Below, piece after piece: positions 1 through 64,000 of a DNA stretch of 64,000 nucleotides. The stretch comes from a virus (lineage: Duplodnaviria; Caudoviricetes): positions 5,530-69,529 of IMG/VR virus record IMGVR_UViG_3300021431_000118; one strand, 5' to 3'. The notes beneath the pieces are model-generated. The model was not told where the DNA came from. It saw nothing but the letters and a program-made list of their open reading frames with translations, and made no database searches. How positions within the stretch are numbered: the first letter of the stretch is position 1; each line of letters begins with the position of its first letter. Made by a program: the position numbers and the translations under genes.

Positions 1-282
1 TATACAACCCACTGATGAGAGCCTCCCGTCAATCCAGGGAGTGCCTGGGCATGTGGTGAGAGGAGAGTCCCTGCCTTAGTGGGAACCGGAAAAAGCGGCT
101 GGAACAAACTGCGGCGGCTCAGTTAGATGGGATAAGCGCCTGCGCTCGTCCCTGGTTTACAACCGCAAACCGCTGGCGTATGCGGGATAGTAATTGGCGT
201 ACAGGTTTGGAATTCACCGCGGGTCCACCAACGGGCTCACCGTAACAGTCGGATTTTAATGAATCAATGGAGGTGAAGCTGC

Positions 283-1305
283 GTGGGTCGAAAGACAAAG
301 ATGAACTCTATCACCTCTCCGGAGAAGCTCGCGCAGGTGAACCCGGAGAATACGCGTCTGGTTGACGACTTCCTGAATTATCTGCGTTCCACGGAGCGCA
401 GCGAGACAACGATACACGGATACCGGAACGATCTGGAGATCGCGATGGTCTGGTGTCTGGAACAGAACGGGAACAAGCCTTTCACGGAGTGGACGAAGAG
501 AAACATCGTGGCATTCCAGAACTGGCTGATGTTCACCAACGAGAACAGCCCGGCGCGGGTGCGGCGGATGAAGGCCGCGCTCTCCTCCATGTCCAACTAT
601 GTGGAGAACGTACTGGACGACGAGTATCCGGGCTTCCGGAACATCATCAACAAAATCGAGAGTCCGCTCAACCGCCCAGTCCGCGAGAAGACAGTATGGG
701 AAGAAGAAGATCTGGAGGAGTTGCTGGAGAAGCTGGTCGCCGGGAAACAGTACGAGAAGGCGTGCATGCTGGCGCTCGCCGTATACGGCGGACGGCGCAA
801 GGCAGAGCTCTGCCGGTTCCGGGTGTCTGACTTTGACGACGACAAGCTGGTTTGCAGCAACGCCCTGTACAAGAGCGCACCCATCAAGACGAAGGGTAAG
901 GGCGGCGGGAAGATCATCCCATGCTATACGCTGGCAAAGAAATTCAAGCCATACCTCGACCTATGGATGGAGGAGCGGAAAGAGAATGGCATCGAGAGCG
1001 AATGGCTGTTCCCGAATCCGGATGATCCGAAGGAACAGGTACCGATCTCAACAGTGAACAGCTGGGCGAATACCTTCAGCAGACTGTCTGGGAGGAACTT
1101 CTACTGGCACAGTCTGCGGCACGCATTCACGACCAGTCTCGCGAAAGCGGGCATCCCGGACAGCGTAATCCAGACGATCGTCAACTGGGAGAGCGCAGAC
1201 ATGGTGCGCATCTACAAAGATATCGACGCGGACGACGAGATCGGGATGTACTTCAAAGACGGCGACATTATCGCGCCGGAGCAGAAGGGTCTCAGCGAGC
1301 TGTAA
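283..1305 (+). CDS. Tyrosine recombinase (XerC/D-like)
   Basis: Catalytic motifs GRRKAEL (R), KTKG (K), HSLRH (HxxR), NWES..MVRIY (W, Y). SAM-like N-terminus. SD GGAGGTGA 6 nt before the GTG. Confidence 0.9.
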   Translation: MGRKTKMNSITSPEKLAQVNPENTRLVDDFLNYLRSTERSETTIHGYRNDLEIAMVWCLEQNGNKPFTEWTKRNIVAFQNWLMFTNENSPARVRRMKAALSSMSNYVENVLDDEYPGFRNIINKIESPLNRPVREKTVWEEEDLEELLEKLVAGKQYEKACMLALAVYGGRRKAELCRFRVSDFDDDKLVCSNALYKSAPIKTKGKGGGKIIPCYTLAKKFKPYLDLWMEERKENGIESEWLFPNPDDPKEQVPISTVNSWANTFSRLSGRNFYWHSLRHAFTTSLAKAGIPDSVIQTIVNWESADMVRIYKDIDADDEIGMYFKDGDIIAPEQKGLSEL

Positions 1306-1349
1306 CGATACCACAGATAAAACGCAGGGACAGCAGCATGAGCGGCAGT

Positions 1350-1390
1350 GCCGCCGTATGGGTATCCCGGCGGTTTTATTATTATTTTTT
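1350..1390 (+). terminator. Probable intrinsic terminator
   Basis: GCCGCCG/CGGCGGT stem followed by a T-rich run, downstream of the recombinase. Confidence 0.5.
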
Positions 1391-1480
1391 TATTAGTTTA
1401 ATCTAACCATAGTCGACACGACGGGTCGAACCTTATGTGGACGGTTGAGTTTACAAGGTATGGGGAAAAGGAGAAGGAAC

Positions 1481-1933
1481 ATGGTAAGAAAGGAACTGGT
1501 GCGGCGCATTGCGTCCGTGCTGCGAGAAAACAATATACGAAAACCGATATCGGTCCCGAAACAGGTGTTTCACATTTCGGACGATGAGGGGAACCATACG
1601 AATTTCTCTGTCAAGAAGACAGAGAAAAGCGTGCTGTTTACCATTGAAGATATTGAGGCAATCCTGGATGTGCTGCAGTATGTGATCCAGGAGGCTATCA
1701 AGGAAGGCGAAGAGATCTCCGTATTCGGATTCGGAAAGCTTGGGCTGCGGTATCTCAAACCGAAGACAGTGAAGAACGTACTGGACGGACAGCCAGTGAA
1801 CATCCCAGGCTATTATGCACCGCGCTTTCTGCCGGGCAATGATCTGAAGCGATGCGCACAGCTGTACACGCAGAAAATGGAAGATATGAAAATCAACGAG
1901 CCGCTGCCAATCTTCCGGGAAGAGGATGACTGA
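1481..1933 (+). CDS. HU/IHF-like DNA-binding protein
   Basis: M.RKELVRRIA start and EAIKEGEEISVFGFGKL...PKTVKN..DG.PVNIP..YAPRFLPG.DLK, the HU signature. Start placed at ATG 1481 after AAGGAG. Confidence 0.8.
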   Translation: MVRKELVRRIASVLRENNIRKPISVPKQVFHISDDEGNHTNFSVKKTEKSVLFTIEDIEAILDVLQYVIQEAIKEGEEISVFGFGKLGLRYLKPKTVKNVLDGQPVNIPGYYAPRFLPGNDLKRCAQLYTQKMEDMKINEPLPIFREEDD

Positions 1934-1935
1934 AG

Positions 1936-2982
1936 ATGCCGATCGAGGTATCGAACGAGCGAACATCCTGCTGTCGGTGCGGCACGGCATACGGCAGAAA
2001 GAAGGGATACTTCCCTGTCAGCTACGGCGCTCTCTATAAGGGCGCAGGATACCTCCCCTACTGTAAGAGCTGCGTGGACACGATGTACAACGATTATCTC
2101 GCTCAGAGCGGAGACGTGAACACAGCGGTACGGCAAATGTGCAGAAAGCTCGATCTCTACTGGAACGAGACGGTGTGCGAGTCGGTGGCGAAGAAGGCAA
2201 CGACGCGCACCATGATGACGAACTATATCCAGAGGATCAACAACATTGCGTATGCGGGAAAGTGTTATGACGACACGCTGGCAGAGGAAGGGCGACTCTG
2301 GAAGTTCAATGAAGGCGCCGTAGTTGATGCAGTCGGATTGTCGCCGGACGGGCTGCAGGTATCCGGGATCAGGAGCGGAGACAGCGACGACACGGACGGA
2401 GACGGCGTAGAATTCGACGACATCCCCGAGGAGGTCATCCAGTACTGGGGGCCCGGGTACACTCCGGAGCGGTACCAGGATCTGGAGACAAGACGGACAT
2501 ACTGGATCAACAACCTGCCGGACGGCATAACGCCGGACGTCGGCATGGAGGCACTGATCCGGCAAATCTGCGTGCTGGAGATTGACATCAACCGTCTCAG
2601 TGCGTCCGGAAAATCTGCGGAGAAGCAGATCGGTATGCTGGATAAGCTGATCAGTTCCATGAACCTGAAACCTGGACAGAAGGGCGACGACAGTGGGTTT
2701 GACAAAACGCCATTCGGCGTATGGATCGACAGGCTGGAGCACGAGCGCCCGGTGGCAGATCCCGATCCGGAGTTGAGCGACGTGGACGGAATTGCACAGA
2801 AAATATCCACATGGTTCTACGGGCATGCCAGCAAGATGCTGGGCATCAAGAATCTGTTCTGCAAGCTGTATGAGGATAAGATGGAAGAGTTCCGTATTGA
2901 GCGCGGCGAATCCGAGGATGAGGAGGACGACGGATACGAGAGCCTCTTCAACCGGATCTTTGGCGGCGGTGCGGACGGATGA
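1936..2982 (+). CDS. Putative terminase small subunit (Cys-rich N-terminus)
   Basis: Directly upstream of TerL with a 4-nt overlap. Two CxxC pairs. Assignment is positional. Confidence 0.5.
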   Translation: MPIEVSNERTSCCRCGTAYGRKKGYFPVSYGALYKGAGYLPYCKSCVDTMYNDYLAQSGDVNTAVRQMCRKLDLYWNETVCESVAKKATTRTMMTNYIQRINNIAYAGKCYDDTLAEEGRLWKFNEGAVVDAVGLSPDGLQVSGIRSGDSDDTDGDGVEFDDIPEEVIQYWGPGYTPERYQDLETRRTYWINNLPDGITPDVGMEALIRQICVLEIDINRLSASGKSAEKQIGMLDKLISSMNLKPGQKGDDSGFDKTPFGVWIDRLEHERPVADPDPELSDVDGIAQKISTWFYGHASKMLGIKNLFCKLYEDKMEEFRIERGESEDEEDDGYESLFNRIFGGGADG

Positions 2983-4775
2983 ATGACAGATACAACAGAA
3001 TCCTGAAGGGCGTATCAACATGGACGGCATACTACCGGGCGAATATCCACCGGTTTGCGGCGGACTATCTGCATCTGGAGCTGCACTGGTTCCAGAAGAT
3101 TCTGCTGTTCATGATGAACATCAACATTGTGGCGGTGTACATCGGCAGCCGCGGTCAGGGAAAAACATGGCTATGCGCGGTGTACTGCTGCTGCAGAGCG
3201 ATCCTGTACCCGCATTCCAAAATATGCCTCGCGTCCGGAACGAGGGGTCAGGCCTATCAGATCATCGAAAAGATACAGACTGACTTAATCCCCTATTCGC
3301 CTGAGCTCAACGCGGAGATCGACTGGAAGGCGTCCAGGTTTAACGGAACGCAGGCCATCGTATACTTCCGCAACGGCAGCTTCATCAAGGTCGTCACAGC
3401 GGGAGAATCCGCGCGAGGCAACAGAGCGCATGTCCTGATCCTGGACGAGTTCAGGCTGATCGATAAGGATACAATCGACACCATCCTGAGAAAGTTCCTG
3501 TCGTCGAAGCGGACACCGCTCTATCAGGAGCTAACGAAAGAAGAAAAGCTCAAGCAGAAGGACAAGGAACAGCTGCAGACGCTGTACTTCAGCTCCGGGT
3601 ACTACCAAGATCACTGGAGTTACGAGAAGAGTGCGGACACCTTTGTACGTATGCTGAGCGGGCGGAAGGAGTTCATCGTTGGGCTTCCCTGGCAGCTGGC
3701 TGTCGAGGAAGGCATGCTGGAGATGGAGGACGTGGAGGCACAGATGTCCGAGTCCGACTTCACGGAGGTGAAGTGGGCGATGGAGATGGAGGCCATGTTC
3801 TGGGGCGCCGGCGACGGCTCGTTCTTTGACTATGATTCGATAGCCAAGAACAGACATCTCAAGTATCCGATGTACCCGGAGAGGCTGGCGTCCAAATTCG
3901 GCGGAGGAAAGAACGCAACGCTTGTGCGCATCCCGCCGAAGGTGCCGAACGAGATCAGAATCCTGTCGGCGGACGTGGCGCTGATGAGCTCGCGGAAGCA
4001 CAACAACGACGCGACGGCAATCTTCGTCAACCAGATGATACCTACGAAATCCGGTCGGTATACCAATAATATTGTCTATACGGAAAACATGGAAGGGCTG
4101 CGCACAGAGGATCAGGCGCTGATTATCCGGAAGCTCTACGACGAATTTGACTGCGACTATATCGTGCTGGACTGTCAGGGCGTCGGCCTCGGCGTATACG
4201 ACTGTCTCGCGAGAGACATTGCGGACCCGGAGAGCGGCGAGCAGTACCCGGCACTGTCATGCTGCAACGATCCTACCATGGCGGAACGCTGCACGGTGAT
4301 CGGAGCGCCGAAGGTAATCTGGGCGATCAAGGCGAACGCGCAGTTCAACTCCGATTGCGCGGTGCTGCTGCGTGAGGGATTCCGCAGCGGAAGAATCCGG
4401 TTGCTGATGAACGAATACGAGGCGGAGGAGCTGCTGTCGGATGTAGGCGGATATACCAAGCTGAATCCGCCGGAGCGGCTGGCACTGCAGCTGCCGTATA
4501 TCAACACCACCTTGCTGATTGACGAGCTGGTGCATCTGCACCACGACGAGTCGAACGGCAAGGTACGTATCTATGAGAAGGCGGGAATGCGAAAGGACAG
4601 ATATTCCAGCCTGGCATACAACTATTACGTTGCGACACAGATGGAAGCGAAGGCGACCAGAAAGAGCAACCAGGCGATCGGCACGGAGACCTTCCATGTC
4701 CGGGCGCCGAAATACGGAAAAGAAAGGACGGTGAAGTCCTACGGAAGAAACAAAGCTCCGCAGTGGAGCAGATAA
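2979..4775 (+). CDS. terL: Terminase large subunit
   Basis: Walker A GSRGQGKT, Walker B ILDE, nuclease acidic motifs LSADVA, LDCQGVG and KDRYS. Confidence 0.93.
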   Translation: MNDRYNRILKGVSTWTAYYRANIHRFAADYLHLELHWFQKILLFMMNINIVAVYIGSRGQGKTWLCAVYCCCRAILYPHSKICLASGTRGQAYQIIEKIQTDLIPYSPELNAEIDWKASRFNGTQAIVYFRNGSFIKVVTAGESARGNRAHVLILDEFRLIDKDTIDTILRKFLSSKRTPLYQELTKEEKLKQKDKEQLQTLYFSSGYYQDHWSYEKSADTFVRMLSGRKEFIVGLPWQLAVEEGMLEMEDVEAQMSESDFTEVKWAMEMEAMFWGAGDGSFFDYDSIAKNRHLKYPMYPERLASKFGGGKNATLVRIPPKVPNEIRILSADVALMSSRKHNNDATAIFVNQMIPTKSGRYTNNIVYTENMEGLRTEDQALIIRKLYDEFDCDYIVLDCQGVGLGVYDCLARDIADPESGEQYPALSCCNDPTMAERCTVIGAPKVIWAIKANAQFNSDCAVLLREGFRSGRIRLLMNEYEAEELLSDVGGYTKLNPPERLALQLPYINTTLLIDELVHLHHDESNGKVRIYEKAGMRKDRYSSLAYNYYVATQMEAKATRKSNQAIGTETFHVRAPKYGKERTVKSYGRNKAPQWSR

Positions 4776-6234
4776 TATAACGGGCGAGATCGGCATCTCG
4801 CGAAAATTTGCGCAGAACTTCGCATCGATCAACCGACTGATCACGCGGGATCTGAACAATCTGAGACGGTCGCCGACCTTCTACCGTTACACCAAAGACG
4901 ACATCGCGACTTACATCGCAAATCCGTACCGGTATGAAAAGCAGCTGCGGCATGCGGTGGTCTATCTGTACGGGGCGAGCTCGCTGTTCCGCCGGCTGAT
5001 CCAGTACTTCGTCGGACTGAGCGATCTGGCGTATGTGGTATCGCCGCGGGTCGACCCGAAGACGGCGAACATCAACAGCGTGAACCGGAACTACCGGAAG
5101 GTGCTGAACACGATGACGGCGTTCCATGTACGGACACAGCTGCCGAAGATCCTCACGGTATGTTTCCGGGAGGACGTGTTCTACGCGACGCTCTGGGTGA
5201 CGACGGACGACATCATCATCCAGCAGCTGCCGAGCGATTACTGTCAGATCAGCACGATTGAAAACAACGTGCCGAACGTGAACTTCAACTTCTCGTACTT
5301 CGATATATATCCGGATGAGCTGGAGAACTTCCCGCCGGAGTTTACGACAAAATACAGGATGTATCAGGCCGACAGGCGACTCCGCTGGATCGAGCTTGAC
5401 GCGCCGAACTCCTTTGCGATCAAATGCAATTCGGACATTCTGGAATACGCCATGCCGCCATTCGTCGGCATCCTGCGGGATCTCTATGACCTGGAGGACT
5501 ACCGCGACCTGAAGAAGACCAAGGCTATCCTGGAGAACTACGCCATGCTGGTGATGAAGCTGGCGATGGACGACGACGGCAACTGGCTGCTGGACTACGA
5601 CAAGGCGGTGGCCTTCTGGCGGAACCTGGACAGCATCACGCCGGAGGAGATCGGAACGATTCTCTCGCCGATGGATATTGAGAAGATCAGCTTTGAGAAG
5701 TCCAACACAGGAGACACGGACAAGGTGGCGGAGGCAACGGAGAACGTCTTCACGACAGCCGGCGTCTGCTCCCTGATCTTCAATAACTCCAAGGCGTCAG
5801 CCAACGCCCTGCTGCTGAGCATCAAGGCGGACCAGATGATGACCTACGGGATCGTGAAAAACATTGAGAACGCCATCAACCGCTTCATCCAGCGGCAGAG
5901 CTACGGCAAGTACTGGACGGTCACCTTCCTGGACTGCTCGCCCTACAACCGCAAGGAGATGGGCGACCAGTATCTGAAGGCATGCCAGGTCGGCGTGCCG
6001 ATGATCTCCTATTACTGTGCGTCCCAGGGTCTGGGACAGGCGGAGCTGGACAGCATGAGCTATCTGGAGGGAACAGTGCTCGGATTGCAGAAGATGTTCA
6101 AGCCGCTCCGGAATTCCGCGCAGATGACGCAGGCGGAGCTGAACGCGCAGACGGGCCGTCCGACGAAGGACGACGACGAGATCACAGACTCAACGGAGCA
6201 GACAAGAGAAGACTCCGACGACTGGGACCGTTAG
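4741..6234 (+). CDS. Portal protein (start uncertain; frame is open from 4735, first ATG/GTG/TTG only at 4957)
   Basis: Position after TerL and size about 500 aa. The region upstream of 4957 reads as protein (YTKDDIATYIANPYRYEKQLR). Confidence 0.8.
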   Translation, partial: TEETKLRSGADNITGEIGISRKFAQNFASINRLITRDLNNLRRSPTFYRYTKDDIATYIANPYRYEKQLRHAVVYLYGASSLFRRLIQYFVGLSDLAYVVSPRVDPKTANINSVNRNYRKVLNTMTAFHVRTQLPKILTVCFREDVFYATLWVTTDDIIIQQLPSDYCQISTIENNVPNVNFNFSYFDIYPDELENFPPEFTTKYRMYQADRRLRWIELDAPNSFAIKCNSDILEYAMPPFVGILRDLYDLEDYRDLKKTKAILENYAMLVMKLAMDDDGNWLLDYDKAVAFWRNLDSITPEEIGTILSPMDIEKISFEKSNTGDTDKVAEATENVFTTAGVCSLIFNNSKASANALLLSIKADQMMTYGIVKNIENAINRFIQRQSYGKYWTVTFLDCSPYNRKEMGDQYLKACQVGVPMISYYCASQGLGQAELDSMSYLEGTVLGLQKMFKPLRNSAQMTQAELNAQTGRPTKDDDEITDSTEQTREDSDDWDR

Positions 6235-6252
6235 TCCGGGAGGGTCGGAGCA

Positions 6253-6471
6253 ATGTTCTATTATGTATTCAGCGAGGCCGACCGCGACAGAATGATCGCG
6301 GCAGGCTTCGCTTTTGTATGCGAGGACAGAGGCTCGAAGGCCTGGGTGTTCCTCGCGGACTCATCCGGAACCCATGCGGTGCCGGAGGATGTACTGAAGG
6401 TCGTCTCGTCCAGGCTGGCCTTCAACGGGGCAATCGGGAATCAGAAAGACGGAGGTGTTCGGAATGCTTAA
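6253..6471 (+). CDS. Small hypothetical protein
   Basis: 72-aa ORF filling the portal-protease gap, with GGAG SD. Confidence 0.65.
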   Translation: MFYYVFSEADRDRMIAAGFAFVCEDRGSKAWVFLADSSGTHAVPEDVLKVVSSRLAFNGAIGNQKDGGVRNA

Positions 6472-8044
6472 GAAAATGAGACTGTATTTTGAAGACACCT
6501 CTCTCAGCGATCTGAAGGATGTGAACCAGTCGTTTGCGACGGGAACGCTGAAGGTGATGTACACCGGGGACAACCAGAACGGAAGCTCCTTCAGCCAGGA
6601 GGTCGTGGAGGCGGCGCTGCCAAGCATCGCCAACATCCCGATTGTGGCGCACTACGACCGGGACTTAAACCAGATCGGCTCCCATGATATGGAGCTGGTC
6701 ATCAAGGATGATGTCCCCGATCTGATCCCGCTGACCAAGCCATGCGGCGTCGTGCCGGAGCGGGCAACGGCGGAGTTCTCCACGGAGACGGGGCCTGACG
6801 GGGCACGGCACAACTACCTGTCCATCAGTCCGGTCATCCTCTGGAAGCGGGAGAAGGAAGTCTACAACCACATCGTGAACGACCTGGGAGGAAGGGTCGA
6901 CCACTCGATGGAGATCAACATCACGGCTTACCACAAGGATAAGGACTCAGACGTCCTGGCGGTGGACAGCTTCGAGTTTGAAGCGCTCTGCCTGCTGGAG
7001 GCGGCGAGGCCGTGCTTTGAGGGAAGCGAGCTGGAACTCTTCAGCGCAAGAGAATTCAAATCCAAAATGGAAGAGATGATGGCGGAGCTGAGAGAGACAT
7101 TTGCACAGGTCAATCCTCCGGAAGCGGAGATTGATATAGACAAGAACGATTTTGACACGGAAGGAGGAAGAGTTTTGGACGAAAAACTGGCACTGCTTGC
7201 AGAATTTGAACTGGACGCGGAGTCGCTTGATTTTTCGCTCGACGATTTCTCTGTTGAAGAGCTGCGTGAGAAGTTTGAGGCGATGAAGGGAGCTGACGCC
7301 GGGCAGGAACCGACTGCGACGTTTGAGCTTTCCGGTAATCTTCGCAAGGTTCTGTCGGACGCTCTCGGAGAGAGATATGTCGAGAAGCCGTGGGGACCGG
7401 AGCACGCCTACTGGTTTGAAGATTATGACCAGGAGGCCGGTATGGTCTATGCGTGCAGCACGGAAAACTGGAACCTGTACGGGTTCCCGTTCAGCATGAA
7501 CGGAGACGCAGCGGTCATCGACTTCGACGCCGGAAAGCGTGTGAAGCGTGCATTCGTCGAGTTCGACGAGGGAGGCGCAGAAGAGACCGAGACCGTGGGG
7601 ATGTTCTCTGCGGTTGAGGAAAAGGTCGCAGAAAACGAGAAGGCATGGGCAGAAAAGTACGAGGCGCTGAACGCGGAGTGTGAGGAACTGAACGCGAAGT
7701 ATGAGGCGCTGAAGGAATCCACTGCCGATGTCGAGGAGCTGCGCAGCTTCAAGGCCAACGCCGAGAAGGCAGCGTATGAGGCGGAGATCGAGGAAGTCTT
7801 CGCGCAGTTTGAAGACCTGGAAGGGAACGAAGCCTTCGAGGCGCTGCGTGAGAACCACGAGGAATATGACGCCGCCGCGCTGGAAAAGGAATGCTTCGCA
7901 ATCCGCGGCATGACGGCTGTAATGCCGGCAAAGTTCTCCGCAAAGGAGAAGACCCCGAAACTGAAACCGGGGAAGAGTGACTACAGGGACGAGAAAGAGC
8001 CCTACGGCGGGCTGTTCCGTGAATTCGGACCGCACCGCGATTAA
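6464..8044 (+). CDS. Prohead protease-scaffold fusion
   Basis: N-terminal protease-like motifs (PIVAHY, HSMEI) and an acidic coiled-coil C-terminal half. Position before the capsid genes. SD GGAGG. Confidence 0.8.
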   Translation: MLKKMRLYFEDTSLSDLKDVNQSFATGTLKVMYTGDNQNGSSFSQEVVEAALPSIANIPIVAHYDRDLNQIGSHDMELVIKDDVPDLIPLTKPCGVVPERATAEFSTETGPDGARHNYLSISPVILWKREKEVYNHIVNDLGGRVDHSMEINITAYHKDKDSDVLAVDSFEFEALCLLEAARPCFEGSELELFSAREFKSKMEEMMAELRETFAQVNPPEAEIDIDKNDFDTEGGRVLDEKLALLAEFELDAESLDFSLDDFSVEELREKFEAMKGADAGQEPTATFELSGNLRKVLSDALGERYVEKPWGPEHAYWFEDYDQEAGMVYACSTENWNLYGFPFSMNGDAAVIDFDAGKRVKRAFVEFDEGGAEETETVGMFSAVEEKVAENEKAWAEKYEALNAECEELNAKYEALKESTADVEELRSFKANAEKAAYEAEIEEVFAQFEDLEGNEAFEALRENHEEYDAAALEKECFAIRGMTAVMPAKFSAKEKTPKLKPGKSDYRDEKEPYGGLFREFGPHRD

Positions 8045-8065
8045 AACTGAAGGAGGAATTTACCT

Positions 8066-8593
8066 ATGGCTTATGCAGTAGTTCGTACGGACAAGCTGAT
8101 GGGTACGGATGTCCGCTCCATGCTGGAGTCTGTTCTGTACCTCGGCGCAGATGGCGCCACCCCCACCGAAATTGAAAACGGTAATGTTCTGAAGGTCGGC
8201 GCACTGAATGCCGTTGACGCCAATGCCGGCATCTATGAGCGCGAAGTGAAGGTCGGCGCGGTTCCCGCAGCCGGCGACAAGCTGGACGACATCGTCCTCG
8301 TGGCGACCCCCGAGGTCATGTATGACGAGCGCAAGCGCAGTCTGACCGAGTTCATCAATGAAGCCGGACGCATCGTGCGCGGCTATCACCTGCACAGCGG
8401 AGACATCTTCTCCGTGACCAAAGAGGCTCTGGATGGAGCAGCCGCTCCCGCCATCGGCAACGCCGTTGAGCTGAAGGCCGGCACCAAGCTGAACGTCGCG
8501 GCTTCCGCCACCTCCGGCTCCACCCAGGTCGGCAAGATCCTTGCCATCGACGTTGTGGGCCGTCTGACCTATTACGTCATCCAGGTTGCTTAA
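8066..8593 (+). CDS. Head decoration/cement protein
   Basis: Lies between scaffold and MCP. Ala/Gly-rich beta protein with highly expressed codon style and strong SD AAGGAGG. Confidence 0.65.
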   Translation: MAYAVVRTDKLMGTDVRSMLESVLYLGADGATPTEIENGNVLKVGALNAVDANAGIYEREVKVGAVPAAGDKLDDIVLVATPEVMYDERKRSLTEFINEAGRIVRGYHLHSGDIFSVTKEALDGAAAPAIGNAVELKAGTKLNVAASATSGSTQVGKILAIDVVGRLTYYVIQVA

Positions 8594-8627
8594 TCTGGGC
8601 GAAATACTTTGAAAGGAGACTACCATC

Positions 8628-9656
8628 ATGGCAGATATGAAAGATATTGTCAAGCTGGGTGTAGACCTGTACCACGGCACGCCCGAGCAGTACTCCGTCC
8701 GTGACGGAAACGAGACTCTGCGCGAGGCTCTGATCGCCGCAAACAACGGCTCCACCAAGATGGATTACCGCGCCATTCGCGACGGTAAGTGCAACGGCCT
8801 CTTCGCCATTATCGAAGAGATTCTGGACAACACGGTCATCGAAGGTCTAACCGGCAATGAGTTCTTCAACAACTACGTTGATTACCGCAACCTGGCTCTC
8901 GGCGACGAGAACCTCTTCCAGGTCGATGATGACCTGCTCTTTGAAGTTGCCCGCATTGCGGATGGCACCCAGGGCATCCGCCGTCAGCGTCTGGCCGGTG
9001 GTACCGAAGCCAGCATCAAGACCGAAATGCATGCTATCCGTATCTATGAGGAGCTCAACCGCGTCCTCTCCGGTCGCGTTGACTTCAACGAACTGATCCG
9101 CAAGGTCGGCGACAGCTTCCAGCGTCAGATCCTGAACGACATCTATGCCGTCTGGTGTGGAGCCATCAAGCCCAACGTCGCCGGCGGCGCCGCTCTCGGC
9201 AGCGCTGTGTACTTCCCCGCAGCCGGCTCTTACAGCGAGAGCGCCATGCTCGAGCTGATCGACCATGTCGAAGCCGCATCCGGCAAGGAAGCTACCATTG
9301 TCGGTACCAAGAAGGCTCTGCGTAACCTGCAGGAGAGCATCCAGTCCGACGGAGCGAAGGATGAGCTCCATACGATGGGCTACTACGGCAAATTTTTCGG
9401 GACCAACTGCATCATGCTCCCGCAGCGTCACAAGGTCGGCAGCACCGACTTCCTGCTGGACAACAATGTGCTCATGGTTGTCGCCGGCGACTCCAAGCCC
9501 GTGAAGTTCGTGTATGAGGGCGATCCTCTCATTATCCCCGGCGATCCGACCACCAACGCGGATCTCACTCAGGAGTACTTCTATGGGCAGAAATACGGAG
9601 TCGGCCTTATCGTCTCCGGCAACCAGGGCATCGGCGCCTACACGCTGCAGGCCTGA
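8628..9656 (+). CDS. Major capsid protein
   Basis: 342 aa, position in the head module, strong SD, C-ending codon bias, followed by a terminator. Confidence 0.88.
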   Translation: MADMKDIVKLGVDLYHGTPEQYSVRDGNETLREALIAANNGSTKMDYRAIRDGKCNGLFAIIEEILDNTVIEGLTGNEFFNNYVDYRNLALGDENLFQVDDDLLFEVARIADGTQGIRRQRLAGGTEASIKTEMHAIRIYEELNRVLSGRVDFNELIRKVGDSFQRQILNDIYAVWCGAIKPNVAGGAALGSAVYFPAAGSYSESAMLELIDHVEAASGKEATIVGTKKALRNLQESIQSDGAKDELHTMGYYGKFFGTNCIMLPQRHKVGSTDFLLDNNVLMVVAGDSKPVKFVYEGDPLIIPGDPTTNADLTQEYFYGQKYGVGLIVSGNQGIGAYTLQA

Positions 9657-9692
9657 TTGTATCCATAAGTTAACTAAATCTAACTAAGCAGC

Positions 9693-9720
9693 GGGGAGTC
9701 CGAAAGGGCTCCCCTTCTGC
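9693..9720 (+). terminator. Hairpin terminator after MCP
   Basis: GGGGAGTCC-GAAA-GGGCTCCCC then TT. Confidence 0.65.
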
Positions 9721-9743
9721 ATGAATAAAAGGAGTTTAAGAAT

Positions 9744-10325
9744 ATGGCAGCAAAAACAACGGCAAGTACCAGAGCGGCAAAGCCCGCTCAGAAGAAAGAG
9801 GCAGCAGTGCAGGCAACCGTTGAGGCAGCGGCGCCGGCTGTTACGGCGCCGGGTAAGGAAGCGCCTGTAGTTCCGAAGGCGATCGACGTGCATATGACCG
9901 TGCCGGTGCGCAACGGATTCCAGGGAGTGCTGGTGTATGTGAGCCGGCGCAGCGGCGAGGAATTCACATGGAACAGGTTCGGCGACGAACAGGAGATGGA
10001 GCTGCAGGAGCTGAAGAACGCGAAGAGCGCCAGCAGAATGTTCTTCGAGAGGAACTGGTTCATGTTCGATGACGAGTACCAGTGGGTGCTCGACTGGCTC
10101 GGCGTGCAGAACTTCTACCGGAACGCACTGAAGGTGGATGAGTTTGACGAAGTGTTCAGTCTCTCGCCGGACGAGATCGTGGAGCGCGTCTCCGTACTCT
10201 CAGACGGGCAGAAGGCCTCGCTCGGCTATCGGGCGCGGCAGCTGATGGAGGACGGAACCATCGACTCGAGACGGGTTGTCGCAGCACTGGAAGACGCGCT
10301 CGGGGTACAGCTGGCTGAAAATTAA
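9744..10325 (+). CDS. Hypothetical head-associated protein
   Basis: SD AAAGGAG, Ala/Lys/Pro-rich N-terminus, position after MCP. Confidence 0.75.
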   Translation: MAAKTTASTRAAKPAQKKEAAVQATVEAAAPAVTAPGKEAPVVPKAIDVHMTVPVRNGFQGVLVYVSRRSGEEFTWNRFGDEQEMELQELKNAKSASRMFFERNWFMFDDEYQWVLDWLGVQNFYRNALKVDEFDEVFSLSPDEIVERVSVLSDGQKASLGYRARQLMEDGTIDSRRVVAALEDALGVQLAEN

Positions 10326-10337
10326 AGGAGGGTCGGC

Positions 10338-10787
10338 ATGAACCTCTCATACGACAGCTTTACTGCGGCGTTTCTCGCGAAGGTGTCTGAATACGATCTG
10401 CTGGAAATGTCGGATCTGAACAGGCAGGATGTGATCGACGGCTATCTGAAGGCGGCGGTCACGATGTTCAGAAAGAACTGCAAGTATGATCTCTTCACGA
10501 CACAGGACGATGTGGAACGCGAATTCACAGTCGATGTTGCAGAGGAGGATGTCGATGAGCTGGTCGACATCATCTCGGAAGGGATGGTGCTGCAGTGGAT
10601 GAAGCCGTTCCTCTACCGACAGGAGAATCTGGAGAATCTCCTGAATACGAGGGACTTCACCCTTTACTCCCCTGCCAACCTGCTGCTTCGAATCGGGGAA
10701 GCGCACAAGCAGGTCAAGAAAGACTATATTCAGATGATCCGTGAGTACAGCTACAACCACGGGGATTTGACGGTGCTGCATCAGTGA
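10338..10787 (+). CDS. Putative head-tail adaptor
   Basis: Helical 149-aa protein in the neck position. Confidence 0.55.
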   Translation: MNLSYDSFTAAFLAKVSEYDLLEMSDLNRQDVIDGYLKAAVTMFRKNCKYDLFTTQDDVEREFTVDVAEEDVDELVDIISEGMVLQWMKPFLYRQENLENLLNTRDFTLYSPANLLLRIGEAHKQVKKDYIQMIREYSYNHGDLTVLHQ

Positions 10788-11113
10788 CAGCTGAGGCGGG
10801 CGGCATGAGCCGCGAAGCACTGGAAACTTACTTCGGTAATCTCGTGAATCAACTGTTCAAGATTCTCCCGATGCGAGAAAACGAAGAAGAGACCCGCAGT
10901 ATCTATACGGAAAGTCTGATCCGGGAACTGATGGGATTCCAGGGACTGTTTGAGGCGGTGCGCAATGACGCGGGGCTGACGCAGATCCTGGCGATCCTGG
11001 AGTACCTGGCGGAGAATCCTGACTGCCGGGTCGCAACCGTCAAGCAGGAAGTGTTCCGGGCGATCTCCATCTGCAACAAACTGAAGGCCCGCTATACGGA
11101 GGGGTCGGAATGA
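10784..11113 (+). CDS. Hypothetical neck-region protein
   Basis: Coupled overlaps with both neighbours. Confidence 0.7.
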   Translation: MTAEAGGMSREALETYFGNLVNQLFKILPMRENEEETRSIYTESLIRELMGFQGLFEAVRNDAGLTQILAILEYLAENPDCRVATVKQEVFRAISICNKLKARYTEGSE

Positions 11114-11898
11114 ACGGATGGGATCTGTATGAAGAACGGATGCGGATCCGCGGCGTCACACGGCGCGACACCGCGCTGCAGAGAGAGCAGCGGAATCTGC
11201 ACCGGAAGCTGCCGCACTCCCTCTCCTACCACCACGCGGTGGTGGACGACAAGGAGCAGGACGTGGCAATCCTCAACTCGGACAACCTGGACACCAAAAT
11301 GATCTACTCCCTGCCGGGCGAAGATATCCGGTTCGGATGTTATGTGGAATGGATGGGACAGCACTGGCTGGTCACCGAGAAGGACTACAACACGGAAGTG
11401 TACACCAGGGCGAAGATGCGTCAGTGTAACTACCTGCTGCGGTGGATCGACGCGGAGCATGTCATCCATGAGCAGTGGTGTATCACAGAAGACGGCACGA
11501 AATATCTCACTGGCGAAATGGAGGATCGGAACTTCATCCTCACGCGAGGAGATTCGCGTATCGCCATCATCATCGGACGGAATGAGGAAACGGCAATCCT
11601 CGACCGTGTCGACAGGTTCCTGGTGGACGATCCGCTGAGCAGTCACATGCTGGCATACGCGCTGACAAAGCCATTGAAGCTGAACACCTACACAGATGCT
11701 GACGGCAGCATCAACGGCATACTCGGCTTTGTCCTGCAGGAAGTGAACACCACGGATGATGACAACCAGGAGCTGCGCATCGCAGACTATTACAAACACT
11801 TTCTCCACGAGAAGGACGAAAACGGGAACCCGATCCTGCGTCCTGCGGAGAACGTACCTTCCGCAATCGATATGCCGAGAAGGGAGAAGTGGATGTAA
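11110..11898 (+). CDS. Putative head-closure/stopper protein
   Basis: Beta-rich (IRFGCYVEWMGQHWLV), neck position. Confidence 0.55.
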   Translation: MNGWDLYEERMRIRGVTRRDTALQREQRNLHRKLPHSLSYHHAVVDDKEQDVAILNSDNLDTKMIYSLPGEDIRFGCYVEWMGQHWLVTEKDYNTEVYTRAKMRQCNYLLRWIDAEHVIHEQWCITEDGTKYLTGEMEDRNFILTRGDSRIAIIIGRNEETAILDRVDRFLVDDPLSSHMLAYALTKPLKLNTYTDADGSINGILGFVLQEVNTTDDDNQELRIADYYKHFLHEKDENGNPILRPAENVPSAIDMPRREKWM

Positions 11899-12429
11899 AT
11901 GTATCTGGAAGAATTTGTCGATTATAAGAACCAACTGGTAACGGATATGCTGAAGAATCCTGAGATTGTCCGGCTGATGTCGGACAAGTATGAGCAGAAC
12001 GTCCCGGAGGATCCGAAGACACTGTTCCGTACACAGATCTTCCCTTATGAGTTCCTACCGGAGACGGTGGAGCACGGACAGACTTTTATCTGCTTTGATG
12101 TGGATATCAGCCGTATGTCCGACAGGAGGGAGGCACCGTCCAACAAAATGGTTTACAGCCCGGTACTGTATATCTGGGTGTTTACCCATAAGAGCACGCT
12201 GTGGATCCCAGAGGTGGGTGTCCGGACAGACAGGCTCGCGATGGAGATCGAAAAGACCATCAACGGCAGCCACGACTACGGCATGGGAAGCCTGGAGCTG
12301 TACTCCGTCAAGCGCTTTGCGCCGATCACGGACTACCAGGGAAAGGTCATGACATTCGACGCGAAGGACTGGAACCATGTCAACCCGACAGGCAAGACAT
12401 GGCCTACCAACCGGAAGGCGGGAATATGA
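11899..12429 (+). CDS. Putative tail terminator/completion protein
   Basis: Position before the tail tube; R.DRLA.EIEK.ING-type helix. Confidence 0.5.
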   Translation: MYLEEFVDYKNQLVTDMLKNPEIVRLMSDKYEQNVPEDPKTLFRTQIFPYEFLPETVEHGQTFICFDVDISRMSDRREAPSNKMVYSPVLYIWVFTHKSTLWIPEVGVRTDRLAMEIEKTINGSHDYGMGSLELYSVKRFAPITDYQGKVMTFDAKDWNHVNPTGKTWPTNRKAGI

Positions 12430-13142
12430 CGGAGCCGAGTCTGCTGTATGCGAGCGAGATCCCGATCACACGGGATATCCACATCATGATCCCGACGGTC
12501 GGAGAAGTTCTGGAGGACGAAGATAATTATTATTCCCTGGTCACCATGCTGACGGCGATGCCGATGGACTTCATGGTACAGCTGGACGACATGGGGATCG
12601 ACTTCACGGAGATCGGAGAGTACGAGCTGTTCCTGATCCTGTTCAACAGCATCAGGATGATGGATACGCACCTGATTTTCGGAGATCTCGATCTCAGCGC
12701 ATTCGAGCTGGCGCACCACATTGAGACAGGCGCCCCGGTCATATATGACGAGGAGAACGACATCGTCTTCGACAAGGTGGTTCAGACAAAGATAGCGGAC
12801 GCGCTGCGGCGCCTCCATCATCTGGAAAAGAACAACAAGAAGCCCGGAAATAAAGAGGCTAAAGAATTTCTGCTGGAGAGAGCGAGGAAGAAGATGAAGC
12901 GCCAGAAGAAGCGCAGGCAGGCTTCCCAGCTCACCCAGCTCATCACAGCAATGGTCAACACAGAACAGTTCAAGTATGGATACGAGGGGACAAGAGAACT
13001 CTCGATCTATCAGTTTAACGAAAGTGTTCGACAGATACAGCATAAAGTCGATTACGACAACAGAATGCACGGGATCTACGCGGGAACGATAGATCCGAAG
13101 GGAATGAGTCAGGACGACCTGAACTGGCTTATCCACAAATAA
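12426..13142 (+). CDS. Hypothetical tail-module protein
   Basis: The ATG at 12426 overlaps the upstream stop (ATGA). The longer start at 12201 in the ORF track overlaps the previous gene. Confidence 0.75.
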   Translation: MTEPSLLYASEIPITRDIHIMIPTVGEVLEDEDNYYSLVTMLTAMPMDFMVQLDDMGIDFTEIGEYELFLILFNSIRMMDTHLIFGDLDLSAFELAHHIETGAPVIYDEENDIVFDKVVQTKIADALRRLHHLEKNNKKPGNKEAKEFLLERARKKMKRQKKRRQASQLTQLITAMVNTEQFKYGYEGTRELSIYQFNESVRQIQHKVDYDNRMHGIYAGTIDPKGMSQDDLNWLIHK

Positions 13143-13158
13143 CAAGGAGGAATTTATT

Positions 13159-13947
13159 ATGGTAGATATTGTCATCACCAGCCTTGAGACCATCAATGCT
13201 TTTGACATCACCACCGGCAGCTATCTTTTCACCCTCGATGAGCTGCAGTCCGCATCCATCGCCCAGGGTCAGGAGAAGGTCGACATCACCGGTAAGCAGG
13301 GTCGTAAGCTCAGCTCTCTGAAGCGGAACAAGACCATGACCATCTCCGGTTCCAACGGTATGCTCTCCTGCGGACTGGTCGAAATGCAGACCGGCTCCAA
13401 GTTTGAGAACAAGGAGACCGAAGTCATGTGGACCGACTTCCTGACGGTTGACGCGCAGCGTTCCGCCACCACCAACTATAAGGCCATCGGTACCCAGGGC
13501 GCCGAGATCGTGGAGCTCTATGTCCTCGAGACCGTCGGCACTATCCGTACCTCTCTGGAGCAGGATGCTACCGCAGCTGAGGGCAAGTTCGCCTACGATC
13601 CCACCACCAAGAAGCTGACCTTCGGCACCGACGTGGCTGCGGGCTCTCAGATTGCCGTGTACTACAAGAGAAAGATTGCCGCGGACGTTCTCTCCAACAA
13701 GAGCGACACCTACTCCGGCAAGTGCGAGCTCTATGTCGACGCCATCGGCGAAGACAAGTGCGCCAACCAGTATCATGTTCAGTTCCATATCCCCAAGGCC
13801 GACTTCAACGGCGAGTTCTCTCTGGACTTCGGCGACGACCAGAGCGTGCACAGCTTCGAGGCCGAGGGTCTCAGCGGCGCCTGCGGTGCGGGTTCCGTGT
13901 ACTGGGATATGATCGTCTTCGGTCAGAACGCGGAAGACGCGGCATAA
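13159..13947 (+). CDS. Major tail (tube) protein
   Basis: Strong SD AAGGAGG, MCP-like codon bias, Thr/Gly-rich beta protein (FHIPKADFNGEFSLDFG). Confidence 0.8.
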   Translation: MVDIVITSLETINAFDITTGSYLFTLDELQSASIAQGQEKVDITGKQGRKLSSLKRNKTMTISGSNGMLSCGLVEMQTGSKFENKETEVMWTDFLTVDAQRSATTNYKAIGTQGAEIVELYVLETVGTIRTSLEQDATAAEGKFAYDPTTKKLTFGTDVAAGSQIAVYYKRKIAADVLSNKSDTYSGKCELYVDAIGEDKCANQYHVQFHIPKADFNGEFSLDFGDDQSVHSFEAEGLSGACGAGSVYWDMIVFGQNAEDAA

Positions 13948-13965
13948 TCAGCCTGAACAAGACTT

Positions 13966-14238
13966 ATGGCTATCGGGAAAAAGGTATGCAAGGTGTGTGG
14001 CAGGGAGTATGAGGCCTGCCACACACTCCGTCCGAATCTGAACAGCGCGTTCCGCTGGCAGGATGTAGCCTGCTGTGAGGAGCACGGCGCGGAATATCTG
14101 CGCAGGATCATGATCTCCCGCGGGCAGCTGCAGGAGGATGCAAAGGTGGATGAGCCTGAACAGGCAGACTCTGCCGAGCAGCCGAAGGCAGCACCGAAAA
14201 AGCGCTCCGCCCGGAAGAAGACGGAACCAAAAGAATAA
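13966..14238 (+). CDS. Small putative zinc-binding protein
   Basis: CKVC...C..CC..H motif with a basic tail. Confidence 0.6.
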   Translation: MAIGKKVCKVCGREYEACHTLRPNLNSAFRWQDVACCEEHGAEYLRRIMISRGQLQEDAKVDEPEQADSAEQPKAAPKKRSARKKTEPKE

Positions 14239-14248
14239 TATAAAGAAG

Positions 14249-14285
14249 AAGGGAGGCAGCGAATGTTGTCTCCCTTTTCCTTTCT
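14249..14285 (+). terminator. Intrinsic terminator
   Basis: AAGGGAGGCAGC-GAAT-GTTGTCTCCCTT then pyrimidine run. Confidence 0.65.
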
Positions 14286-14300
14286 CCGGTGAGGTGCAGA

Positions 14301-14753
14301 ATGAGGACGATTAAACTGGTTATAGACGAGGACACGCTGCGGCGATATGAGCAGGAGTGTTACTTCGTCAAGCATCCGAAAGCGAAGAAGAGGCCGCTTG
14401 CACATCCGTACCACGAGAGCATCAACGTATGGATGATTATGAAGCGCCCGATGATGAACGCACTGAAACAGAAGTGGAAGGACTTCGGGGTATGGTTCAT
14501 CGAAGACCAAGGTTACGCTAACCTGCGCATTGAGAAATGCGAGATGATCTACACGGTATATTACCCGAACCATCGGCGTCACGATACCGACAACACAACT
14601 CCGAAATTCTTAAACGACGCATGGGTTGAGGCAGGATTTATCGTAGACGACGACTGCAGGCACCTGACGTCATTGACACTGCGATGCGACGTGGATGAGA
14701 AGCATCCGCGGACAGAAATACTGACTATTATATCTGATGAAGAAAAGGAGTAA
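14301..14753 (+). CDS. rusA: RusA-family Holliday junction resolvase
   Basis: RRHDTDN..PKFLNDA...GFIVDDD motif. Start set at ATG 14301 after GAGGTG. Confidence 0.8.
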   Translation: MRTIKLVIDEDTLRRYEQECYFVKHPKAKKRPLAHPYHESINVWMIMKRPMMNALKQKWKDFGVWFIEDQGYANLRIEKCEMIYTVYYPNHRRHDTDNTTPKFLNDAWVEAGFIVDDDCRHLTSLTLRCDVDEKHPRTEILTIISDEEKE

Positions 14754-14759
14754 AAGAAC

Positions 14760-15386
14760 ATGAGCGAAGAGAGAAAAATGATTTCCGTCAGCAAGATCGA
14801 TGAGATTATCAAGGAGCGCGACAATGCGTCCGACGAACTGGACTGGTACGGAGAGACGATCCTTGTCAACCGCAGGCTGAACCTTAGCGATATGCTGGAC
14901 TTTGTTGGCAGCGTGGTTGGAGGATGCTTTACCTCTGACGGACAGTATATGCCGGAGGCAAAGGAATTTGTCATACGGTGCGCTGTGTTGCAGTTCTTCG
15001 GGAACTTCCGCATGCCGGAGAACATCGAGAAGCGTTATGAGACAGTCTACAGCGATCCGGTATCCAGCGCATACGCAGATATCCTGAACGTTATCGATCG
15101 CGCACAGATGACAGATATCCGCAATGCCATTGATGCAAAGATCGAGTACATCGTCCACTCGAATATCGAAGTCGTAAACAGACAGCTGAACGTGCTGAGC
15201 GATGCCGTTGAAGAGCTCGGCAAATCTCTTGGAGGTGTCTTCGGCGACATGACGGAGGAGGACGCTAAAGCGCTGATACAGAACCTGACGCAGGGTGTGG
15301 ATGAGGGAAAGCTTATGGAAGCTTATATGACGATGAAGAAAGAGCCGAAGGCAGAGGAAGCTGAGGCACAGGACGATGGCGAGTAA
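14760..15386 (+). CDS. Putative tail assembly chaperone
   Basis: Acidic helical protein upstream of the TMP; positional. Confidence 0.5.
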   Translation: MSEERKMISVSKIDEIIKERDNASDELDWYGETILVNRRLNLSDMLDFVGSVVGGCFTSDGQYMPEAKEFVIRCAVLQFFGNFRMPENIEKRYETVYSDPVSSAYADILNVIDRAQMTDIRNAIDAKIEYIVHSNIEVVNRQLNVLSDAVEELGKSLGGVFGDMTEEDAKALIQNLTQGVDEGKLMEAYMTMKKEPKAEEAEAQDDGE

Positions 15387-15777
15387 CATCGAGCACAATG
15401 CGGCGGGCGTACTGTCCGCCGCAAAAGTAATTGCCGATACAGGCGATGCCACCAATCAGTACAGAAATATACAGTGGCATACATCGCGCGTTAAAGTCAG
15501 GCTGTTTATCCCGGCGGAAGAGTATATGGATATCGTGCACGGTGTCTTAGACGACTGTCTCACGGAGGACGGGACGATGGCATATGAGCTCGTGGATTTT
15601 TCTATCCGGCTCCATATCATCAACGCCTACGCACTTGTGGAGCTGCCGGAGGATTTTGAGCAGCTGTATGAAATCGCATATTATTCCGGGCTGTACGAAC
15701 AGATCTGTACTGTGGCGAACAAGGCACAGATCGAATCGATCTACAGCGCGGTTCAGAGATATATCGATACTATGTGA
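15376..15777 (+). CDS. Paralog of the upstream putative chaperone
   Basis: Aligns by eye to 14760-15386 (W....V...L...E..D.V..V...C.T.DG...E..F.IR). Confidence 0.55.
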   Translation: MASNIEHNAAGVLSAAKVIADTGDATNQYRNIQWHTSRVKVRLFIPAEEYMDIVHGVLDDCLTEDGTMAYELVDFSIRLHIINAYALVELPEDFEQLYEIAYYSGLYEQICTVANKAQIESIYSAVQRYIDTM

Positions 15778-15788
15778 GGTGATTTTGA

Positions 15789-16517
15789 ATGGGGCGTTTT
15801 GCCGATATCGCAGATGAAATATCCATGAATACAAAACAGCTCGTCGATGAGCTTCTCAAGGCGGTTAATGAGGAACTTGACGAAGCGGATAAAAACACAT
15901 ACACGGAATACGCTGCCATTGAATCCAAGAAAATCAAAGAAATCTTCGATAATGCGGTCACAGAATTCTATAACGATTATCCGAACCCAAAATATAAACG
16001 CCGTGGAGATCCAGGAAGTAAATCCGGCGGTCTTTATGATGTGTTTGACAGTAATTATGCCAAGGATGAGTACGGAATATTTGACGACGAGTCGGACCCC
16101 TGGTTTAACACTCTGTTTAATGGTGCTTCTCTCTTAGGAGATCCGGAGCGCGATTATGACGGAGAGCCGCTGTTCCAGAAGGTCTTCATGGAAGGATGGC
16201 ACGGCGGTGCAGAAAGTATCGCCAAGGGGAAGACGAGGATGTGGAGGCCGCACCCATCACCAGGTACGCCGTACTACAGAGCACGAGGTTTGGTACATTA
16301 TCCGAGAGGAATCGTGAAATGGCATAAGTATGGGAAGTGGGGATTAAAAGCAAAGAAGAGCGAAGCGCCGTACGAGACGTTCAAAAAGGCTTTTCGCACA
16401 GCGAACGATGGAGAGCTGGAACAGGAGTTCATAAGACTCGACGATAAGAACTTCGAGCTTGCGATGGAGAGATTTCAGCGCAGGCAGGAAGAAATAGAAG
16501 ATAGAATCTTCGGATGA
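15789..16517 (+). CDS. Hypothetical protein
   Basis: SD GAGGTGA, 242 aa, directly before the TMP. Confidence 0.75.
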   Translation: MGRFADIADEISMNTKQLVDELLKAVNEELDEADKNTYTEYAAIESKKIKEIFDNAVTEFYNDYPNPKYKRRGDPGSKSGGLYDVFDSNYAKDEYGIFDDESDPWFNTLFNGASLLGDPERDYDGEPLFQKVFMEGWHGGAESIAKGKTRMWRPHPSPGTPYYRARGLVHYPRGIVKWHKYGKWGLKAKKSEAPYETFKKAFRTANDGELEQEFIRLDDKNFELAMERFQRRQEEIEDRIFG

Positions 16518-16534
16518 GGAGGTGAGCAAACAGT

Positions 16535-19500
16535 ATGTCAAAGAAAGTGTCAAAAAGAGAAATTATTATTAATACCAATGAAAAAGAGGTAGAACGATTA
16601 AAGGCGGCGCTACTTGAGGCAGACAGGGTAGTTGATGAACTAAACGCTGATCTTGAGAAAACGAAAAACGAGAACGCCTCCCTTAACGACTATATTGGCA
16701 ACAAGGGATGGATAAATGATGTTATTGCTTTAAAAGCAGAATTAAGAAACTTTAAGCAAACGTCTCAGGTGGCGAAACAGGAGCTGCAATCGTTCCTTGA
16801 GACGGCAAATCTCGTAACAGGAGACGGTTCCGTTGACGTTAGATTCAAGGAGCTGTTCCAGAATCTTGAGAAGGGCGCCATGACAGTCGGGCAGGCAATG
16901 GCAAAGATCAAGACGGACTACGCACATCTGTTTCAAGAGAATTTTGGCAAAACGGGCGGAGTGTTCGATGTCAGGATCTTCCAGAACCTCGACGCCGCGC
17001 TGAAAAATGTCAGTGAGACGCTCACCGTAGTTCTGCAGAAGGTTGAGCAAATCCAGACAGAAGGTGTCAAAACTTCTGGCGGCGGAGGCGGCGGCGGAAG
17101 CGCGGTAAATATCGCGCAGATGTTCGATCAAATCCGCGCGTCGGCGGAGCAGATGTCGGAAACGGCGAATCATTCTTTAGATAATATATCCAACCTTGTA
17201 GGCGCGCTCGGAAAATATGCGACTCTTTCAGAAACAAAACTGCTGGCGGTATCACAGGCATTCCGGAACATGGCTGATCTCCACTCCGGGTCATTCTCTT
17301 CCGGCAGTGTTGATAACATCATCAAGCTTGCCAAAGGTCTCACAGAACTGTACAAGCCGTATGGCTCGAGTCTCAAGTTTGACTTTACAGGGCTGAAAGA
17401 CTTCAAAGTCAGCCCGACGATCAAGCATCTGAACGAATTCCTCAATCAGGTTACCGGCGATCAGATTGCCATGCTGGAGCGCATCGGGAAGGTCGATCTT
17501 GCAAACATCAGCACGATGAAGGGTGGGACGACATTCCAGCATCTCAATACACTGATGCAGAGCGTCAGCGGCGACGGCATCCAGAAACTCAAAGAGATCG
17601 GCACGATCAACCTGGATAATCTCGCAAATATCAAACTGTCAAAGGCAGTAGTGGATAATCTTCTGCGGCTATTTAATGAGACAGGCGGAGGCTCTGCGCT
17701 TTCCGGGCTAATTGACGCCGCAAAAGCGACAGAGGATTTCGGAAACAAATCCTCGAAAGCGGCGAAGCAGACGGATGAGCTCAGGCAGAAAATAACTGAG
17801 ATTACACATGTCGAGGAAGTTGCGGCGCAGGACATTGAACATGAAGCACTGGCTGTCGAGCAGATGTCAGAAAGGACAAGCAACGCGTCGACAGCACTGG
17901 TTGTCTATAACAGAGAGCTTAACAATGTCGCAGGTACTATTGCGGGGTCGCACCTCTTAGCCGACCTGATGGCAGCGGCGCAGGCGAGGCAGCAGCAGGC
18001 AGCGACGAACGCTGCGTATGCGCAGGAACTCTACAGGCTGGCGATGGAGCGGACTACGCTGAGTTCAAGCAATGCTTCAACGGCGCTGGTTGTATATAAC
18101 AGCGAACTAAATAATGTAGCCGGAACTATTGCAGGCGCTCACCTCTTAGCCGACCTGATGGCGGCAGCGCAGGCGAGGCAGCAGCAGGCCGCCATGAATG
18201 CGGCGGCTGCGCAGGAGCTATACAGGCTTGCGATGGAGCGGACGGTACAAACGCTGGAGGTCTACCGTCAGACAATGGGTTCTGCGATGGCGGCGTCAGG
18301 CACACCGGCATTGCCTGCCGGCACGGGGACACCAACCGGGACTATCATTGATGGAGAGTTCCGGGATATTGAAACCGACACGCAGGCAAAGAAAGAAAAC
18401 GCAGAAGCTACCAGAGAAGCCGCAGAAGCAACCAAACAGTTCCGGATGTCGAGAACGGGCATCAATCAGGAATTTGCAGATGCGATCCGTGATATGGAGA
18501 ATGCGGCGGCGGCGCAACGCGATCTGACAGATGCAGAGCGAGCAGGAGCTGCTGCGTTAGAGGAAGAAACTGCCTCTCAGCGGCAATACGATCAGGCAAT
18601 GGCGACTGTCGCGAATACACTCAAAAATGTTCAGAAAGAAAAGGACAGGCTTGCCAACACAAATGGCGGCACTCAGCGAGAAGAGTACAGAGAATTAGTC
18701 GAGCTTGAAAAAAAGCTTCAGAATCTTCGGGCAAACGGCGACAATATGCCATATGGCGCACTATTGGACCGTATTGCTGAATTAAAGCGCAGTCTGTCTG
18801 AAACACTTCAGACAATGAACCTGTTCACGATGGAGACTAAGAACAACGAAGCCGCAGCGAGAGCGGCTGCGCAGGCAGAGCGGGAACGCCAGCAGGCTCT
18901 GGAAAGCGACAGGAAGGCTTACGAACAGGCGCAGAAGACGCTTGTGCGCGTCACCGGTGAACTGGAAAAATGGACGAAAGCACAGAAGGATCCCGCAACA
19001 AAGCAGCATTATGAAAATATCCAGAGACTCAAGGGTGAGCTGGAAAGGCTGATCGCGAGCTACGATCCGAGCAAGCCGCAGAACTTTGCGCAGGCGCTTA
19101 AGGGCATTAACTCACAGCTTGTCACTCATGAGACAGCGATTAAGAAGTCAGGGAATGCGGTCAGGTCATACTTTAGCAATGGCATGTCCATGCTGAAGAG
19201 CAGACTGACATACACGTTAGGTCTTGCCAACATCGTCATGAAGACGGTGAATGAGATCAAGAAGATGATCTCCACCGCCGTGGAACTCGACAGCGCGATG
19301 AATACACTGCAGATTGTGACGCGCGCTTCCGGCGACGATATGGAGCAGTACGGCAAACGTGTTTCTGCAATGGCAAAGGAAACTGCGCAGGCAACAAAAG
19401 ATCTGATCGACGCGACAACTGTGTATGCGAGACTCGGCTACAGCATGGAGGACTCCGGCACGCTCGCAAAATATACCGCGATGCTGCAGGGTGTCGGCGG

Positions 19501-22500
19501 TATTGAGGCGTCCGCTGCACAGGACGCGATGACCGCTATTATCAAAGCATTCGATAAAAATGTCAGTGATGTTGAAGATGTTATGGATAAACTGGTCGTT
19601 GTCGGTAACAACTTCCCGATCAGCGTATCGCAGCTTGCCGAAGGTATGAACAACGCAGGCAGCGTACTGCATGTCGCCGGCAACTCATTTGAGGAATCGC
19701 TGGCGCTCTTAACAGCTGCCAACACCACTGTACAGAATATCAGCAAGGCGTCCACCGGTCTGAGAACCATCGCGGCGCGTATCCGTAAGATGGACACAGA
19801 AGACGGCGAGATCGTCGAAGAGTCCAAATACAACGAGATGGTCAAGGCACTTACGCAGCACAATGTTGCGCTGGTAGACGCCAACGGCGAGTATCGGAAG
19901 ACATACGACATAATCAAAGATATTGCGGCTGTATGGGACGATCTGACTACCATGCAGCAGGCCGCGGTATCCGAGGCGCTTTCCGGATCACGTCAGCAGA
20001 ACATCTTCTCAAGCTTAATCACACAGTTCGGCGAAGCAGAAAAAGCGATGGGCAGAATGCAAGATTCTGCCGGGCAGTTACAAGAGTCCTACGATATTTA
20101 CCTCGACAGCATCAAGGCGCATACCAACCAAATGAAGGCTGCGTTCGATGAGCTTTCCAGAGACTTTGTAGACAGCGGGTTTGCAAAAGGTGTTGTAGAT
20201 GTACTCACGAAGATCATTGAGTGCCTCGATTTCATCGTCAGCCGTCTCGGCGGCATCGGGACAGTTCTGAGTACAGGTGCGATTGTCGGTATCATAAAGT
20301 TAATTAAAAACGGAGGAATCGTAGCAACTCTTGCGAAGATCCCAAAGTTGGCGGTCGAGATGCAGTCCGCCATGATAGCGGCGAAGCTCACCGGGGAGTC
20401 TGCGCTTGGTCTTGTATTGGCTGCACATCCTGTGGTCGTCGGCGTGACGATCGCTATCGCCGCTTTAGCAGCTGCTCTCTATGTCATGAAGAAACGCAAC
20501 GACGCGTTACACCCGTCGCTTAAACAGCTCAAGAAGGACCTGGAGGAGGCTGAGGGGAAAGCGGACTCGCTCAAGGGATCTATCGACACGAATAACAGCC
20601 GGATTGAAGAGTTGTATAAACTGCAGGAATCCGGGGATATGACTCTCGCAGACGAGGAAGAACTTAGCCGGCTGAAACGTGAAAACAAGCTGCTTGAGAT
20701 ACAGCTTGAGATTGAGCGCGGCATCGTCCAGGCGAGAAAAGAGGCTATCCGGGAAAGCGTGAACCAGGAGCTGGATACTTTCTTTGCTCCCGGGACAGAT
20801 GAAAAACGCTACTGGGGTCTCGAAGAAGATGATTATACTATCATCCATCATAACTCCGGCGCTGAGAACGTAAAAGCAGCTATAGACGACTACACAAGAC
20901 TATCCGATGCCATAAATGCCGTTCAGGATAAAAGCATCATATTGAACGATGAGCTGCTGAAAAAGCAGCAGGAGTATGCAGAGGTAACAGCGGAGGTTGG
21001 CGAAGAGGCGGCAAAACAGCTTCCTATCTATGAAGAGATAAAAGGGCTCGAAACAGAAATAAAGGAGCTGGACAAGCAGCGAATATCTTTGTCTTCCGAA
21101 GAAGTGAGTAACCGCCAGTATCTGTTGGAGAGGCAGAAAGAGCTGGCGCAGCATATCTATGATCTCAACGATGCAACCGATCCAGAATCACTTGCGCACC
21201 TCGAACAGCTTAAGGAGCTGTTCGATGAAATTGACGAAGTACTCCATGTTAACGATACAGCTTTGGAGAAGTTCAAGCGCCGCCTGGATAAAGTTACTGA
21301 GGCTGTAACCGATGAACTTGGCAAGAGCCTGGACGAGCTGTCTGATGACGACTCGACAAGAATCCTTACTGAGTTGATGAATAAATACGGTTATTCCATC
21401 GATGATGTGACGAAGTATATGCACGCGTTAGCCGAGGCGACGAAGGCTAACGGTAATGCTGCTAAAGATAGTATTGCGAAATACGGCTCATTCAAGGATG
21501 AGGTAAACGAAGCGACAGCCGCCCTGAACGCATATGAAGAGGCAATGAAGGGCGGAGAGAAAGACGACGCAATCAAGAAGTTCCAGGAAATCTATCAGGA
21601 GGCCATGGAGGATTTCAAGGCTGGCAAGGTAGATTCCAACAGAGTTCACCAGTTAGCGGAATTAATGTTCTCTGACGAACAACTCGCGGCAATGGACTAT
21701 GATATTGCAGAGATCGGGAAACGCATGCAGAGCGATCTTTTCCAGTCGCTGTTCGGGCCTGACACGAAAACTCAAAAAGTCGCTTCGCAGCGCATGATGG
21801 AATATATCCAGCAGCATGCGGCTGACTTTGATGGTATCGCGAAAGTTACCAAAACATCTAACGGCGGGTTCCAGTTTGTCTATGAAGACGTAAAGAAACT
21901 TGCTGACGCGTTAGGTGTCTCCGAGAATGTCATGAACATGCTTCTAAGCCAGTGGGATATGTACGGCGTCAACGTTATGCGCAGCAGGCAGGACGTCGAG
22001 AAGATTGCCGATGGTTATCGGAAGCTTGTTGGTGAAACCAAAGACGCGAGGGCTGCAGTGAAGCAGATGATCGCCGATCTGCGAGCCGAAGGCAATGACG
22101 ATCTGGATATTGCGCGTGTTCTGAAGGATCTCTCGGAAGACGGGACAATCCCGCTCTCCTTTGCAGAAATCAAGCAGATGATCGCCGGAGTTGGAGACGA
22201 GACCGATACAGTAAACCAGAAGATGCAGGAAGTCGACAAGCAGGAAGCGAACCCAAAAGTCGGTGCAAATACTGACGAGTATTACCGTAAGCTTGACGGT
22301 ATTATCAGCAGTATGCGCAGGCTGAATAACATGCATGCATCTCCGAAAATTGATCTCGACGACGGGTCCGGCCCGAGTCAAAAGGCAAGCTCAAGTCATA
22401 CGCAGGATGTAAGCAAACACGCCAAAGGGACAAAACATGCAAAAGAGGGGCTCTCGCTTGTAAACGAAGAGGGACCGGAACTTATATCCAATAACGGCGA

Positions 22501-25069
22501 AGCGTATATCGCAAATGACGGAGATCCAGGATTTACCTATCTTGAAGAGGGCGCAATTGTCTTTAATGCCAGGGATACCAAGAAGATATTGTCCGGAAAG
22601 AAACTTGCGCATCCGGTGGCAGCAAATTCAGAGGGGACAGACAGAGCATCCTTGAGAAACAGGTTGCTGAGCGGCGGCAGTACGCCGGCGTTTCGCCAGG
22701 CTGTCGGCGTTGCCGGAGATGAAAAGTGGATCTGCCCATACTGCGGGACGGTAAACGGAGCCGGACGATCAAAGTGCCGCAATGCGAACTGCCCTTCAAA
22801 CAGAGGACCGGGGAACGGGAGGATTACTCCTCAGGATCCTGGCTGGATTTGCTTTTCTTGTGGCGCGTGGAATGCAAGCACGCGGTCAAAATGCAGCAAC
22901 CCGAATTGTTACACAAACAAGCCTCCGGTTACGGGTGTCAGGCCAACACGACCAAGCAATTCGGCAACAAATGATCCAATACAGGATGGCGCTCCGATCT
23001 GGGTTCCGCCAAACAATGATAATAACAGTAGCAGCGGGTACGGCGGATACAATGATCAGGAACCGCCGGAGCCACAGAAGTTTGACTGGATCGAGGTCAG
23101 GCTCAACCGGATCAATCGTATTATTGAGAATCTCCGCAAAGTCACGGACAACATCTTCAAGAAGCTCCCGGACCGTATGGAAGCATCGCGGAAGGGTATC
23201 CGCGAAATGCAGAGAGAGCTGGATACACTGGATGAAGCGGCTGAACGGTATATGCGGGAGGCGGATAATGTCGGGCTGGATGCCAGTCTGGCAAGGCGTG
23301 TACGCGAAGGTGCGATTGATATCAATGAGTATGACGAGGAGACTCGGAAACTCATAGATGAATATAAGCAATGGTATGAGAAGAGCCTCGAATGCCGGGA
23401 CGCCATCGACGATCTGCACACGAGCATTGCGGAACTGTACCAGGAAGACTTCAACATTGTTCAGACGGACTTTGAGAACAAGCTCGCCATGATCGAACAC
23501 GAGAGTGAGATGATCAATAAGAACATCGACATGATCTCGCAGAAGGGTTATCTGGACAGTGCGCTCTACTACGAGGATCTGATGGGTCTGCAGGCGGAGA
23601 GCATCCACACCATGAAAGAAGAACTGGCGGACCTGAACGAATACTTCGACGAAGCGATGAAATCCGGCGAGATCGAGGAGGAATCCGAAGCCTGGTATGA
23701 GATGAAGCAGAGCATCAACGAGGTGGAGGAGGCCATCGCCGACGCGAATATCCAGATGGTGGAGTATCAAAAGACGATCCGGCAGATCAACTGGGATACC
23801 TTTGACTACGCACAGGATCGCTTCGGGCAGCTGACGCAGGAGGCAAACTTCCTGATCAATCTCATGTCGAAGAACAAGCTCTTCGATGACCGCGGGCAGT
23901 TCAACGACAGCGGCATGGCAACGCTCGGTATGCGGGCGGTGAACTTCAATGCCTATATGGCGCAGGCTGACGCTTACGCTGCGGAGATGGCAAAGATCGA
24001 ACAGGATATCGCATCTGATCCGTACGACACGGAACTGATCGCACGGCGCGAGGCGCTGCTGCAGCTGCAGCAGCAGAGCATCATCTCTGCTGAAGGCGAG
24101 AAGAGCGCGATCAAGGATCTGGTATCCCAGGGAATTGACGCGGAGCTCAGCGCCCTGAAGGAACTGATCGACGCGTACAACGAGAGCCTGGACAGCGCGA
24201 AAGACCTCTACGAGTATCAGAAAAAGATCTCCGAGAAGTCCAAGACGGTCGCGGATATCCAGAAGCAGATCTCGGCCTACACGCAGGACAACTCTGAGGA
24301 GACGCGCGCCAAGGTGCAGAAGCTCAACCAGGATCTGGCGAAGGCCGAGCAGGATCTCCGGGAGACGGAGAACGAGCAGGCGGTCGCAGAGACAAAGAAG
24401 ATTCTGGACGATGTATACAACGAGTACGAGGCGATGCTGAACCGGCGTCTGGACGACATCAACGCCCTAATGACGGATATGATCGCCATGACGAACGAGA
24501 ACTCCGACAGAATCCAGGGAGAGATCACGCGGGCCGGCGAGCAGGTCGGCTACTCGGTATCCGAGGATCTGACGAACGTGCTGCAGACGCAGGTGGCAAA
24601 CTACGACAAAATGTTCCTCGGCATCACCGGGGTGCACGATGTCCTGAACAACATCTACGACATGGTGGCGGCGATGGCCCGGGAGAGCGGCGCCGTGAAG
24701 GCGTACGCAACGGGCGGCCTGATCGACAGCACGGGGCTGCAGATGTTCCACGGTACGAAGAACAGGCCGGAGCTGGTACTGAACGCGACGGATACGCAGA
24801 ACTTCCTCGCGGCGGCAAAGCTGATGCGGGAGATGAACGGGCTCGGCGGCATGATGGGCGCGAACCTGGGACTGCGGAGCACCGGCACGGAAGGAGGCAC
24901 GGCGATCGGAGCGATCAACCTGACGGTGCTGATCGATCACGTGCAGGACTACAACGACTTTGTCACGCAGCTGCGTGATGATCCAAAATTTGAAAAGCTG
25001 ATCACGTCAATCGCAGTGGATCCCCTGTCTGGGAAGAGTCCATTCCGAAAGAACAGAATCAGCTTCTGA
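16535..25069 (+). CDS. Tail tape measure protein (2844 aa)
   Basis: Helical Ala-rich giant. TP901-type core (AVELDSAM..LQIVT...YARLGYS). TMP C-terminal motifs HAKG..NEEGPELI and YATGG...PELVLN. Confidence 0.95.
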   Translation: MSKKVSKREIIINTNEKEVERLKAALLEADRVVDELNADLEKTKNENASLNDYIGNKGWINDVIALKAELRNFKQTSQVAKQELQSFLETANLVTGDGSVDVRFKELFQNLEKGAMTVGQAMAKIKTDYAHLFQENFGKTGGVFDVRIFQNLDAALKNVSETLTVVLQKVEQIQTEGVKTSGGGGGGGSAVNIAQMFDQIRASAEQMSETANHSLDNISNLVGALGKYATLSETKLLAVSQAFRNMADLHSGSFSSGSVDNIIKLAKGLTELYKPYGSSLKFDFTGLKDFKVSPTIKHLNEFLNQVTGDQIAMLERIGKVDLANISTMKGGTTFQHLNTLMQSVSGDGIQKLKEIGTINLDNLANIKLSKAVVDNLLRLFNETGGGSALSGLIDAAKATEDFGNKSSKAAKQTDELRQKITEITHVEEVAAQDIEHEALAVEQMSERTSNASTALVVYNRELNNVAGTIAGSHLLADLMAAAQARQQQAATNAAYAQELYRLAMERTTLSSSNASTALVVYNSELNNVAGTIAGAHLLADLMAAAQARQQQAAMNAAAAQELYRLAMERTVQTLEVYRQTMGSAMAASGTPALPAGTGTPTGTIIDGEFRDIETDTQAKKENAEATREAAEATKQFRMSRTGINQEFADAIRDMENAAAAQRDLTDAERAGAAALEEETASQRQYDQAMATVANTLKNVQKEKDRLANTNGGTQREEYRELVELEKKLQNLRANGDNMPYGALLDRIAELKRSLSETLQTMNLFTMETKNNEAAARAAAQAERERQQALESDRKAYEQAQKTLVRVTGELEKWTKAQKDPATKQHYENIQRLKGELERLIASYDPSKPQNFAQALKGINSQLVTHETAIKKSGNAVRSYFSNGMSMLKSRLTYTLGLANIVMKTVNEIKKMISTAVELDSAMNTLQIVTRASGDDMEQYGKRVSAMAKETAQATKDLIDATTVYARLGYSMEDSGTLAKYTAMLQGVGGIEASAAQDAMTAIIKAFDKNVSDVEDVMDKLVVVGNNFPISVSQLAEGMNNAGSVLHVAGNSFEESLALLTAANTTVQNISKASTGLRTIAARIRKMDTEDGEIVEESKYNEMVKALTQHNVALVDANGEYRKTYDIIKDIAAVWDDLTTMQQAAVSEALSGSRQQNIFSSLITQFGEAEKAMGRMQDSAGQLQESYDIYLDSIKAHTNQMKAAFDELSRDFVDSGFAKGVVDVLTKIIECLDFIVSRLGGIGTVLSTGAIVGIIKLIKNGGIVATLAKIPKLAVEMQSAMIAAKLTGESALGLVLAAHPVVVGVTIAIAALAAALYVMKKRNDALHPSLKQLKKDLEEAEGKADSLKGSIDTNNSRIEELYKLQESGDMTLADEEELSRLKRENKLLEIQLEIERGIVQARKEAIRESVNQELDTFFAPGTDEKRYWGLEEDDYTIIHHNSGAENVKAAIDDYTRLSDAINAVQDKSIILNDELLKKQQEYAEVTAEVGEEAAKQLPIYEEIKGLETEIKELDKQRISLSSEEVSNRQYLLERQKELAQHIYDLNDATDPESLAHLEQLKELFDEIDEVLHVNDTALEKFKRRLDKVTEAVTDELGKSLDELSDDDSTRILTELMNKYGYSIDDVTKYMHALAEATKANGNAAKDSIAKYGSFKDEVNEATAALNAYEEAMKGGEKDDAIKKFQEIYQEAMEDFKAGKVDSNRVHQLAELMFSDEQLAAMDYDIAEIGKRMQSDLFQSLFGPDTKTQKVASQRMMEYIQQHAADFDGIAKVTKTSNGGFQFVYEDVKKLADALGVSENVMNMLLSQWDMYGVNVMRSRQDVEKIADGYRKLVGETKDARAAVKQMIADLRAEGNDDLDIARVLKDLSEDGTIPLSFAEIKQMIAGVGDETDTVNQKMQEVDKQEANPKVGANTDEYYRKLDGIISSMRRLNNMHASPKIDLDDGSGPSQKASSSHTQDVSKHAKGTKHAKEGLSLVNEEGPELISNNGEAYIANDGDPGFTYLEEGAIVFNARDTKKILSGKKLAHPVAANSEGTDRASLRNRLLSGGSTPAFRQAVGVAGDEKWICPYCGTVNGAGRSKCRNANCPSNRGPGNGRITPQDPGWICFSCGAWNASTRSKCSNPNCYTNKPPVTGVRPTRPSNSATNDPIQDGAPIWVPPNNDNNSSSGYGGYNDQEPPEPQKFDWIEVRLNRINRIIENLRKVTDNIFKKLPDRMEASRKGIREMQRELDTLDEAAERYMREADNVGLDASLARRVREGAIDINEYDEETRKLIDEYKQWYEKSLECRDAIDDLHTSIAELYQEDFNIVQTDFENKLAMIEHESEMINKNIDMISQKGYLDSALYYEDLMGLQAESIHTMKEELADLNEYFDEAMKSGEIEEESEAWYEMKQSINEVEEAIADANIQMVEYQKTIRQINWDTFDYAQDRFGQLTQEANFLINLMSKNKLFDDRGQFNDSGMATLGMRAVNFNAYMAQADAYAAEMAKIEQDIASDPYDTELIARREALLQLQQQSIISAEGEKSAIKDLVSQGIDAELSALKELIDAYNESLDSAKDLYEYQKKISEKSKTVADIQKQISAYTQDNSEETRAKVQKLNQDLAKAEQDLRETENEQAVAETKKILDDVYNEYEAMLNRRLDDINALMTDMIAMTNENSDRIQGEITRAGEQVGYSVSEDLTNVLQTQVANYDKMFLGITGVHDVLNNIYDMVAAMARESGAVKAYATGGLIDSTGLQMFHGTKNRPELVLNATDTQNFLAAAKLMREMNGLGGMMGANLGLRSTGTEGGTAIGAINLTVLIDHVQDYNDFVTQLRDDPKFEKLITSIAVDPLSGKSPFRKNRISF
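17876..18244 (+). repeat. Two in-frame 189-bp (63-codon) direct repeats in the TMP
   Basis: SNASTALVVYN.ELNNVAGTIAG.HLLADLMAAAQARQQQAA... occurs twice, units starting at 17876 and 18065. Confidence 0.95.
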
Positions 25070-25073
25070 GACT

Positions 25074-25101
25074 GAGGGGACGGCTAAGCGGCTGTCCCCT
25101 C
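25074..25101 (+). terminator. Hairpin after the TMP (weak terminator or processing site)
   Basis: GAGGGGACGGC-TAAGCG-GCTGTCCCCTC, no U-tract. Confidence 0.4.
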
Positions 25102-25123
25102 TCGGCATGAAAGGGGTAAAAGG

Positions 25124-25453
25124 ATGAACGCGGATTATGAAATTGTCGGACGGAGCAGGGGCACACGCCCCCGCACGGACAGGACGACAAAACTGGAACA
25201 GGAAAACAAAAGGCTCCGCATGGAGCTTGAACATACACAGGCGCGGCTGGAGGACATGACAAAGGCCAGAGACGCGCTGCAGGAGGCCATGGACAAATAC
25301 ATGTACGAATACTCCGAGCGCTATGAGGCGCTGGCGGAGGCGAGGATACAGTATGAGGACATGGTGAAACAGATCAGGGATCTGAAGAAGAAATACGACA
25401 GGGAGGCGGCGCAGTGGATTGCCGCAATCCGGAAAACTGGAAAGGCGGTGTGA
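25124..25453 (+). CDS. Coiled-coil hypothetical protein
   Basis: Heptad pattern, SD AAAGG. Confidence 0.7.
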   Translation: MNADYEIVGRSRGTRPRTDRTTKLEQENKRLRMELEHTQARLEDMTKARDALQEAMDKYMYEYSERYEALAEARIQYEDMVKQIRDLKKKYDREAAQWIAAIRKTGKAV

Positions 25454-25456
25454 GGC

Positions 25457-26275
25457 TTGTACGCCTACGATTTTGAATATGACGGAAAGCTGCTGAGCGA
25501 CTTCGGCTTTATTGTGGGCAGTCTGGACAACGGCGGCGGACTGGAGGACGGAAACAGCGGGTCGGAGATCAGCTTTGAGACTGCGTCTACTCGCGCGGGC
25601 AAACGCTGGTACGCGGTGGGCTCCAAGTATAACGCCTGTCTCTCGGCGGAATTCACGATCTGCAAGGATCCGAAGATCTTCCCGGAGGAGGAAATGGAGA
25701 TTACGGCAGACGAGTTCCGGGCGCTGAGCCGGTGGCTGAACCGGCGAGAGTATCTGTGGTTTCACGCCTTCGACTGGTGTGAGCCGGAGAAAGAGAAGGC
25801 ATGGTTCCGCGCAAGTTTCGGGCTTTCAAGGATGGACTTTGGCGGGGCGACCTACGGCATCAATCTGCACATGGAGACGGACGCGCCCTTCGGGTACGGA
25901 GAAGAAATCGAGGAGACGCTGGCGTTCACCGCCGGCGCGCTGACGCAGAGGCTGGCGGACTGGAACGACGAGATCGGCGAATGCTATCCCGTCATGGATA
26001 TCACCTGCGGGGAGGCCGGAACGCTGACGCTCAGCGACGACATCACGGGATGCATATGCACGGTGGAGAACTGCACGGCAGGAGAAGTGATCTCCCTGAG
26101 CGGAGACAGCATGATCATATCCTCCAGCAGTGACAGCCACGATATCGCAAACGACTTCAACTACGAGTTTTTCTGCTTTGGCAACACAATCGACGAGAGG
26201 GAGAACCAGATTACGGCGTCGATACCGTGCACGGTCTCTCTCCGGTACAGGCCAATCCGGAAGGACACGATCTGA
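25457..26275 (+). CDS. Distal tail protein (Dit)-like
   Basis: Post-TMP position. DFEYDG..LSDFG start, TDAPFGY motif, C-terminal ENQITAS.PC.VSLRYRP. Confidence 0.8.
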   Translation: MYAYDFEYDGKLLSDFGFIVGSLDNGGGLEDGNSGSEISFETASTRAGKRWYAVGSKYNACLSAEFTICKDPKIFPEEEMEITADEFRALSRWLNRREYLWFHAFDWCEPEKEKAWFRASFGLSRMDFGGATYGINLHMETDAPFGYGEEIEETLAFTAGALTQRLADWNDEIGECYPVMDITCGEAGTLTLSDDITGCICTVENCTAGEVISLSGDSMIISSSSDSHDIANDFNYEFFCFGNTIDERENQITASIPCTVSLRYRPIRKDTI

Positions 26276-26410
26276 ATATGAAAACACAACTGCTGAGAGT
26301 CGGGAGGAGGCACAGCAAAGCCGGTTCCTGCCGAAAGAGGACGAGCAGCGGAATGAGCGAGCTTTCCTGTCGCTACGGGGAAGCGAGAGAAAGGAGCCTG
26401 CAAGGACATC

Positions 26411-29400
26411 ATGGCAATCAATATCCGATTTGATACAGCGAACAACCCCATGCCGTCGCGTCTGATCCTCGCCACCAAATCCGGGAGCAGAATCCGGGAG
26501 CTGCCGATGAACGAGGTAAAGTTCCGGGAGGGGCTGATGGACGGCTCGGAGTTTTCCTTCAAGGTATACAAGAAGCGCTGCCTGAACCGCAGCGGTCAGG
26601 TGGACACGGGATTCTGGAAGAAGATTACGGACTTCAAGCTGGCCTACTGTCCGGAATTTGACATGTGGTATGAGCTGCATATCGACATCAACGAATCAAC
26701 AGAGATCGTAAAGACGGTGGAGGCCGTGTCGCTGGGCGAGGCGGAGACATCGCAGATCAACGTCTACGGCATGGAGGTCAACACAGAGGACGACATCGCC
26801 AGAGAAGACTATCAGCCGACGACGATCTTCTCGGCGACGAACAAGAACTGCTCGCTTGTAGACAGGCTCTTATACAAGGCGCCGCACTACCGCATTGCGC
26901 ATGTGGACGAGTCCCTCGCGAATATACAGAGAACCTTCCAGTTCGACAAGAAGAGCATGTACGACTGCTTCAAGGAGATCTCGGAGGAGATCGACTGTCT
27001 GGTGAAGATCGAGTGCGTAAAGGGCACGGACACGAAGATTGACAGGAAGATCAGCCTGTACGATCTGGAGAATTACTGTCTGGACTGCGGCAACCGTGGA
27101 GACTTTATCGGAACCTGCGACAAGTGCGGCAGCGACAACATCCGGCACGGCTACGGCGACGACACCAGCGTATATGTGTCGGTGGAGAATCTGGCGGAAG
27201 AGATCACCTATACGACAGACACGGACTCGGTGAAGAACTGTTTTAGACTGGAGGGCGGAGACGACCTGATGACGGCGACGATCATCAACTGCAACCCGAA
27301 CGGGAGCCAGTACATCTGGTATATCCCGGAGGAGCAGAAGGAGGACATGTCTCCGGAGCTGCGGCAGAAGCTGGACGACTACGACGAGATGTACACGCTG
27401 TACCAGTACGGCTACGGCTATACGCCGCCGGCGGAGCTGCTGAGCCAGTACAATCAGATCATCAACAAATACAGGCCGTTCAAGAGCGATCTGCAGGAAA
27501 TGCCTGTTACAACGGTAGGGTATCCGGCGCTGATGACGGCATACTATAACACCATCGATCTCCAGCTGTTCCTCAACAGCGGGCTGATGCCGAACGTGGA
27601 GATCGCCTCCACGGACGCGGCGACGGAGGCGGGCAAGCTGGACGCCCTGTCTCTCTCCCCTGTCGCGGTCTCCAAGGTGGAATCCTGCACGTCGGACACG
27701 GCGGCGAACGCGGCACTCGCCATGGCGAAATGTCTGGTGAGAGGATCCTTCGGCGTGAAGGTGAAGGACAGCGCGTACAATGCGGAGACGCATGTGTGGA
27801 CAGGAAACTTCACTGTTACAAACTACGGTGACGAGGAGGACAAGGCGGACTCCGAGACGGTGAGCCTGGAGATCACAGGCGACATGGAAGAATACATCAA
27901 GCAGAAGATGAAGCGGGCGATGAAAAAGGAATCCGACGACGTGACGGACATCTCACAGCTCTTCGCGCTGGAGATCAACCCCTTCTGCGATGAGCTGGAC
28001 AAATACTCCCTACAGCGGCTGATGTCCTTCCGGGACGCCTGTCAGGCGTCGATGGACATCCTGATCCAGCAGGGTGTGGCAGACCAGGAGAGCTGGGCGG
28101 CGACGGACAGCAACCTGTATCAGAACCTGTATCTCCCCTACCGGCAGAAAGCGTCGGCAATTGAGGACGAAATTCTGGAGCGGACGCAGGAGATCGCCGT
28201 GGTGGCTGGCGTCCGGGATGAGGACGGCAACGTACTGGTGGAAGGCATGCAGACGCTCATCGAGGAGACGCGTACGGAAATCCAGGGAATCCAGAACTTT
28301 GAAGAGTTCCTCGGTCCGGAGCTGTGGAACGAATTCGCGGCGTACCGGCGGGAGGATGTATACGAGAACTCAAACTACATCTCCGACGGGCTGAACAACG
28401 AACAGCTCTTCGCGAGAGCCATGCAGTTTGTGGAACTGGCGGAAAAGGAAATCTACTCATCCGCCACGCTGCAGCACTCGCTGACGGCGGACATGCACAA
28501 CCTGCTGGCGATGCGGGAATTCCAGCCGCTGACGGAGAAATTCGCCTGCGGGAACTGGATCCGCGTCCGGGCAGACGACAAGGTATACAGGCTGCGGCTC
28601 TCGGAATACTCGGTGGACTACAACAACTTCGGGCTGGATGTGGAATTCACGGATGTGAAGTTCGGACACAACACGGCCTCGGATATCCAGAGTCTGCTGC
28701 AGCAGGCACAGTCCATGTCCAGTTCCTACGGTTCCGTGACACGGCAGGCGGAGAAGGCCCGCAGGACAGAGCGCACTATGCGGACATGGGCGGAGGAAGG
28801 ATTCTCCCTCACGACGAAGATTGTGGGCGGAGCGGAGAATCAGGAATTCATCATGAACAACAGCGGCATCACAGGCCGCGAATATATACCGGAGACAGAG
28901 AGCTACTCCGACGAGCAGATCAAGATGATCAGCAGCGGGCTGTACATCACGGACGACGGCTGGCTGACGGCAAAGACGGGCGTCGGAAAATTCACCTTCG
29001 TGAATCCGAAGACGAACGTGGAAGAGACGCGCTACGGCGTGATCGCCGATCTGCTGGTGGGTAACATGGTACTGTCCCGGGAGGCCGGCATCTACAACGA
29101 CAACGGCAGCATCACCATGGACAACAATGGCTTCACGCTGATTACGGAGGCCGGAAACAACGCAAAGACATTCAGCATCATGCGGAAGGAACCGAACGGC
29201 ACGCTGAGCAACATTCTCAGCATCGACTCCAACGGCAGACTGCAGCTGAACAGCGACGACGTCTACGCGAGCATTGAGGGACAGATTGAGACAGTTGTCG
29301 GCGGCAACCATACAAGGTCGTTCACCGAACAGCCGACGCCGCCGTACAACGTCGGAGAAATCTGGTTCGACGGCGAGACGGGCAAGCTGTATACATGCAT

Positions 29401-29899
29401 GCGCGCGAAGAGCGGCGAGATCAACGAAGAGACCGGCGAGGATGAAACAGCCTTTGACGCGGACGACTGGACGGAGATCGTCAACTACACAGACATGGCG
29501 TCTGTCCAGGATCTGGTGGGCGACCTCTCGGACAGTGTTGCCAACCAGTTCGCAAACTTCCAGACGAGCTTCCTGCAGACGCAGAACTCGTTCACTTACC
29601 TCATCGCAGAAAAGACAGAAGCTCTCGACACGGTAGAGACTTATATGCAGATGACGAACAGAGGTCTGGAGATCGGCAAGAAAGAGAACGGTACCAACGT
29701 CGGCGGAACGCTGGTTTGTTCCAACAATCAGATCGCATTTGAGGTGGGCGGCGTACCGGTCACCTACTGGACGAGTGATGAGCAGTATATGCCGAAGATG
29801 GTCAATATCCCGGTGGGAGGATCCATGCGCCTCGGGAGCATTCAGTTCCAGCCGCGTTCCTCCGGGAACCTGAGCTTACTGTGGGTTGGTGAAAACTGA
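26411..29899 (+). CDS. Tail hub/spike (Tal-like) protein
   Basis: Follows Dit. Prophage-tail-type motifs (VKNCFRLEGGDD, GNWIRV..DDKVYRLRL) and a beta-rich C-terminus. Confidence 0.75.
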   Translation: MAINIRFDTANNPMPSRLILATKSGSRIRELPMNEVKFREGLMDGSEFSFKVYKKRCLNRSGQVDTGFWKKITDFKLAYCPEFDMWYELHIDINESTEIVKTVEAVSLGEAETSQINVYGMEVNTEDDIAREDYQPTTIFSATNKNCSLVDRLLYKAPHYRIAHVDESLANIQRTFQFDKKSMYDCFKEISEEIDCLVKIECVKGTDTKIDRKISLYDLENYCLDCGNRGDFIGTCDKCGSDNIRHGYGDDTSVYVSVENLAEEITYTTDTDSVKNCFRLEGGDDLMTATIINCNPNGSQYIWYIPEEQKEDMSPELRQKLDDYDEMYTLYQYGYGYTPPAELLSQYNQIINKYRPFKSDLQEMPVTTVGYPALMTAYYNTIDLQLFLNSGLMPNVEIASTDAATEAGKLDALSLSPVAVSKVESCTSDTAANAALAMAKCLVRGSFGVKVKDSAYNAETHVWTGNFTVTNYGDEEDKADSETVSLEITGDMEEYIKQKMKRAMKKESDDVTDISQLFALEINPFCDELDKYSLQRLMSFRDACQASMDILIQQGVADQESWAATDSNLYQNLYLPYRQKASAIEDEILERTQEIAVVAGVRDEDGNVLVEGMQTLIEETRTEIQGIQNFEEFLGPELWNEFAAYRREDVYENSNYISDGLNNEQLFARAMQFVELAEKEIYSSATLQHSLTADMHNLLAMREFQPLTEKFACGNWIRVRADDKVYRLRLSEYSVDYNNFGLDVEFTDVKFGHNTASDIQSLLQQAQSMSSSYGSVTRQAEKARRTERTMRTWAEEGFSLTTKIVGGAENQEFIMNNSGITGREYIPETESYSDEQIKMISSGLYITDDGWLTAKTGVGKFTFVNPKTNVEETRYGVIADLLVGNMVLSREAGIYNDNGSITMDNNGFTLITEAGNNAKTFSIMRKEPNGTLSNILSIDSNGRLQLNSDDVYASIEGQIETVVGGNHTRSFTEQPTPPYNVGEIWFDGETGKLYTCMRAKSGEINEETGEDETAFDADDWTEIVNYTDMASVQDLVGDLSDSVANQFANFQTSFLQTQNSFTYLIAEKTEALDTVETYMQMTNRGLEIGKKENGTNVGGTLVCSNNQIAFEVGGVPVTYWTSDEQYMPKMVNIPVGGSMRLGSIQFQPRSSGNLSLLWVGEN

Positions 29900-32445
29900 T
29901 GCCGAGAATAGACAACAATCAATGGCGAGGGCGTCACGAATTCGACGATTTTATTGTGCGGGATGAATATTACGTATACGCCAGCGATACCAGCACAACC
30001 GCTACTCCGTTTTTCATCCGTAGAGGAATCATTATTCTTACAAAAACATACAGTTCGGAGGCGCTGAGCAGCCGCGTGCCATTTTCCGTGACAATCCAGG
30101 TGAACGATGGACGTGTGTACAGCTTTACCGGGATCGGGAGCAACGGGGCAAAAAAGGTCAAGGAATATAAAGGTTCTGAACATATGCTGCTCAGCTCTGA
30201 CGCTGACGACTTCTACTTTGTATCGGCGAACAGCGCAACAACCAGCGTAACGTATAATATCCCGCTGCCGTTCAGCGGCGAGGAGGTTGTCATCAAGACG
30301 GTTATCACCGATAAGAACGGTGTGGAATATCGTTATGAGGAGCATGCGGCGGGTCTGTTCCCGGGGAAGATCGGTGACCTGTCTGTCTACGACGATACGA
30401 CAGCGAACTACAAAACGGTGCGCAAGCTCACAACGGGATGCCTGCACCGCGTCGCACTGACAAACACGCTGAACGTCCCGGACTACAGCATCTATGTAGA
30501 CGACGGGGCGCCATCGTCCTCGCGGTGTTATCTGGAATCGAGCTATACCTACTCGCTGAAACAGGCACAGTCAGACACGAGCGCAACAGGGTACGCGATC
30601 ACCGGCTATGCCGACGCGGATACGCCGTCGATCCTGATGGCGAACCGGAGCTGCAACGCACTGTACCTGGCGCCGATGTATACCGGGAACTATTACTCCC
30701 AGGAGGACACAAAGGCAAAGCTGAATATCCGGCTGTATAGGATGACGATGGACGAGAACTTCGGTTCCAATAGTTGGGAAACATCCAAATCCGTATATAT
30801 ACGCAGGACGTCAAACCAGATCACACTGGCATCCTACAGTGCAACATTCACCATTTCTGCGGCAGAGGGTGTACAGGATATCATCGCGCCGGAACTGGGG
30901 CAGGCGGCGCAGATCAACACAGAGACACAGGAGCAGATCGACAAATACGGAGGCGTCGCGCAGGGTGAGCCGAACTATCATTACCGCATCCGGTACGGCG
31001 CGGTAACAAACCGCGGCAGCGAGCTCACAACGATGTACTGCGGCATGCCGTACGGCGCTTATCTGAAATCAGCAGTTGTAAAAACAACCAACAACGGAAC
31101 AGCCACTGAGGAGCGAGCGGCAATCAGCACGGCGACTTCGCTGACTGCCGGGTATACCTCTAACTCTTACGATTACTATACCAGCTTTAAAAGCGTGTCC
31201 GGTCAGACAGATATCGAATACACCCTGCTGGATAACTTCGGAAGGATCTATACACATACCGATCATCTCACGGTACTCCCCTATCATGAACCGGTGCTGA
31301 CCAAGGTCATTGCGCACAGGGCGCGACCGGCGAAAGCGGGAGACGCGGAGGAGAGCATCATTACGGCAGGAGGTTCCGGATATGTTTTTGACGAATACGG
31401 AGAATACGGCGTTGTGGAATGGGGTTGTGATGTCAGCCCACTGAACAACCAAAATGAAGCGACCGTACAGGTCTCCGGTTCCTATACACAGAATGGGGTC
31501 AGGCGATTTATCGACGCCGTCCGGGCGACACCGGAGAGCTATACAGGAGAAGGGTACTGCGCATTCCCTGCAAACACGGAATGCAGCTATGACCTCACTG
31601 TTTCGCTGAAGGATGACTTCCACACTGTGTACGCAAAAATTGTCCTTGACTCCGCACTCACCATTATGGACTACCGAAACGGCGGCAACGGCGTCGGGCT
31701 CGGGAAAGTCGCGGAGCTGGATATGACGGTGGAAGTCAGGGCAGACTGGGACGTCCTGTTCCCGAATACGGTTACGGTGGAAAACTACGATCTGCAGAAC
31801 CACGATATTGACTTCGTTACATGGATCATAGCGAAACGTGATTACATCCGGTCATGCTATCCGAAGCTTGACATCTATATTTTCTCAGCAAGATACAGCA
31901 ACCAGGGGGTAATAAAATACGGCGTCACCGGCGTCACTGCACTGACTGCGGACACCGTAATCGGAAGAGCGGTAACGGAGACGGACTACCGAACGGACTA
32001 CATCTGGATTCCAAAGGATCCAAGTGCAGGATCGACCGGAACGGTCCGGTATGGGGCTGCAAAGATCAACGAGCCGATCCAGAAGCTGCGCGACTATCTG
32101 CATTTTATCCTGAGCGGAGCGACGTATATCTACATGGATAATCCGAATGCTTCCTCCGGTCAGATCCTCGGCATCCCGATGATCTATCTCACCGAGGAGG
32201 AACCGACCGGTCTTACCGCAGATCACAAACCGGATACACCGTCAGGAACGTACCTCAGTGTCGTGGCGATGAATACAACCCTAACGAATCTCAACGAACC
32301 GTACCAGCTCACAGGCAAAACGGTGATGGCATTTCCAAACACCAGCAGCGGAAGTGTGTGGATCACATTTGTATTCTGCGCGAACAGTACCGACGACTAT
32401 GGATTTGAGATCCGGAATCTGTATGAGACACGGTCGTCAAGCTGA
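29899..32445 (+). CDS. Minor tail/baseplate protein, DUF859-like paralog 1
   Basis: Y.EP.L....HR and LTIMDY..GG.GVGLGKVAE motifs, which I recall from siphovirus DUF859-type proteins. Confidence 0.55.
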   Translation: MPRIDNNQWRGRHEFDDFIVRDEYYVYASDTSTTATPFFIRRGIIILTKTYSSEALSSRVPFSVTIQVNDGRVYSFTGIGSNGAKKVKEYKGSEHMLLSSDADDFYFVSANSATTSVTYNIPLPFSGEEVVIKTVITDKNGVEYRYEEHAAGLFPGKIGDLSVYDDTTANYKTVRKLTTGCLHRVALTNTLNVPDYSIYVDDGAPSSSRCYLESSYTYSLKQAQSDTSATGYAITGYADADTPSILMANRSCNALYLAPMYTGNYYSQEDTKAKLNIRLYRMTMDENFGSNSWETSKSVYIRRTSNQITLASYSATFTISAAEGVQDIIAPELGQAAQINTETQEQIDKYGGVAQGEPNYHYRIRYGAVTNRGSELTTMYCGMPYGAYLKSAVVKTTNNGTATEERAAISTATSLTAGYTSNSYDYYTSFKSVSGQTDIEYTLLDNFGRIYTHTDHLTVLPYHEPVLTKVIAHRARPAKAGDAEESIITAGGSGYVFDEYGEYGVVEWGCDVSPLNNQNEATVQVSGSYTQNGVRRFIDAVRATPESYTGEGYCAFPANTECSYDLTVSLKDDFHTVYAKIVLDSALTIMDYRNGGNGVGLGKVAELDMTVEVRADWDVLFPNTVTVENYDLQNHDIDFVTWIIAKRDYIRSCYPKLDIYIFSARYSNQGVIKYGVTGVTALTADTVIGRAVTETDYRTDYIWIPKDPSAGSTGTVRYGAAKINEPIQKLRDYLHFILSGATYIYMDNPNASSGQILGIPMIYLTEEEPTGLTADHKPDTPSGTYLSVVAMNTTLTNLNEPYQLTGKTVMAFPNTSSGSVWITFVFCANSTDDYGFEIRNLYETRSSS

Positions 32446-32490
32446 TATCGAGGACGGTGTATATACAAGGAGTGAAAGGAGTATCGCAAC

Positions 32491-34710
32491 ATGGCGGTAA
32501 GGAAATGGTCAGATAAGTGGGTTACCGAGGCATTGTCATGGTATGACGGAGATAACTACGTCTGTAGGTTTATAGGCAGTGTGACCACTGTGGATGACCT
32601 GCCGACAGAGAACAACAATTTAGGCGACAAGCGTTCCGTCAGTCAGGGCCGCTGGCATTCCACCGAAAAAGGTGAAGATTGCGAGTACGAAGAAGGAGAT
32701 TACGGTTACTGGCAATCGGATTGGTATTATTGGAACGGAACGGCGTGGATCAATGAGAAGACACGTGAATATGAACAAGCGGTCGGCCTCCAGTTCTATT
32801 TTGATGTATACAGCGATCCTGACGATCCGTCTGCCGGAGCTTATCTCCATGTCAATCCGTTCTGCGCCTGGACGGGCGATGCCAAGTCAACTATGGCTCC
32901 GGACCCAACCTATCTGAAATCACTGCTGCCGATGACTGTCAACATCACAACAAGTCTCGGCTCCAGTATTACATTCAAAACAACTACAACGGTTCAGAAA
33001 TACGGTCAACTACCCGGTGATCCGAACGCAAGCAGTATTGTCGAGAGGGACGGTGTTATACTTCCGAATGTTATGAAACACAGCATTACCAACAGCGAGT
33101 CAAACAGAATCCCAATCCCGACAGATAACAGTGAATTTACTATTACTTTTAATATCACGAACAAGAAAGGTCAGAGTATCAGTTTCACCAACACGGCATG
33201 CGGTGTAAAACAGGTCCGTATTATTAACATGCCGGAATATATCACGACCGGTAAATCAGAAACGTTTCAGCTGAATGAGCCATTCGAGTCAGTCAGGTAT
33301 CAACGTGTTCTGATAGCGCAACTGATCTGGGATCCGCCGAAGTTTTCAAGAACAGTCAACGGCGTTAAATACAATGTGGATCACCAAAAGCAGATACATG
33401 AAGCTTATATTGATTCAGATGGTCGGCAGGATAGTATTACCGCCGGGTATTGGGGAAAAACATTTGACAAAATATATTTTGCCGTGCATAACCCAGGTCT
33501 GCCGGAGGTACAGGAAGCGTGGTCGGATGCATATATCAGGCTTGGCGTGGAAATGAAATATGGATATCAATGGGAGAGGATGTCTCTGTTTGCCGAGAAT
33601 CAGAAGGTTCAGATCAGACCGCGGGAATATATTGACCGGGCGCTATGGCCGGAACGCGGAGGCGAAGGGTTGACGGTTGATCCGGAAATCGCAGTTATTC
33701 ACGGGAAGTATGTGCTGCATTGTATTGATGAAATGGAATTCAACCCGCTGTTCAGTCGTAAGTTTATATGGGATCGGCAGGCCTGGGATGACTATCTCGA
33801 ATACGGAGAAGATTACAATTCCGTTGCCGACGACAGTTTGACGCGAACTTTTTACGAGCGGTACGGACACGGAACGAGAATCCACTCGATACATACTGGT
33901 AATTTCTCAGTTGTCGAGGGTTTTAAATTCAAGCCAAATGCGCCATTAGCTTCGGTAAAGCCTGGAGATGAGCACGGTGAATATACGGCAACTTATACCG
34001 TATATATAGAAGACCAGTGGTCACGCGGTCTGTATGAAGACCCGGATAACCAACAGGAACATACCGGCAGAAGATTTGACTACTCATTCCAGGTGCTCGT
34101 ATATGAGAGGCCGAAAATCACAGCGCTCTCCATTCACCGTGTGCTGGCTGACCCGAACGGGGAATACACCGACGGGACAAACAAATACACCAAAGACGAC
34201 TACGGTGACCATTGCCTGATTGAATACGGCGCACAGTTCAAACCGCTGGACTGCGGCAACGAGATGTGGCTGAAGATCACATACGGGCATAGCTCCGTAC
34301 TCCTGTACGACAATGTCATCGGAGAAACGGAAGCAGACTACGTGAAGACGGGGTACATCATCGTACCGGCGAGTACGGAGAGGACGCTGAACGTCACAGT
34401 CGAGGCGCGAGATACCTTCACCAAATCCGGTGTGTCGCAGACGCTGAGACTGAGCACAGCCCTGACGCTGATGGATTTCATGCGAGACGGAGACGGTATC
34501 GGGATCGGGATGGTCGCGCAGGCAGATAAACACCACACCTTATCTATTAACCCTGAATGGGCGTTCCGGTTCCACAGAGGCTATATATACGAACCAGGTA
34601 CAAACAACCGTGTGGATGTGGTGCAGCTAATGAAGGATATTGACATATCATTGCAAGAGCTGCGACAATCCACATTTTTACAATATCCCAACACGGGGCA
34701 TATCCCGTAA
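32491..34710 (+). CDS. Minor tail/baseplate protein, DUF859-like paralog 2
   Basis: YERPKI...IHR and LTLMDF..DGDGIGIGMVAQ. Confidence 0.55.
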   Translation: MAVRKWSDKWVTEALSWYDGDNYVCRFIGSVTTVDDLPTENNNLGDKRSVSQGRWHSTEKGEDCEYEEGDYGYWQSDWYYWNGTAWINEKTREYEQAVGLQFYFDVYSDPDDPSAGAYLHVNPFCAWTGDAKSTMAPDPTYLKSLLPMTVNITTSLGSSITFKTTTTVQKYGQLPGDPNASSIVERDGVILPNVMKHSITNSESNRIPIPTDNSEFTITFNITNKKGQSISFTNTACGVKQVRIINMPEYITTGKSETFQLNEPFESVRYQRVLIAQLIWDPPKFSRTVNGVKYNVDHQKQIHEAYIDSDGRQDSITAGYWGKTFDKIYFAVHNPGLPEVQEAWSDAYIRLGVEMKYGYQWERMSLFAENQKVQIRPREYIDRALWPERGGEGLTVDPEIAVIHGKYVLHCIDEMEFNPLFSRKFIWDRQAWDDYLEYGEDYNSVADDSLTRTFYERYGHGTRIHSIHTGNFSVVEGFKFKPNAPLASVKPGDEHGEYTATYTVYIEDQWSRGLYEDPDNQQEHTGRRFDYSFQVLVYERPKITALSIHRVLADPNGEYTDGTNKYTKDDYGDHCLIEYGAQFKPLDCGNEMWLKITYGHSSVLLYDNVIGETEADYVKTGYIIVPASTERTLNVTVEARDTFTKSGVSQTLRLSTALTLMDFMRDGDGIGIGMVAQADKHHTLSINPEWAFRFHRGYIYEPGTNNRVDVVQLMKDIDISLQELRQSTFLQYPNTGHIP

Positions 34711-34724
34711 CGGGGAGGTATATT

Positions 34725-36806
34725 ATGGCAATCAAACAATTTGGAGAAGCCTGGCGCGGAATCCTGAGAACATACGGGAGCATCCGCGTGGAGAGCTGCT
34801 ACGCACTCTACGCGGACATGGACGGGCACGCAGGAGAGGATGAAGACTCTGCGACGGTTTATGACAGCCCCTATCTCTGTCTGACAGGATTCTCCATCTA
34901 CAGCGAAACGAAAGCGCCGCTCCGGGCGATGCTGCCGCTGACACTCTCCGTCTGGATTGACAACGGGGAGGCAAAGGATTTTGTCTCTCCGCGTGCGGCG
35001 ATGATCAGCCAGTACAGTCCGAGTGGACAGTGGATGGCATATTCCGTGCAGTTTACAAGCCTGCTGGAGGGAACGAGAATCGCGATCCCGACAGACGGAC
35101 AGGCGTTCACCATCCATGTCACCATTACCGGGGCAGACGGTACGGTCATCCGGTTTGACGAGGCGGCGCGCGGGCCGGTCGCAAACGGGATCGTGGGCGT
35201 ATCTTATCACGGCGATACCGTCGAACAGATGACGACCGGCAGTATCTATGACGTACTGCTGCAGCATGATATCCCAACAGGGACAGACTATACCAATCGT
35301 ATCGGGCTGATCTGGCAGCCGCACTCATGCGTCCTGGATGACGAGGAGAACGCAGGCACCAGCTATACCCCGGTCCTGGAAGAGACAACACTGACGGCAG
35401 AGACGGCGCTGTATCCGTCGCTGTGGCCTATTACGCTTGGCGCTACGTACCGGATTATTATCCGGAGCGCAAAAGGCGGGACGACGATATCGACACTTGA
35501 GACACCGACAAGATACGACAGTGAAAACAAAAGGTACCATCTCAGCATCGGAAATTTTTACGCGCAGAACAACAACTCGGCAACCGCATGGGAGATCACC
35601 GCACCGGGACGAAACTATGGGAACAACACTATCCAGATTGACAGAGTGGTCATACGGGAGAAGAGCTACTACCCGATCCTGCTGACCGATGAAGCCTATG
35701 TCGATCCGTTTACCACAGCGGCAAAAGCCGGAAACGATTTCAACACGGTTCAGTTCGCGCTGAAGAATATCGAGAGTCTGCCGGAGAGCGAGCTCTTTAC
35801 CTCAGACGCGAAAATTGCCGTGAATCTCTACTACAACAGTGCCGACTTCGATGGCGGCATCAAGATCACGGAGTGCGAGTATACAATTCCGATGACGCCG
35901 AGTGCAACGGTAGACGCCGAGCTGCTGCCGGAGGTGGACATGACGAAGTGTTCTGTCGGGGACGATACTTCCGTTTCATCGTTCTATATGATCAACGGGA
36001 AGTTTTTGCACGGGAAAGCCAGGATGCGCTTTACAGTCGACGGAATCTTCAAGTACGGAGACAGCATGGTTTCCACAAAGAACTACTCGAAGGTGGCGTG
36101 GGCGTATATTCCTGGCTCAACATACACGCTGCACGGTGAAGAGGTAACAGCCGGGGAGACGCAGACACACACGGAATATCTGCGGGTAATCGGAAGTAAA
36201 TGGGGGGTATCGCAGCTTGATGAGGCAAAGTCTCTGGATTACAGCGTGCTGTGGTATCAACCGCCATATATCAAGGTTATTTCTCTTGAGCGATATCAGG
36301 ATGAGAACGCTACAATCCAGGACGACGCAGGACGGTATGTGAAAGTGGAGTATCAGGCTTATTTTTCCGAGCTGGACGGCATCGACCGCTGGAGACACAT
36401 CAACTGGAAATATGTGAGTAATTATGGTCAGAGTACAGCACAGCGGTCAGTAAGCGCAACAGAGCATATGTTCACTGACAGCTTTATATACTATACCAGC
36501 ACTTATGCTTCAGACCTCACGGTCACGGTGTATGACCGATACAACACACAAGGCATTGTTGCATACCGCGGCAGAATACCGAAGGCCGGCGTTATCATGG
36601 AGTATATGCACGACGGTCTCGGTATCGCAATCGGAAAGAACGCGACGGAGGCGCATACCTTCGACATCGACCGCAGCTGGGGTCTCTACTTCGGCAACGC
36701 GTATGTAGAGAACTATAACCAGCACCAGCCGCAGCATCTCGCGACGTGGATGCGTGACGTCGACACGAAAGAGGCTTATCTGAAGCAAGAGAGCAGATAC
36801 GCGTAG
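34725..36806 (+). CDS. Minor tail/baseplate protein, DUF859-like paralog 3
   Basis: YQPPYI...LER and VIMEY..DGLGIAIGKNATE. Confidence 0.55.
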   Translation: MAIKQFGEAWRGILRTYGSIRVESCYALYADMDGHAGEDEDSATVYDSPYLCLTGFSIYSETKAPLRAMLPLTLSVWIDNGEAKDFVSPRAAMISQYSPSGQWMAYSVQFTSLLEGTRIAIPTDGQAFTIHVTITGADGTVIRFDEAARGPVANGIVGVSYHGDTVEQMTTGSIYDVLLQHDIPTGTDYTNRIGLIWQPHSCVLDDEENAGTSYTPVLEETTLTAETALYPSLWPITLGATYRIIIRSAKGGTTISTLETPTRYDSENKRYHLSIGNFYAQNNNSATAWEITAPGRNYGNNTIQIDRVVIREKSYYPILLTDEAYVDPFTTAAKAGNDFNTVQFALKNIESLPESELFTSDAKIAVNLYYNSADFDGGIKITECEYTIPMTPSATVDAELLPEVDMTKCSVGDDTSVSSFYMINGKFLHGKARMRFTVDGIFKYGDSMVSTKNYSKVAWAYIPGSTYTLHGEEVTAGETQTHTEYLRVIGSKWGVSQLDEAKSLDYSVLWYQPPYIKVISLERYQDENATIQDDAGRYVKVEYQAYFSELDGIDRWRHINWKYVSNYGQSTAQRSVSATEHMFTDSFIYYTSTYASDLTVTVYDRYNTQGIVAYRGRIPKAGVIMEYMHDGLGIAIGKNATEAHTFDIDRSWGLYFGNAYVENYNQHQPQHLATWMRDVDTKEAYLKQESRYA

Positions 36807-36836
36807 AAACTATAAACAAATGAAAGAGGTGGGACA

Positions 36837-37235
36837 GTGAACTATATTCGCAGTCTAAAACTGGACTTTAACGCAGAGAGCGCTGTACACCCGATTGTAA
36901 ACGTCAAACAGAACGACAGGAACACACGGTTCCTGAAGATCGGACTATACAGCGACGGAACGGCGTATGCGCCGGAGAGCGGCGTGCCGATTCTGTTCCG
37001 CTGCAAAAATCAGGAGAGCGGCGCTACCGTGACACTCAGTACGGAGAGCGCCGATCCTGACTACGGTTCCGTCCCCATCACAAAACTGAATGAGAACACG
37101 ATCCAGGTTGTGCTGACGGAATCGGTAACGAGAGAGGCGGGACTGTGCCTGTGCGACATCTGCCTGGATAAGGGCAGTGAAATCCTCAGCACAGAGGCAT
37201 TCTATATCCGGGTACACCCGTCTCCCGGAGGCTAA
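36837..37235 (+). CDS. BppU N-terminal-domain baseplate protein
   Basis: LKLDF....VKQND..TRFL.I.L..DG...G...CDICL...LST..F.I.V. Confidence 0.75.
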   Translation: MNYIRSLKLDFNAESAVHPIVNVKQNDRNTRFLKIGLYSDGTAYAPESGVPILFRCKNQESGATVTLSTESADPDYGSVPITKLNENTIQVVLTESVTREAGLCLCDICLDKGSEILSTEAFYIRVHPSPGG

Positions 37236-37246
37236 GGCGGTGAAAC

Positions 37247-38056
37247 ATGGATTATCTACTGAACATTAAACTCGACCTGAACCTGGACAGAGAGATGCCG
37301 GTGGCGAGAGTAAAGCAGGGTGACGCATCGGCGAGGAAGCTCACGATATTCCTTGAGAAGGACGGAGAGACATTTATCCCGGAGAGCGGGGTGCAGTTCC
37401 TGTTCCGCTGTGAGAAGCCGGACGGACACGCCGTCATCCTGGACAGCGAGTACCAGGACGAAACGCTCGGCAGGACGCCGGTCGTTAACAACGGAGACGG
37501 AACCGTCACGGTGGAGCTCACGGGGCAAGTCACCGTCGTGCCCGGTGTGTGCCGGTGCGACATCTGCATGTACAAGGGCGCACAGATTCTGTCCACAGTC
37601 CCCTTCGCTATCGACGTGAAACGCTCGCCGAACATCGCAAATCTGGTGGTGTCCAGCGACGACTTCCGCACGATGAGCATGGCGATCCAGCAGGCGCGGA
37701 ACCTGATGCGCGGCGTGGCGCAGTGCTCGGCGGTCATCTATCTGTCGGACAACTGGAACGGGGTTGAGAGCCCGTACTACCAGAACGTCACGGTCACGGG
37801 GTATCCGATCTCGCCAAACACAAAGGTTGATCTGATCGCGGACCCAACAGTTGTGGACAGCATGCTGGAGAGCAAGACGAACCAGCTGATGGCGATCAAC
37901 AACGGCGGTGTCCTGACGGTCTATGCAACCGGGAACGCGCCGACGGAGCCGCTCACGGTACAGGCCTGCCTGTACGAGACGATCCCGGTGGAAGAGTGGG
38001 CGGACGCCGGACTGCCTGAGTCCGGAGACGACACGGGTGACAGTACCGGCGGCTGA
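37247..38056 (+). CDS. BppU N-terminal-domain protein with a C-terminal beta domain
   Basis: IKLDL....VKQGD..RKL.I.L.KDG..FRCEKPDG..., a paralog of the upstream gene. Confidence 0.8.
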   Translation: MDYLLNIKLDLNLDREMPVARVKQGDASARKLTIFLEKDGETFIPESGVQFLFRCEKPDGHAVILDSEYQDETLGRTPVVNNGDGTVTVELTGQVTVVPGVCRCDICMYKGAQILSTVPFAIDVKRSPNIANLVVSSDDFRTMSMAIQQARNLMRGVAQCSAVIYLSDNWNGVESPYYQNVTVTGYPISPNTKVDLIADPTVVDSMLESKTNQLMAINNGGVLTVYATGNAPTEPLTVQACLYETIPVEEWADAGLPESGDDTGDSTGG

Positions 38057-38112
38057 AAGAACAACTATGAACAATAACAGAAAACAACAATACAACGGAG
38101 GTGAGCGAACAT

Positions 38113-41100
38113 ATGGCGATAATCGGTAATCCGATCATTGCGGCGGTCAAGTCCGAGGTAGACAGCGTATTCAACGAGTATTCTGAAAATCCGGTACAGA
38201 ACCGCGTGATTGCAGCTTATGTCCGGGAACCGAGCCTCACACTGGATCAGGATGAGGAGACAAAGCTGGTCTATGTCGCGACACAGGACGGCGTACGGCT
38301 CGGCAACGGTATTCTCGTAGAGGGCACCGGAGGCGGAGGCGGAGGCGGCAACGACAGCTACGCCGCCAAAGTCGCGAACCTGCTGGACAGCAGAACCTTC
38401 ACAGTACCGGAGGGTGGAAGCGCGGTCATCGCGTTCCGCTATACATCTGTAGACGCGGACGGAGAAGATGACGGCCCCGGTGTCGGCGTCATCTCTGTCA
38501 ACGGTGTACAGAGGCAGACACTGAGCGTGAGCCAGGGAGACCACAGCATTGACATCTCCTCTCTCCTGAGCGCAGGCGAGAACAGGGTTATCATCCGGGT
38601 CACGAACTCGGTCGGGCGCGCTTCACAGATGCAGTACACCATTGCCGTAGTAGCGCTGAAGCTGACGACGACCTATGCTGATCTCTCGACGTATTCCGGC
38701 GACGTGATCTATTCCTACACGGTATCCGGCATCGGCGAGAAGACCATGCACTTCGTCATGGACGGGGAAGACATGGGGCTTGTGACTGTCACCACGACAG
38801 GGCGAAGCCAGTCCTTCACGATCCCGGTACAGGCCTACGGCGGACACGTATTTGAGTGCTATGCCACAATGGACGTGGATGGCATGCCGCTGAAGAGCAA
38901 CGTGCTGCGGCACGGCATGATCTGGCTCAAGGACGGCGTCACCAACGCCGCCATTACATCTACCTTCAACCAGAAAACAGCAATCCAGGGAGAGACTCTG
39001 TCAATCCCCTATCTGGCGTACGACCCGCTGCAGGCGGAGGCAGAGGTGGAGCTGATCGTCATCGACAGCGACGGCAACCAGTACAGCAGCAGTACCATCA
39101 GACACAACAGGACGCCTGACGTATGGACACTGACGGACTACCCGGCAGGAGAAATTACGATTCGACTGCGCTGCGGCTCGGCACGCTGCGACTTCTACGT
39201 CGACGTGGAAGCGTATGAACTGCCGGTGAGTTCGGTCACTGACGGCCTGATGCTGGAGTTTTCCGCAGCAGGACGGTCCAACGGCGAAGCGAACCCGGCA
39301 CAGTGGAGTTATAACGATATTGAGGCGAGCTTCACGAACTTCGGCTGGGGCGGCGCGGACGGCTGGGTCGCTGACAGCGACGGCACCACAGTGCTGCGCT
39401 TCCTGCCAGGGGACACGATGGAGATCCCCTTCTATTCTTTCCGCAACAACATCACGTCGAGCGGTTATACCGTCGAGATTGAAATGGCAACGCACAACGT
39501 GCGGGACTACGAGAGCGTGGTCATCAGCTGTATGAGCGGCGGGCACGGCTTTGTCATCCGCTCGCAGAGCGCCGATCTCAGTTCGGAACAGTCCGGCGTA
39601 TCGGTGCAGTTCAGGGAAGATGCGCGGGTGCGGGTCGCCTTCTCGATTGAGAGCCTGAACCTGAACCGGCTTATCTATATCTATGTAAACGGAATCATGT
39701 GCGGCGTAGCGCAGTATCCGAGCGCAGACAACTTTCGTCAGATTACACCGGCGGATATCCTGATCGGCGCACAGAGCTGCGGTATCGACCTGTACAAGAT
39801 CAGAATCTACAACAAAGGGCTTACCAGCACGGAACAGCTGGACAACTTTATCGCAGACCGGTCTACACTGGCGGAGCGGCGCGAGGCATATGAACGCAAC
39901 GACATCCTGGATGAGAACGAGAACGTCACCATCGACAGACTGCCGAACTGGCTGTCCCACATCCTGATTAAGTGTCCGAGGCTCCCCGCGAGTAAGGAAG
40001 AGGACGACGCGACGGCGGAACTGGAATTTGTCGACCCGCTGCATCCGGACCGGTCATGGACCGCGACCGGCGTCAAGATCGGTATTCAGGGAACCTCGTC
40101 CGCCGGTTATCCGATCAAGAACTGGAAGTTCAAGCTGAAAAAGGGAATCGTCTATGAGACGCGAGACTCGCAGGGCAACGAGCGGACAGACGTCGGCTTC
40201 CCGATCCACGAGGGAGAGATCCCGACCAAGACGATCTGCTGGAAGGCGGACTTCGCCTCCTCAGAGAACGCGAACAACGTGGTGCTGGCGATGTACTATA
40301 ACGATCTGTGCCCGTACAAGACGCCTGCCCAGCAGGCCAACCCAAAGATCCGTCAGGGTATCGACGGCTTTGCGTCCACCCTGTTCTGGATGGATACGAC
40401 GACCAATGAGGTGCACTTTCTCGGCAAGGGCAACTGCAACGTGGATAAGGGTAACGACAACATCTTCGGTCTGACGGAGGAGTATCCGGACGCGGAGAGC
40501 TGGGAGTTCCTGAACAACACATCCAATCGCTCACTGTTCAGCGGAGCGGACTTTGAATCCATGGGCACCGACAAGAACGGCAACCCGATCAAGGCGTGGC
40601 AGAACGACTTTGAGGCAAGGTATCCGGATGACTCTCTGGATATCGAGCGGTGGGCTGCGGCGGTCGCGTGGGTCGCATCCACAGACCGGAACGCGGTGAG
40701 CGCGGAAGCGGAGAAGAATGCGAGACTGCAGAAGTTCCGGAACGAATTTGAAGATCACTTCATTCTGGCAGCGCTGCTGTTCTATTACGTGTTCACAGAG
40801 ACGTTCCTGCTGATGGACAACAGAGCAAAGAACATGTTCATGACGACATTTGACGGGGTGCACTGGTTCACGCTCCCCTACGACTTTGACTCGTCACTTG
40901 GCATTAACAACGAAGGCTCGCTCGCCTTTGGCTACTGGCTGGAAGACACGGACTTTGTGGACGGCAAGGAAGTCTATACCGGGCAGAAGTCTGTCCTGTG
41001 GAACAACTTCCGCGACGCATTCCAGGATGAAATCCGTGAGATGTACCGGTCGCTCCGAAGCATGAGCGACAACGACCCGTCAAAAGAGTCCCCGTTCAGT

Positions 41101-44100
41101 TATTACAGGGCTGCGAAGCGCTTCACCGATCATCAGTCCGCATGGCCTGAAGCACTCTGGAACGAGGACGCCTATACGAAATATCTCCAGCCGTACTTCA
41201 CAACCGGCGAGGATTACCTCGACCGACTGTACGGAAGCAAAGCATCCCAGAGAGACTGGTGGCTATACAACCGCTTTGGCTATCTGGATTCCAAATACTT
41301 CTGCGGCGAGGCCGCAACGAACCGTATTGTCCTGCGTACCAACAGGATCGCAGATATGACGATCATCCCGTACGCAGATATCTACGGACACGTCCGCTTC
41401 GGTTCCTACGATACCGTCAAACGCTGCAAGCGCAATGTGGAATATACGCTGGAATGTCACGCGGATAACCTGGACGATACGGAGACCTATATCTATTCCG
41501 CAAACCGGCTGAGGTCTGTCGGAGACCTGAGTCCGCTGCTGGTCGGCGAATGGAACTCCGCAGCGGCAACAAAGCTGCAGGAGATCAAGCTCGGCGATTC
41601 CGATCCGAATTATGACAATCCGCTGCTCGGAGCAAAGAACAGCGTCAATGTTGGAACGAATGAATTGCTCACATCGATCGACGTTACCAACTGCAGCGGT
41701 TTTGGGACCGGCAACCAGAAGACGCTGGATGTATCCAAGTGTCCGTCCCTACAGACGGTACTGGCATCCGGCACGGCGCTCCAGGGCGTCCTGCTGCCGA
41801 ATGGCGGGCATCTGCGTACGCTGAAGCTGCCAGGGACAATCAAGAACTTCACGATCCAGAACCAGAAGGAACTGCAGACACTGACATTTGACAGACAGGG
41901 CACGATCCAGACGCTGGTGGTCGAGAACAGCCCGACGGTACCGGTGGCGGAACTGCTGCTGAACAACCCCGTAGCAAACTTCCGTTTGATTAACTTTGAA
42001 ATCACGGTGACGGCGGCGCAGCTGCAGACCATCTACGACAAGCTGGCGGCGGAAAGCGCGAAGGGCATCGAGCCAGACCTGAAGACGGAAACGGCGGTAG
42101 GCAATTCGGTATCCGGCGTCATCAATGTGAACCAGTCCGTGAGCGCTAATCTGATCGCGGCTTTCGGCGATCTCTGTCCGGAGGTGCTGATTGTGGTGAA
42201 CGGACAGGCCAGCTGCGTGGTGCGCTTCCGCGACTGGGACGGCACGGTGCTGAACATCCAGAATATTTCCCGCGGCGGCACGGCAGTGGATCCTGTGGCG
42301 GAAGAGCTCATCGAAGTGCCGGTACGTCCGGATTCGGAGCGTATCCGCTATACCTACGACGGATGGGACAAGCCGCTCACGAACATCCAGACGCACACGG
42401 TCATCACGGCGAAGTACGCCGAGGAGAGCGCGTGGTACGCGATCTTCCAGAACTGGGACGGCACGGAGCTGTACCGGGAGCTGGTGCTGACGGGACACAA
42501 TGTTGAAGATCCTATCCCAAGAAAGATTCCGACGCCGGTACGGCCTGCGGACGGAGAATATTCCTATACTTACGCAGGCTGGGACAGAAGCTTACTGAAC
42601 TTCCGTTCCGACAGAATCATTACAGCAAAATACGCAACGTCCGCTTCCCTGACGGTCACCTTCGTCAACTGGGACGGGACGGAACTGTATGTCGCGAACT
42701 GCAAGTTCGGCGGTTCCGTACAGAATCCTGTAGACTCAGGAGCCATTCCCCCGCCGACGAGGCCGGACGACGACGAGAATCAGATTCGCTATACCTTTAT
42801 CGCATGGAACCGTGATCTGTCGAACATTACAGAGTCAATGACTGTCACGGCAACATACTCGCGACTGACATACTATAAGGCAATCTTCCTTAACACAGAC
42901 GGCTCGGAACTGTACGTGGAACGGCTGAAGTACCGCGACGCGGTTATCGATCCTGTAGCGGCTGAACTGATCGAGACGCCGACAAGGACGCCGGAAGCAA
43001 CCTACGGATATATCTACAAAGGCTGGGATAAACCGCTGTCGACGTCAATCACCGCAAACATCACGTACACCGCACAGTACAAGACAAACCAGGAGTTCCG
43101 CGTTGTCTTTGTAAATACAGACGGAACAGTGCTGAACACGCAGTACGTATACGACGAGGACGACGCGGTCGACCCGTACGATACGGGAATCATCGCGACA
43201 CCTGTACAGCTGCCGACCGATCAGTATCAGTATACTTTTGCGGGATGGGACAGCGCCCTGACGAACATCAAGGCGGATAAAACCATCACGGCACGGTACA
43301 ACAGTTCAATCAGAAAATACAAGATACGCTATCTGAACAACGACGGAACGGTTGTCAGGGATGACGGAGAACTTGGCTACGGCACCAAGCTGACACCGCC
43401 GAGCGATCCGACGCACCCCAGCGGGGACGCCAAATATGTATTCCAGTTCTGGGATCCGGCGGAGACATCGGTGACGAGGGACAGAGATTACATTGCAATC
43501 TACCGTGACAACACAATCGAGCTGGTGCGGTATTTGGACGGAAGTATCGAAGAGTATTCCGACAACGGCGGGACAAATATTGCACCGTACGCGTTCTATG
43601 CTGAACCGAATCTGGAGACGGTAGAGGCGAACCCGGCAAGCGTCGGGGCTTATGCATTCTATAACTGCCCAAAGCTGAAAGAAGTAGACCTTGCCGGAAC
43701 GGGCGCACTGTCTATTATTGAATATGCTTTTTATCAAGACAGTAAACTGACTGATCTAATCTTACGCGGAAACAGCGTAGCGGCACTTGCTAATTATAAT
43801 TATTCTTATCCGGGTTATAACGTATTCGGCTATACACCGATTGCCGCCGGACTCGGCACTATTTACGTACCAGAGGAATTGGTGGATGATTATAAGGCAG
43901 CCGCAAACTGGGGAGCGTACCGGAACCGCATCTACCCAATCAGCGACTATCCGATTACAAACTATGAAACCATTTCAGATTCGTGGGCAGATATCGTTGC
44001 GGCGGAAAGTGACGGAAGTTATCTGTCGAAATATAAAATCGGAGATACTAAAATCTTCAAGGTGAACGGTGTGGACACCTATGCACAAATAGCAGGATTT

Positions 44101-44964
44101 GACCAGGACGACAAAGCAGACGGAAGCGGCAAAGCTCATATCAGCTGGCTGACACTGCACCCATACCCATCGGTCCGCAGGATGGACAATTTCCAGTATT
44201 TTGCCACGTTCAACTGGCAAGAAAAGGACGGCGTCTGGGTTCCGATGAATAAAGGCGTACATAATTCAGCCGCAGAATGTACATGGACATTCAACGTGCA
44301 GACCGGCGGTACCTTCACGATCGAATATAGATGCTCATCTGAAGGTGTTGACCCGCTAACGATCACGGTGAACGGGAATCAGATCACCTCCGGCGGCGGA
44401 ACTTATACCTGGCGATCCTACAACGTAACATGTGCCGCAGGCGATACGATCACCGTGTTCGGCAGATACCGGAAAGACGGTAGCGTACATACCGGTGAAG
44501 ACAGTGGCTTTATCCGTTTTACCGGTGACGCCGTTACAACGATGACATCCACTCATGTAGACCCGAAAGAGCATACCTATGAGAACTCCGAAATGCGCAC
44601 CTGGCTGAACGACACTTTGACGCCGCAAATAGAAAGTGGCGTGCGGAGCAGAATCGTTCCGGTCACCAAAAAGTCCTACCATGTCTACGCCGGCGAAGTT
44701 CTCACGTCGACAGAAAGCGTATGGCTTCCGTCCGGTTACGAGATTGGCGCAAGCTATGAGGGCAGCGGCGCAAGATATACCGACCTTATGCCTAACAACT
44801 ACAGCAGGCTCCGTTGTCTGCGGTCTAACTATAGCAACGTAACTTACTGGACACGTACGATCTACAGCGGAGGGTATGTTTACTGCGGAAGCACTTCCGG
44901 TGTGATTACCGGCGGAATATCGCCAACCAATAATCAATATTTCATCTATGGGTTCTGCACTTAA
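38113..44964 (+). CDS. Giant multidomain fibre/baseplate protein (~2283 aa): Ig-like, LamG-like, CotH-kinase-like, LRR, six InlB-B/Flg_new-like repeats, BspA-LRR, DUF6273-like C-terminus
   Basis: Domains recognised from motifs. Start set at ATG 38113, 8 nt after GGAGGTGA. Confidence 0.75.
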   Translation: MAIIGNPIIAAVKSEVDSVFNEYSENPVQNRVIAAYVREPSLTLDQDEETKLVYVATQDGVRLGNGILVEGTGGGGGGGNDSYAAKVANLLDSRTFTVPEGGSAVIAFRYTSVDADGEDDGPGVGVISVNGVQRQTLSVSQGDHSIDISSLLSAGENRVIIRVTNSVGRASQMQYTIAVVALKLTTTYADLSTYSGDVIYSYTVSGIGEKTMHFVMDGEDMGLVTVTTTGRSQSFTIPVQAYGGHVFECYATMDVDGMPLKSNVLRHGMIWLKDGVTNAAITSTFNQKTAIQGETLSIPYLAYDPLQAEAEVELIVIDSDGNQYSSSTIRHNRTPDVWTLTDYPAGEITIRLRCGSARCDFYVDVEAYELPVSSVTDGLMLEFSAAGRSNGEANPAQWSYNDIEASFTNFGWGGADGWVADSDGTTVLRFLPGDTMEIPFYSFRNNITSSGYTVEIEMATHNVRDYESVVISCMSGGHGFVIRSQSADLSSEQSGVSVQFREDARVRVAFSIESLNLNRLIYIYVNGIMCGVAQYPSADNFRQITPADILIGAQSCGIDLYKIRIYNKGLTSTEQLDNFIADRSTLAERREAYERNDILDENENVTIDRLPNWLSHILIKCPRLPASKEEDDATAELEFVDPLHPDRSWTATGVKIGIQGTSSAGYPIKNWKFKLKKGIVYETRDSQGNERTDVGFPIHEGEIPTKTICWKADFASSENANNVVLAMYYNDLCPYKTPAQQANPKIRQGIDGFASTLFWMDTTTNEVHFLGKGNCNVDKGNDNIFGLTEEYPDAESWEFLNNTSNRSLFSGADFESMGTDKNGNPIKAWQNDFEARYPDDSLDIERWAAAVAWVASTDRNAVSAEAEKNARLQKFRNEFEDHFILAALLFYYVFTETFLLMDNRAKNMFMTTFDGVHWFTLPYDFDSSLGINNEGSLAFGYWLEDTDFVDGKEVYTGQKSVLWNNFRDAFQDEIREMYRSLRSMSDNDPSKESPFSYYRAAKRFTDHQSAWPEALWNEDAYTKYLQPYFTTGEDYLDRLYGSKASQRDWWLYNRFGYLDSKYFCGEAATNRIVLRTNRIADMTIIPYADIYGHVRFGSYDTVKRCKRNVEYTLECHADNLDDTETYIYSANRLRSVGDLSPLLVGEWNSAAATKLQEIKLGDSDPNYDNPLLGAKNSVNVGTNELLTSIDVTNCSGFGTGNQKTLDVSKCPSLQTVLASGTALQGVLLPNGGHLRTLKLPGTIKNFTIQNQKELQTLTFDRQGTIQTLVVENSPTVPVAELLLNNPVANFRLINFEITVTAAQLQTIYDKLAAESAKGIEPDLKTETAVGNSVSGVINVNQSVSANLIAAFGDLCPEVLIVVNGQASCVVRFRDWDGTVLNIQNISRGGTAVDPVAEELIEVPVRPDSERIRYTYDGWDKPLTNIQTHTVITAKYAEESAWYAIFQNWDGTELYRELVLTGHNVEDPIPRKIPTPVRPADGEYSYTYAGWDRSLLNFRSDRIITAKYATSASLTVTFVNWDGTELYVANCKFGGSVQNPVDSGAIPPPTRPDDDENQIRYTFIAWNRDLSNITESMTVTATYSRLTYYKAIFLNTDGSELYVERLKYRDAVIDPVAAELIETPTRTPEATYGYIYKGWDKPLSTSITANITYTAQYKTNQEFRVVFVNTDGTVLNTQYVYDEDDAVDPYDTGIIATPVQLPTDQYQYTFAGWDSALTNIKADKTITARYNSSIRKYKIRYLNNDGTVVRDDGELGYGTKLTPPSDPTHPSGDAKYVFQFWDPAETSVTRDRDYIAIYRDNTIELVRYLDGSIEEYSDNGGTNIAPYAFYAEPNLETVEANPASVGAYAFYNCPKLKEVDLAGTGALSIIEYAFYQDSKLTDLILRGNSVAALANYNYSYPGYNVFGYTPIAAGLGTIYVPEELVDDYKAAANWGAYRNRIYPISDYPITNYETISDSWADIVAAESDGSYLSKYKIGDTKIFKVNGVDTYAQIAGFDQDDKADGSGKAHISWLTLHPYPSVRRMDNFQYFATFNWQEKDGVWVPMNKGVHNSAAECTWTFNVQTGGTFTIEYRCSSEGVDPLTITVNGNQITSGGGTYTWRSYNVTCAAGDTITVFGRYRKDGSVHTGEDSGFIRFTGDAVTTMTSTHVDPKEHTYENSEMRTWLNDTLTPQIESGVRSRIVPVTKKSYHVYAGEVLTSTESVWLPSGYEIGASYEGSGARYTDLMPNNYSRLRCLRSNYSNVTYWTRTIYSGGYVYCGSTSGVITGGISPTNNQYFIYGFCT
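42217..43503 (+). repeat. Six ~70-aa protein repeats (V.F.NWDGT.L....DP...P.RP...Y.F.GWD....I.A.Y)
   Basis: Visible in the translation; resembles Listeria-Bacteroides (InlB B/Flg_new) repeats. Confidence 0.85.
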
Positions 44965-44978
44965 AGGGGTGATGGATC

Positions 44979-46757
44979 ATGGCAGAAGCAACAAATACAC
45001 GCACTACAGTCGGCAATCACGAGACTCTTCGGGCCGTGGTTGCCAGCACGCTTTCAGAACTGATTGACGATCAGGTGTATAACCTCAGACCTTATGCCTT
45101 TTATGGCGACACCGGGCTGGAGGCCGTCACCCTGCAGAACATCAGACAGGCCGGTCAGTACGCATTTGCAAACTGTTCCCGTCTCGCAACGGTAAACCTG
45201 GGATACCTGCACGTGCTCAGTTCTTATTTATTCAGCAACTGCTCAAAGCTCGATACGGTATATGCCGCAGAGACTGAATCCGCACAGACAAATTGCTTTG
45301 CCGGATGTACAAATCTCGTTACTATCTATATGCCTGAACTGCTATCTCTGGCAAGCGGTATGTTCCAAAACTGTACGAAACTAACCGATGTGTACGTTCC
45401 GAAACTGAAATCAGGGAACAGCTACGCTTTTTCAGGGTGCTCCTCGTTGGAAGAGATTGACTTGAGGAACCTCACCAGTGTCAGTTACAGTATGCTCAGC
45501 GGTTGTTCCAAGCTTGCGAGAATCACCCTTAACGATGACTGCAGCACTATCGGCGACTATGCATTCAGAGGGTGCTCCAGTCTGGACAATCTGTCATTCC
45601 CGAATGTACGCAGTATCGGCTCGTATGCTTTCAGCGGTTGCTCAAAGCTGAAAAATATTTCCATCCCGAAAGCGACAAGCGTCTCAACTCGCGCGTTTCA
45701 GGACGTGCCGATCGGCGCGCGTTCTGACGACGTCCTCAATCTGCCGAGCGTTACCAGTATCGGGCAGTATATAGCCTATGGGAACGGGCCGCACGCTATT
45801 GATTTCGGATCGAGAATTACATTCGGGACCTATTCACTCGCTTACGCGCACAATCTTGTTCAACTGATTCTACGCAGCAGTACAATGTGCTCACTCGCCA
45901 ACACGAACGCTCTTATGCATACACCGCTTGAGAGCGGCTACGGATGGATTTATGTTCCGGAGGATCTTGTTGGCACATATAAGGCTGCGACAAACTGGTC
46001 TACGTTTGCAGACAGGATCATACCTCTGGACGAATATCCGAAGGACGTGATCGGTACCATTACCGATACATGGGATGAGATTGCAACTGCAGAAGCGAAC
46101 GGAACGTACAAGACTAAATATCATATCAATGATACAAAGACGTTTCTGCTGAACGGGTACACTTATGCAGCACGGATTATCGGATTCGATAAAGACGACA
46201 GGTCTGACGGGAATGGGAAGGCGCCGATCACATGGATGTGTATCGGGCTATTTCCTACAGGTAGGCAGATGAATAATAATTACGGCACCAGTATTGCACA
46301 AAACTGGAGAGGGTCTTTGGTGCGTTCTTACCTCCAAGACAACGTTCTCTCACGGCTCGACGAGGATCTCGCTCCTCGTATTGTTGAAGTACAGAAAAAC
46401 TCACGCACTCAGACTACAACCGGGGCAGCTGATTATGATACAACAGACGACAAGCTGTGGGTTCTGTCTGCTCACGAAGTTGGATGGGGTGGAACCGGAG
46501 AAAGCGGACCAGTATATGACGATGTTTTCTCCGATGATGAGTCGCGGCAGCTCCGTCCAAATGCATTCGCGACCGGGGATAAAGTATACTGGTGGACTCG
46601 TACCACGTCTTCGGATTCACGACATTGTTATCTTGCAGCCGCAACAGCACGGACTGTATCAAACGGCGACGGAACTAATACGAGTTATCCTGGCGGTGAT
46701 CTATTGAATGCACACTGCTCGAACACATATTATTTCCCAATCTGTTTCTGCACCTAA
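44979..46757 (+). CDS. BspA-type LRR protein with DUF6273-like C-terminal domain
   Basis: Repeated IG.YAF.GCS.L units. The C-terminus is paralogous to the end of the upstream giant protein. Confidence 0.85.
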   Translation: MAEATNTRTTVGNHETLRAVVASTLSELIDDQVYNLRPYAFYGDTGLEAVTLQNIRQAGQYAFANCSRLATVNLGYLHVLSSYLFSNCSKLDTVYAAETESAQTNCFAGCTNLVTIYMPELLSLASGMFQNCTKLTDVYVPKLKSGNSYAFSGCSSLEEIDLRNLTSVSYSMLSGCSKLARITLNDDCSTIGDYAFRGCSSLDNLSFPNVRSIGSYAFSGCSKLKNISIPKATSVSTRAFQDVPIGARSDDVLNLPSVTSIGQYIAYGNGPHAIDFGSRITFGTYSLAYAHNLVQLILRSSTMCSLANTNALMHTPLESGYGWIYVPEDLVGTYKAATNWSTFADRIIPLDEYPKDVIGTITDTWDEIATAEANGTYKTKYHINDTKTFLLNGYTYAARIIGFDKDDRSDGNGKAPITWMCIGLFPTGRQMNNNYGTSIAQNWRGSLVRSYLQDNVLSRLDEDLAPRIVEVQKNSRTQTTTGAADYDTTDDKLWVLSAHEVGWGGTGESGPVYDDVFSDDESRQLRPNAFATGDKVYWWTRTTSSDSRHCYLAAATARTVSNGDGTNTSYPGGDLLNAHCSNTYYFPICFCT

Positions 46758-46775
46758 GGTGTATGGAGGAATTAC

Positions 46776-47003
46776 ATGATTGTAATGGAGTTCTATAAGA
46801 CAAGAAGCGACGGGGTTGATCTGTACCGTACGTATTCCGATCGCAGGATGATGATCGAGCGCGACGGCGTCCTTTACGGCGAGGCGATCGACCCCGGCGA
46901 TCGCGGGAGGCTCTATGTGGAAACGGAGACTCCGATTCCGGCTCCGGAGGAACCGGAAACCGAAGAGGAAAACAACGAAGAAAATAATGAGGTGGTGATA
47001 TAA
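46776..47003 (+). CDS. Small protein, possible fibre assembly chaperone
   Basis: DGVDLYRTYSD..MI..DGVLY.EAIDP motif after fibre genes; SD GGAGG. Confidence 0.55.
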   Translation: MIVMEFYKTRSDGVDLYRTYSDRRMMIERDGVLYGEAIDPGDRGRLYVETETPIPAPEEPETEEENNEENNEVVI

Positions 47004-47004
47004 A

Positions 47005-49266
47005 ATGGCTATTTCATTAGAGACGCTGGCTCTCGCCTCTCAGCTGAAAGGCGGCGCCGGCGGTGGCGGCGGAGGCGGGAGCGATCTCCCGTCTGTCAGC
47101 CGCAACGATAACGGCAAAGTCCTGACCGTGAAAAACGGTCGATGGAAGGCGGCAGAGCCGGAGACAGAACTGCCTGATCTGACTGCGGAAGACAACGGGA
47201 AAATCCTCGGTGTGGTCAACGGTGCATGGGCTGTGATGGATGCTCCGGCTGGCGGCGGTTCTGGCGGCGGCGGAGATTCTGTCGACGCAGTAGTAATTGC
47301 CGGAGAAGGTACAGGCTCTACAGTACAGGGGCTGATCAACAACAACCGGGCGACCGGTGACTATGCGCATGTGGAAGGCGGATGGTATGCAGAAGACGAC
47401 GGAGAGGGCTACGAACTTATTGAGGCTAACGTTGCATCCGGTCATTCTTCGCACGCTGAAGGACGGGAAACGGTCGCGTCAGGAACGTGTTCACACGCTG
47501 AGGGACGGGAAACGGTCGCGTCAGGAACGTGTTCGCACGCTGAGGGCGACAGAAGTTTAGCGTCCGGTGCTGATTCTCACGCTGAGGGCGGTAGTACAAA
47601 TGCTACAGGTTTATGTTCACACGCTGAGGGGTATGCCACTGAAGCTTCAAAAAACAGAGCACACGCCGAAGGTTTCTATACAAAAGCTTCCGGTGAGGAT
47701 TCCCATGCGGAGGGCAGTTATACGACCGCATCAGGCATGCGCGCTCATACAGAGGGCGGTCATACAACGGCGTCAAATCGAAGCGCTCACGCAGAAGGCG
47801 ATCATACTATTGCGAGCGGCATTTATTCTCACGCAGAAGGATTCAGCACCACGGCAAACCATGAAGCTCAACATGTGTTCGGTGAATACAATATAGCTGA
47901 TCCTTCTACTGCGACAGCAAACCAACGTGGTACTTATGTTGAGATTGTTGGTAATGGCACTATTAATACACAGTCTAACGCCCGCACCCTCGACTGGAAC
48001 GGAAATGAAGTACTTGCCGGTAAGCTCACAGTCGGCGCGGCTCCGACGGCGGACATGGATGTCGCCACGAAGAAGTACGTGGATGACAATGCTGGCGGAG
48101 CAAGCGTTGTGGTTGCCGGTGAAGGTACCGGATCGACGGTGCAGGGGCTGATTGGTAACTCCGATCCTACGAAGAATAATCGAGCTACCGGGGATTATGC
48201 GCATGCTGAAGGCGGAGGAATGATTCCGGGTGGTACTAATACGCCGGCAGTATATATTACAAACACTGCATCCGGTGTTGCTTCACATGCAGAAGGTCGC
48301 GGTACAACCGCCAGCGGTGAGTGCTCGCACGCAGAAGGCGATAGCACAATCGCCAGCGATAGTCTGTCTCACGCAGAAGGCGGCGGCACCGCAGCAAGCG
48401 GTGCGACGTCTCACGCAGAGGGCAGCTTTACAATGGCAAGCGGTAGAAGTGCTCACGCTGAGGGTTCCCAGACAACAGCCAGCGGCAATCAGTCTCATTC
48501 CGAAGGGTTTGAGACAGTTGCCAGCAATACTACTTCTCACGCCGAAGGCTCCCATACAACCGCAAGCGGTCCTTGGTCTCACGCAGAAGGCAGTTACACA
48601 ACCGCGAATCACGCATCTCAGCACGTTTTCGGTGAATACAACGTCGCAGACCCGTCAACAGCGAACGCAACCAGTCGCGGCACCTACGTTGAAATCGTTG
48701 GCAACGGAACAAAATCGGCCCGCTCCAACGCCCGCACTCTCGATTGGAACGGCAACGAAGTCCTCGCCGGCAAACTGACCGTAGGTGCGGCACCAACGGC
48801 GGATATGGACGTCGCCACGAAGAAATATGTGGATGACCGTATCGGCAGCGGCGGCGGCAGTGGGAGCGGCGGAGGAAGCAGTCTCCCGGCATCCACGGGT
48901 ACCGGTACGAACAGCATGATCGAAGGCAGTCTGTCCGGCGCAACGGCAAACACCGCATCCGGCGATTACTCCCACGCGGAAGGCATCGCGATGACGGCGA
49001 ATCACCGGTCTCAGCACGTGTTCGGTGAATACAACGCGGCAGATACTTCAGCCGCTCTGGTATCCGAACGCGGCGACTATATCGAAATCGTTGGCAACGG
49101 ATACGATGAGTATTCCCGCTCCAACGCCCGCACCCTTGACTGGTACGGCAACGAAACGCTTGGCGGGAACCTCACCGTAAGCGGCGGCACGCTCACGATC
49201 GGGAATGTTGAGCTGACGGCAGAGAAGCTGGAAGCGCTGCTGCAGATGCTCCAGACGGCGGGATAA
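47005..49266 (+). CDS. YadA-head-like (SHAEG repeat) fibre protein 1
   Basis: 14-aa T.ASG.xSHAEG repeats, HVFGEYN..GNG..SNARTLDW.GN necks, DVATKKYVDD stalks. No signal peptide. Confidence 0.8.
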   Translation: MAISLETLALASQLKGGAGGGGGGGSDLPSVSRNDNGKVLTVKNGRWKAAEPETELPDLTAEDNGKILGVVNGAWAVMDAPAGGGSGGGGDSVDAVVIAGEGTGSTVQGLINNNRATGDYAHVEGGWYAEDDGEGYELIEANVASGHSSHAEGRETVASGTCSHAEGRETVASGTCSHAEGDRSLASGADSHAEGGSTNATGLCSHAEGYATEASKNRAHAEGFYTKASGEDSHAEGSYTTASGMRAHTEGGHTTASNRSAHAEGDHTIASGIYSHAEGFSTTANHEAQHVFGEYNIADPSTATANQRGTYVEIVGNGTINTQSNARTLDWNGNEVLAGKLTVGAAPTADMDVATKKYVDDNAGGASVVVAGEGTGSTVQGLIGNSDPTKNNRATGDYAHAEGGGMIPGGTNTPAVYITNTASGVASHAEGRGTTASGECSHAEGDSTIASDSLSHAEGGGTAASGATSHAEGSFTMASGRSAHAEGSQTTASGNQSHSEGFETVASNTTSHAEGSHTTASGPWSHAEGSYTTANHASQHVFGEYNVADPSTANATSRGTYVEIVGNGTKSARSNARTLDWNGNEVLAGKLTVGAAPTADMDVATKKYVDDRIGSGGGSGSGGGSSLPASTGTGTNSMIEGSLSGATANTASGDYSHAEGIAMTANHRSQHVFGEYNAADTSAALVSERGDYIEIVGNGYDEYSRSNARTLDWYGNETLGGNLTVSGGTLTIGNVELTAEKLEALLQMLQTAG

Positions 49267-49268
49267 AC

Positions 49269-49769
49269 ATGCGGACAATCCAGATGCTGCTGAACACCGC
49301 GGCGGCACTGATCCGCACCCTGCTGGCACCGGTGAACAGAAAGAAAATATATGGGGACGCAGGTCTTCTGGAGATAACATCTCTGAGGATCAGCGTCCCG
49401 CTGTATTATCCGGGCGCAAGAAGCGCGCAGGAAATTACAGACGACAAAAATTCGGCGGCGTGCTTTCCGTGGGGCGGGCAGACAGTGATCGCAGATCATT
49501 CCCACCAGGGGAACTTCTCCATGCTGAATCTGGCGAAAGCGGGACAGACAACGGCGACTGTGGACAGCGAAAACGGAAGACAGGAATACCTCTGCTCGCG
49601 CTCGCAGGTCGGGCATCTCAAAACAACGGAATACGGAAACGAGCTGTACGACGAGGAATGGGCAAAGGTCGCCGGGCAGAATCCGGGCGGGCTGTGCATC
49701 TACACCTGTATTGCGAAATCCGCCAGGGACGTGATGGACGTCCGGCTGACCTTCTGGACGCCGCAATAA
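49269..49769 (+). CDS. Sortase-family transpeptidase
   Basis: GLLEITSLRISVPLY, TVIADH (His), LCIYTC (Cys) and Arg 12 residues later, before the last strand. Confidence 0.78.
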   Translation: MRTIQMLLNTAAALIRTLLAPVNRKKIYGDAGLLEITSLRISVPLYYPGARSAQEITDDKNSAACFPWGGQTVIADHSHQGNFSMLNLAKAGQTTATVDSENGRQEYLCSRSQVGHLKTTEYGNELYDEEWAKVAGQNPGGLCIYTCIAKSARDVMDVRLTFWTPQ

Positions 49770-49793
49770 ACCAAACAGACAGGAGGGAATATT

Positions 49794-49982
49794 ATGGCGG
49801 TTACAACGATCCCCGGCGGGAAAAGAAATGACTACTTCGGCACGTCGGAAGACACAAAGCCGGTTGTACATGTTCCAAACGCGAGCATGTTCTATGAATT
49901 TGATACCAGCATTATCTATTTCTTTGATGAAGAGCATCAGGAATGGGTTCCGCAGAACGGGGCGGGCAGCGCCTCCCCCTGA
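49794..49982 (+). CDS. Small protein (YFG.S.D.KP...PN.S.FYEFDT..W module)
   Basis: SD AGGAGG; paralogous to the N-terminus of 51102-51566. Confidence 0.8.
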   Translation: MAVTTIPGGKRNDYFGTSEDTKPVVHVPNASMFYEFDTSIIYFFDEEHQEWVPQNGAGSASP

Positions 49983-50087
49983 CCGGGACAGAAAATTATA
50001 AGACAAAAGACTGGCTCCGGTGTTTCAGCAGAACGCCGGAGGCCTCGTCATTTATACCTGTTGAATGAAAGGAATTTTGGAGGCTAT

Positions 50088-51074
50088 ATGAAATTACAAA
50101 TCTTAGTACCTCAGTATAACGAAACAGACGACGTGGTGAAGCCGCTGCTGGACAGCATCGCGCTGCAGCAGAACGTGCCGTTCGAGGAGATCGGTGTGAT
50201 TATCTGCAACGACGGATCGGATATCCATCTGACGGAAGAGTTTCTGAACTCATATCCGTTTCTGGTGGAGTATCATCTGGAGCCGCACCGAGGCGTATCC
50301 GCCACGAGAAACGCATGTCTGGATTATGCCACGGCGGACTACGTCATGTTCTGCGACGCAGACGACATGTTCTACAACGCATGCGGGCTGTGGATTCTAT
50401 TCCGGGAAATGGAGACAGGGTTCGACTCCATGATCTCCGCCTTTACGGAGGAGACGCGGGATATCAACACGGGCGGTGTTGCCTATGTCAACCACGATCA
50501 GGACAGCACTTTTGTACACGGAAAGGTACACCGCAGAAAATATCTGCTGGACTACGGCATCCGGTTCAACGACGAGCTGACGATTCACGAGGACAGCTAC
50601 TTCAACATCCTGTGCCAGAATCTGAGCAAAAACGTGAAGTACTGCCAGACGCCGTTCTATCTTTGGAAATGGCGGGACAACAGCGTCTGCCGGCACGACC
50701 CGAAGTACATTCTGAAAACTTACCGGAACATGCTGGACTCCAACGACAGCCTGGTGGACGAGTTCCTGCGCAGAGGCGTCAACGACAAGGCGATGTTCTA
50801 TCTGGCGTTCATGGTATTTGACGCGTACTACACGATGAACAAACCGGAATGGATCGATCAGGAGAACAAGGAGTACCGTGACAGTACGGAACGCCGGTTC
50901 GCAGACTACTATGTGAAGCATAAGAAAATGTGGGACAGCATCGCAGACAACGACAAGATGCAAATCTCCAACATGGTACGCAGCAGAAGCGTCATGGAGG
51001 GAATGCGGATGGAGTCCACTACCATCGAGGCATGGCTCCGGCATGTGAAGAAGCTGGCCTCCAAAAAGAAATGA
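50088..51074 (+). CDS. Glycosyltransferase family 2
   Basis: ILVPQYN, ICNDGS, GVSATRN, FCDADD (DxD), IHED..F. Start set at ATG 50088 after GGAGG. Confidence 0.92.
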   Translation: MKLQILVPQYNETDDVVKPLLDSIALQQNVPFEEIGVIICNDGSDIHLTEEFLNSYPFLVEYHLEPHRGVSATRNACLDYATADYVMFCDADDMFYNACGLWILFREMETGFDSMISAFTEETRDINTGGVAYVNHDQDSTFVHGKVHRRKYLLDYGIRFNDELTIHEDSYFNILCQNLSKNVKYCQTPFYLWKWRDNSVCRHDPKYILKTYRNMLDSNDSLVDEFLRRGVNDKAMFYLAFMVFDAYYTMNKPEWIDQENKEYRDSTERRFADYYVKHKKMWDSIADNDKMQISNMVRSRSVMEGMRMESTTIEAWLRHVKKLASKKK

Positions 51075-51101
51075 TATAGAAAACAATAAGGGGGGGATTA
51101 G

Positions 51102-51566
51102 ATGATCACGATAATTCCCGGTGGAATTACGAACGAATATTTCGGTCCTTCCACCGAAGACAAGCCTTCGGTACACGTGCCGAACGGCAGTACATTCTAC
51201 GAATTCGATACGGTCAAACTCTACGTCTACGACGCCGACCTCAATGAGTGGATAGAACAGGAGTTTGACAACGGCGGCGGCGATGTGCCGGCGGCTACCG
51301 CAATGCTGAAGGATACAGACGTGACAGTATACAAGGAAGACTGGGAAGAGGATCCGGACGGCGTCAGCGCGGCGTTCCCCTATCGCGCTCCGGTTGAGCT
51401 TGCCGGTGTGACGGAGGACATGTTCTCGACCGTGGTGTTCGGCGTGGACGATGCCTGTAGCGGGAACTTTGCGCCGGTTGCAAAGAGCGACGACGACGCG
51501 GTGTATATCTACGCCGCGGAGGTACCGGAGAACGATCTCACCATTCTGTCCGTTGTCGCGTGGTAA
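51102..51566 (+). CDS. Two-module small fibre-associated protein
   Basis: N-module like 49794-49982. C-module (W...PYRA.V.L.GVT...YIYA..P..LT) resembles the C-terminus of 37247-38056. Confidence 0.75.
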   Translation: MITIIPGGITNEYFGPSTEDKPSVHVPNGSTFYEFDTVKLYVYDADLNEWIEQEFDNGGGDVPAATAMLKDTDVTVYKEDWEEDPDGVSAAFPYRAPVELAGVTEDMFSTVVFGVDDACSGNFAPVAKSDDDAVYIYAAEVPENDLTILSVVAW

Positions 51567-51578
51567 GGAGGAGATCCT

Positions 51579-51749
51579 ATGTTTGGAAACACAAATGTGG
51601 CTGCCGGAAAAGACGGCAACGCCATGAAGTTTGGAGATCCGACGAAGGACTGGGCTAATGTCGGGCAGGCGGACTATATGATTATCACCGGGACGCAGGG
51701 CGCGTATGTCGACCAGGCGGTCACCGACAACGAAGTCATCCTTGAGTGA
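51579..51749 (+). CDS. 56-aa protein missing from the ORF track
   Basis: Strong SD AAGGAGGAG, fills the intergenic gap, MFGNTNVAAGKDG...VGQADY...EVILE*. Confidence 0.65.
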   Translation: MFGNTNVAAGKDGNAMKFGDPTKDWANVGQADYMIITGTQGAYVDQAVTDNEVILE

Positions 51750-51781
51750 CGGATCACCTTATCGATAAGGAGGTTATGAAT

Positions 51782-53887
51782 ATGGCTTTTGAAAAGAAAG
51801 TCTGGCTCGGCGGCGATACCGTAACCGCTGCGCATCTGAATCGAATTGAGAACGGAATCATGGAGGCGATGGAAAGCGGAGGTTCCGGCGCAGGCGAGGC
51901 TGTACTGCCAGACTGGAACGAGAACGATCCGACGTCAGCGGCGTATATTCGGAACAGGCCGTTCTATAAATCTGGTTCGGCGACTGTATTATATCAAAAC
52001 AGCGCATTTTTGATGGCAACGGAAATGGGTAGCTGGGTTGGCGGAACGGACCTAAATGCAGAAATCCCGGCTGGGCTGTATGACGGAATGCCTGTTACCG
52101 TTACCGTTGACGGGGAGTCTGAGGAATTAACATTTGCTTATTATTCAAATTCTACACCAGCCTGCTATGGAGCCGGACAGCCATCACAAAATCGTTTCGG
52201 TATAGCATTTTATCCTGTAGACAGCGCTACATCCGGTCAATCATATGGTCGTGGTTTTGAACTGATGGATTTTCAAAACAAGACATCGAAAACTGTTAAT
52301 GTGTCCGTTGTCAGCGGTTCAGTCAACGTGGTCAAGATTCCGGCAGAGTTTCTCGACATTCCTGACGACGTTGTGGTTGCCGGCGAAGGCACTGGCTCTA
52401 CTGTACAGGGGCTTGTCGGCACAGAAGACCCGGCAAATAGCAACAGTGCGACTGGTGATTATGCGCATGCTGAGGGCGGGTTCGTTTCCACAAACGCAAG
52501 CACCGGTGTGACGACATATTATAAAAACACAGCATCAGGTCAATCCTCTCACGCCGAAGGACAGAGCACAACTGCCAGCGGCGCTGTGTCTCACGCTGAA
52601 GGCGCCCATACAATAGCCAGCGGCGGTCAGTCCCACGCCGAAGGGGTACACACAACCGCCAGCGGTAATCAGTCTCATGCCGAAGGCGTCAGCACAACCG
52701 CCAGCGGCGGTCAGTCCCACGCCGAAGGCCTTGGTGGCACATTTACCATTAACAACACTACATATACAAGCGGCGCAAAAGGGACGGCTGACCACACAGA
52801 GGGTTACCAGACGCTGACGGAAAGCGGTCAACCTGGTAACCATGCCGAAGGCTACCAGACCAGGGCGACTGGCGGCGCGGCGCATGCAGAGGGTTACGTG
52901 ACACACGCAAGCGGTACAAACTCTCACGCGGAGGGCAACGGTACAACTGCCAGTGGCGCGATGTCTCACGCTGAAGGTAATGGCACAACCGCCAGCGGCG
53001 CGATATCTCACGCAGAGGGCTTTGGTGGCACATTTACCATTAACAACACTACATATGCAAGCGGCGCAAAAGGGACTGCTGACCACACAGAGGGATATCA
53101 GACTCTGACCGCTGCAGTGGAAGGAGAAGGCACTCAGGGCAATCACGCTGAGGGTTATCATACTCAGGCGACCGGTGGAGCGGCTCACGCCGAAGGCGGC
53201 GGCACAACCGCCAATGGTATCAGGTCTCACGCCGAAGGCAGTTACACAACCGCCAGCGGTAATGATTCTCACGCCGAAGGCGCCAGTACAACCGCCAGCG
53301 GCGGTCAGTCCCACGCCGAAGGGGTACAAACAACCGCCAGCGGCGGAGTGTCTCACGCTGAAGGTATGAGTACGACTGCAAGCGCATCATATTCACATGC
53401 AGAAGGACTTTCGACACAGGCTAAAAAAGAGGCTTCACATGTGGAAGGCGCTTACACAACTGCAAATGGGGCGCAGTCACACGCAGAAGGCAACGGCACA
53501 AACGCCGACGGCGCGCAGTCTCACGCTGAAGGTGTCGGCACAACCGCCAGCGGCCAAGCTTCTCACGCCGAAGGCAGTTATACAACCGCCAGCGGCAGCG
53601 CTTCTCACGCTGAAGGCGCTTACACAACCGCGAATCACGCCTCTCAGCATGTCTTCGGTGAAAATAACGTTGAGGACCCATCAACAGCTAACGCCAACGC
53701 TCGCGGTACTTACGTTGAAATTGTCGGAAATGGTACGAGCAGCGATGCAAAGTCCAACGCCCGCACCCTTGATTGGGACGGCAACGAAACTTTAGCCGGC
53801 AGCCTCACGCTCGGCAAAGGGACGGCTGACGAAGTTACCGTCACCGCCGCTCAGCTCAAACAGCTGATCGCCATGCTCTCGGCGTGA
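51782..53887 (+). CDS. YadA-head-like (SHAEG repeat) fibre protein 2
   Basis: About 25 SHAEG-type repeats. N-terminal W..G..V.A..LN.IE.GI and DWNENDPTSAAYI modules. Start 8 nt after AAGGAGG. Confidence 0.8.
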   Translation: MAFEKKVWLGGDTVTAAHLNRIENGIMEAMESGGSGAGEAVLPDWNENDPTSAAYIRNRPFYKSGSATVLYQNSAFLMATEMGSWVGGTDLNAEIPAGLYDGMPVTVTVDGESEELTFAYYSNSTPACYGAGQPSQNRFGIAFYPVDSATSGQSYGRGFELMDFQNKTSKTVNVSVVSGSVNVVKIPAEFLDIPDDVVVAGEGTGSTVQGLVGTEDPANSNSATGDYAHAEGGFVSTNASTGVTTYYKNTASGQSSHAEGQSTTASGAVSHAEGAHTIASGGQSHAEGVHTTASGNQSHAEGVSTTASGGQSHAEGLGGTFTINNTTYTSGAKGTADHTEGYQTLTESGQPGNHAEGYQTRATGGAAHAEGYVTHASGTNSHAEGNGTTASGAMSHAEGNGTTASGAISHAEGFGGTFTINNTTYASGAKGTADHTEGYQTLTAAVEGEGTQGNHAEGYHTQATGGAAHAEGGGTTANGIRSHAEGSYTTASGNDSHAEGASTTASGGQSHAEGVQTTASGGVSHAEGMSTTASASYSHAEGLSTQAKKEASHVEGAYTTANGAQSHAEGNGTNADGAQSHAEGVGTTASGQASHAEGSYTTASGSASHAEGAYTTANHASQHVFGENNVEDPSTANANARGTYVEIVGNGTSSDAKSNARTLDWDGNETLAGSLTLGKGTADEVTVTAAQLKQLIAMLSA

Positions 53888-53931
53888 TGTGAACATGAAT
53901 AAAAGTATTATTTGAAAAGGAGGCGATGAAA

Positions 53932-55467
53932 GTGCCAGAAAAGGTTTCCATAACCAAGAAGAAGCTCGATGATCTGGCGAACGCCGTAGCGGCAAAGAGC
54001 GCCTTTCCTGTATGCATGACGGTTGATAAAATGACATCAGCCGTCCTCGGTTTGAAAGTAAAGGAAGACCTGCAGATGCAGGAGAAGACGGTGACGCCGA
54101 CTAAAGACGGGGTGACCGTGCTGCCGGATGAAGGGTACGACGGGCTGGCGAAAGTGACGGTTGAACCTTATCCGAATGAGGCAGATGTATTGATTGAGAA
54201 GATGTTTACGTCGTATGAGAATTCGACCGTGAGAAACATTGGAGCTTACGCGTTTTGCAATTGTGAATCGCTCCGCTTTATATCATTCCCTGCCTGTACG
54301 AGTATTGGAAGTAGCGCGTTTCAATACTGCTACAGTCTCACGGACGTCAGCTTCCCTGCCTGTACGAGTATTGGGAACTACGCGTTTTACTCCTGCCGCA
54401 GTCTCACGGCAGCCAGCTTCCCTGCCTGTACGAGTATTGGGGACTACGCGTTTAACTTATGCTCCAACCTCACAAGCGTCAGCTTCCCTGCCTGTACGAG
54501 TATTGGGAACTACGCGTTTAACTTATGCACTAACCTCACGGCAGCCAGCTTCCCTGCCTGTACGAGTATTGGGGACTACGCGTTTCACTTATGCTCCAAC
54601 CTCACAAGCGTCAGCTTCCCTGCCTGTACGAGTATTGGGAACTACGCGTTTTGCTCCTGCTACAGTCTCACGGCAGCCAGCTTCCCAGTTTGCGCGACAA
54701 TTGGAAGTAGCGCGTTTCAATACTGCTACAGTCTCACGGACATCAGCTTCCCTGCCTGCACGAGTATTTGGAACTACGCGTTTTACTCCTGCCGCAGTCT
54801 CACGGCAGCCAGCTTCCCAGTTTGCGCGACAATTGGGAACTACGCGTTTAACTTATGCTTTAACCTCACGGCCGTCAGCTTCCCTGCCTGCACGAGTATT
54901 GGAAGCTACGCATTTTATAATTGCTACAGCCTCATGACCACTGATTTCTCAGCATGCCAAAATATTGGAAGTTCTGCATTTCTGAATTGCTATAACATCA
55001 CAAGTGCCAACTTCCCTGTCTGTACGAGCATCTGGAATAACGCGTTTCAAAATTGCTCCAATCTAACGAGTGTTAGCTTCCCCGTCTGTATGAGTATTGG
55101 GCCCAGTGCATTTCAAAGTTGCATCAACCTCACGACTGCCGAGTTCCCTGCCTGCAAAAATATCGGGAGCTTCGTATTTCAATCTTGCCGCAGTCTCACG
55201 ACTGCAAGCTTTCCTGCATGCACGAGTCTTTATAATTGCGCATTCCGCTACTGTTATAATCTTGTCAGCCTATATTTGCTTGGCTCTTCTGTTTGTTCAT
55301 TATTATCAGCGGCGAGCTATGTTTTCGGAAGCACACCAATCTACGGGTATTCAGCATCGGCAAAGCGGTATGGCAGTGTGATTGTCCCGGCATCACTACT
55401 TACAGCATACAGGAACGCCACGAACTGGAAGATAATTTCCAGCAGGATCGTCGCGTATGACGGATAA
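53932..55467 (+). CDS. BspA-type LRR protein with a near-perfect repeat array
   Basis: FPACTSIG.YAF..C.SLT..S repeats. Start is likely GTG 53932 (SD spacing); ATG 53926 is possible. Confidence 0.9.
   Translation: MPEKVSITKKKLDDLANAVAAKSAFPVCMTVDKMTSAVLGLKVKEDLQMQEKTVTPTKDGVTVLPDEGYDGLAKVTVEPYPNEADVLIEKMFTSYENSTVRNIGAYAFCNCESLRFISFPACTSIGSSAFQYCYSLTDVSFPACTSIGNYAFYSCRSLTAASFPACTSIGDYAFNLCSNLTSVSFPACTSIGNYAFNLCTNLTAASFPACTSIGDYAFHLCSNLTSVSFPACTSIGNYAFCSCYSLTAASFPVCATIGSSAFQYCYSLTDISFPACTSIWNYAFYSCRSLTAASFPVCATIGNYAFNLCFNLTAVSFPACTSIGSYAFYNCYSLMTTDFSACQNIGSSAFLNCYNITSANFPVCTSIWNNAFQNCSNLTSVSFPVCMSIGPSAFQSCINLTTAEFPACKNIGSFVFQSCRSLTTASFPACTSLYNCAFRYCYNLVSLYLLGSSVCSLLSAASYVFGSTPIYGYSASAKRYGSVIVPASLLTAYRNATNWKIISSRIVAYDG
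54286..55275 (+). repeat. Tandem array of 15 x 66-bp (22-aa) LRR units
   Basis: TTCCCTGCCTGTACGAGTATTGG-type unit start recurs exactly every 66 bp from 54286. The first ten units are near-identical. Confidence 0.95.
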
Positions 55468-55492
55468 CACTAAATAAAAGCGAGGTTTTATT

Positions 55493-58480
55493 ATGAGTTA
55501 TGAAAAACAAACATGGGTTTCGGGTGAGCCTGTTGCGAGCGCGAAGCTCAATCATATGGAGGAAGGGATCCAGCGGGCGATGGAGTTCGGCGTTCAGTCT
55601 GACTGGAACGAGAACGATCCGACGTCGGCGGCATACATCCAGAATAGGATTTGCTATGAGGAAACGACGTCTGAAATACTGTATTCCGGTAGCCAGGCGC
55701 GGTCAACATTGCAGGGGGAGCTCGGTGCTTGTTCTGCACTGACATGTACACTACAGGACACAATAACAATGACAACGGCAGACGTGCTCGAAATTACAAT
55801 TGGAGAAAAAACATTCAGTAACATCGCTCTATCTATTGCTTATAACGACTCTCTTTGGAATTTCGAGCCAAGAATTGGCGGCAAGCTGGATGCGTACGAA
55901 CGTGATGGGATTATTGTTATATTCAAAAAAGAAGCACAGCCGCAGCGTTTTGAGCTTGAATTGAAAGTAGACGATGACCCGGGCGGAGACGGCGTTACAA
56001 TTAAGCGTATTTTTGGCAGCACCGTCCACAAGATCCCGTCGAAGTTTCTCGACATTCCTGACGGCGTTGTGGTTGCCGGCGAAGGTACCGGGTCTACCGT
56101 TCAGGGACTAATCGGTAACGTTAACCCAGCAAACAACAATCAGGCAACCGGCGATTATGCGCATGTCGAAGGCGGTGATGTTTACACAAACTCCCAAACG
56201 AGTGAAAAGACGTATTATCCGAATACCGCATCTGGGGTAGCGTCTCACGCCGAAGGCAGTTACACAACTGCCAGCGGCATTCATTCTCACGCCGAAGGCG
56301 CCAGTACAACTGCCAGCGGCGGTCAGTCCCACGCCGAAGGGGTACAAACAACCGCCAGCGGCACTCAGTCTCACGCCGAAGGTTACTGCACAACCGCCAG
56401 CAACTACCAATCTCACGCTGAAGGTGCCAGCACAACCGCCAGCGGCGAGGCGTCTCACGCCGAAGGGCAGAACACAACCGCCAGCGACCAAGCTTCTCAC
56501 GCAGAAGGCGACCACACAACCGCCAGCGGCAGTCAGTCCCACGCAGAAGGTAGCAGCACAACCGCCAGCGGCACTCAGTCTCACGCCGAAGGCTATGGCG
56601 GGACATACACTCTCAACGGCACTACCTACACAAGCGGCGCTATCGGAATGGCTGACCACACGGAAGGTTATCAGACGTTGACAGCAAGCGGCCAGCCGGG
56701 CAACCACGCTGAAGGTTATCAGACGCGGGCAACAGGTGGAGCGGCTCATGCAGAGGGTTCCGCGACACACGCAAGCGGATCACAATCTCACGCTGAAGGA
56801 AACAGCACGACTGCAAGTGGTTCTATTTCTCACGCTGAAGGCGTCAACACAACCGCCAGCGGCAATCAATCACACGCCGAAGGTGCCGGCACAACCGCCA
56901 GCGGTGTGAACTCTCACGCTGAAGGATCTGGCGGTACATTTACAATACAGGATACGACCTATACAAGCGGCGCAACCTCTTCCTGTGCACATTCTGAGGG
57001 TTATCAAACACTCGCGGGAAATGACAATGCTCATGCAGAGGGATATCATACTTTAGCCAGCGGTCAGGACTCTCACGCGGAAGGTGCGGCAACAATCGCC
57101 AGCGGATCAAATTCTCACGCGGAAGGTGCGAGCACAACCGCAAGCGGATCAACTTCTCACGCGGAAGGTGCGAGCACAATCGCCAGCGTGGCTCAGTCAC
57201 ACGCAGAAGGTTACTACACAACCGCCAGCGGCTACCAATCTCACGCCGAAGGTACACACACGACTGCCAGCGGTCAAGCATCTCACGCCGAAGGCTGCCA
57301 AACGATTTCCAATCACGCCTCTCAGCATGTCTTCGGTGAATACAATATAGCTGATCCTTCTACTGCGGCAGCAGATCAACGTGGTACGTACGTTGAGATC
57401 GTTGGTAACGGAACGTATGATTCCCGCTCCAACGCCCGCACCCTCGATTGGTCGGGCAACGAGGTTCTCGCAGGAAAGCTTACCGTTGGCGCAGCACCTA
57501 CCGCAGATATGGACGTTGCTACGAAGAAGTATGTGGATGACAACGCAGGAGGAGCGAGTGTTGTTATTGCCGGGGAAGGCGTCGGGTCGACAAAACAGGG
57601 ACTGGTTGAACCGGATGTTAACCATCCGGAAGTTGATTGGACTAATATAACATTTAACACGGCATCAGGGAACTATGCTCATGTTGAAGGCGGGCGGGCA
57701 AATTATTATTATGACGAGGATACAGGCACCACAGATGCGAATATTCTGAGTAATACAGCATCAGGTGTTGGGTCTCATGCTGAAGGTAGCGGCACTACCG
57801 CAAGTGCCAATGAATCCCATGCAGAAGGTGCCGGCACCACAGCAAGCGGTCATCAATCTCACGCTGAAGGTCAGAGTACAACCGCCAGCGGTCAAGCATC
57901 TCACGCCGAAGGCTACCAAACCACCGCCAGAGGCGAAAACTCTCATGCTGAGGGTAGTAGTACGGAAGCTAATGAGACTGATTCTCACGCAGAAGGTTCA
58001 GGTTCTATTGCCTCCGGTAGTGCTGCCCACGCTGAAGGAGATTATACAACCGCCAGCGGTAATGATTCTCACGCCGAAGGCGCCAGTACAACCGCCAGCG
58101 GAAATTGCTCCCATGCGGAAGGCTACGGCACAACCGCAAGCAGCGCCGGTTCACACGCTGAAGGCGAGGAGACCATCGCCAGCGGCGAGCAGTCGCATGC
58201 GGAGGGCTACGGTACAACCGCCAATGGTGCCCAACAGCATGTTTTTGGCAAGTACAACGTTGTGGACAGTTCCGTATCGTCTCAAAATCTGAATGGCACC
58301 TACGTCGAAATCGTTGGAAACGGCACCGACAGCGCTCGTTCCAACGCACGTACCCTCGACTGGAACGGAAATGAGGTTCTCGCAGGTGGTCTGACCGTCG
58401 GAGCTGCCGGTATCACCATCGGGAGCACGACGATCACGGAAGCGCAGTTGACGGCATTGCTGGCGATGCTGAACGCGTAA
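55493..58480 (+). CDS. YadA-head-like (SHAEG repeat) fibre protein 3
   Basis: Same modules as fibre 2, with two head blocks. Confidence 0.8.
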   Translation: MSYEKQTWVSGEPVASAKLNHMEEGIQRAMEFGVQSDWNENDPTSAAYIQNRICYEETTSEILYSGSQARSTLQGELGACSALTCTLQDTITMTTADVLEITIGEKTFSNIALSIAYNDSLWNFEPRIGGKLDAYERDGIIVIFKKEAQPQRFELELKVDDDPGGDGVTIKRIFGSTVHKIPSKFLDIPDGVVVAGEGTGSTVQGLIGNVNPANNNQATGDYAHVEGGDVYTNSQTSEKTYYPNTASGVASHAEGSYTTASGIHSHAEGASTTASGGQSHAEGVQTTASGTQSHAEGYCTTASNYQSHAEGASTTASGEASHAEGQNTTASDQASHAEGDHTTASGSQSHAEGSSTTASGTQSHAEGYGGTYTLNGTTYTSGAIGMADHTEGYQTLTASGQPGNHAEGYQTRATGGAAHAEGSATHASGSQSHAEGNSTTASGSISHAEGVNTTASGNQSHAEGAGTTASGVNSHAEGSGGTFTIQDTTYTSGATSSCAHSEGYQTLAGNDNAHAEGYHTLASGQDSHAEGAATIASGSNSHAEGASTTASGSTSHAEGASTIASVAQSHAEGYYTTASGYQSHAEGTHTTASGQASHAEGCQTISNHASQHVFGEYNIADPSTAAADQRGTYVEIVGNGTYDSRSNARTLDWSGNEVLAGKLTVGAAPTADMDVATKKYVDDNAGGASVVIAGEGVGSTKQGLVEPDVNHPEVDWTNITFNTASGNYAHVEGGRANYYYDEDTGTTDANILSNTASGVGSHAEGSGTTASANESHAEGAGTTASGHQSHAEGQSTTASGQASHAEGYQTTARGENSHAEGSSTEANETDSHAEGSGSIASGSAAHAEGDYTTASGNDSHAEGASTTASGNCSHAEGYGTTASSAGSHAEGEETIASGEQSHAEGYGTTANGAQQHVFGKYNVVDSSVSSQNLNGTYVEIVGNGTDSARSNARTLDWNGNEVLAGGLTVGAAGITIGSTTITEAQLTALLAMLNA

Positions 58481-58552
58481 AGCAAATATTGAATTGACAG
58501 GCCTCCGGTGTAACAGCCGGAGGTCGATTACATCTACAAGGGGGTGTAATGA

Positions 58553-59689
58553 GTGACGAAGAACGAAGCTATTGAAATGGTACTGAACACGGCACGCAAT
58601 GAAATCGGGTATCACGAAAAGGCAAGCAACTCTAACCTCGACAGCAAGACTGCGAACAGCGGGTCCGGGAACTGGACGAAGTACGCACGTGATCTTAACA
58701 ATACCTCTACCCTGAATGGGGACAAAAATAGTTTTCCATGGTGCGCTGTGTTCTGCATCTGGGACTTTACCAAAGTATTCGGAGAAGAAACAGCACGTCA
58801 GCTTCTCTGCCTTCCGCAGTACAGCTCCGGAGCCGGCTGCCTTTATGAAGTGCAGTACTATAAGCAAGCCGGTCAGTGGCGCACTGACCCTGAGCCTGGC
58901 GATCAAATCTTCTTTTCATATTCAGCCGGCGAAGTCAGCCACACCGGTATCGTAGAGTCCGTCGCCAACGGCATGGTCAACACGATCGAGGGCAACACCT
59001 CCGACATGGTAGCACGCAGACGCTATCCCCTGTCGAGCGGCTCTATCGTTGGATACGGCAGGCCGAGATGGGAAGTTGTGGCTGATCTCGACGCCGGCAG
59101 CATCGCGGCTCCCGTTGTGGAGGAACCAGCTGCTTCCATCCCCACGGCGGAAGAGAACGCCCAGATCCTTGTGAAGGGGTGCAAGGGCGAGAACGTGCGG
59201 AAGCTCCAGGAAGACCTGATCAAGCTGGGGTACGACGTCGGTGTATGGGGCGCGGACGGAGACTTCGGTACGGCAACGTATTATGCTGTCAAGAAGTATC
59301 AGCAGGATCATGATCTGGATGTGGACGGCGATGTCGGCCCGCTCACAAAGGCGTCCATGAAGGTCGCACTGGCGGCTCTGGGTGCACTGGACGCCGCCGA
59401 CGCAGAGACAGAGAATCTCATCGCGGGAATCCAGGTCGCGGAAGCGGACAAGCCTGCGGTTCACACAGCGGCTGCACAGTATCGCATCGGGGATGTCGTG
59501 ATGTTCGCAGGCAACGCGCATTACTTCAGCCCGGCGGCAAAGCTCGGACTTGCATGCAGGCCGGGCAAGGCGATCGTCCGCGCGGTCAAGGATGGCGCGA
59601 AGCATCCGTACCGGCTGATGGCTGTGCGCGGAGGAGGTTCCACGGTGAACGGCTGGGTTGACGCCGGCACTGTACAGGCGGTGAGTTAA
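58553..59689 (+). CDS. Endolysin: CHAP/NlpC-P60 domain, PG-binding domain and C-terminal cell-wall-binding domain
   Basis: PWCAVF (Cys), SHTGIV (His), IEGNTS, V..LQ..L..LGY..DG.FG..T..AV..YQ....L.VDG.VG. Confidence 0.92.
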   Translation: MTKNEAIEMVLNTARNEIGYHEKASNSNLDSKTANSGSGNWTKYARDLNNTSTLNGDKNSFPWCAVFCIWDFTKVFGEETARQLLCLPQYSSGAGCLYEVQYYKQAGQWRTDPEPGDQIFFSYSAGEVSHTGIVESVANGMVNTIEGNTSDMVARRRYPLSSGSIVGYGRPRWEVVADLDAGSIAAPVVEEPAASIPTAEENAQILVKGCKGENVRKLQEDLIKLGYDVGVWGADGDFGTATYYAVKKYQQDHDLDVDGDVGPLTKASMKVALAALGALDAADAETENLIAGIQVAEADKPAVHTAAAQYRIGDVVMFAGNAHYFSPAAKLGLACRPGKAIVRAVKDGAKHPYRLMAVRGGGSTVNGWVDAGTVQAVS

Positions 59690-59691
59690 AG

Positions 59692-60015
59692 GTGAAGAAG
59701 ACTCCAAAGAAGCGCAGAGAGTTCTCGAAGATCATGGCGATCATCGCGATCACCATGTGGATCTTCGTGAATCTTTTCGGAATGGCGATGGTAATCTTTA
59801 CACTGGATACATCGCCGCTGATGTATGTGATCCCGAGCGTAGACGCCGTGGTGGCGATTGTGCTGGGGCACTATTACTGGAAGGCTAAGGCTGAAAACCA
59901 GATCAAGCTGAAGAAGCTGTATGACACGGAAGTCGGCTGTGAGCCGGATGAAGAGATGTACACAAGGTCTGCGACGAACGACAGGCCACTGTACGAGAAT
60001 TCAAATATTGTGTAA
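59692..60015 (+). CDS. Two-TM membrane protein (holin-like)
   Basis: Two hydrophobic segments; lysis cassette position. Confidence 0.6.
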   Translation: MKKTPKKRREFSKIMAIIAITMWIFVNLFGMAMVIFTLDTSPLMYVIPSVDAVVAIVLGHYYWKAKAENQIKLKKLYDTEVGCEPDEEMYTRSATNDRPLYENSNIV

Positions 60016-60030
60016 AAAAGGAGAATCGTT

Positions 60031-60333
60031 ATGGTTATTGACATGACACAGGTAATCGTTGCGCTGATCGGTCTGATCGGCGTGCTGCTGTCCACTGTAC
60101 TCATCCCCTACGTCAAGGCGAAGACCACAAAGGAGAAGTGGGATAACGCCATGTTCTGGGTAAAGCTCGCCGTGCAGAGCGCCGAGCAGATTTACGCCGA
60201 GCAGGGTATGGGAGAAAAGAAGAAGGCGTATGTCGAGAAGTTCCTGGCTGAGCATAACATCAAGCTCGATGCGGAGCAGATCGACGTGGCGATTGAAGCC
60301 GCCGTTCTTCAGCTGCAGGAAGCCGTTGCCTGA
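60031..60333 (+). CDS. Holin (LL-H-like)
   Basis: One N-terminal TM, then AVQSAEQ...G..KK.YV..FL...QID.AIEAAV. Confidence 0.8.
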   Translation: MVIDMTQVIVALIGLIGVLLSTVLIPYVKAKTTKEKWDNAMFWVKLAVQSAEQIYAEQGMGEKKKAYVEKFLAEHNIKLDAEQIDVAIEAAVLQLQEAVA

Positions 60334-60357
60334 TCTTTCTGAAAGGAGGTTTGCATC

Positions 60358-60819
60358 ATGGATGTTCTCATGAATGCAACCATCGGGCAGCTTGTTGGCG
60401 GCGGTCTCGGGATCGTCGCCATCCTGTCTATATTTATTGAGTTCACGCCGATCAAGCTTAATCCGGTATCCGCGATCCTGAACTGGATCGGGAGACGCAC
60501 CAACCGGGAATTATTTTCGAAGATGGATGAACTCGAACGGCAAGTGAATATTATTGGAGATAATCAGAAGAAGCTGGAAGATCAGGCCGAGGAACGGGAC
60601 GCGATCAACTGCCGTATCAGGATCCTCGGATTTGCGGACGAACTGCGGACGCATACGAAGCACTCACAGGAAAGTTTTGAGCAGGTGCTGGAGGATATCG
60701 ACGTGTACGAGAAATACTGCGACAGTCATCCGGAATTCAAGAACAACAGGACTGTGAGAGCGAAAGAGAGAATCAAAACAACCTACGACAGATGTATGGC
60801 GCAGGACGATTTCCTGTAA
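60358..60819 (+). CDS. Membrane-anchored holin/antiholin-like protein
   Basis: N-terminal TM, coiled coil, R.RIL.FADE..H..E.F..Y..YC..HP.FKNN. Confidence 0.6.
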   Translation: MDVLMNATIGQLVGGGLGIVAILSIFIEFTPIKLNPVSAILNWIGRRTNRELFSKMDELERQVNIIGDNQKKLEDQAEERDAINCRIRILGFADELRTHTKHSQESFEQVLEDIDVYEKYCDSHPEFKNNRTVRAKERIKTTYDRCMAQDDFL

Positions 60820-60837
60820 GATATGGAGGGACTGTAA

Positions 60838-61092
60838 ATGTACAGAATCATGCTGGTGAAATCGAAAAGGGATAACAACGCCTCCCTTTATCAGTGGCTG
60901 CTGACGGAGCAGACCTCTGAGACAGACGGCGGGACCGTCACGGAAAAAGTCCCGATGGAGTTTGAGACCGAGGTAGAACTCGACGAACAGGTCGAGCGCA
61001 TGCTGAACGAGGAAGACTATGCGAAATCTGATTTCATCGTGGTCAAGTACGTCGATTACAGAATCGACGCCACGGATTACGACATCACCTGA
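60838..61092 (+). CDS. Acidic hypothetical protein
   Basis: SD GGAGGG; last gene of the + strand operon. Confidence 0.75.
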   Translation: MYRIMLVKSKRDNNASLYQWLLTEQTSETDGGTVTEKVPMEFETEVELDEQVERMLNEEDYAKSDFIVVKYVDYRIDATDYDIT

Positions 61093-61100
61093 TACTATGT

Positions 61101-61132
61101 AAGGCACTCTTGAGCGAGTGCCTTATTTTTTT
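61101..61132 (+). terminator. Intrinsic terminator of the late operon
   Basis: AAGGCACTC-TTGAGC-GAGTGCCTT then A and T7. Confidence 0.85.
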
Positions 61133-61197
61133 AGCGCTGTGCCGGCAGGGCTCAACGCTGCTGCGTTTTGTGCGTCTGGAGGTATCAGCGGAAGGGT

Positions 61198-61244
61198 AAA
61201 AAAAAGACCCCGTAGAACGCTTCAGATTGCGTTATACGAGGTCT
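61198..61244 (-). terminator. Intrinsic terminator downstream of the integrase
   Basis: Bulged stem AGACC-CGTA-AACGC/GCGTT-TACG-GGTCT preceded by A8 on + (U8 on -). Confidence 0.6.
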
Positions 61245-61366
61245 GAGTTATATTCACAGCTTAACGGTGAATAAGCATTTTAACTTTATCGAAGTTAATA
61301 TACAGAATTTAAGTTAGCGTTTATTTTATTAAACATTAATGCCTGTTTTGTTTGTAATAATTGACA

Positions 61367-62557
61367 TTACGCCAGAATGTCCGGGATTGTATCCAGCGCC
61401 TTTGCCTTCTGCTCTCGCATGACATGGATGTATGTGTTGTAGGTGATGGAGACGTCTGCGTGTCCGAGGAGGGAGCTCACGGTCTTGATGTCAATACCGT
61501 TTGAGAGCAGCAGTGTGGCGAAGGTGTGACGCAGAGCGTGGACGCCGTAAATCTTGTCTTCCGGCAACCCTGTCGCTACAGCGATACGGCGGAACATCTG
61601 ATCGAGCTGGCGCGGCTTGACCTGGGTATGCTCGGAGGTTGTCATGACATAAGTCTCGTTACCGGTTACTTGATAAATATCAAGGAGTGCGGCGTAGGCG
61701 TTGTCGTTCAGAGGAATGGTGCGATCCTGCCCGGCGTCGGACTTGACGGTCTCCTGCTCCAGGAGCTTGTAGCCTTTGTCCTTGTCACGGTCGCGGACGA
61801 AGACGATGTTGTTATGGACTTTCAATGTCCGGTTTTCAAAGTCAATATCCGTTCCCCATTTCAGGGCGAGCAGCTCGCCCATGCGGAGGCCGGTATTTAT
61901 CAGGAGCGGAACGAAGGCGCCGAGGGGATAGCGGCGCTTGCCATTGCCCCATTTGCTGTAGGCCTGGGTAATCAGAGCGGTGGCCTCGTCTTTGGTGTAG
62001 AACGGAATCTGCTTCTGTGCGAAGAGCTTGCGGCTGGGGACGATAACATTTGCAGCCGGGTTCTTCTTTACTTTGGGAGGCTCACAGCGGAGTCCCCATT
62101 TGAACGCGGCATTTACCGCATCATACGCTTTCTTAATCGTGGAGTAAGATTTGCCTTCATCTTTCAGCTTTGCAAGCATCTGTTGTATGTCGTCGCTCGT
62201 GACGGTGGAAAGTTGAATTTCGCCGAGAGATGGTTTGACATACAGGCTAATGGTCTGTTCAAGTCGGTCATAGCTTTTTGGTTTAAGCTCAAGAATTTTG
62301 ACAGTTGTCATCCAGAGATCAAGATATGCCGCGAAGCTCTCTTTGTTGACGTACACATACTCAGTCTTAACTGATTCCAGGTAAATCTCTTTCAGTCTCT
62401 TATGGGCTTCCGGCTCGGATTTGCAATAGACAACTTTGTAGTCTGGTTTGCCGTTAGGTTTCTGTCCAATCTTCAGACGCCCGACCCATCTCTGATCGGA
62501 GCTGCGGAAGTAAACAGAGCCTGTGCCGTGTTCGTGTTTCTTTTTCGCTGTCGCCAT
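61367..62557 (-). CDS. int: Phage integrase (tyrosine recombinase with arm-binding N-terminus)
   Basis: GTGSVYFR..D.RW arm domain, NTGLRMGEL, HALRHTFAT, LLGH...ITYNTY. Confidence 0.95.
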   Translation of the reverse strand: MATAKKKHEHGTGSVYFRSSDQRWVGRLKIGQKPNGKPDYKVVYCKSEPEAHKRLKEIYLESVKTEYVYVNKESFAAYLDLWMTTVKILELKPKSYDRLEQTISLYVKPSLGEIQLSTVTSDDIQQMLAKLKDEGKSYSTIKKAYDAVNAAFKWGLRCEPPKVKKNPAANVIVPSRKLFAQKQIPFYTKDEATALITQAYSKWGNGKRRYPLGAFVPLLINTGLRMGELLALKWGTDIDFENRTLKVHNNIVFVRDRDKDKGYKLLEQETVKSDAGQDRTIPLNDNAYAALLDIYQVTGNETYVMTTSEHTQVKPRQLDQMFRRIAVATGLPEDKIYGVHALRHTFATLLLSNGIDIKTVSSLLGHADVSITYNTYIHVMREQKAKALDTIPDILA

Positions 62558-62651
62558 AATTTAACCTCCTTGCATATGTAGCATATTCGGGCGGTAAATG
62601 TAGCAAAGTGAGAGTGTTAATTTTGCAAAACTTGTTCACATTTGAATATAA

Positions 62652-62680
62652 ATTATAGCGACATTTTTTGGAAACGTCAA
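62652..62680 (-). promoter_or_regulatory. sigmaA/sigma70 promoter of the integrase
   Basis: On the - strand: TTGACG-17 nt-TATAAT. Confidence 0.85.
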
Positions 62681-62711
62681 TATATACGGAAAAAGTTTGT
62701 GCAATTAGAAC

Positions 62712-62742
62712 AAAAAATCCCACCCGAAACGGGTGGGATTTT
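62712..62742 (-). terminator. Terminator after the tRNA 3' half
   Basis: 13-bp stem AAAATCCCACCCG/CGGGTGGGATTTT with a 3-nt loop; A-run on +. Confidence 0.85.
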
Positions 62743-62751
62743 AGAGATTAT

Positions 62752-62796
62752 TGGCAGGGGAAGAAGGCTTCGAACCCTCGGCCTACGGTTTTGGAG
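62752..62796 (-). tRNA. 3' half of tRNA-Trp(CCA), the attP core; not a complete tRNA
   Basis: The - strand reads CTCCAAA-ACCGT-AGGCC-GAGGG-TTCGAAG-CCTTC-TTCCCCT-G-CCA: anticodon loop, T-arm, G73 and CCA. The 5' half is absent. Confidence 0.88.
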
Positions 62797-62882
62797 CCTG
62801 AAGGCCGGTCGCTCAATTCGTCAGTAAACATTGGGCAATTCAGCGGTCATTCTCCAAAATGTAGTAAAAATGTAGCAAAAAT

Positions 62883-63065
62883 TTAAACCGTGTAGCATCT
62901 GCCAGTGTAGCGATTCAGCCACTCGTCGAAGCGTTCCGGTTTTACATACATCCTGCTTCCGATCTTAATGGTCGGGAATGTACTCATGTGCATCAGCTGA
63001 TAGGCGCGGTTGATTCCACAGCCTATGATAGCAGATATGTCTTTCGCTGTCAATAATCTCTGCAT
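62883..63065 (-). CDS. xis: Excisionase / HTH_17-like recombination directionality factor
   Basis: LLTAKDISAIIGCG.NRAYQLM...FPTIKIG.R.YV....FDEWL, next to attP. Confidence 0.82.
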   Translation of the reverse strand: MQRLLTAKDISAIIGCGINRAYQLMHMSTFPTIKIGSRMYVKPERFDEWLNRYTGRCYTV

Positions 63066-63077
63066 AGCATCACCCCG

Positions 63078-63242
63078 TTACACGATGCACAGGCAGGTTA
63101 TGACGGGGCAGTCGGGATTGGCGGGGTCGCCGTCATAGTATTCATGGTTGACGTACATCACGAAGTCCTTGCTGTAGTCAACGGTTACGGTCAGCTCCTG
63201 CGGATACTGCCGCAGCTTCTCAATGAATTCCGCTACTGTCAT
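63078..63242 (-). CDS. 54-aa hypothetical protein missing from the ORF track
   Basis: MTVAEFIEKLRQYPQELTVTV...; fills the gap between the ligase and xis; SD GGGAG. Confidence 0.65.
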   Translation of the reverse strand: MTVAEFIEKLRQYPQELTVTVDYSKDFVMYVNHEYYDGDPANPDCPVITCLCIV

Positions 63243-63247
63243 AGACG

Positions 63248-64000
63248 TCAGTCTCCCTGATGCTTGAGCAGATACTTGCGGGAGACGTTCTTGAAGGAGT
63301 CCTTGCCGTCCAGGCTGCGGTAGACGATTCCCTCCCTGTCGACAGCCGGATTGACGACGGACTTGCCGTCAGCCTGCAGCTTCAGTTCTTCCATAGTATC
63401 CGGCATCATGGCCTCGCCGAGAATCGGCACCCATTTCATGCCCCAGGATTCGATGATCTCCTTGCCTGCGCAGGAGGAGAAGCGTCCGTTGACTGAGTCG
63501 ATCAGGTTGAAGACATAGAGGTCATCCTCCGGCAGCTTCAGTGGATTGCCCTGCACGGAGCCGACGCCCTCGCCCTGAATGCAGACCCACTCCAGGGTCT
63601 CCCCCATCTCCAGGTAGTCACGGAGATGCTTCTCGATATCGTACTTGAAGGCGAGATCCCAATAGATATTGTGATCGTGGTAGCACGCCTGCTTTTCGTC
63701 CTGCTGACGGACGTTGCGGGAGCAGACGTAGAACTCATACTTCTGCTTCTGGAAGCAGTTCTTGGTCAGACGGCGGAGACAGTAGGTACAACTCGTTCCG
63801 TCGAGCTTCTCTGTGGCAAGGTAGACCCGACCGTCACCAATGCGCCAGGGCTGATTCTCGACCCTTTCCTCGTCAGTCTTCTTGATGAAGCTCGGGAATT
63901 CTCTCGGCTTATCCTGCTTCTTCCCGAAGAATACGAACAGCAGCTTCTTGCCCCACTCCCGGCGCATCAGCCAGCGGAAGGGCTTGGTCTTGAACAGCTT
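63248..64000 (-). CDS. ATP-dependent RNA ligase (Rnl2-like), 5' end beyond the window
   Basis: Nucleotidyltransferase motifs TEKLDG, QGEG, LYVFNL, REGIV, SFKNVS. The frame is open to the window edge. Confidence 0.85.
   Translation of the reverse strand, partial: KLFKTKPFRWLMRREWGKKLLFVFFGKKQDKPREFPSFIKKTDEERVENQPWRIGDGRVYLATEKLDGTSCTYCLRRLTKNCFQKQKYEFYVCSRNVRQQDEKQACYHDHNIYWDLAFKYDIEKHLRDYLEMGETLEWVCIQGEGVGSVQGNPLKLPEDDLYVFNLIDSVNGRFSSCAGKEIIESWGMKWVPILGEAMMPDTMEELKLQADGKSVVNPAVDREGIVYRSLDGKDSFKNVSRKYLLKHQGD

Follow-up and report, generated by a model that had tools for sequence, protein, structure and literature searches.

Organization of the locus

The window analysed here is a 64,000-nucleotide stretch (positions 5,530 to 69,529) of the viral record IMGVR_UViG_3300021431_000118, an SPbeta-like phage from animal gut metagenomes of 69.5 kb (69,529 bases), with a CheckV completeness estimate of 59% and a TerL that is 44% identical to those of SPbeta-like Bacillus phages. 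All of its genes are on the + strand, where TerL is followed in turn by a 2844-aa tape measure protein (16535-25069), a DUF6558 tail protein, BppU_N, two LRR_5 proteins in addition to the one described here, three phrog_25468 fibres (47005, 51746, and 55493), a CHAP endolysin (58553), and a holin (60031). The leucine-rich repeat (LRR) gene falls in this late operon, after the tape measure and before the lysis genes, with gaps of 38 nt (5′) and 25 nt (3′) to the neighbouring fibre genes. The features at the locus are as follows.

51746..53887, + strand: upstream fibre gene, 713 aa, with 42-bp SHAEG..TTASG repeats (phrog_25468, E 5e-63; weak YadA_head match; TRF)
53916..53923, + strand: Shine-Dalgarno-like AAAGGAGG, read from the sequence, within the 38-nt gap after the upstream fibre gene
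53926..55467, + strand: coding sequence, 513 aa, BspA-type LRR protein of the phage tail module (ORF list, Pfam, PHROG, AF2)
53926..54219, + strand: N-terminal non-LRR module, aa 1-98 (AF2 secondary structure, pLDDT 40-88)
54220..54285, + strand: unit 0, the first LRR unit, which has diverged from the others at 36-43 of 66 nt
54286..54879, + strand: units 1-9, the young part of the array (pairwise differences 1-25 nt of 66; pS 0.293)
54403..54666, + strand: recent tandem duplication of two units (132 bp), offset from the unit register
54880..55275, + strand: units 10-15, the older part of the array (pairwise differences 21-37 nt of 66; pS 0.803)
55276..55467, + strand: C-terminal cap, aa 451-513, comprising the last strand and helices 489-497 and 499-507 (AF2)
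55493..58480, + strand: downstream fibre gene, 995 aa, paralogue of the upstream fibre (phrog_25468, E 1e-109; YadA_head, E 5.5e-14)

The true start of the LRR gene may be GTG 53932, because the GGAGG motif ends only 2 nt before ATG 53926. The N-terminal module consists of two helices, placed by AF2 at residues 11-25 and 33-42, a motif of ~35 residues (aa ~48-86, TVTP..P..GYDGL..VTV), and an N-cap. Residues 1-100 are matched by 2390 representative proteins at E ≤ 1e-3, mostly on aa 48-86, and the ESM Atlas returned no usable match to these N-terminal 100 residues. When 26 relatives of the module were compared with Pfam, one each matched Kelch, Big_3, Ig, and LRR_5 and 22 matched no family, while 3 of 20 match PHROG tail or virion-structural families (P0124, P0138, and P0184).

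The LRR protein is part of the tail-fibre/receptor-binding gene block of an SPbeta-like temperate siphophage of a gut Firmicute. Here, the N-terminal module probably attaches the protein to the virion, and the solenoid of ~16 turns would serve as an adhesin, with its ligand on the host cell or on a gut surface. A protein of this type could also be lysogenic-conversion cargo, working as a BspA-like adhesin on the surface of the lysogen and not as a part of the virion, given that the PDB neighbours are annotated as cell-surface proteins and that bacterial members of the BspA-type LRR class typically serve as surface adhesins (available portion of PMC2843621). We regard this as quite improbable, since the N-terminus has no hydrophobic signal-peptide-like stretch or anchor and is predicted to form helices instead, the N-terminal module recurs in proteins matching PHROG tail or virion-structural families, and the gene is tightly set on the late strand with a fibre gene on either side. 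The two flanking gaps gave no match to a promoter or a terminator, which likewise led us to reject an independent moron cassette. A weak LRR-like tail-module ORF has been described in a vibriophage (available portion of PMC10945359), and our literature search returned no study testing a phage LRR_5 tail protein in the virion or in receptor binding; in PMC12750041, ‘LRR’ denotes LRRK2.

Fold and family of the LRR protein

Repeat units of the BspA-type/TpLRR class are 22-23 residues long and are built on the framework LxxLxLxxCxxIxxxAFxxCxxL. The protein matches Pfam LRR_5 (PF13306) in four stretches (E 2.2e-85, 283.4 bits vs a cut-off of 27.7) and phrog_18805 (E 7e-30). The AF2 model (pLDDT 91.4, pTM 0.80) places in each unit one 3-residue strand at positions 20-22, the main strand by DSSP, and one 2-residue strand at positions 6-7. 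The top Foldseek match in the PDB is 4fs7 (E 3.8e-12, TM (target) 0.69), and ranks 1-10 are all BspA-type LRRs, including 4fdw, 4gt6, 4fd0, PcpA (4cp6), 4h09, and TpLRR (6mlx), while the BFVD matches are phage ‘BspA family / leucine-rich repeat’ proteins. The ORF at 53926-55467 is an ordinary BspA-type (LRR_5 / TpLRR-class) leucine-rich repeat solenoid. With 4fs7, 4gt6, 4h09, PcpA 4cp6, and TpLRR 6mlx it shares the 22-23-residue unit, the framework FPxCxxIGxxAFxxCxxLxxxx, the solenoid fold, and the variable positions. Unlike its bacterial counterparts, however, its gene belongs to a phage tail module; a secretion signal is not visible in the protein, and a phage-type N-terminal module replaces the bacterial anchor.

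Within the window, the two other LRR_5 genes are 27-31% identical to this one at the protein level, and their products have caps that are 33-37% identical to its own. LRR_5 proteins of uncultured gut Caudoviricetes (such as BFVD A0A8S5T478 and A0A6J5NXB1; NatCom_3357, PV036416.1) have the same fold and belong to the same family, at <60% identity to this protein and with no function described in their records; in NatCom_3357, the matching genes lie between Dit/tail genes and holin/endolysin. The best of 7452 protein matches has 43% identity at 97% coverage or 57% at 53% coverage, and the 38 phage records matched by tblastn are all <60% identical. Among metagenome contigs, the best of 6 loci is 54% identical over its best segment, the best of 4 loci in genome contigs is 41% identical, and viral contigs yielded 0 relatives. 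Across proteins and viral, metagenome, and genome contigs, the search returned no close orthologue above 54-57% identity.

Anatomy of the repeat array

Read in 66-base steps, the window carries 15 in-frame units of 66 bp (22 aa) at 54286-55275. TRF reports a period of 66 for the array (9.8 copies, 78% matches, score 690), together with periods of 132 (85% matches) and 264. F1, C4, F12, and C15 are present in 15/15 units, and I/L7 and L/I18 are conserved; the two Cys per unit noticed earlier are thus C4 and C15 throughout. The earlier note had described 66-bp units composed of interchangeable sub-blocks, and all of the blocks it listed occur as written: FPACTSIG or FPVCATIG in the A block, SSAFQYCYSL, NYAFYSCRSL, or DYAFNLCSNL in the B block, and TDVS, TAAS, or TSVS in the C block. 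Its likening of units 1-2 to units 7-8 and of unit 3 to unit 5 also agrees with the alignment, where unit 1 differs from unit 7 at 8 nt of 66, unit 2 from unit 8 at 2, and unit 3 from unit 5 at 1. The concentration of change at a few codons stands as well, and the codon sets given for codons 9, 13, and 16 are correct. Variation is concentrated at codons 9, 10, 13, 14, 16, 17, 20, and 21 of the 22-codon unit, and in units 1-9 these 8/22 codons account for 286 of the 343 summed non-synonymous differences.

The variable positions of the array are the usual variable positions of the LRR_5 subfamily. Across 41 homologues, the unit has the consensus FPxCTxIGxxAFxxCxxLTxxS, and per-position entropy in the 15 units rises and falls with that in 900 units drawn from 120 homologues (Spearman 0.81, p = 6e-6). 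For 100 homologues, chosen by similarity to a repeat-rich query, the likeness of the units was compared: mean inter-unit identity reaches or exceeds the query's 0.60 in 28 of them, and at least one unit pair at ≥80% identity is present in 40. Because only 2/100 have 8 or more such pairs, as here, the array is among the youngest and most expanded of its subfamily, its 5′ half being unusually young and near-identical relative to BspA-type homologues. TpLRR arrays reportedly lengthen and shorten from one paralogue or isolate to another (available portion of PMC2843621).

Assembly support

Sequencing runs were compared by way of their Logan contigs (k = 31), not their reads. In the holder runs X1 and X3, the contigs stop at 54333 and resume at 54807, with short pieces between and with 54521-54637 lacking contig cover, so that in the middle of the array (~54334-54806), where the k = 31 contigs break, unit order and copy number rest on the assembly. 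These breaks, along with exact in-register repeats of 65, 51, and 49 nt in the array, are what would be expected if part of the pattern were an assembly artefact, the order and number of units 3-9 being a chimeric or collapsed short-read path. We consider such an artefact unlikely: the within-unit block combinations span 40-60 nt and are carried on single X1 contigs identical to the window (54345-54422 and 54393-54506, 0 differences each), and the reading frame stays open through all units. Sub-block mosaicism is therefore independent of the long-range order. Runs X5 and X6 contain relatives that are ~95% identical in the flanks.

Outside the LRR gene, two contig joints (53322>56348 and 56500>53288) link the SHAEG repeats of both fibre genes with sides of 30-35 nt; these were taken as repeat cross-matches.

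Growth and mosaicism of the array

The two parts of the array differ in their degree of divergence: units 1-6 are identical over A-block columns 1-23, and synonymous sites are saturated among units 10-15. The traces of duplication lie out of register with the units. Positions 54403-54519 equal 54535-54651 over 117 nt with a single mismatch at 54454, and in the 15 nt that follow (codons 13-17, unit 4 vs unit 6) 9 positions differ. Identity by shift peaks at 2 units (0.818) and at 6 units (0.833). With respect to exchange, incompatibility is seen in 108 of the 351 informative site pairs, Rmin is 3 or more, and a PHI-like statistic of 0.206 compares with a permuted mean of 0.314 (sd 0.026, p = 0.0018). 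Unequal crossover or short-tract gene conversion between units is the best reading of this mosaicism, and the ‘combinatorial’ look is that of out-of-register 132-bp and 396-bp duplications plus patchy inter-unit exchange. Of the recombinational shuffling plus diversifying selection that had been proposed from the sequence, the first part is upheld by the mosaic units, while the second is not, with dN/dS at ~1.

The array would have been formed as follows. Its 3′ part (units 10-15) is old and its 5′ part (units 1-9) young, the latter having presumably grown by two-unit and six-unit tandem duplications with end points inside units, and then been patched by unequal crossover or short-tract gene conversion among units. 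Invariant framework stretches of 24-40 nt (AGC + FPACTSIG + xYAF) would provide the homology for this exchange, and would therefore bring variable ‘cassettes’ together in differing combinations. The framework codons are subject to strong purifying selection, with the surface codons 9, 10, 13, 14, 16, 17, 20, and 21 drifting or being selected freely, as they are subfamily-wide. Taken as a whole, a BspA-type tail LRR with a young array that arose by duplication and inter-unit exchange is the likely account of the locus. It is improbable that the young half goes further and is a recombination-driven ‘cassette shuffler’, with framework DNA kept identical as homology for frequent unit exchange; if it were, related phages in different guts would differ in unit order and in their codon 13/16 residues, and the phage would possess an RT-independent route to rapid change of tail adhesin specificity.

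Selection at the variable codons

At the 8 variable codons, NG86 dN/dS is 0.92 for units 1-9 and 1.02 for units 1-6, values that fit relaxed constraint and not the diversifying selection suggested earlier. A ratio above 1 is obtained only when framework dS serves as the clock, where dN(var8)/dS(framework) is 0.583/0.276 for units 1-9 and 0.61/0.129 for units 1-6, and we discount it because homogenisation confounds that clock.

Taken at face value, the excess of dN(var8) over dS(framework) would, like the mosaic units, suit a fast-evolving host-range determinant, in which unit shuffling and positive selection at codons 13, 16, and others generate standing receptor-binding diversity between closely related phages via repeat recombination with no dedicated enzyme. 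Differences between samples point the same way: AAC>CAC at 54454 (unit 3 codon 13) separates sample S2 (run X3) from S1, changes at 54520 and 54529 (unit 4 codons 13 and 16) mark the relative in run X6, an X6 contig joint skips 132 bp (54578>54711), and in X5 and X6 5/8 listed within-array differences fall in the 8 variable codons. However, 5/8 is not significantly above the expected 36% (binomial estimate ~0.12), with 40 further differences outside those listed, and short contigs from a relative's array have possibly been placed on the wrong unit. With dN/dS within the variable codons at 0.92-1.02 and the closest orthologues at 54-57% identity, this host-range scenario is doubtful, if the least so of the alternatives. 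Among the youngest duplicates (units 3/5, 2/6, and 2/8), 4 of 6 point differences lie in codons 13 and 16, and each of the three changes that separate samples in units 3-4 is A>N and affects the opening base of codon 13 or 16. This focus could reflect focused diversification and not drift, on numbers too small to tell.

Comparison with programmed diversification systems

Nothing points to a programmed diversity-generating system at this locus. Known targets of diversity-generating retroelements (DGRs) typically have a C-type lectin or Ig fold. Like the DGR targets of the Bordetella phage Mtd type and the tentaclins, the LRR protein belongs to a phage tail module and varies at a few, often NNC, codons, but the record shows no RT, no template repeat, and no adenine specificity, and the fold is a different one. 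The NNC form of codons 9, 13, and 16, together with the A>C, A>T, and A>T changes between samples in units 3-4, could be read as the work of a DGR or another adenine-targeted mutator; the earlier note had seen in the NNC pattern a hint, not a demonstration, of adenine-targeted mutagenesis. Substitution rates per site against the consensus are nevertheless equal at A (0.152), C (0.148), and T (0.146), with G at 0.104, and the variable columns number 6/11 for A, 9/21 for C, 7/15 for G, and 8/19 for T. RVT_1 had 0 matches in the whole 69,529-base record (59% complete by CheckV), with control genomes matched, and a search of the record for a template or second array copy returned the self match only. 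The variable codons include CAA, TTA, ACT, and TTT, and the NNC look arises because the record itself prefers C-ending codons (52-75% for N, D, Y, H, C, F, and S(AGY)). A DGR was rejected on the lack of RVT_1, template copy, and adenine bias, and with an LRR fold in place of the fold of DGR targets, any such mutator is exceedingly unlikely.

Hypervariability in the VLRs of lamprey and hagfish is located on the concave strands. These receptors resemble the protein described here in being LRR solenoids with a conserved framework, variable surface residues, and mosaic-looking units, which had suggested a VLR-like shuffled repertoire. The comparison does not extend to the genes, since this one is complete (an intact 513-aa ORF), the record holds no donor cassette or other copy of the unit DNA, and no reverse transcriptase or deaminase is found among the 47 window ORFs, smaller ones excluded, that were scanned against Pfam. 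The pattern of variation may differ as well, in that 6/8 variable positions (9, 10, 13, 14, 16, and 17) fall outside the main β-strand of the AF2 model as assigned by DSSP, exposure being judged from the strand pattern and general LRR geometry. In Foldseek, VLR hybrids rank far below BspA-type structures. No inverted repeats flank the gene, and the sole inverted pair in 50000-63000 (20 nt, 85% complementary) lies outside it, on which ground an invertible segment or shufflon was rejected.

Implications for gut phage tail proteins

The locus fits normal repeat-protein evolution, with no new mechanism needed, and offers a clean example of it, combining a confident model, an old/young split of the array, and measurable exchange between units. 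BspA-type LRRs are common in the tail modules of gut phages, and none seems to have a tested function. If binding to host or mucus is determined by such arrays, new specificities would come cheaply through repeat recombination.

Gene context and anatomy of the array

The LRR gene lies between two fibre genes of a 69.5-kb IMG/VR virus record (estimated completeness 59%) whose large terminase is ~44% identical to SPbeta-like Bacillus phage terminases. The runs bearing the sequence are animal gut metagenomes.

Features in gene order (coordinates, strand, description)
283-1305, +, tyrosine integrase, first in gene order
1445-1933, +, HU-like DNA-binding gene
between HU-like gene and tape measure, +, large terminase
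16535-25069, +, very long tape measure, 2844 aa
3' of tape measure, +, DUF6558 tail protein, large tail proteins, then BppU_N proteins
38101-44964, +, LRR_5 and DUF6273 protein, 2287 aa
44979-46757, +, LRR_5 and DUF6273 protein, 592 aa
47005-49266, +, first fibre, phrog_25468
50061-51074, +, family-2 glycosyltransferase (GT2), between fibre genes, within the tail-fibre block
51746-53887, +, second fibre, phrog_25468, directly before the LRR gene
38-nt gap between upstream gene and LRR gene, +, Shine-Dalgarno-like AAAGGAGG (sequence reading)
53926-55467, +, LRR ORF, intact, 513 aa
54067-54183, +, ~35-aa motif LQxKTVTPTxxxQxVxPDxGYDGLxxVTVxP (core TVTP..P..GYDGL..VTV), aa 48-86 (homologue matches)
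54220-54285, +, diverged unit 0 (66-base step reading)
55493-58480, +, third fibre, phrog_25468, directly after the LRR gene
3' of third fibre, +, CHAP/PG_binding endolysin, then holin
61367-62557, -, second tyrosine integrase, after holin
63248-63967, -, RNA ligase, near the right end

The three fibre genes are paralogues with weak to good YadA_head matches and 42-bp SHAEG..TTASG repeats, the second and third having a common N-terminus (W..G..V.A..LN..E.GI ... DWNENDPTSAAYI.NR). Because two of the three come right after an LRR_5 gene, the gene order suggests that 'LRR protein + fibre' is a repeated cassette. The 2287-aa and 592-aa proteins belong to the same tail module as the LRR protein, both end in DUF6273 and are just 27-31% identical to it, and Tandem Repeats Finder (TRF) detected no DNA-level tandem repeats in their genes. 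A 189-bp tandem repeat lies within the tape-measure gene (17877-18243), and this single phage record carries two tyrosine integrase genes. No promoter-like or terminator-like sites were matched in the gaps on either side of the LRR gene. GGAGG stands only 2 nt 5' of the ATG at 53926, with a more usual spacing of 8 nt to the GTG at 53932; the true start may be this GTG, two codons downstream.

Read in 66-base steps, the array holds 15 in-frame 22-aa units, from 54286 to 55275, followed by a C-terminal cap; TRF reports periods of 66 (9.8 copies, 78% matches), 132 (85% matches) and 264. The units have an 11+11 internal pseudo-symmetry (F-x-x-C-x-x-I-x-x-x-x / F-x-x-C-x-x-L-x-x-x-x), and a loose unit regex matches in both 11-residue registers. 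All sub-blocks described in the earlier note are found (A, FPACTSIG or FPVCATIG; B, SSAFQYCYSL, NYAFYSCRSL or DYAFNLCSNL; C, TDVS, TAAS or TSVS), and the likeness it saw between units amounts to 8 (1/7), 2 (2/8) and 1 (3/5) nt differences per 66. Its codon series for positions 9, 13 and 16 are correct, as are the two Cys per unit, present in 15 of 15.

Family and fold

The LRR protein matches Pfam LRR_5, the BspA-type LRR, at 283 bits (cut-off 27.7), and also phrog_18805, a phage family without a characterised role. An AlphaFold2 model built from an alignment of 41 homologues has a mean pLDDT of 91.4 and a pTM of 0.80, with lower confidence for the N-terminal 95 residues. Each unit is predicted to form a three-residue strand at positions 20-22 and a two-residue strand at 6-7, so that positions 9, 10, 13, 14, 16 and 17, six of the eight that vary, fall outside the predicted main strand. 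In Foldseek searches of the PDB, ranks 1-10 are exclusively BspA-type LRR structures (4fs7, E 3.8e-12; 4fdw, 4gt6, 4fd0, PcpA 4cp6 and 4h09 chains) and TpLRR 6mlx is rank 13, whereas TLR, LGR and VLR hybrids rank below the BspA-type structures. Among predicted viral structures, the top matches are phage proteins labelled leucine-rich repeat or BspA-family.

Growth of the array and exchange between units

Synonymous divergence (pS) splits the array in two, at 0.293 in units 1-9 and a saturated 0.803 in units 10-15, so an old core is preceded by a young expansion. In-register self-identity peaks at shifts of two (0.818) and six units (0.833). The stretch 54403-54519 equals 54535-54651 but for one base, 54454, and is a 132-bp duplication with end points within units. 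Immediately after it, 15 nt (codons 13-17, unit 4 vs unit 6) hold nine differences and resemble a short patch of conversion. Units 7-9 match units 1-3 apart from the alternative A block FPVCATIG in units 7 and 9, and columns 1-23 are invariant across units 1-6.

The sub-blocks are truly interchangeable, since all four combinations of A type (a/b) and B type (B1/B3) occur (units 1, 7, 3 and 9), 108 of 351 informative site pairs in units 1-9 are incompatible, and a PHI-like statistic for these units is 0.206 vs 0.314 +/- 0.026 over 5000 permutations of site order (p = 0.0018). With unit 10 added p falls below 0.0002; over all 15 units the test is not significant (p = 0.11). The recombinational exchange that the earlier note proposed is supported; its diversifying selection and VLR-like repertoire, and the adenine mutagenesis at which it hinted, are not. 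Unequal crossover and short-tract gene conversion between units would best explain the mixed sub-blocks, with the invariant framework DNA providing the homology for both. Expansion and contraction are already reported for TpLRR arrays (PMC2843621).

Selection at the variable codons

Across units 1-9, dN/dS is 0.03 at framework codons and 0.92 at the eight variable codons (9, 10, 13, 14, 16, 17, 20 and 21), reaching 1.02 at the latter in units 1-6. These values fit relaxed constraint, with no clean sign of positive selection. Taking framework dS as the clock raises the variable-codon ratio to about 2-5, which framework homogenisation would equally give.

Per-position entropy in the 15 units correlates with that in 900 units of 120 homologues (Spearman 0.81, p = 6e-6), and the positions marked x in the homologue consensus are exactly the variable ones of the array. 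Of 100 homologues, 28 reach or exceed the LRR protein in mean inter-unit identity, 40 contain a pair of units at 80% or more, and only two have as many such pairs as the LRR protein (eight). The pattern of variation is thus typical for the subfamily, with the LRR protein at its recently expanded end.

No support was found for a programmed mechanism. The record holds neither a reverse transcriptase nor a second copy of the array DNA, no deaminase was detected among 47 ORFs scanned against Pfam, and inverted repeats are absent around the LRR gene. Substitution rates against the unit consensus are even for A (0.152), C (0.148) and T (0.146) and somewhat lower for G (0.104); variable columns number 6/11 (A), 9/21 (C), 7/15 (G) and 8/19 (T). 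The NNC look of the variable codons follows from the record's preference for C-ending codons (52-75%).

Variation between samples

Four runs of one study contain 84-90% of sampled words and four others 5-12%; the comparison uses k=31 Logan contigs, which break within the array (54334-54806). Contig pieces from run X1 are identical to the window where they map. X3, from a second sample, shows an A>C change at position 54454 that makes unit 3 equal to unit 5; a SNP, a conversion or a 132-bp deletion might each account for it. In X6, a relative, unit 4 has A>T in codon 13 (54520) and again in codon 16 (54529), and a contig joint jumps 132 bp; X6 and a further run, X5, have common changes at codons 9, 10 and 11 of units 13-14. 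Variable codons hold five of the eight within-array differences listed, which is not significant; the comparison comprises 40 more differences beyond these. These data hint at between-sample variation at variable codons and in copy number. Searches of viral, metagenome and genome contigs and of protein matches found no orthologue close enough for proper comparison.

Contigs of X1 and X3 also connect SHAEG repeats of the second fibre gene with those of the third, skipping the LRR gene (53322/56348 and 56500/53288). With sides of 30-35 nt, these joints are probably repeat cross-matches, though they may represent a recombinant without the LRR gene.

N-terminal module and putative role

At E <= 1e-3, 2390 representative proteins have matches to residues 1-100, chiefly through the ~35-aa motif, for which no Pfam or PHROG family was found. 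Among the matches listed, the motif core occurs by regex in 128 of 150 proteins, with at least three copies in 52, and one protein of 1551 aa has 10 copies by regex and 20 HMMER stretches. The motif has the look of an unnamed structural repeat that is widespread in phages. Twenty-six relatives of the module scanned against Pfam comprise one each with Kelch, Big_3, Ig and LRR_5 and 22 family-less proteins; in a PHROG scan, 3 of 20 matched tail or virion-structural families. We found no study on the functional role of BspA-type LRR proteins in phage tails. Modular phage tail proteins usually combine a common attachment module with an exchangeable binding domain; the LRR protein has this layout and is therefore read as a putative virion-borne adhesin. 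The locus encodes a known kind of protein, a BspA-type LRR protein of a gut-phage tail module, and its array is an unusually young example of how repeat arrays ordinarily evolve.
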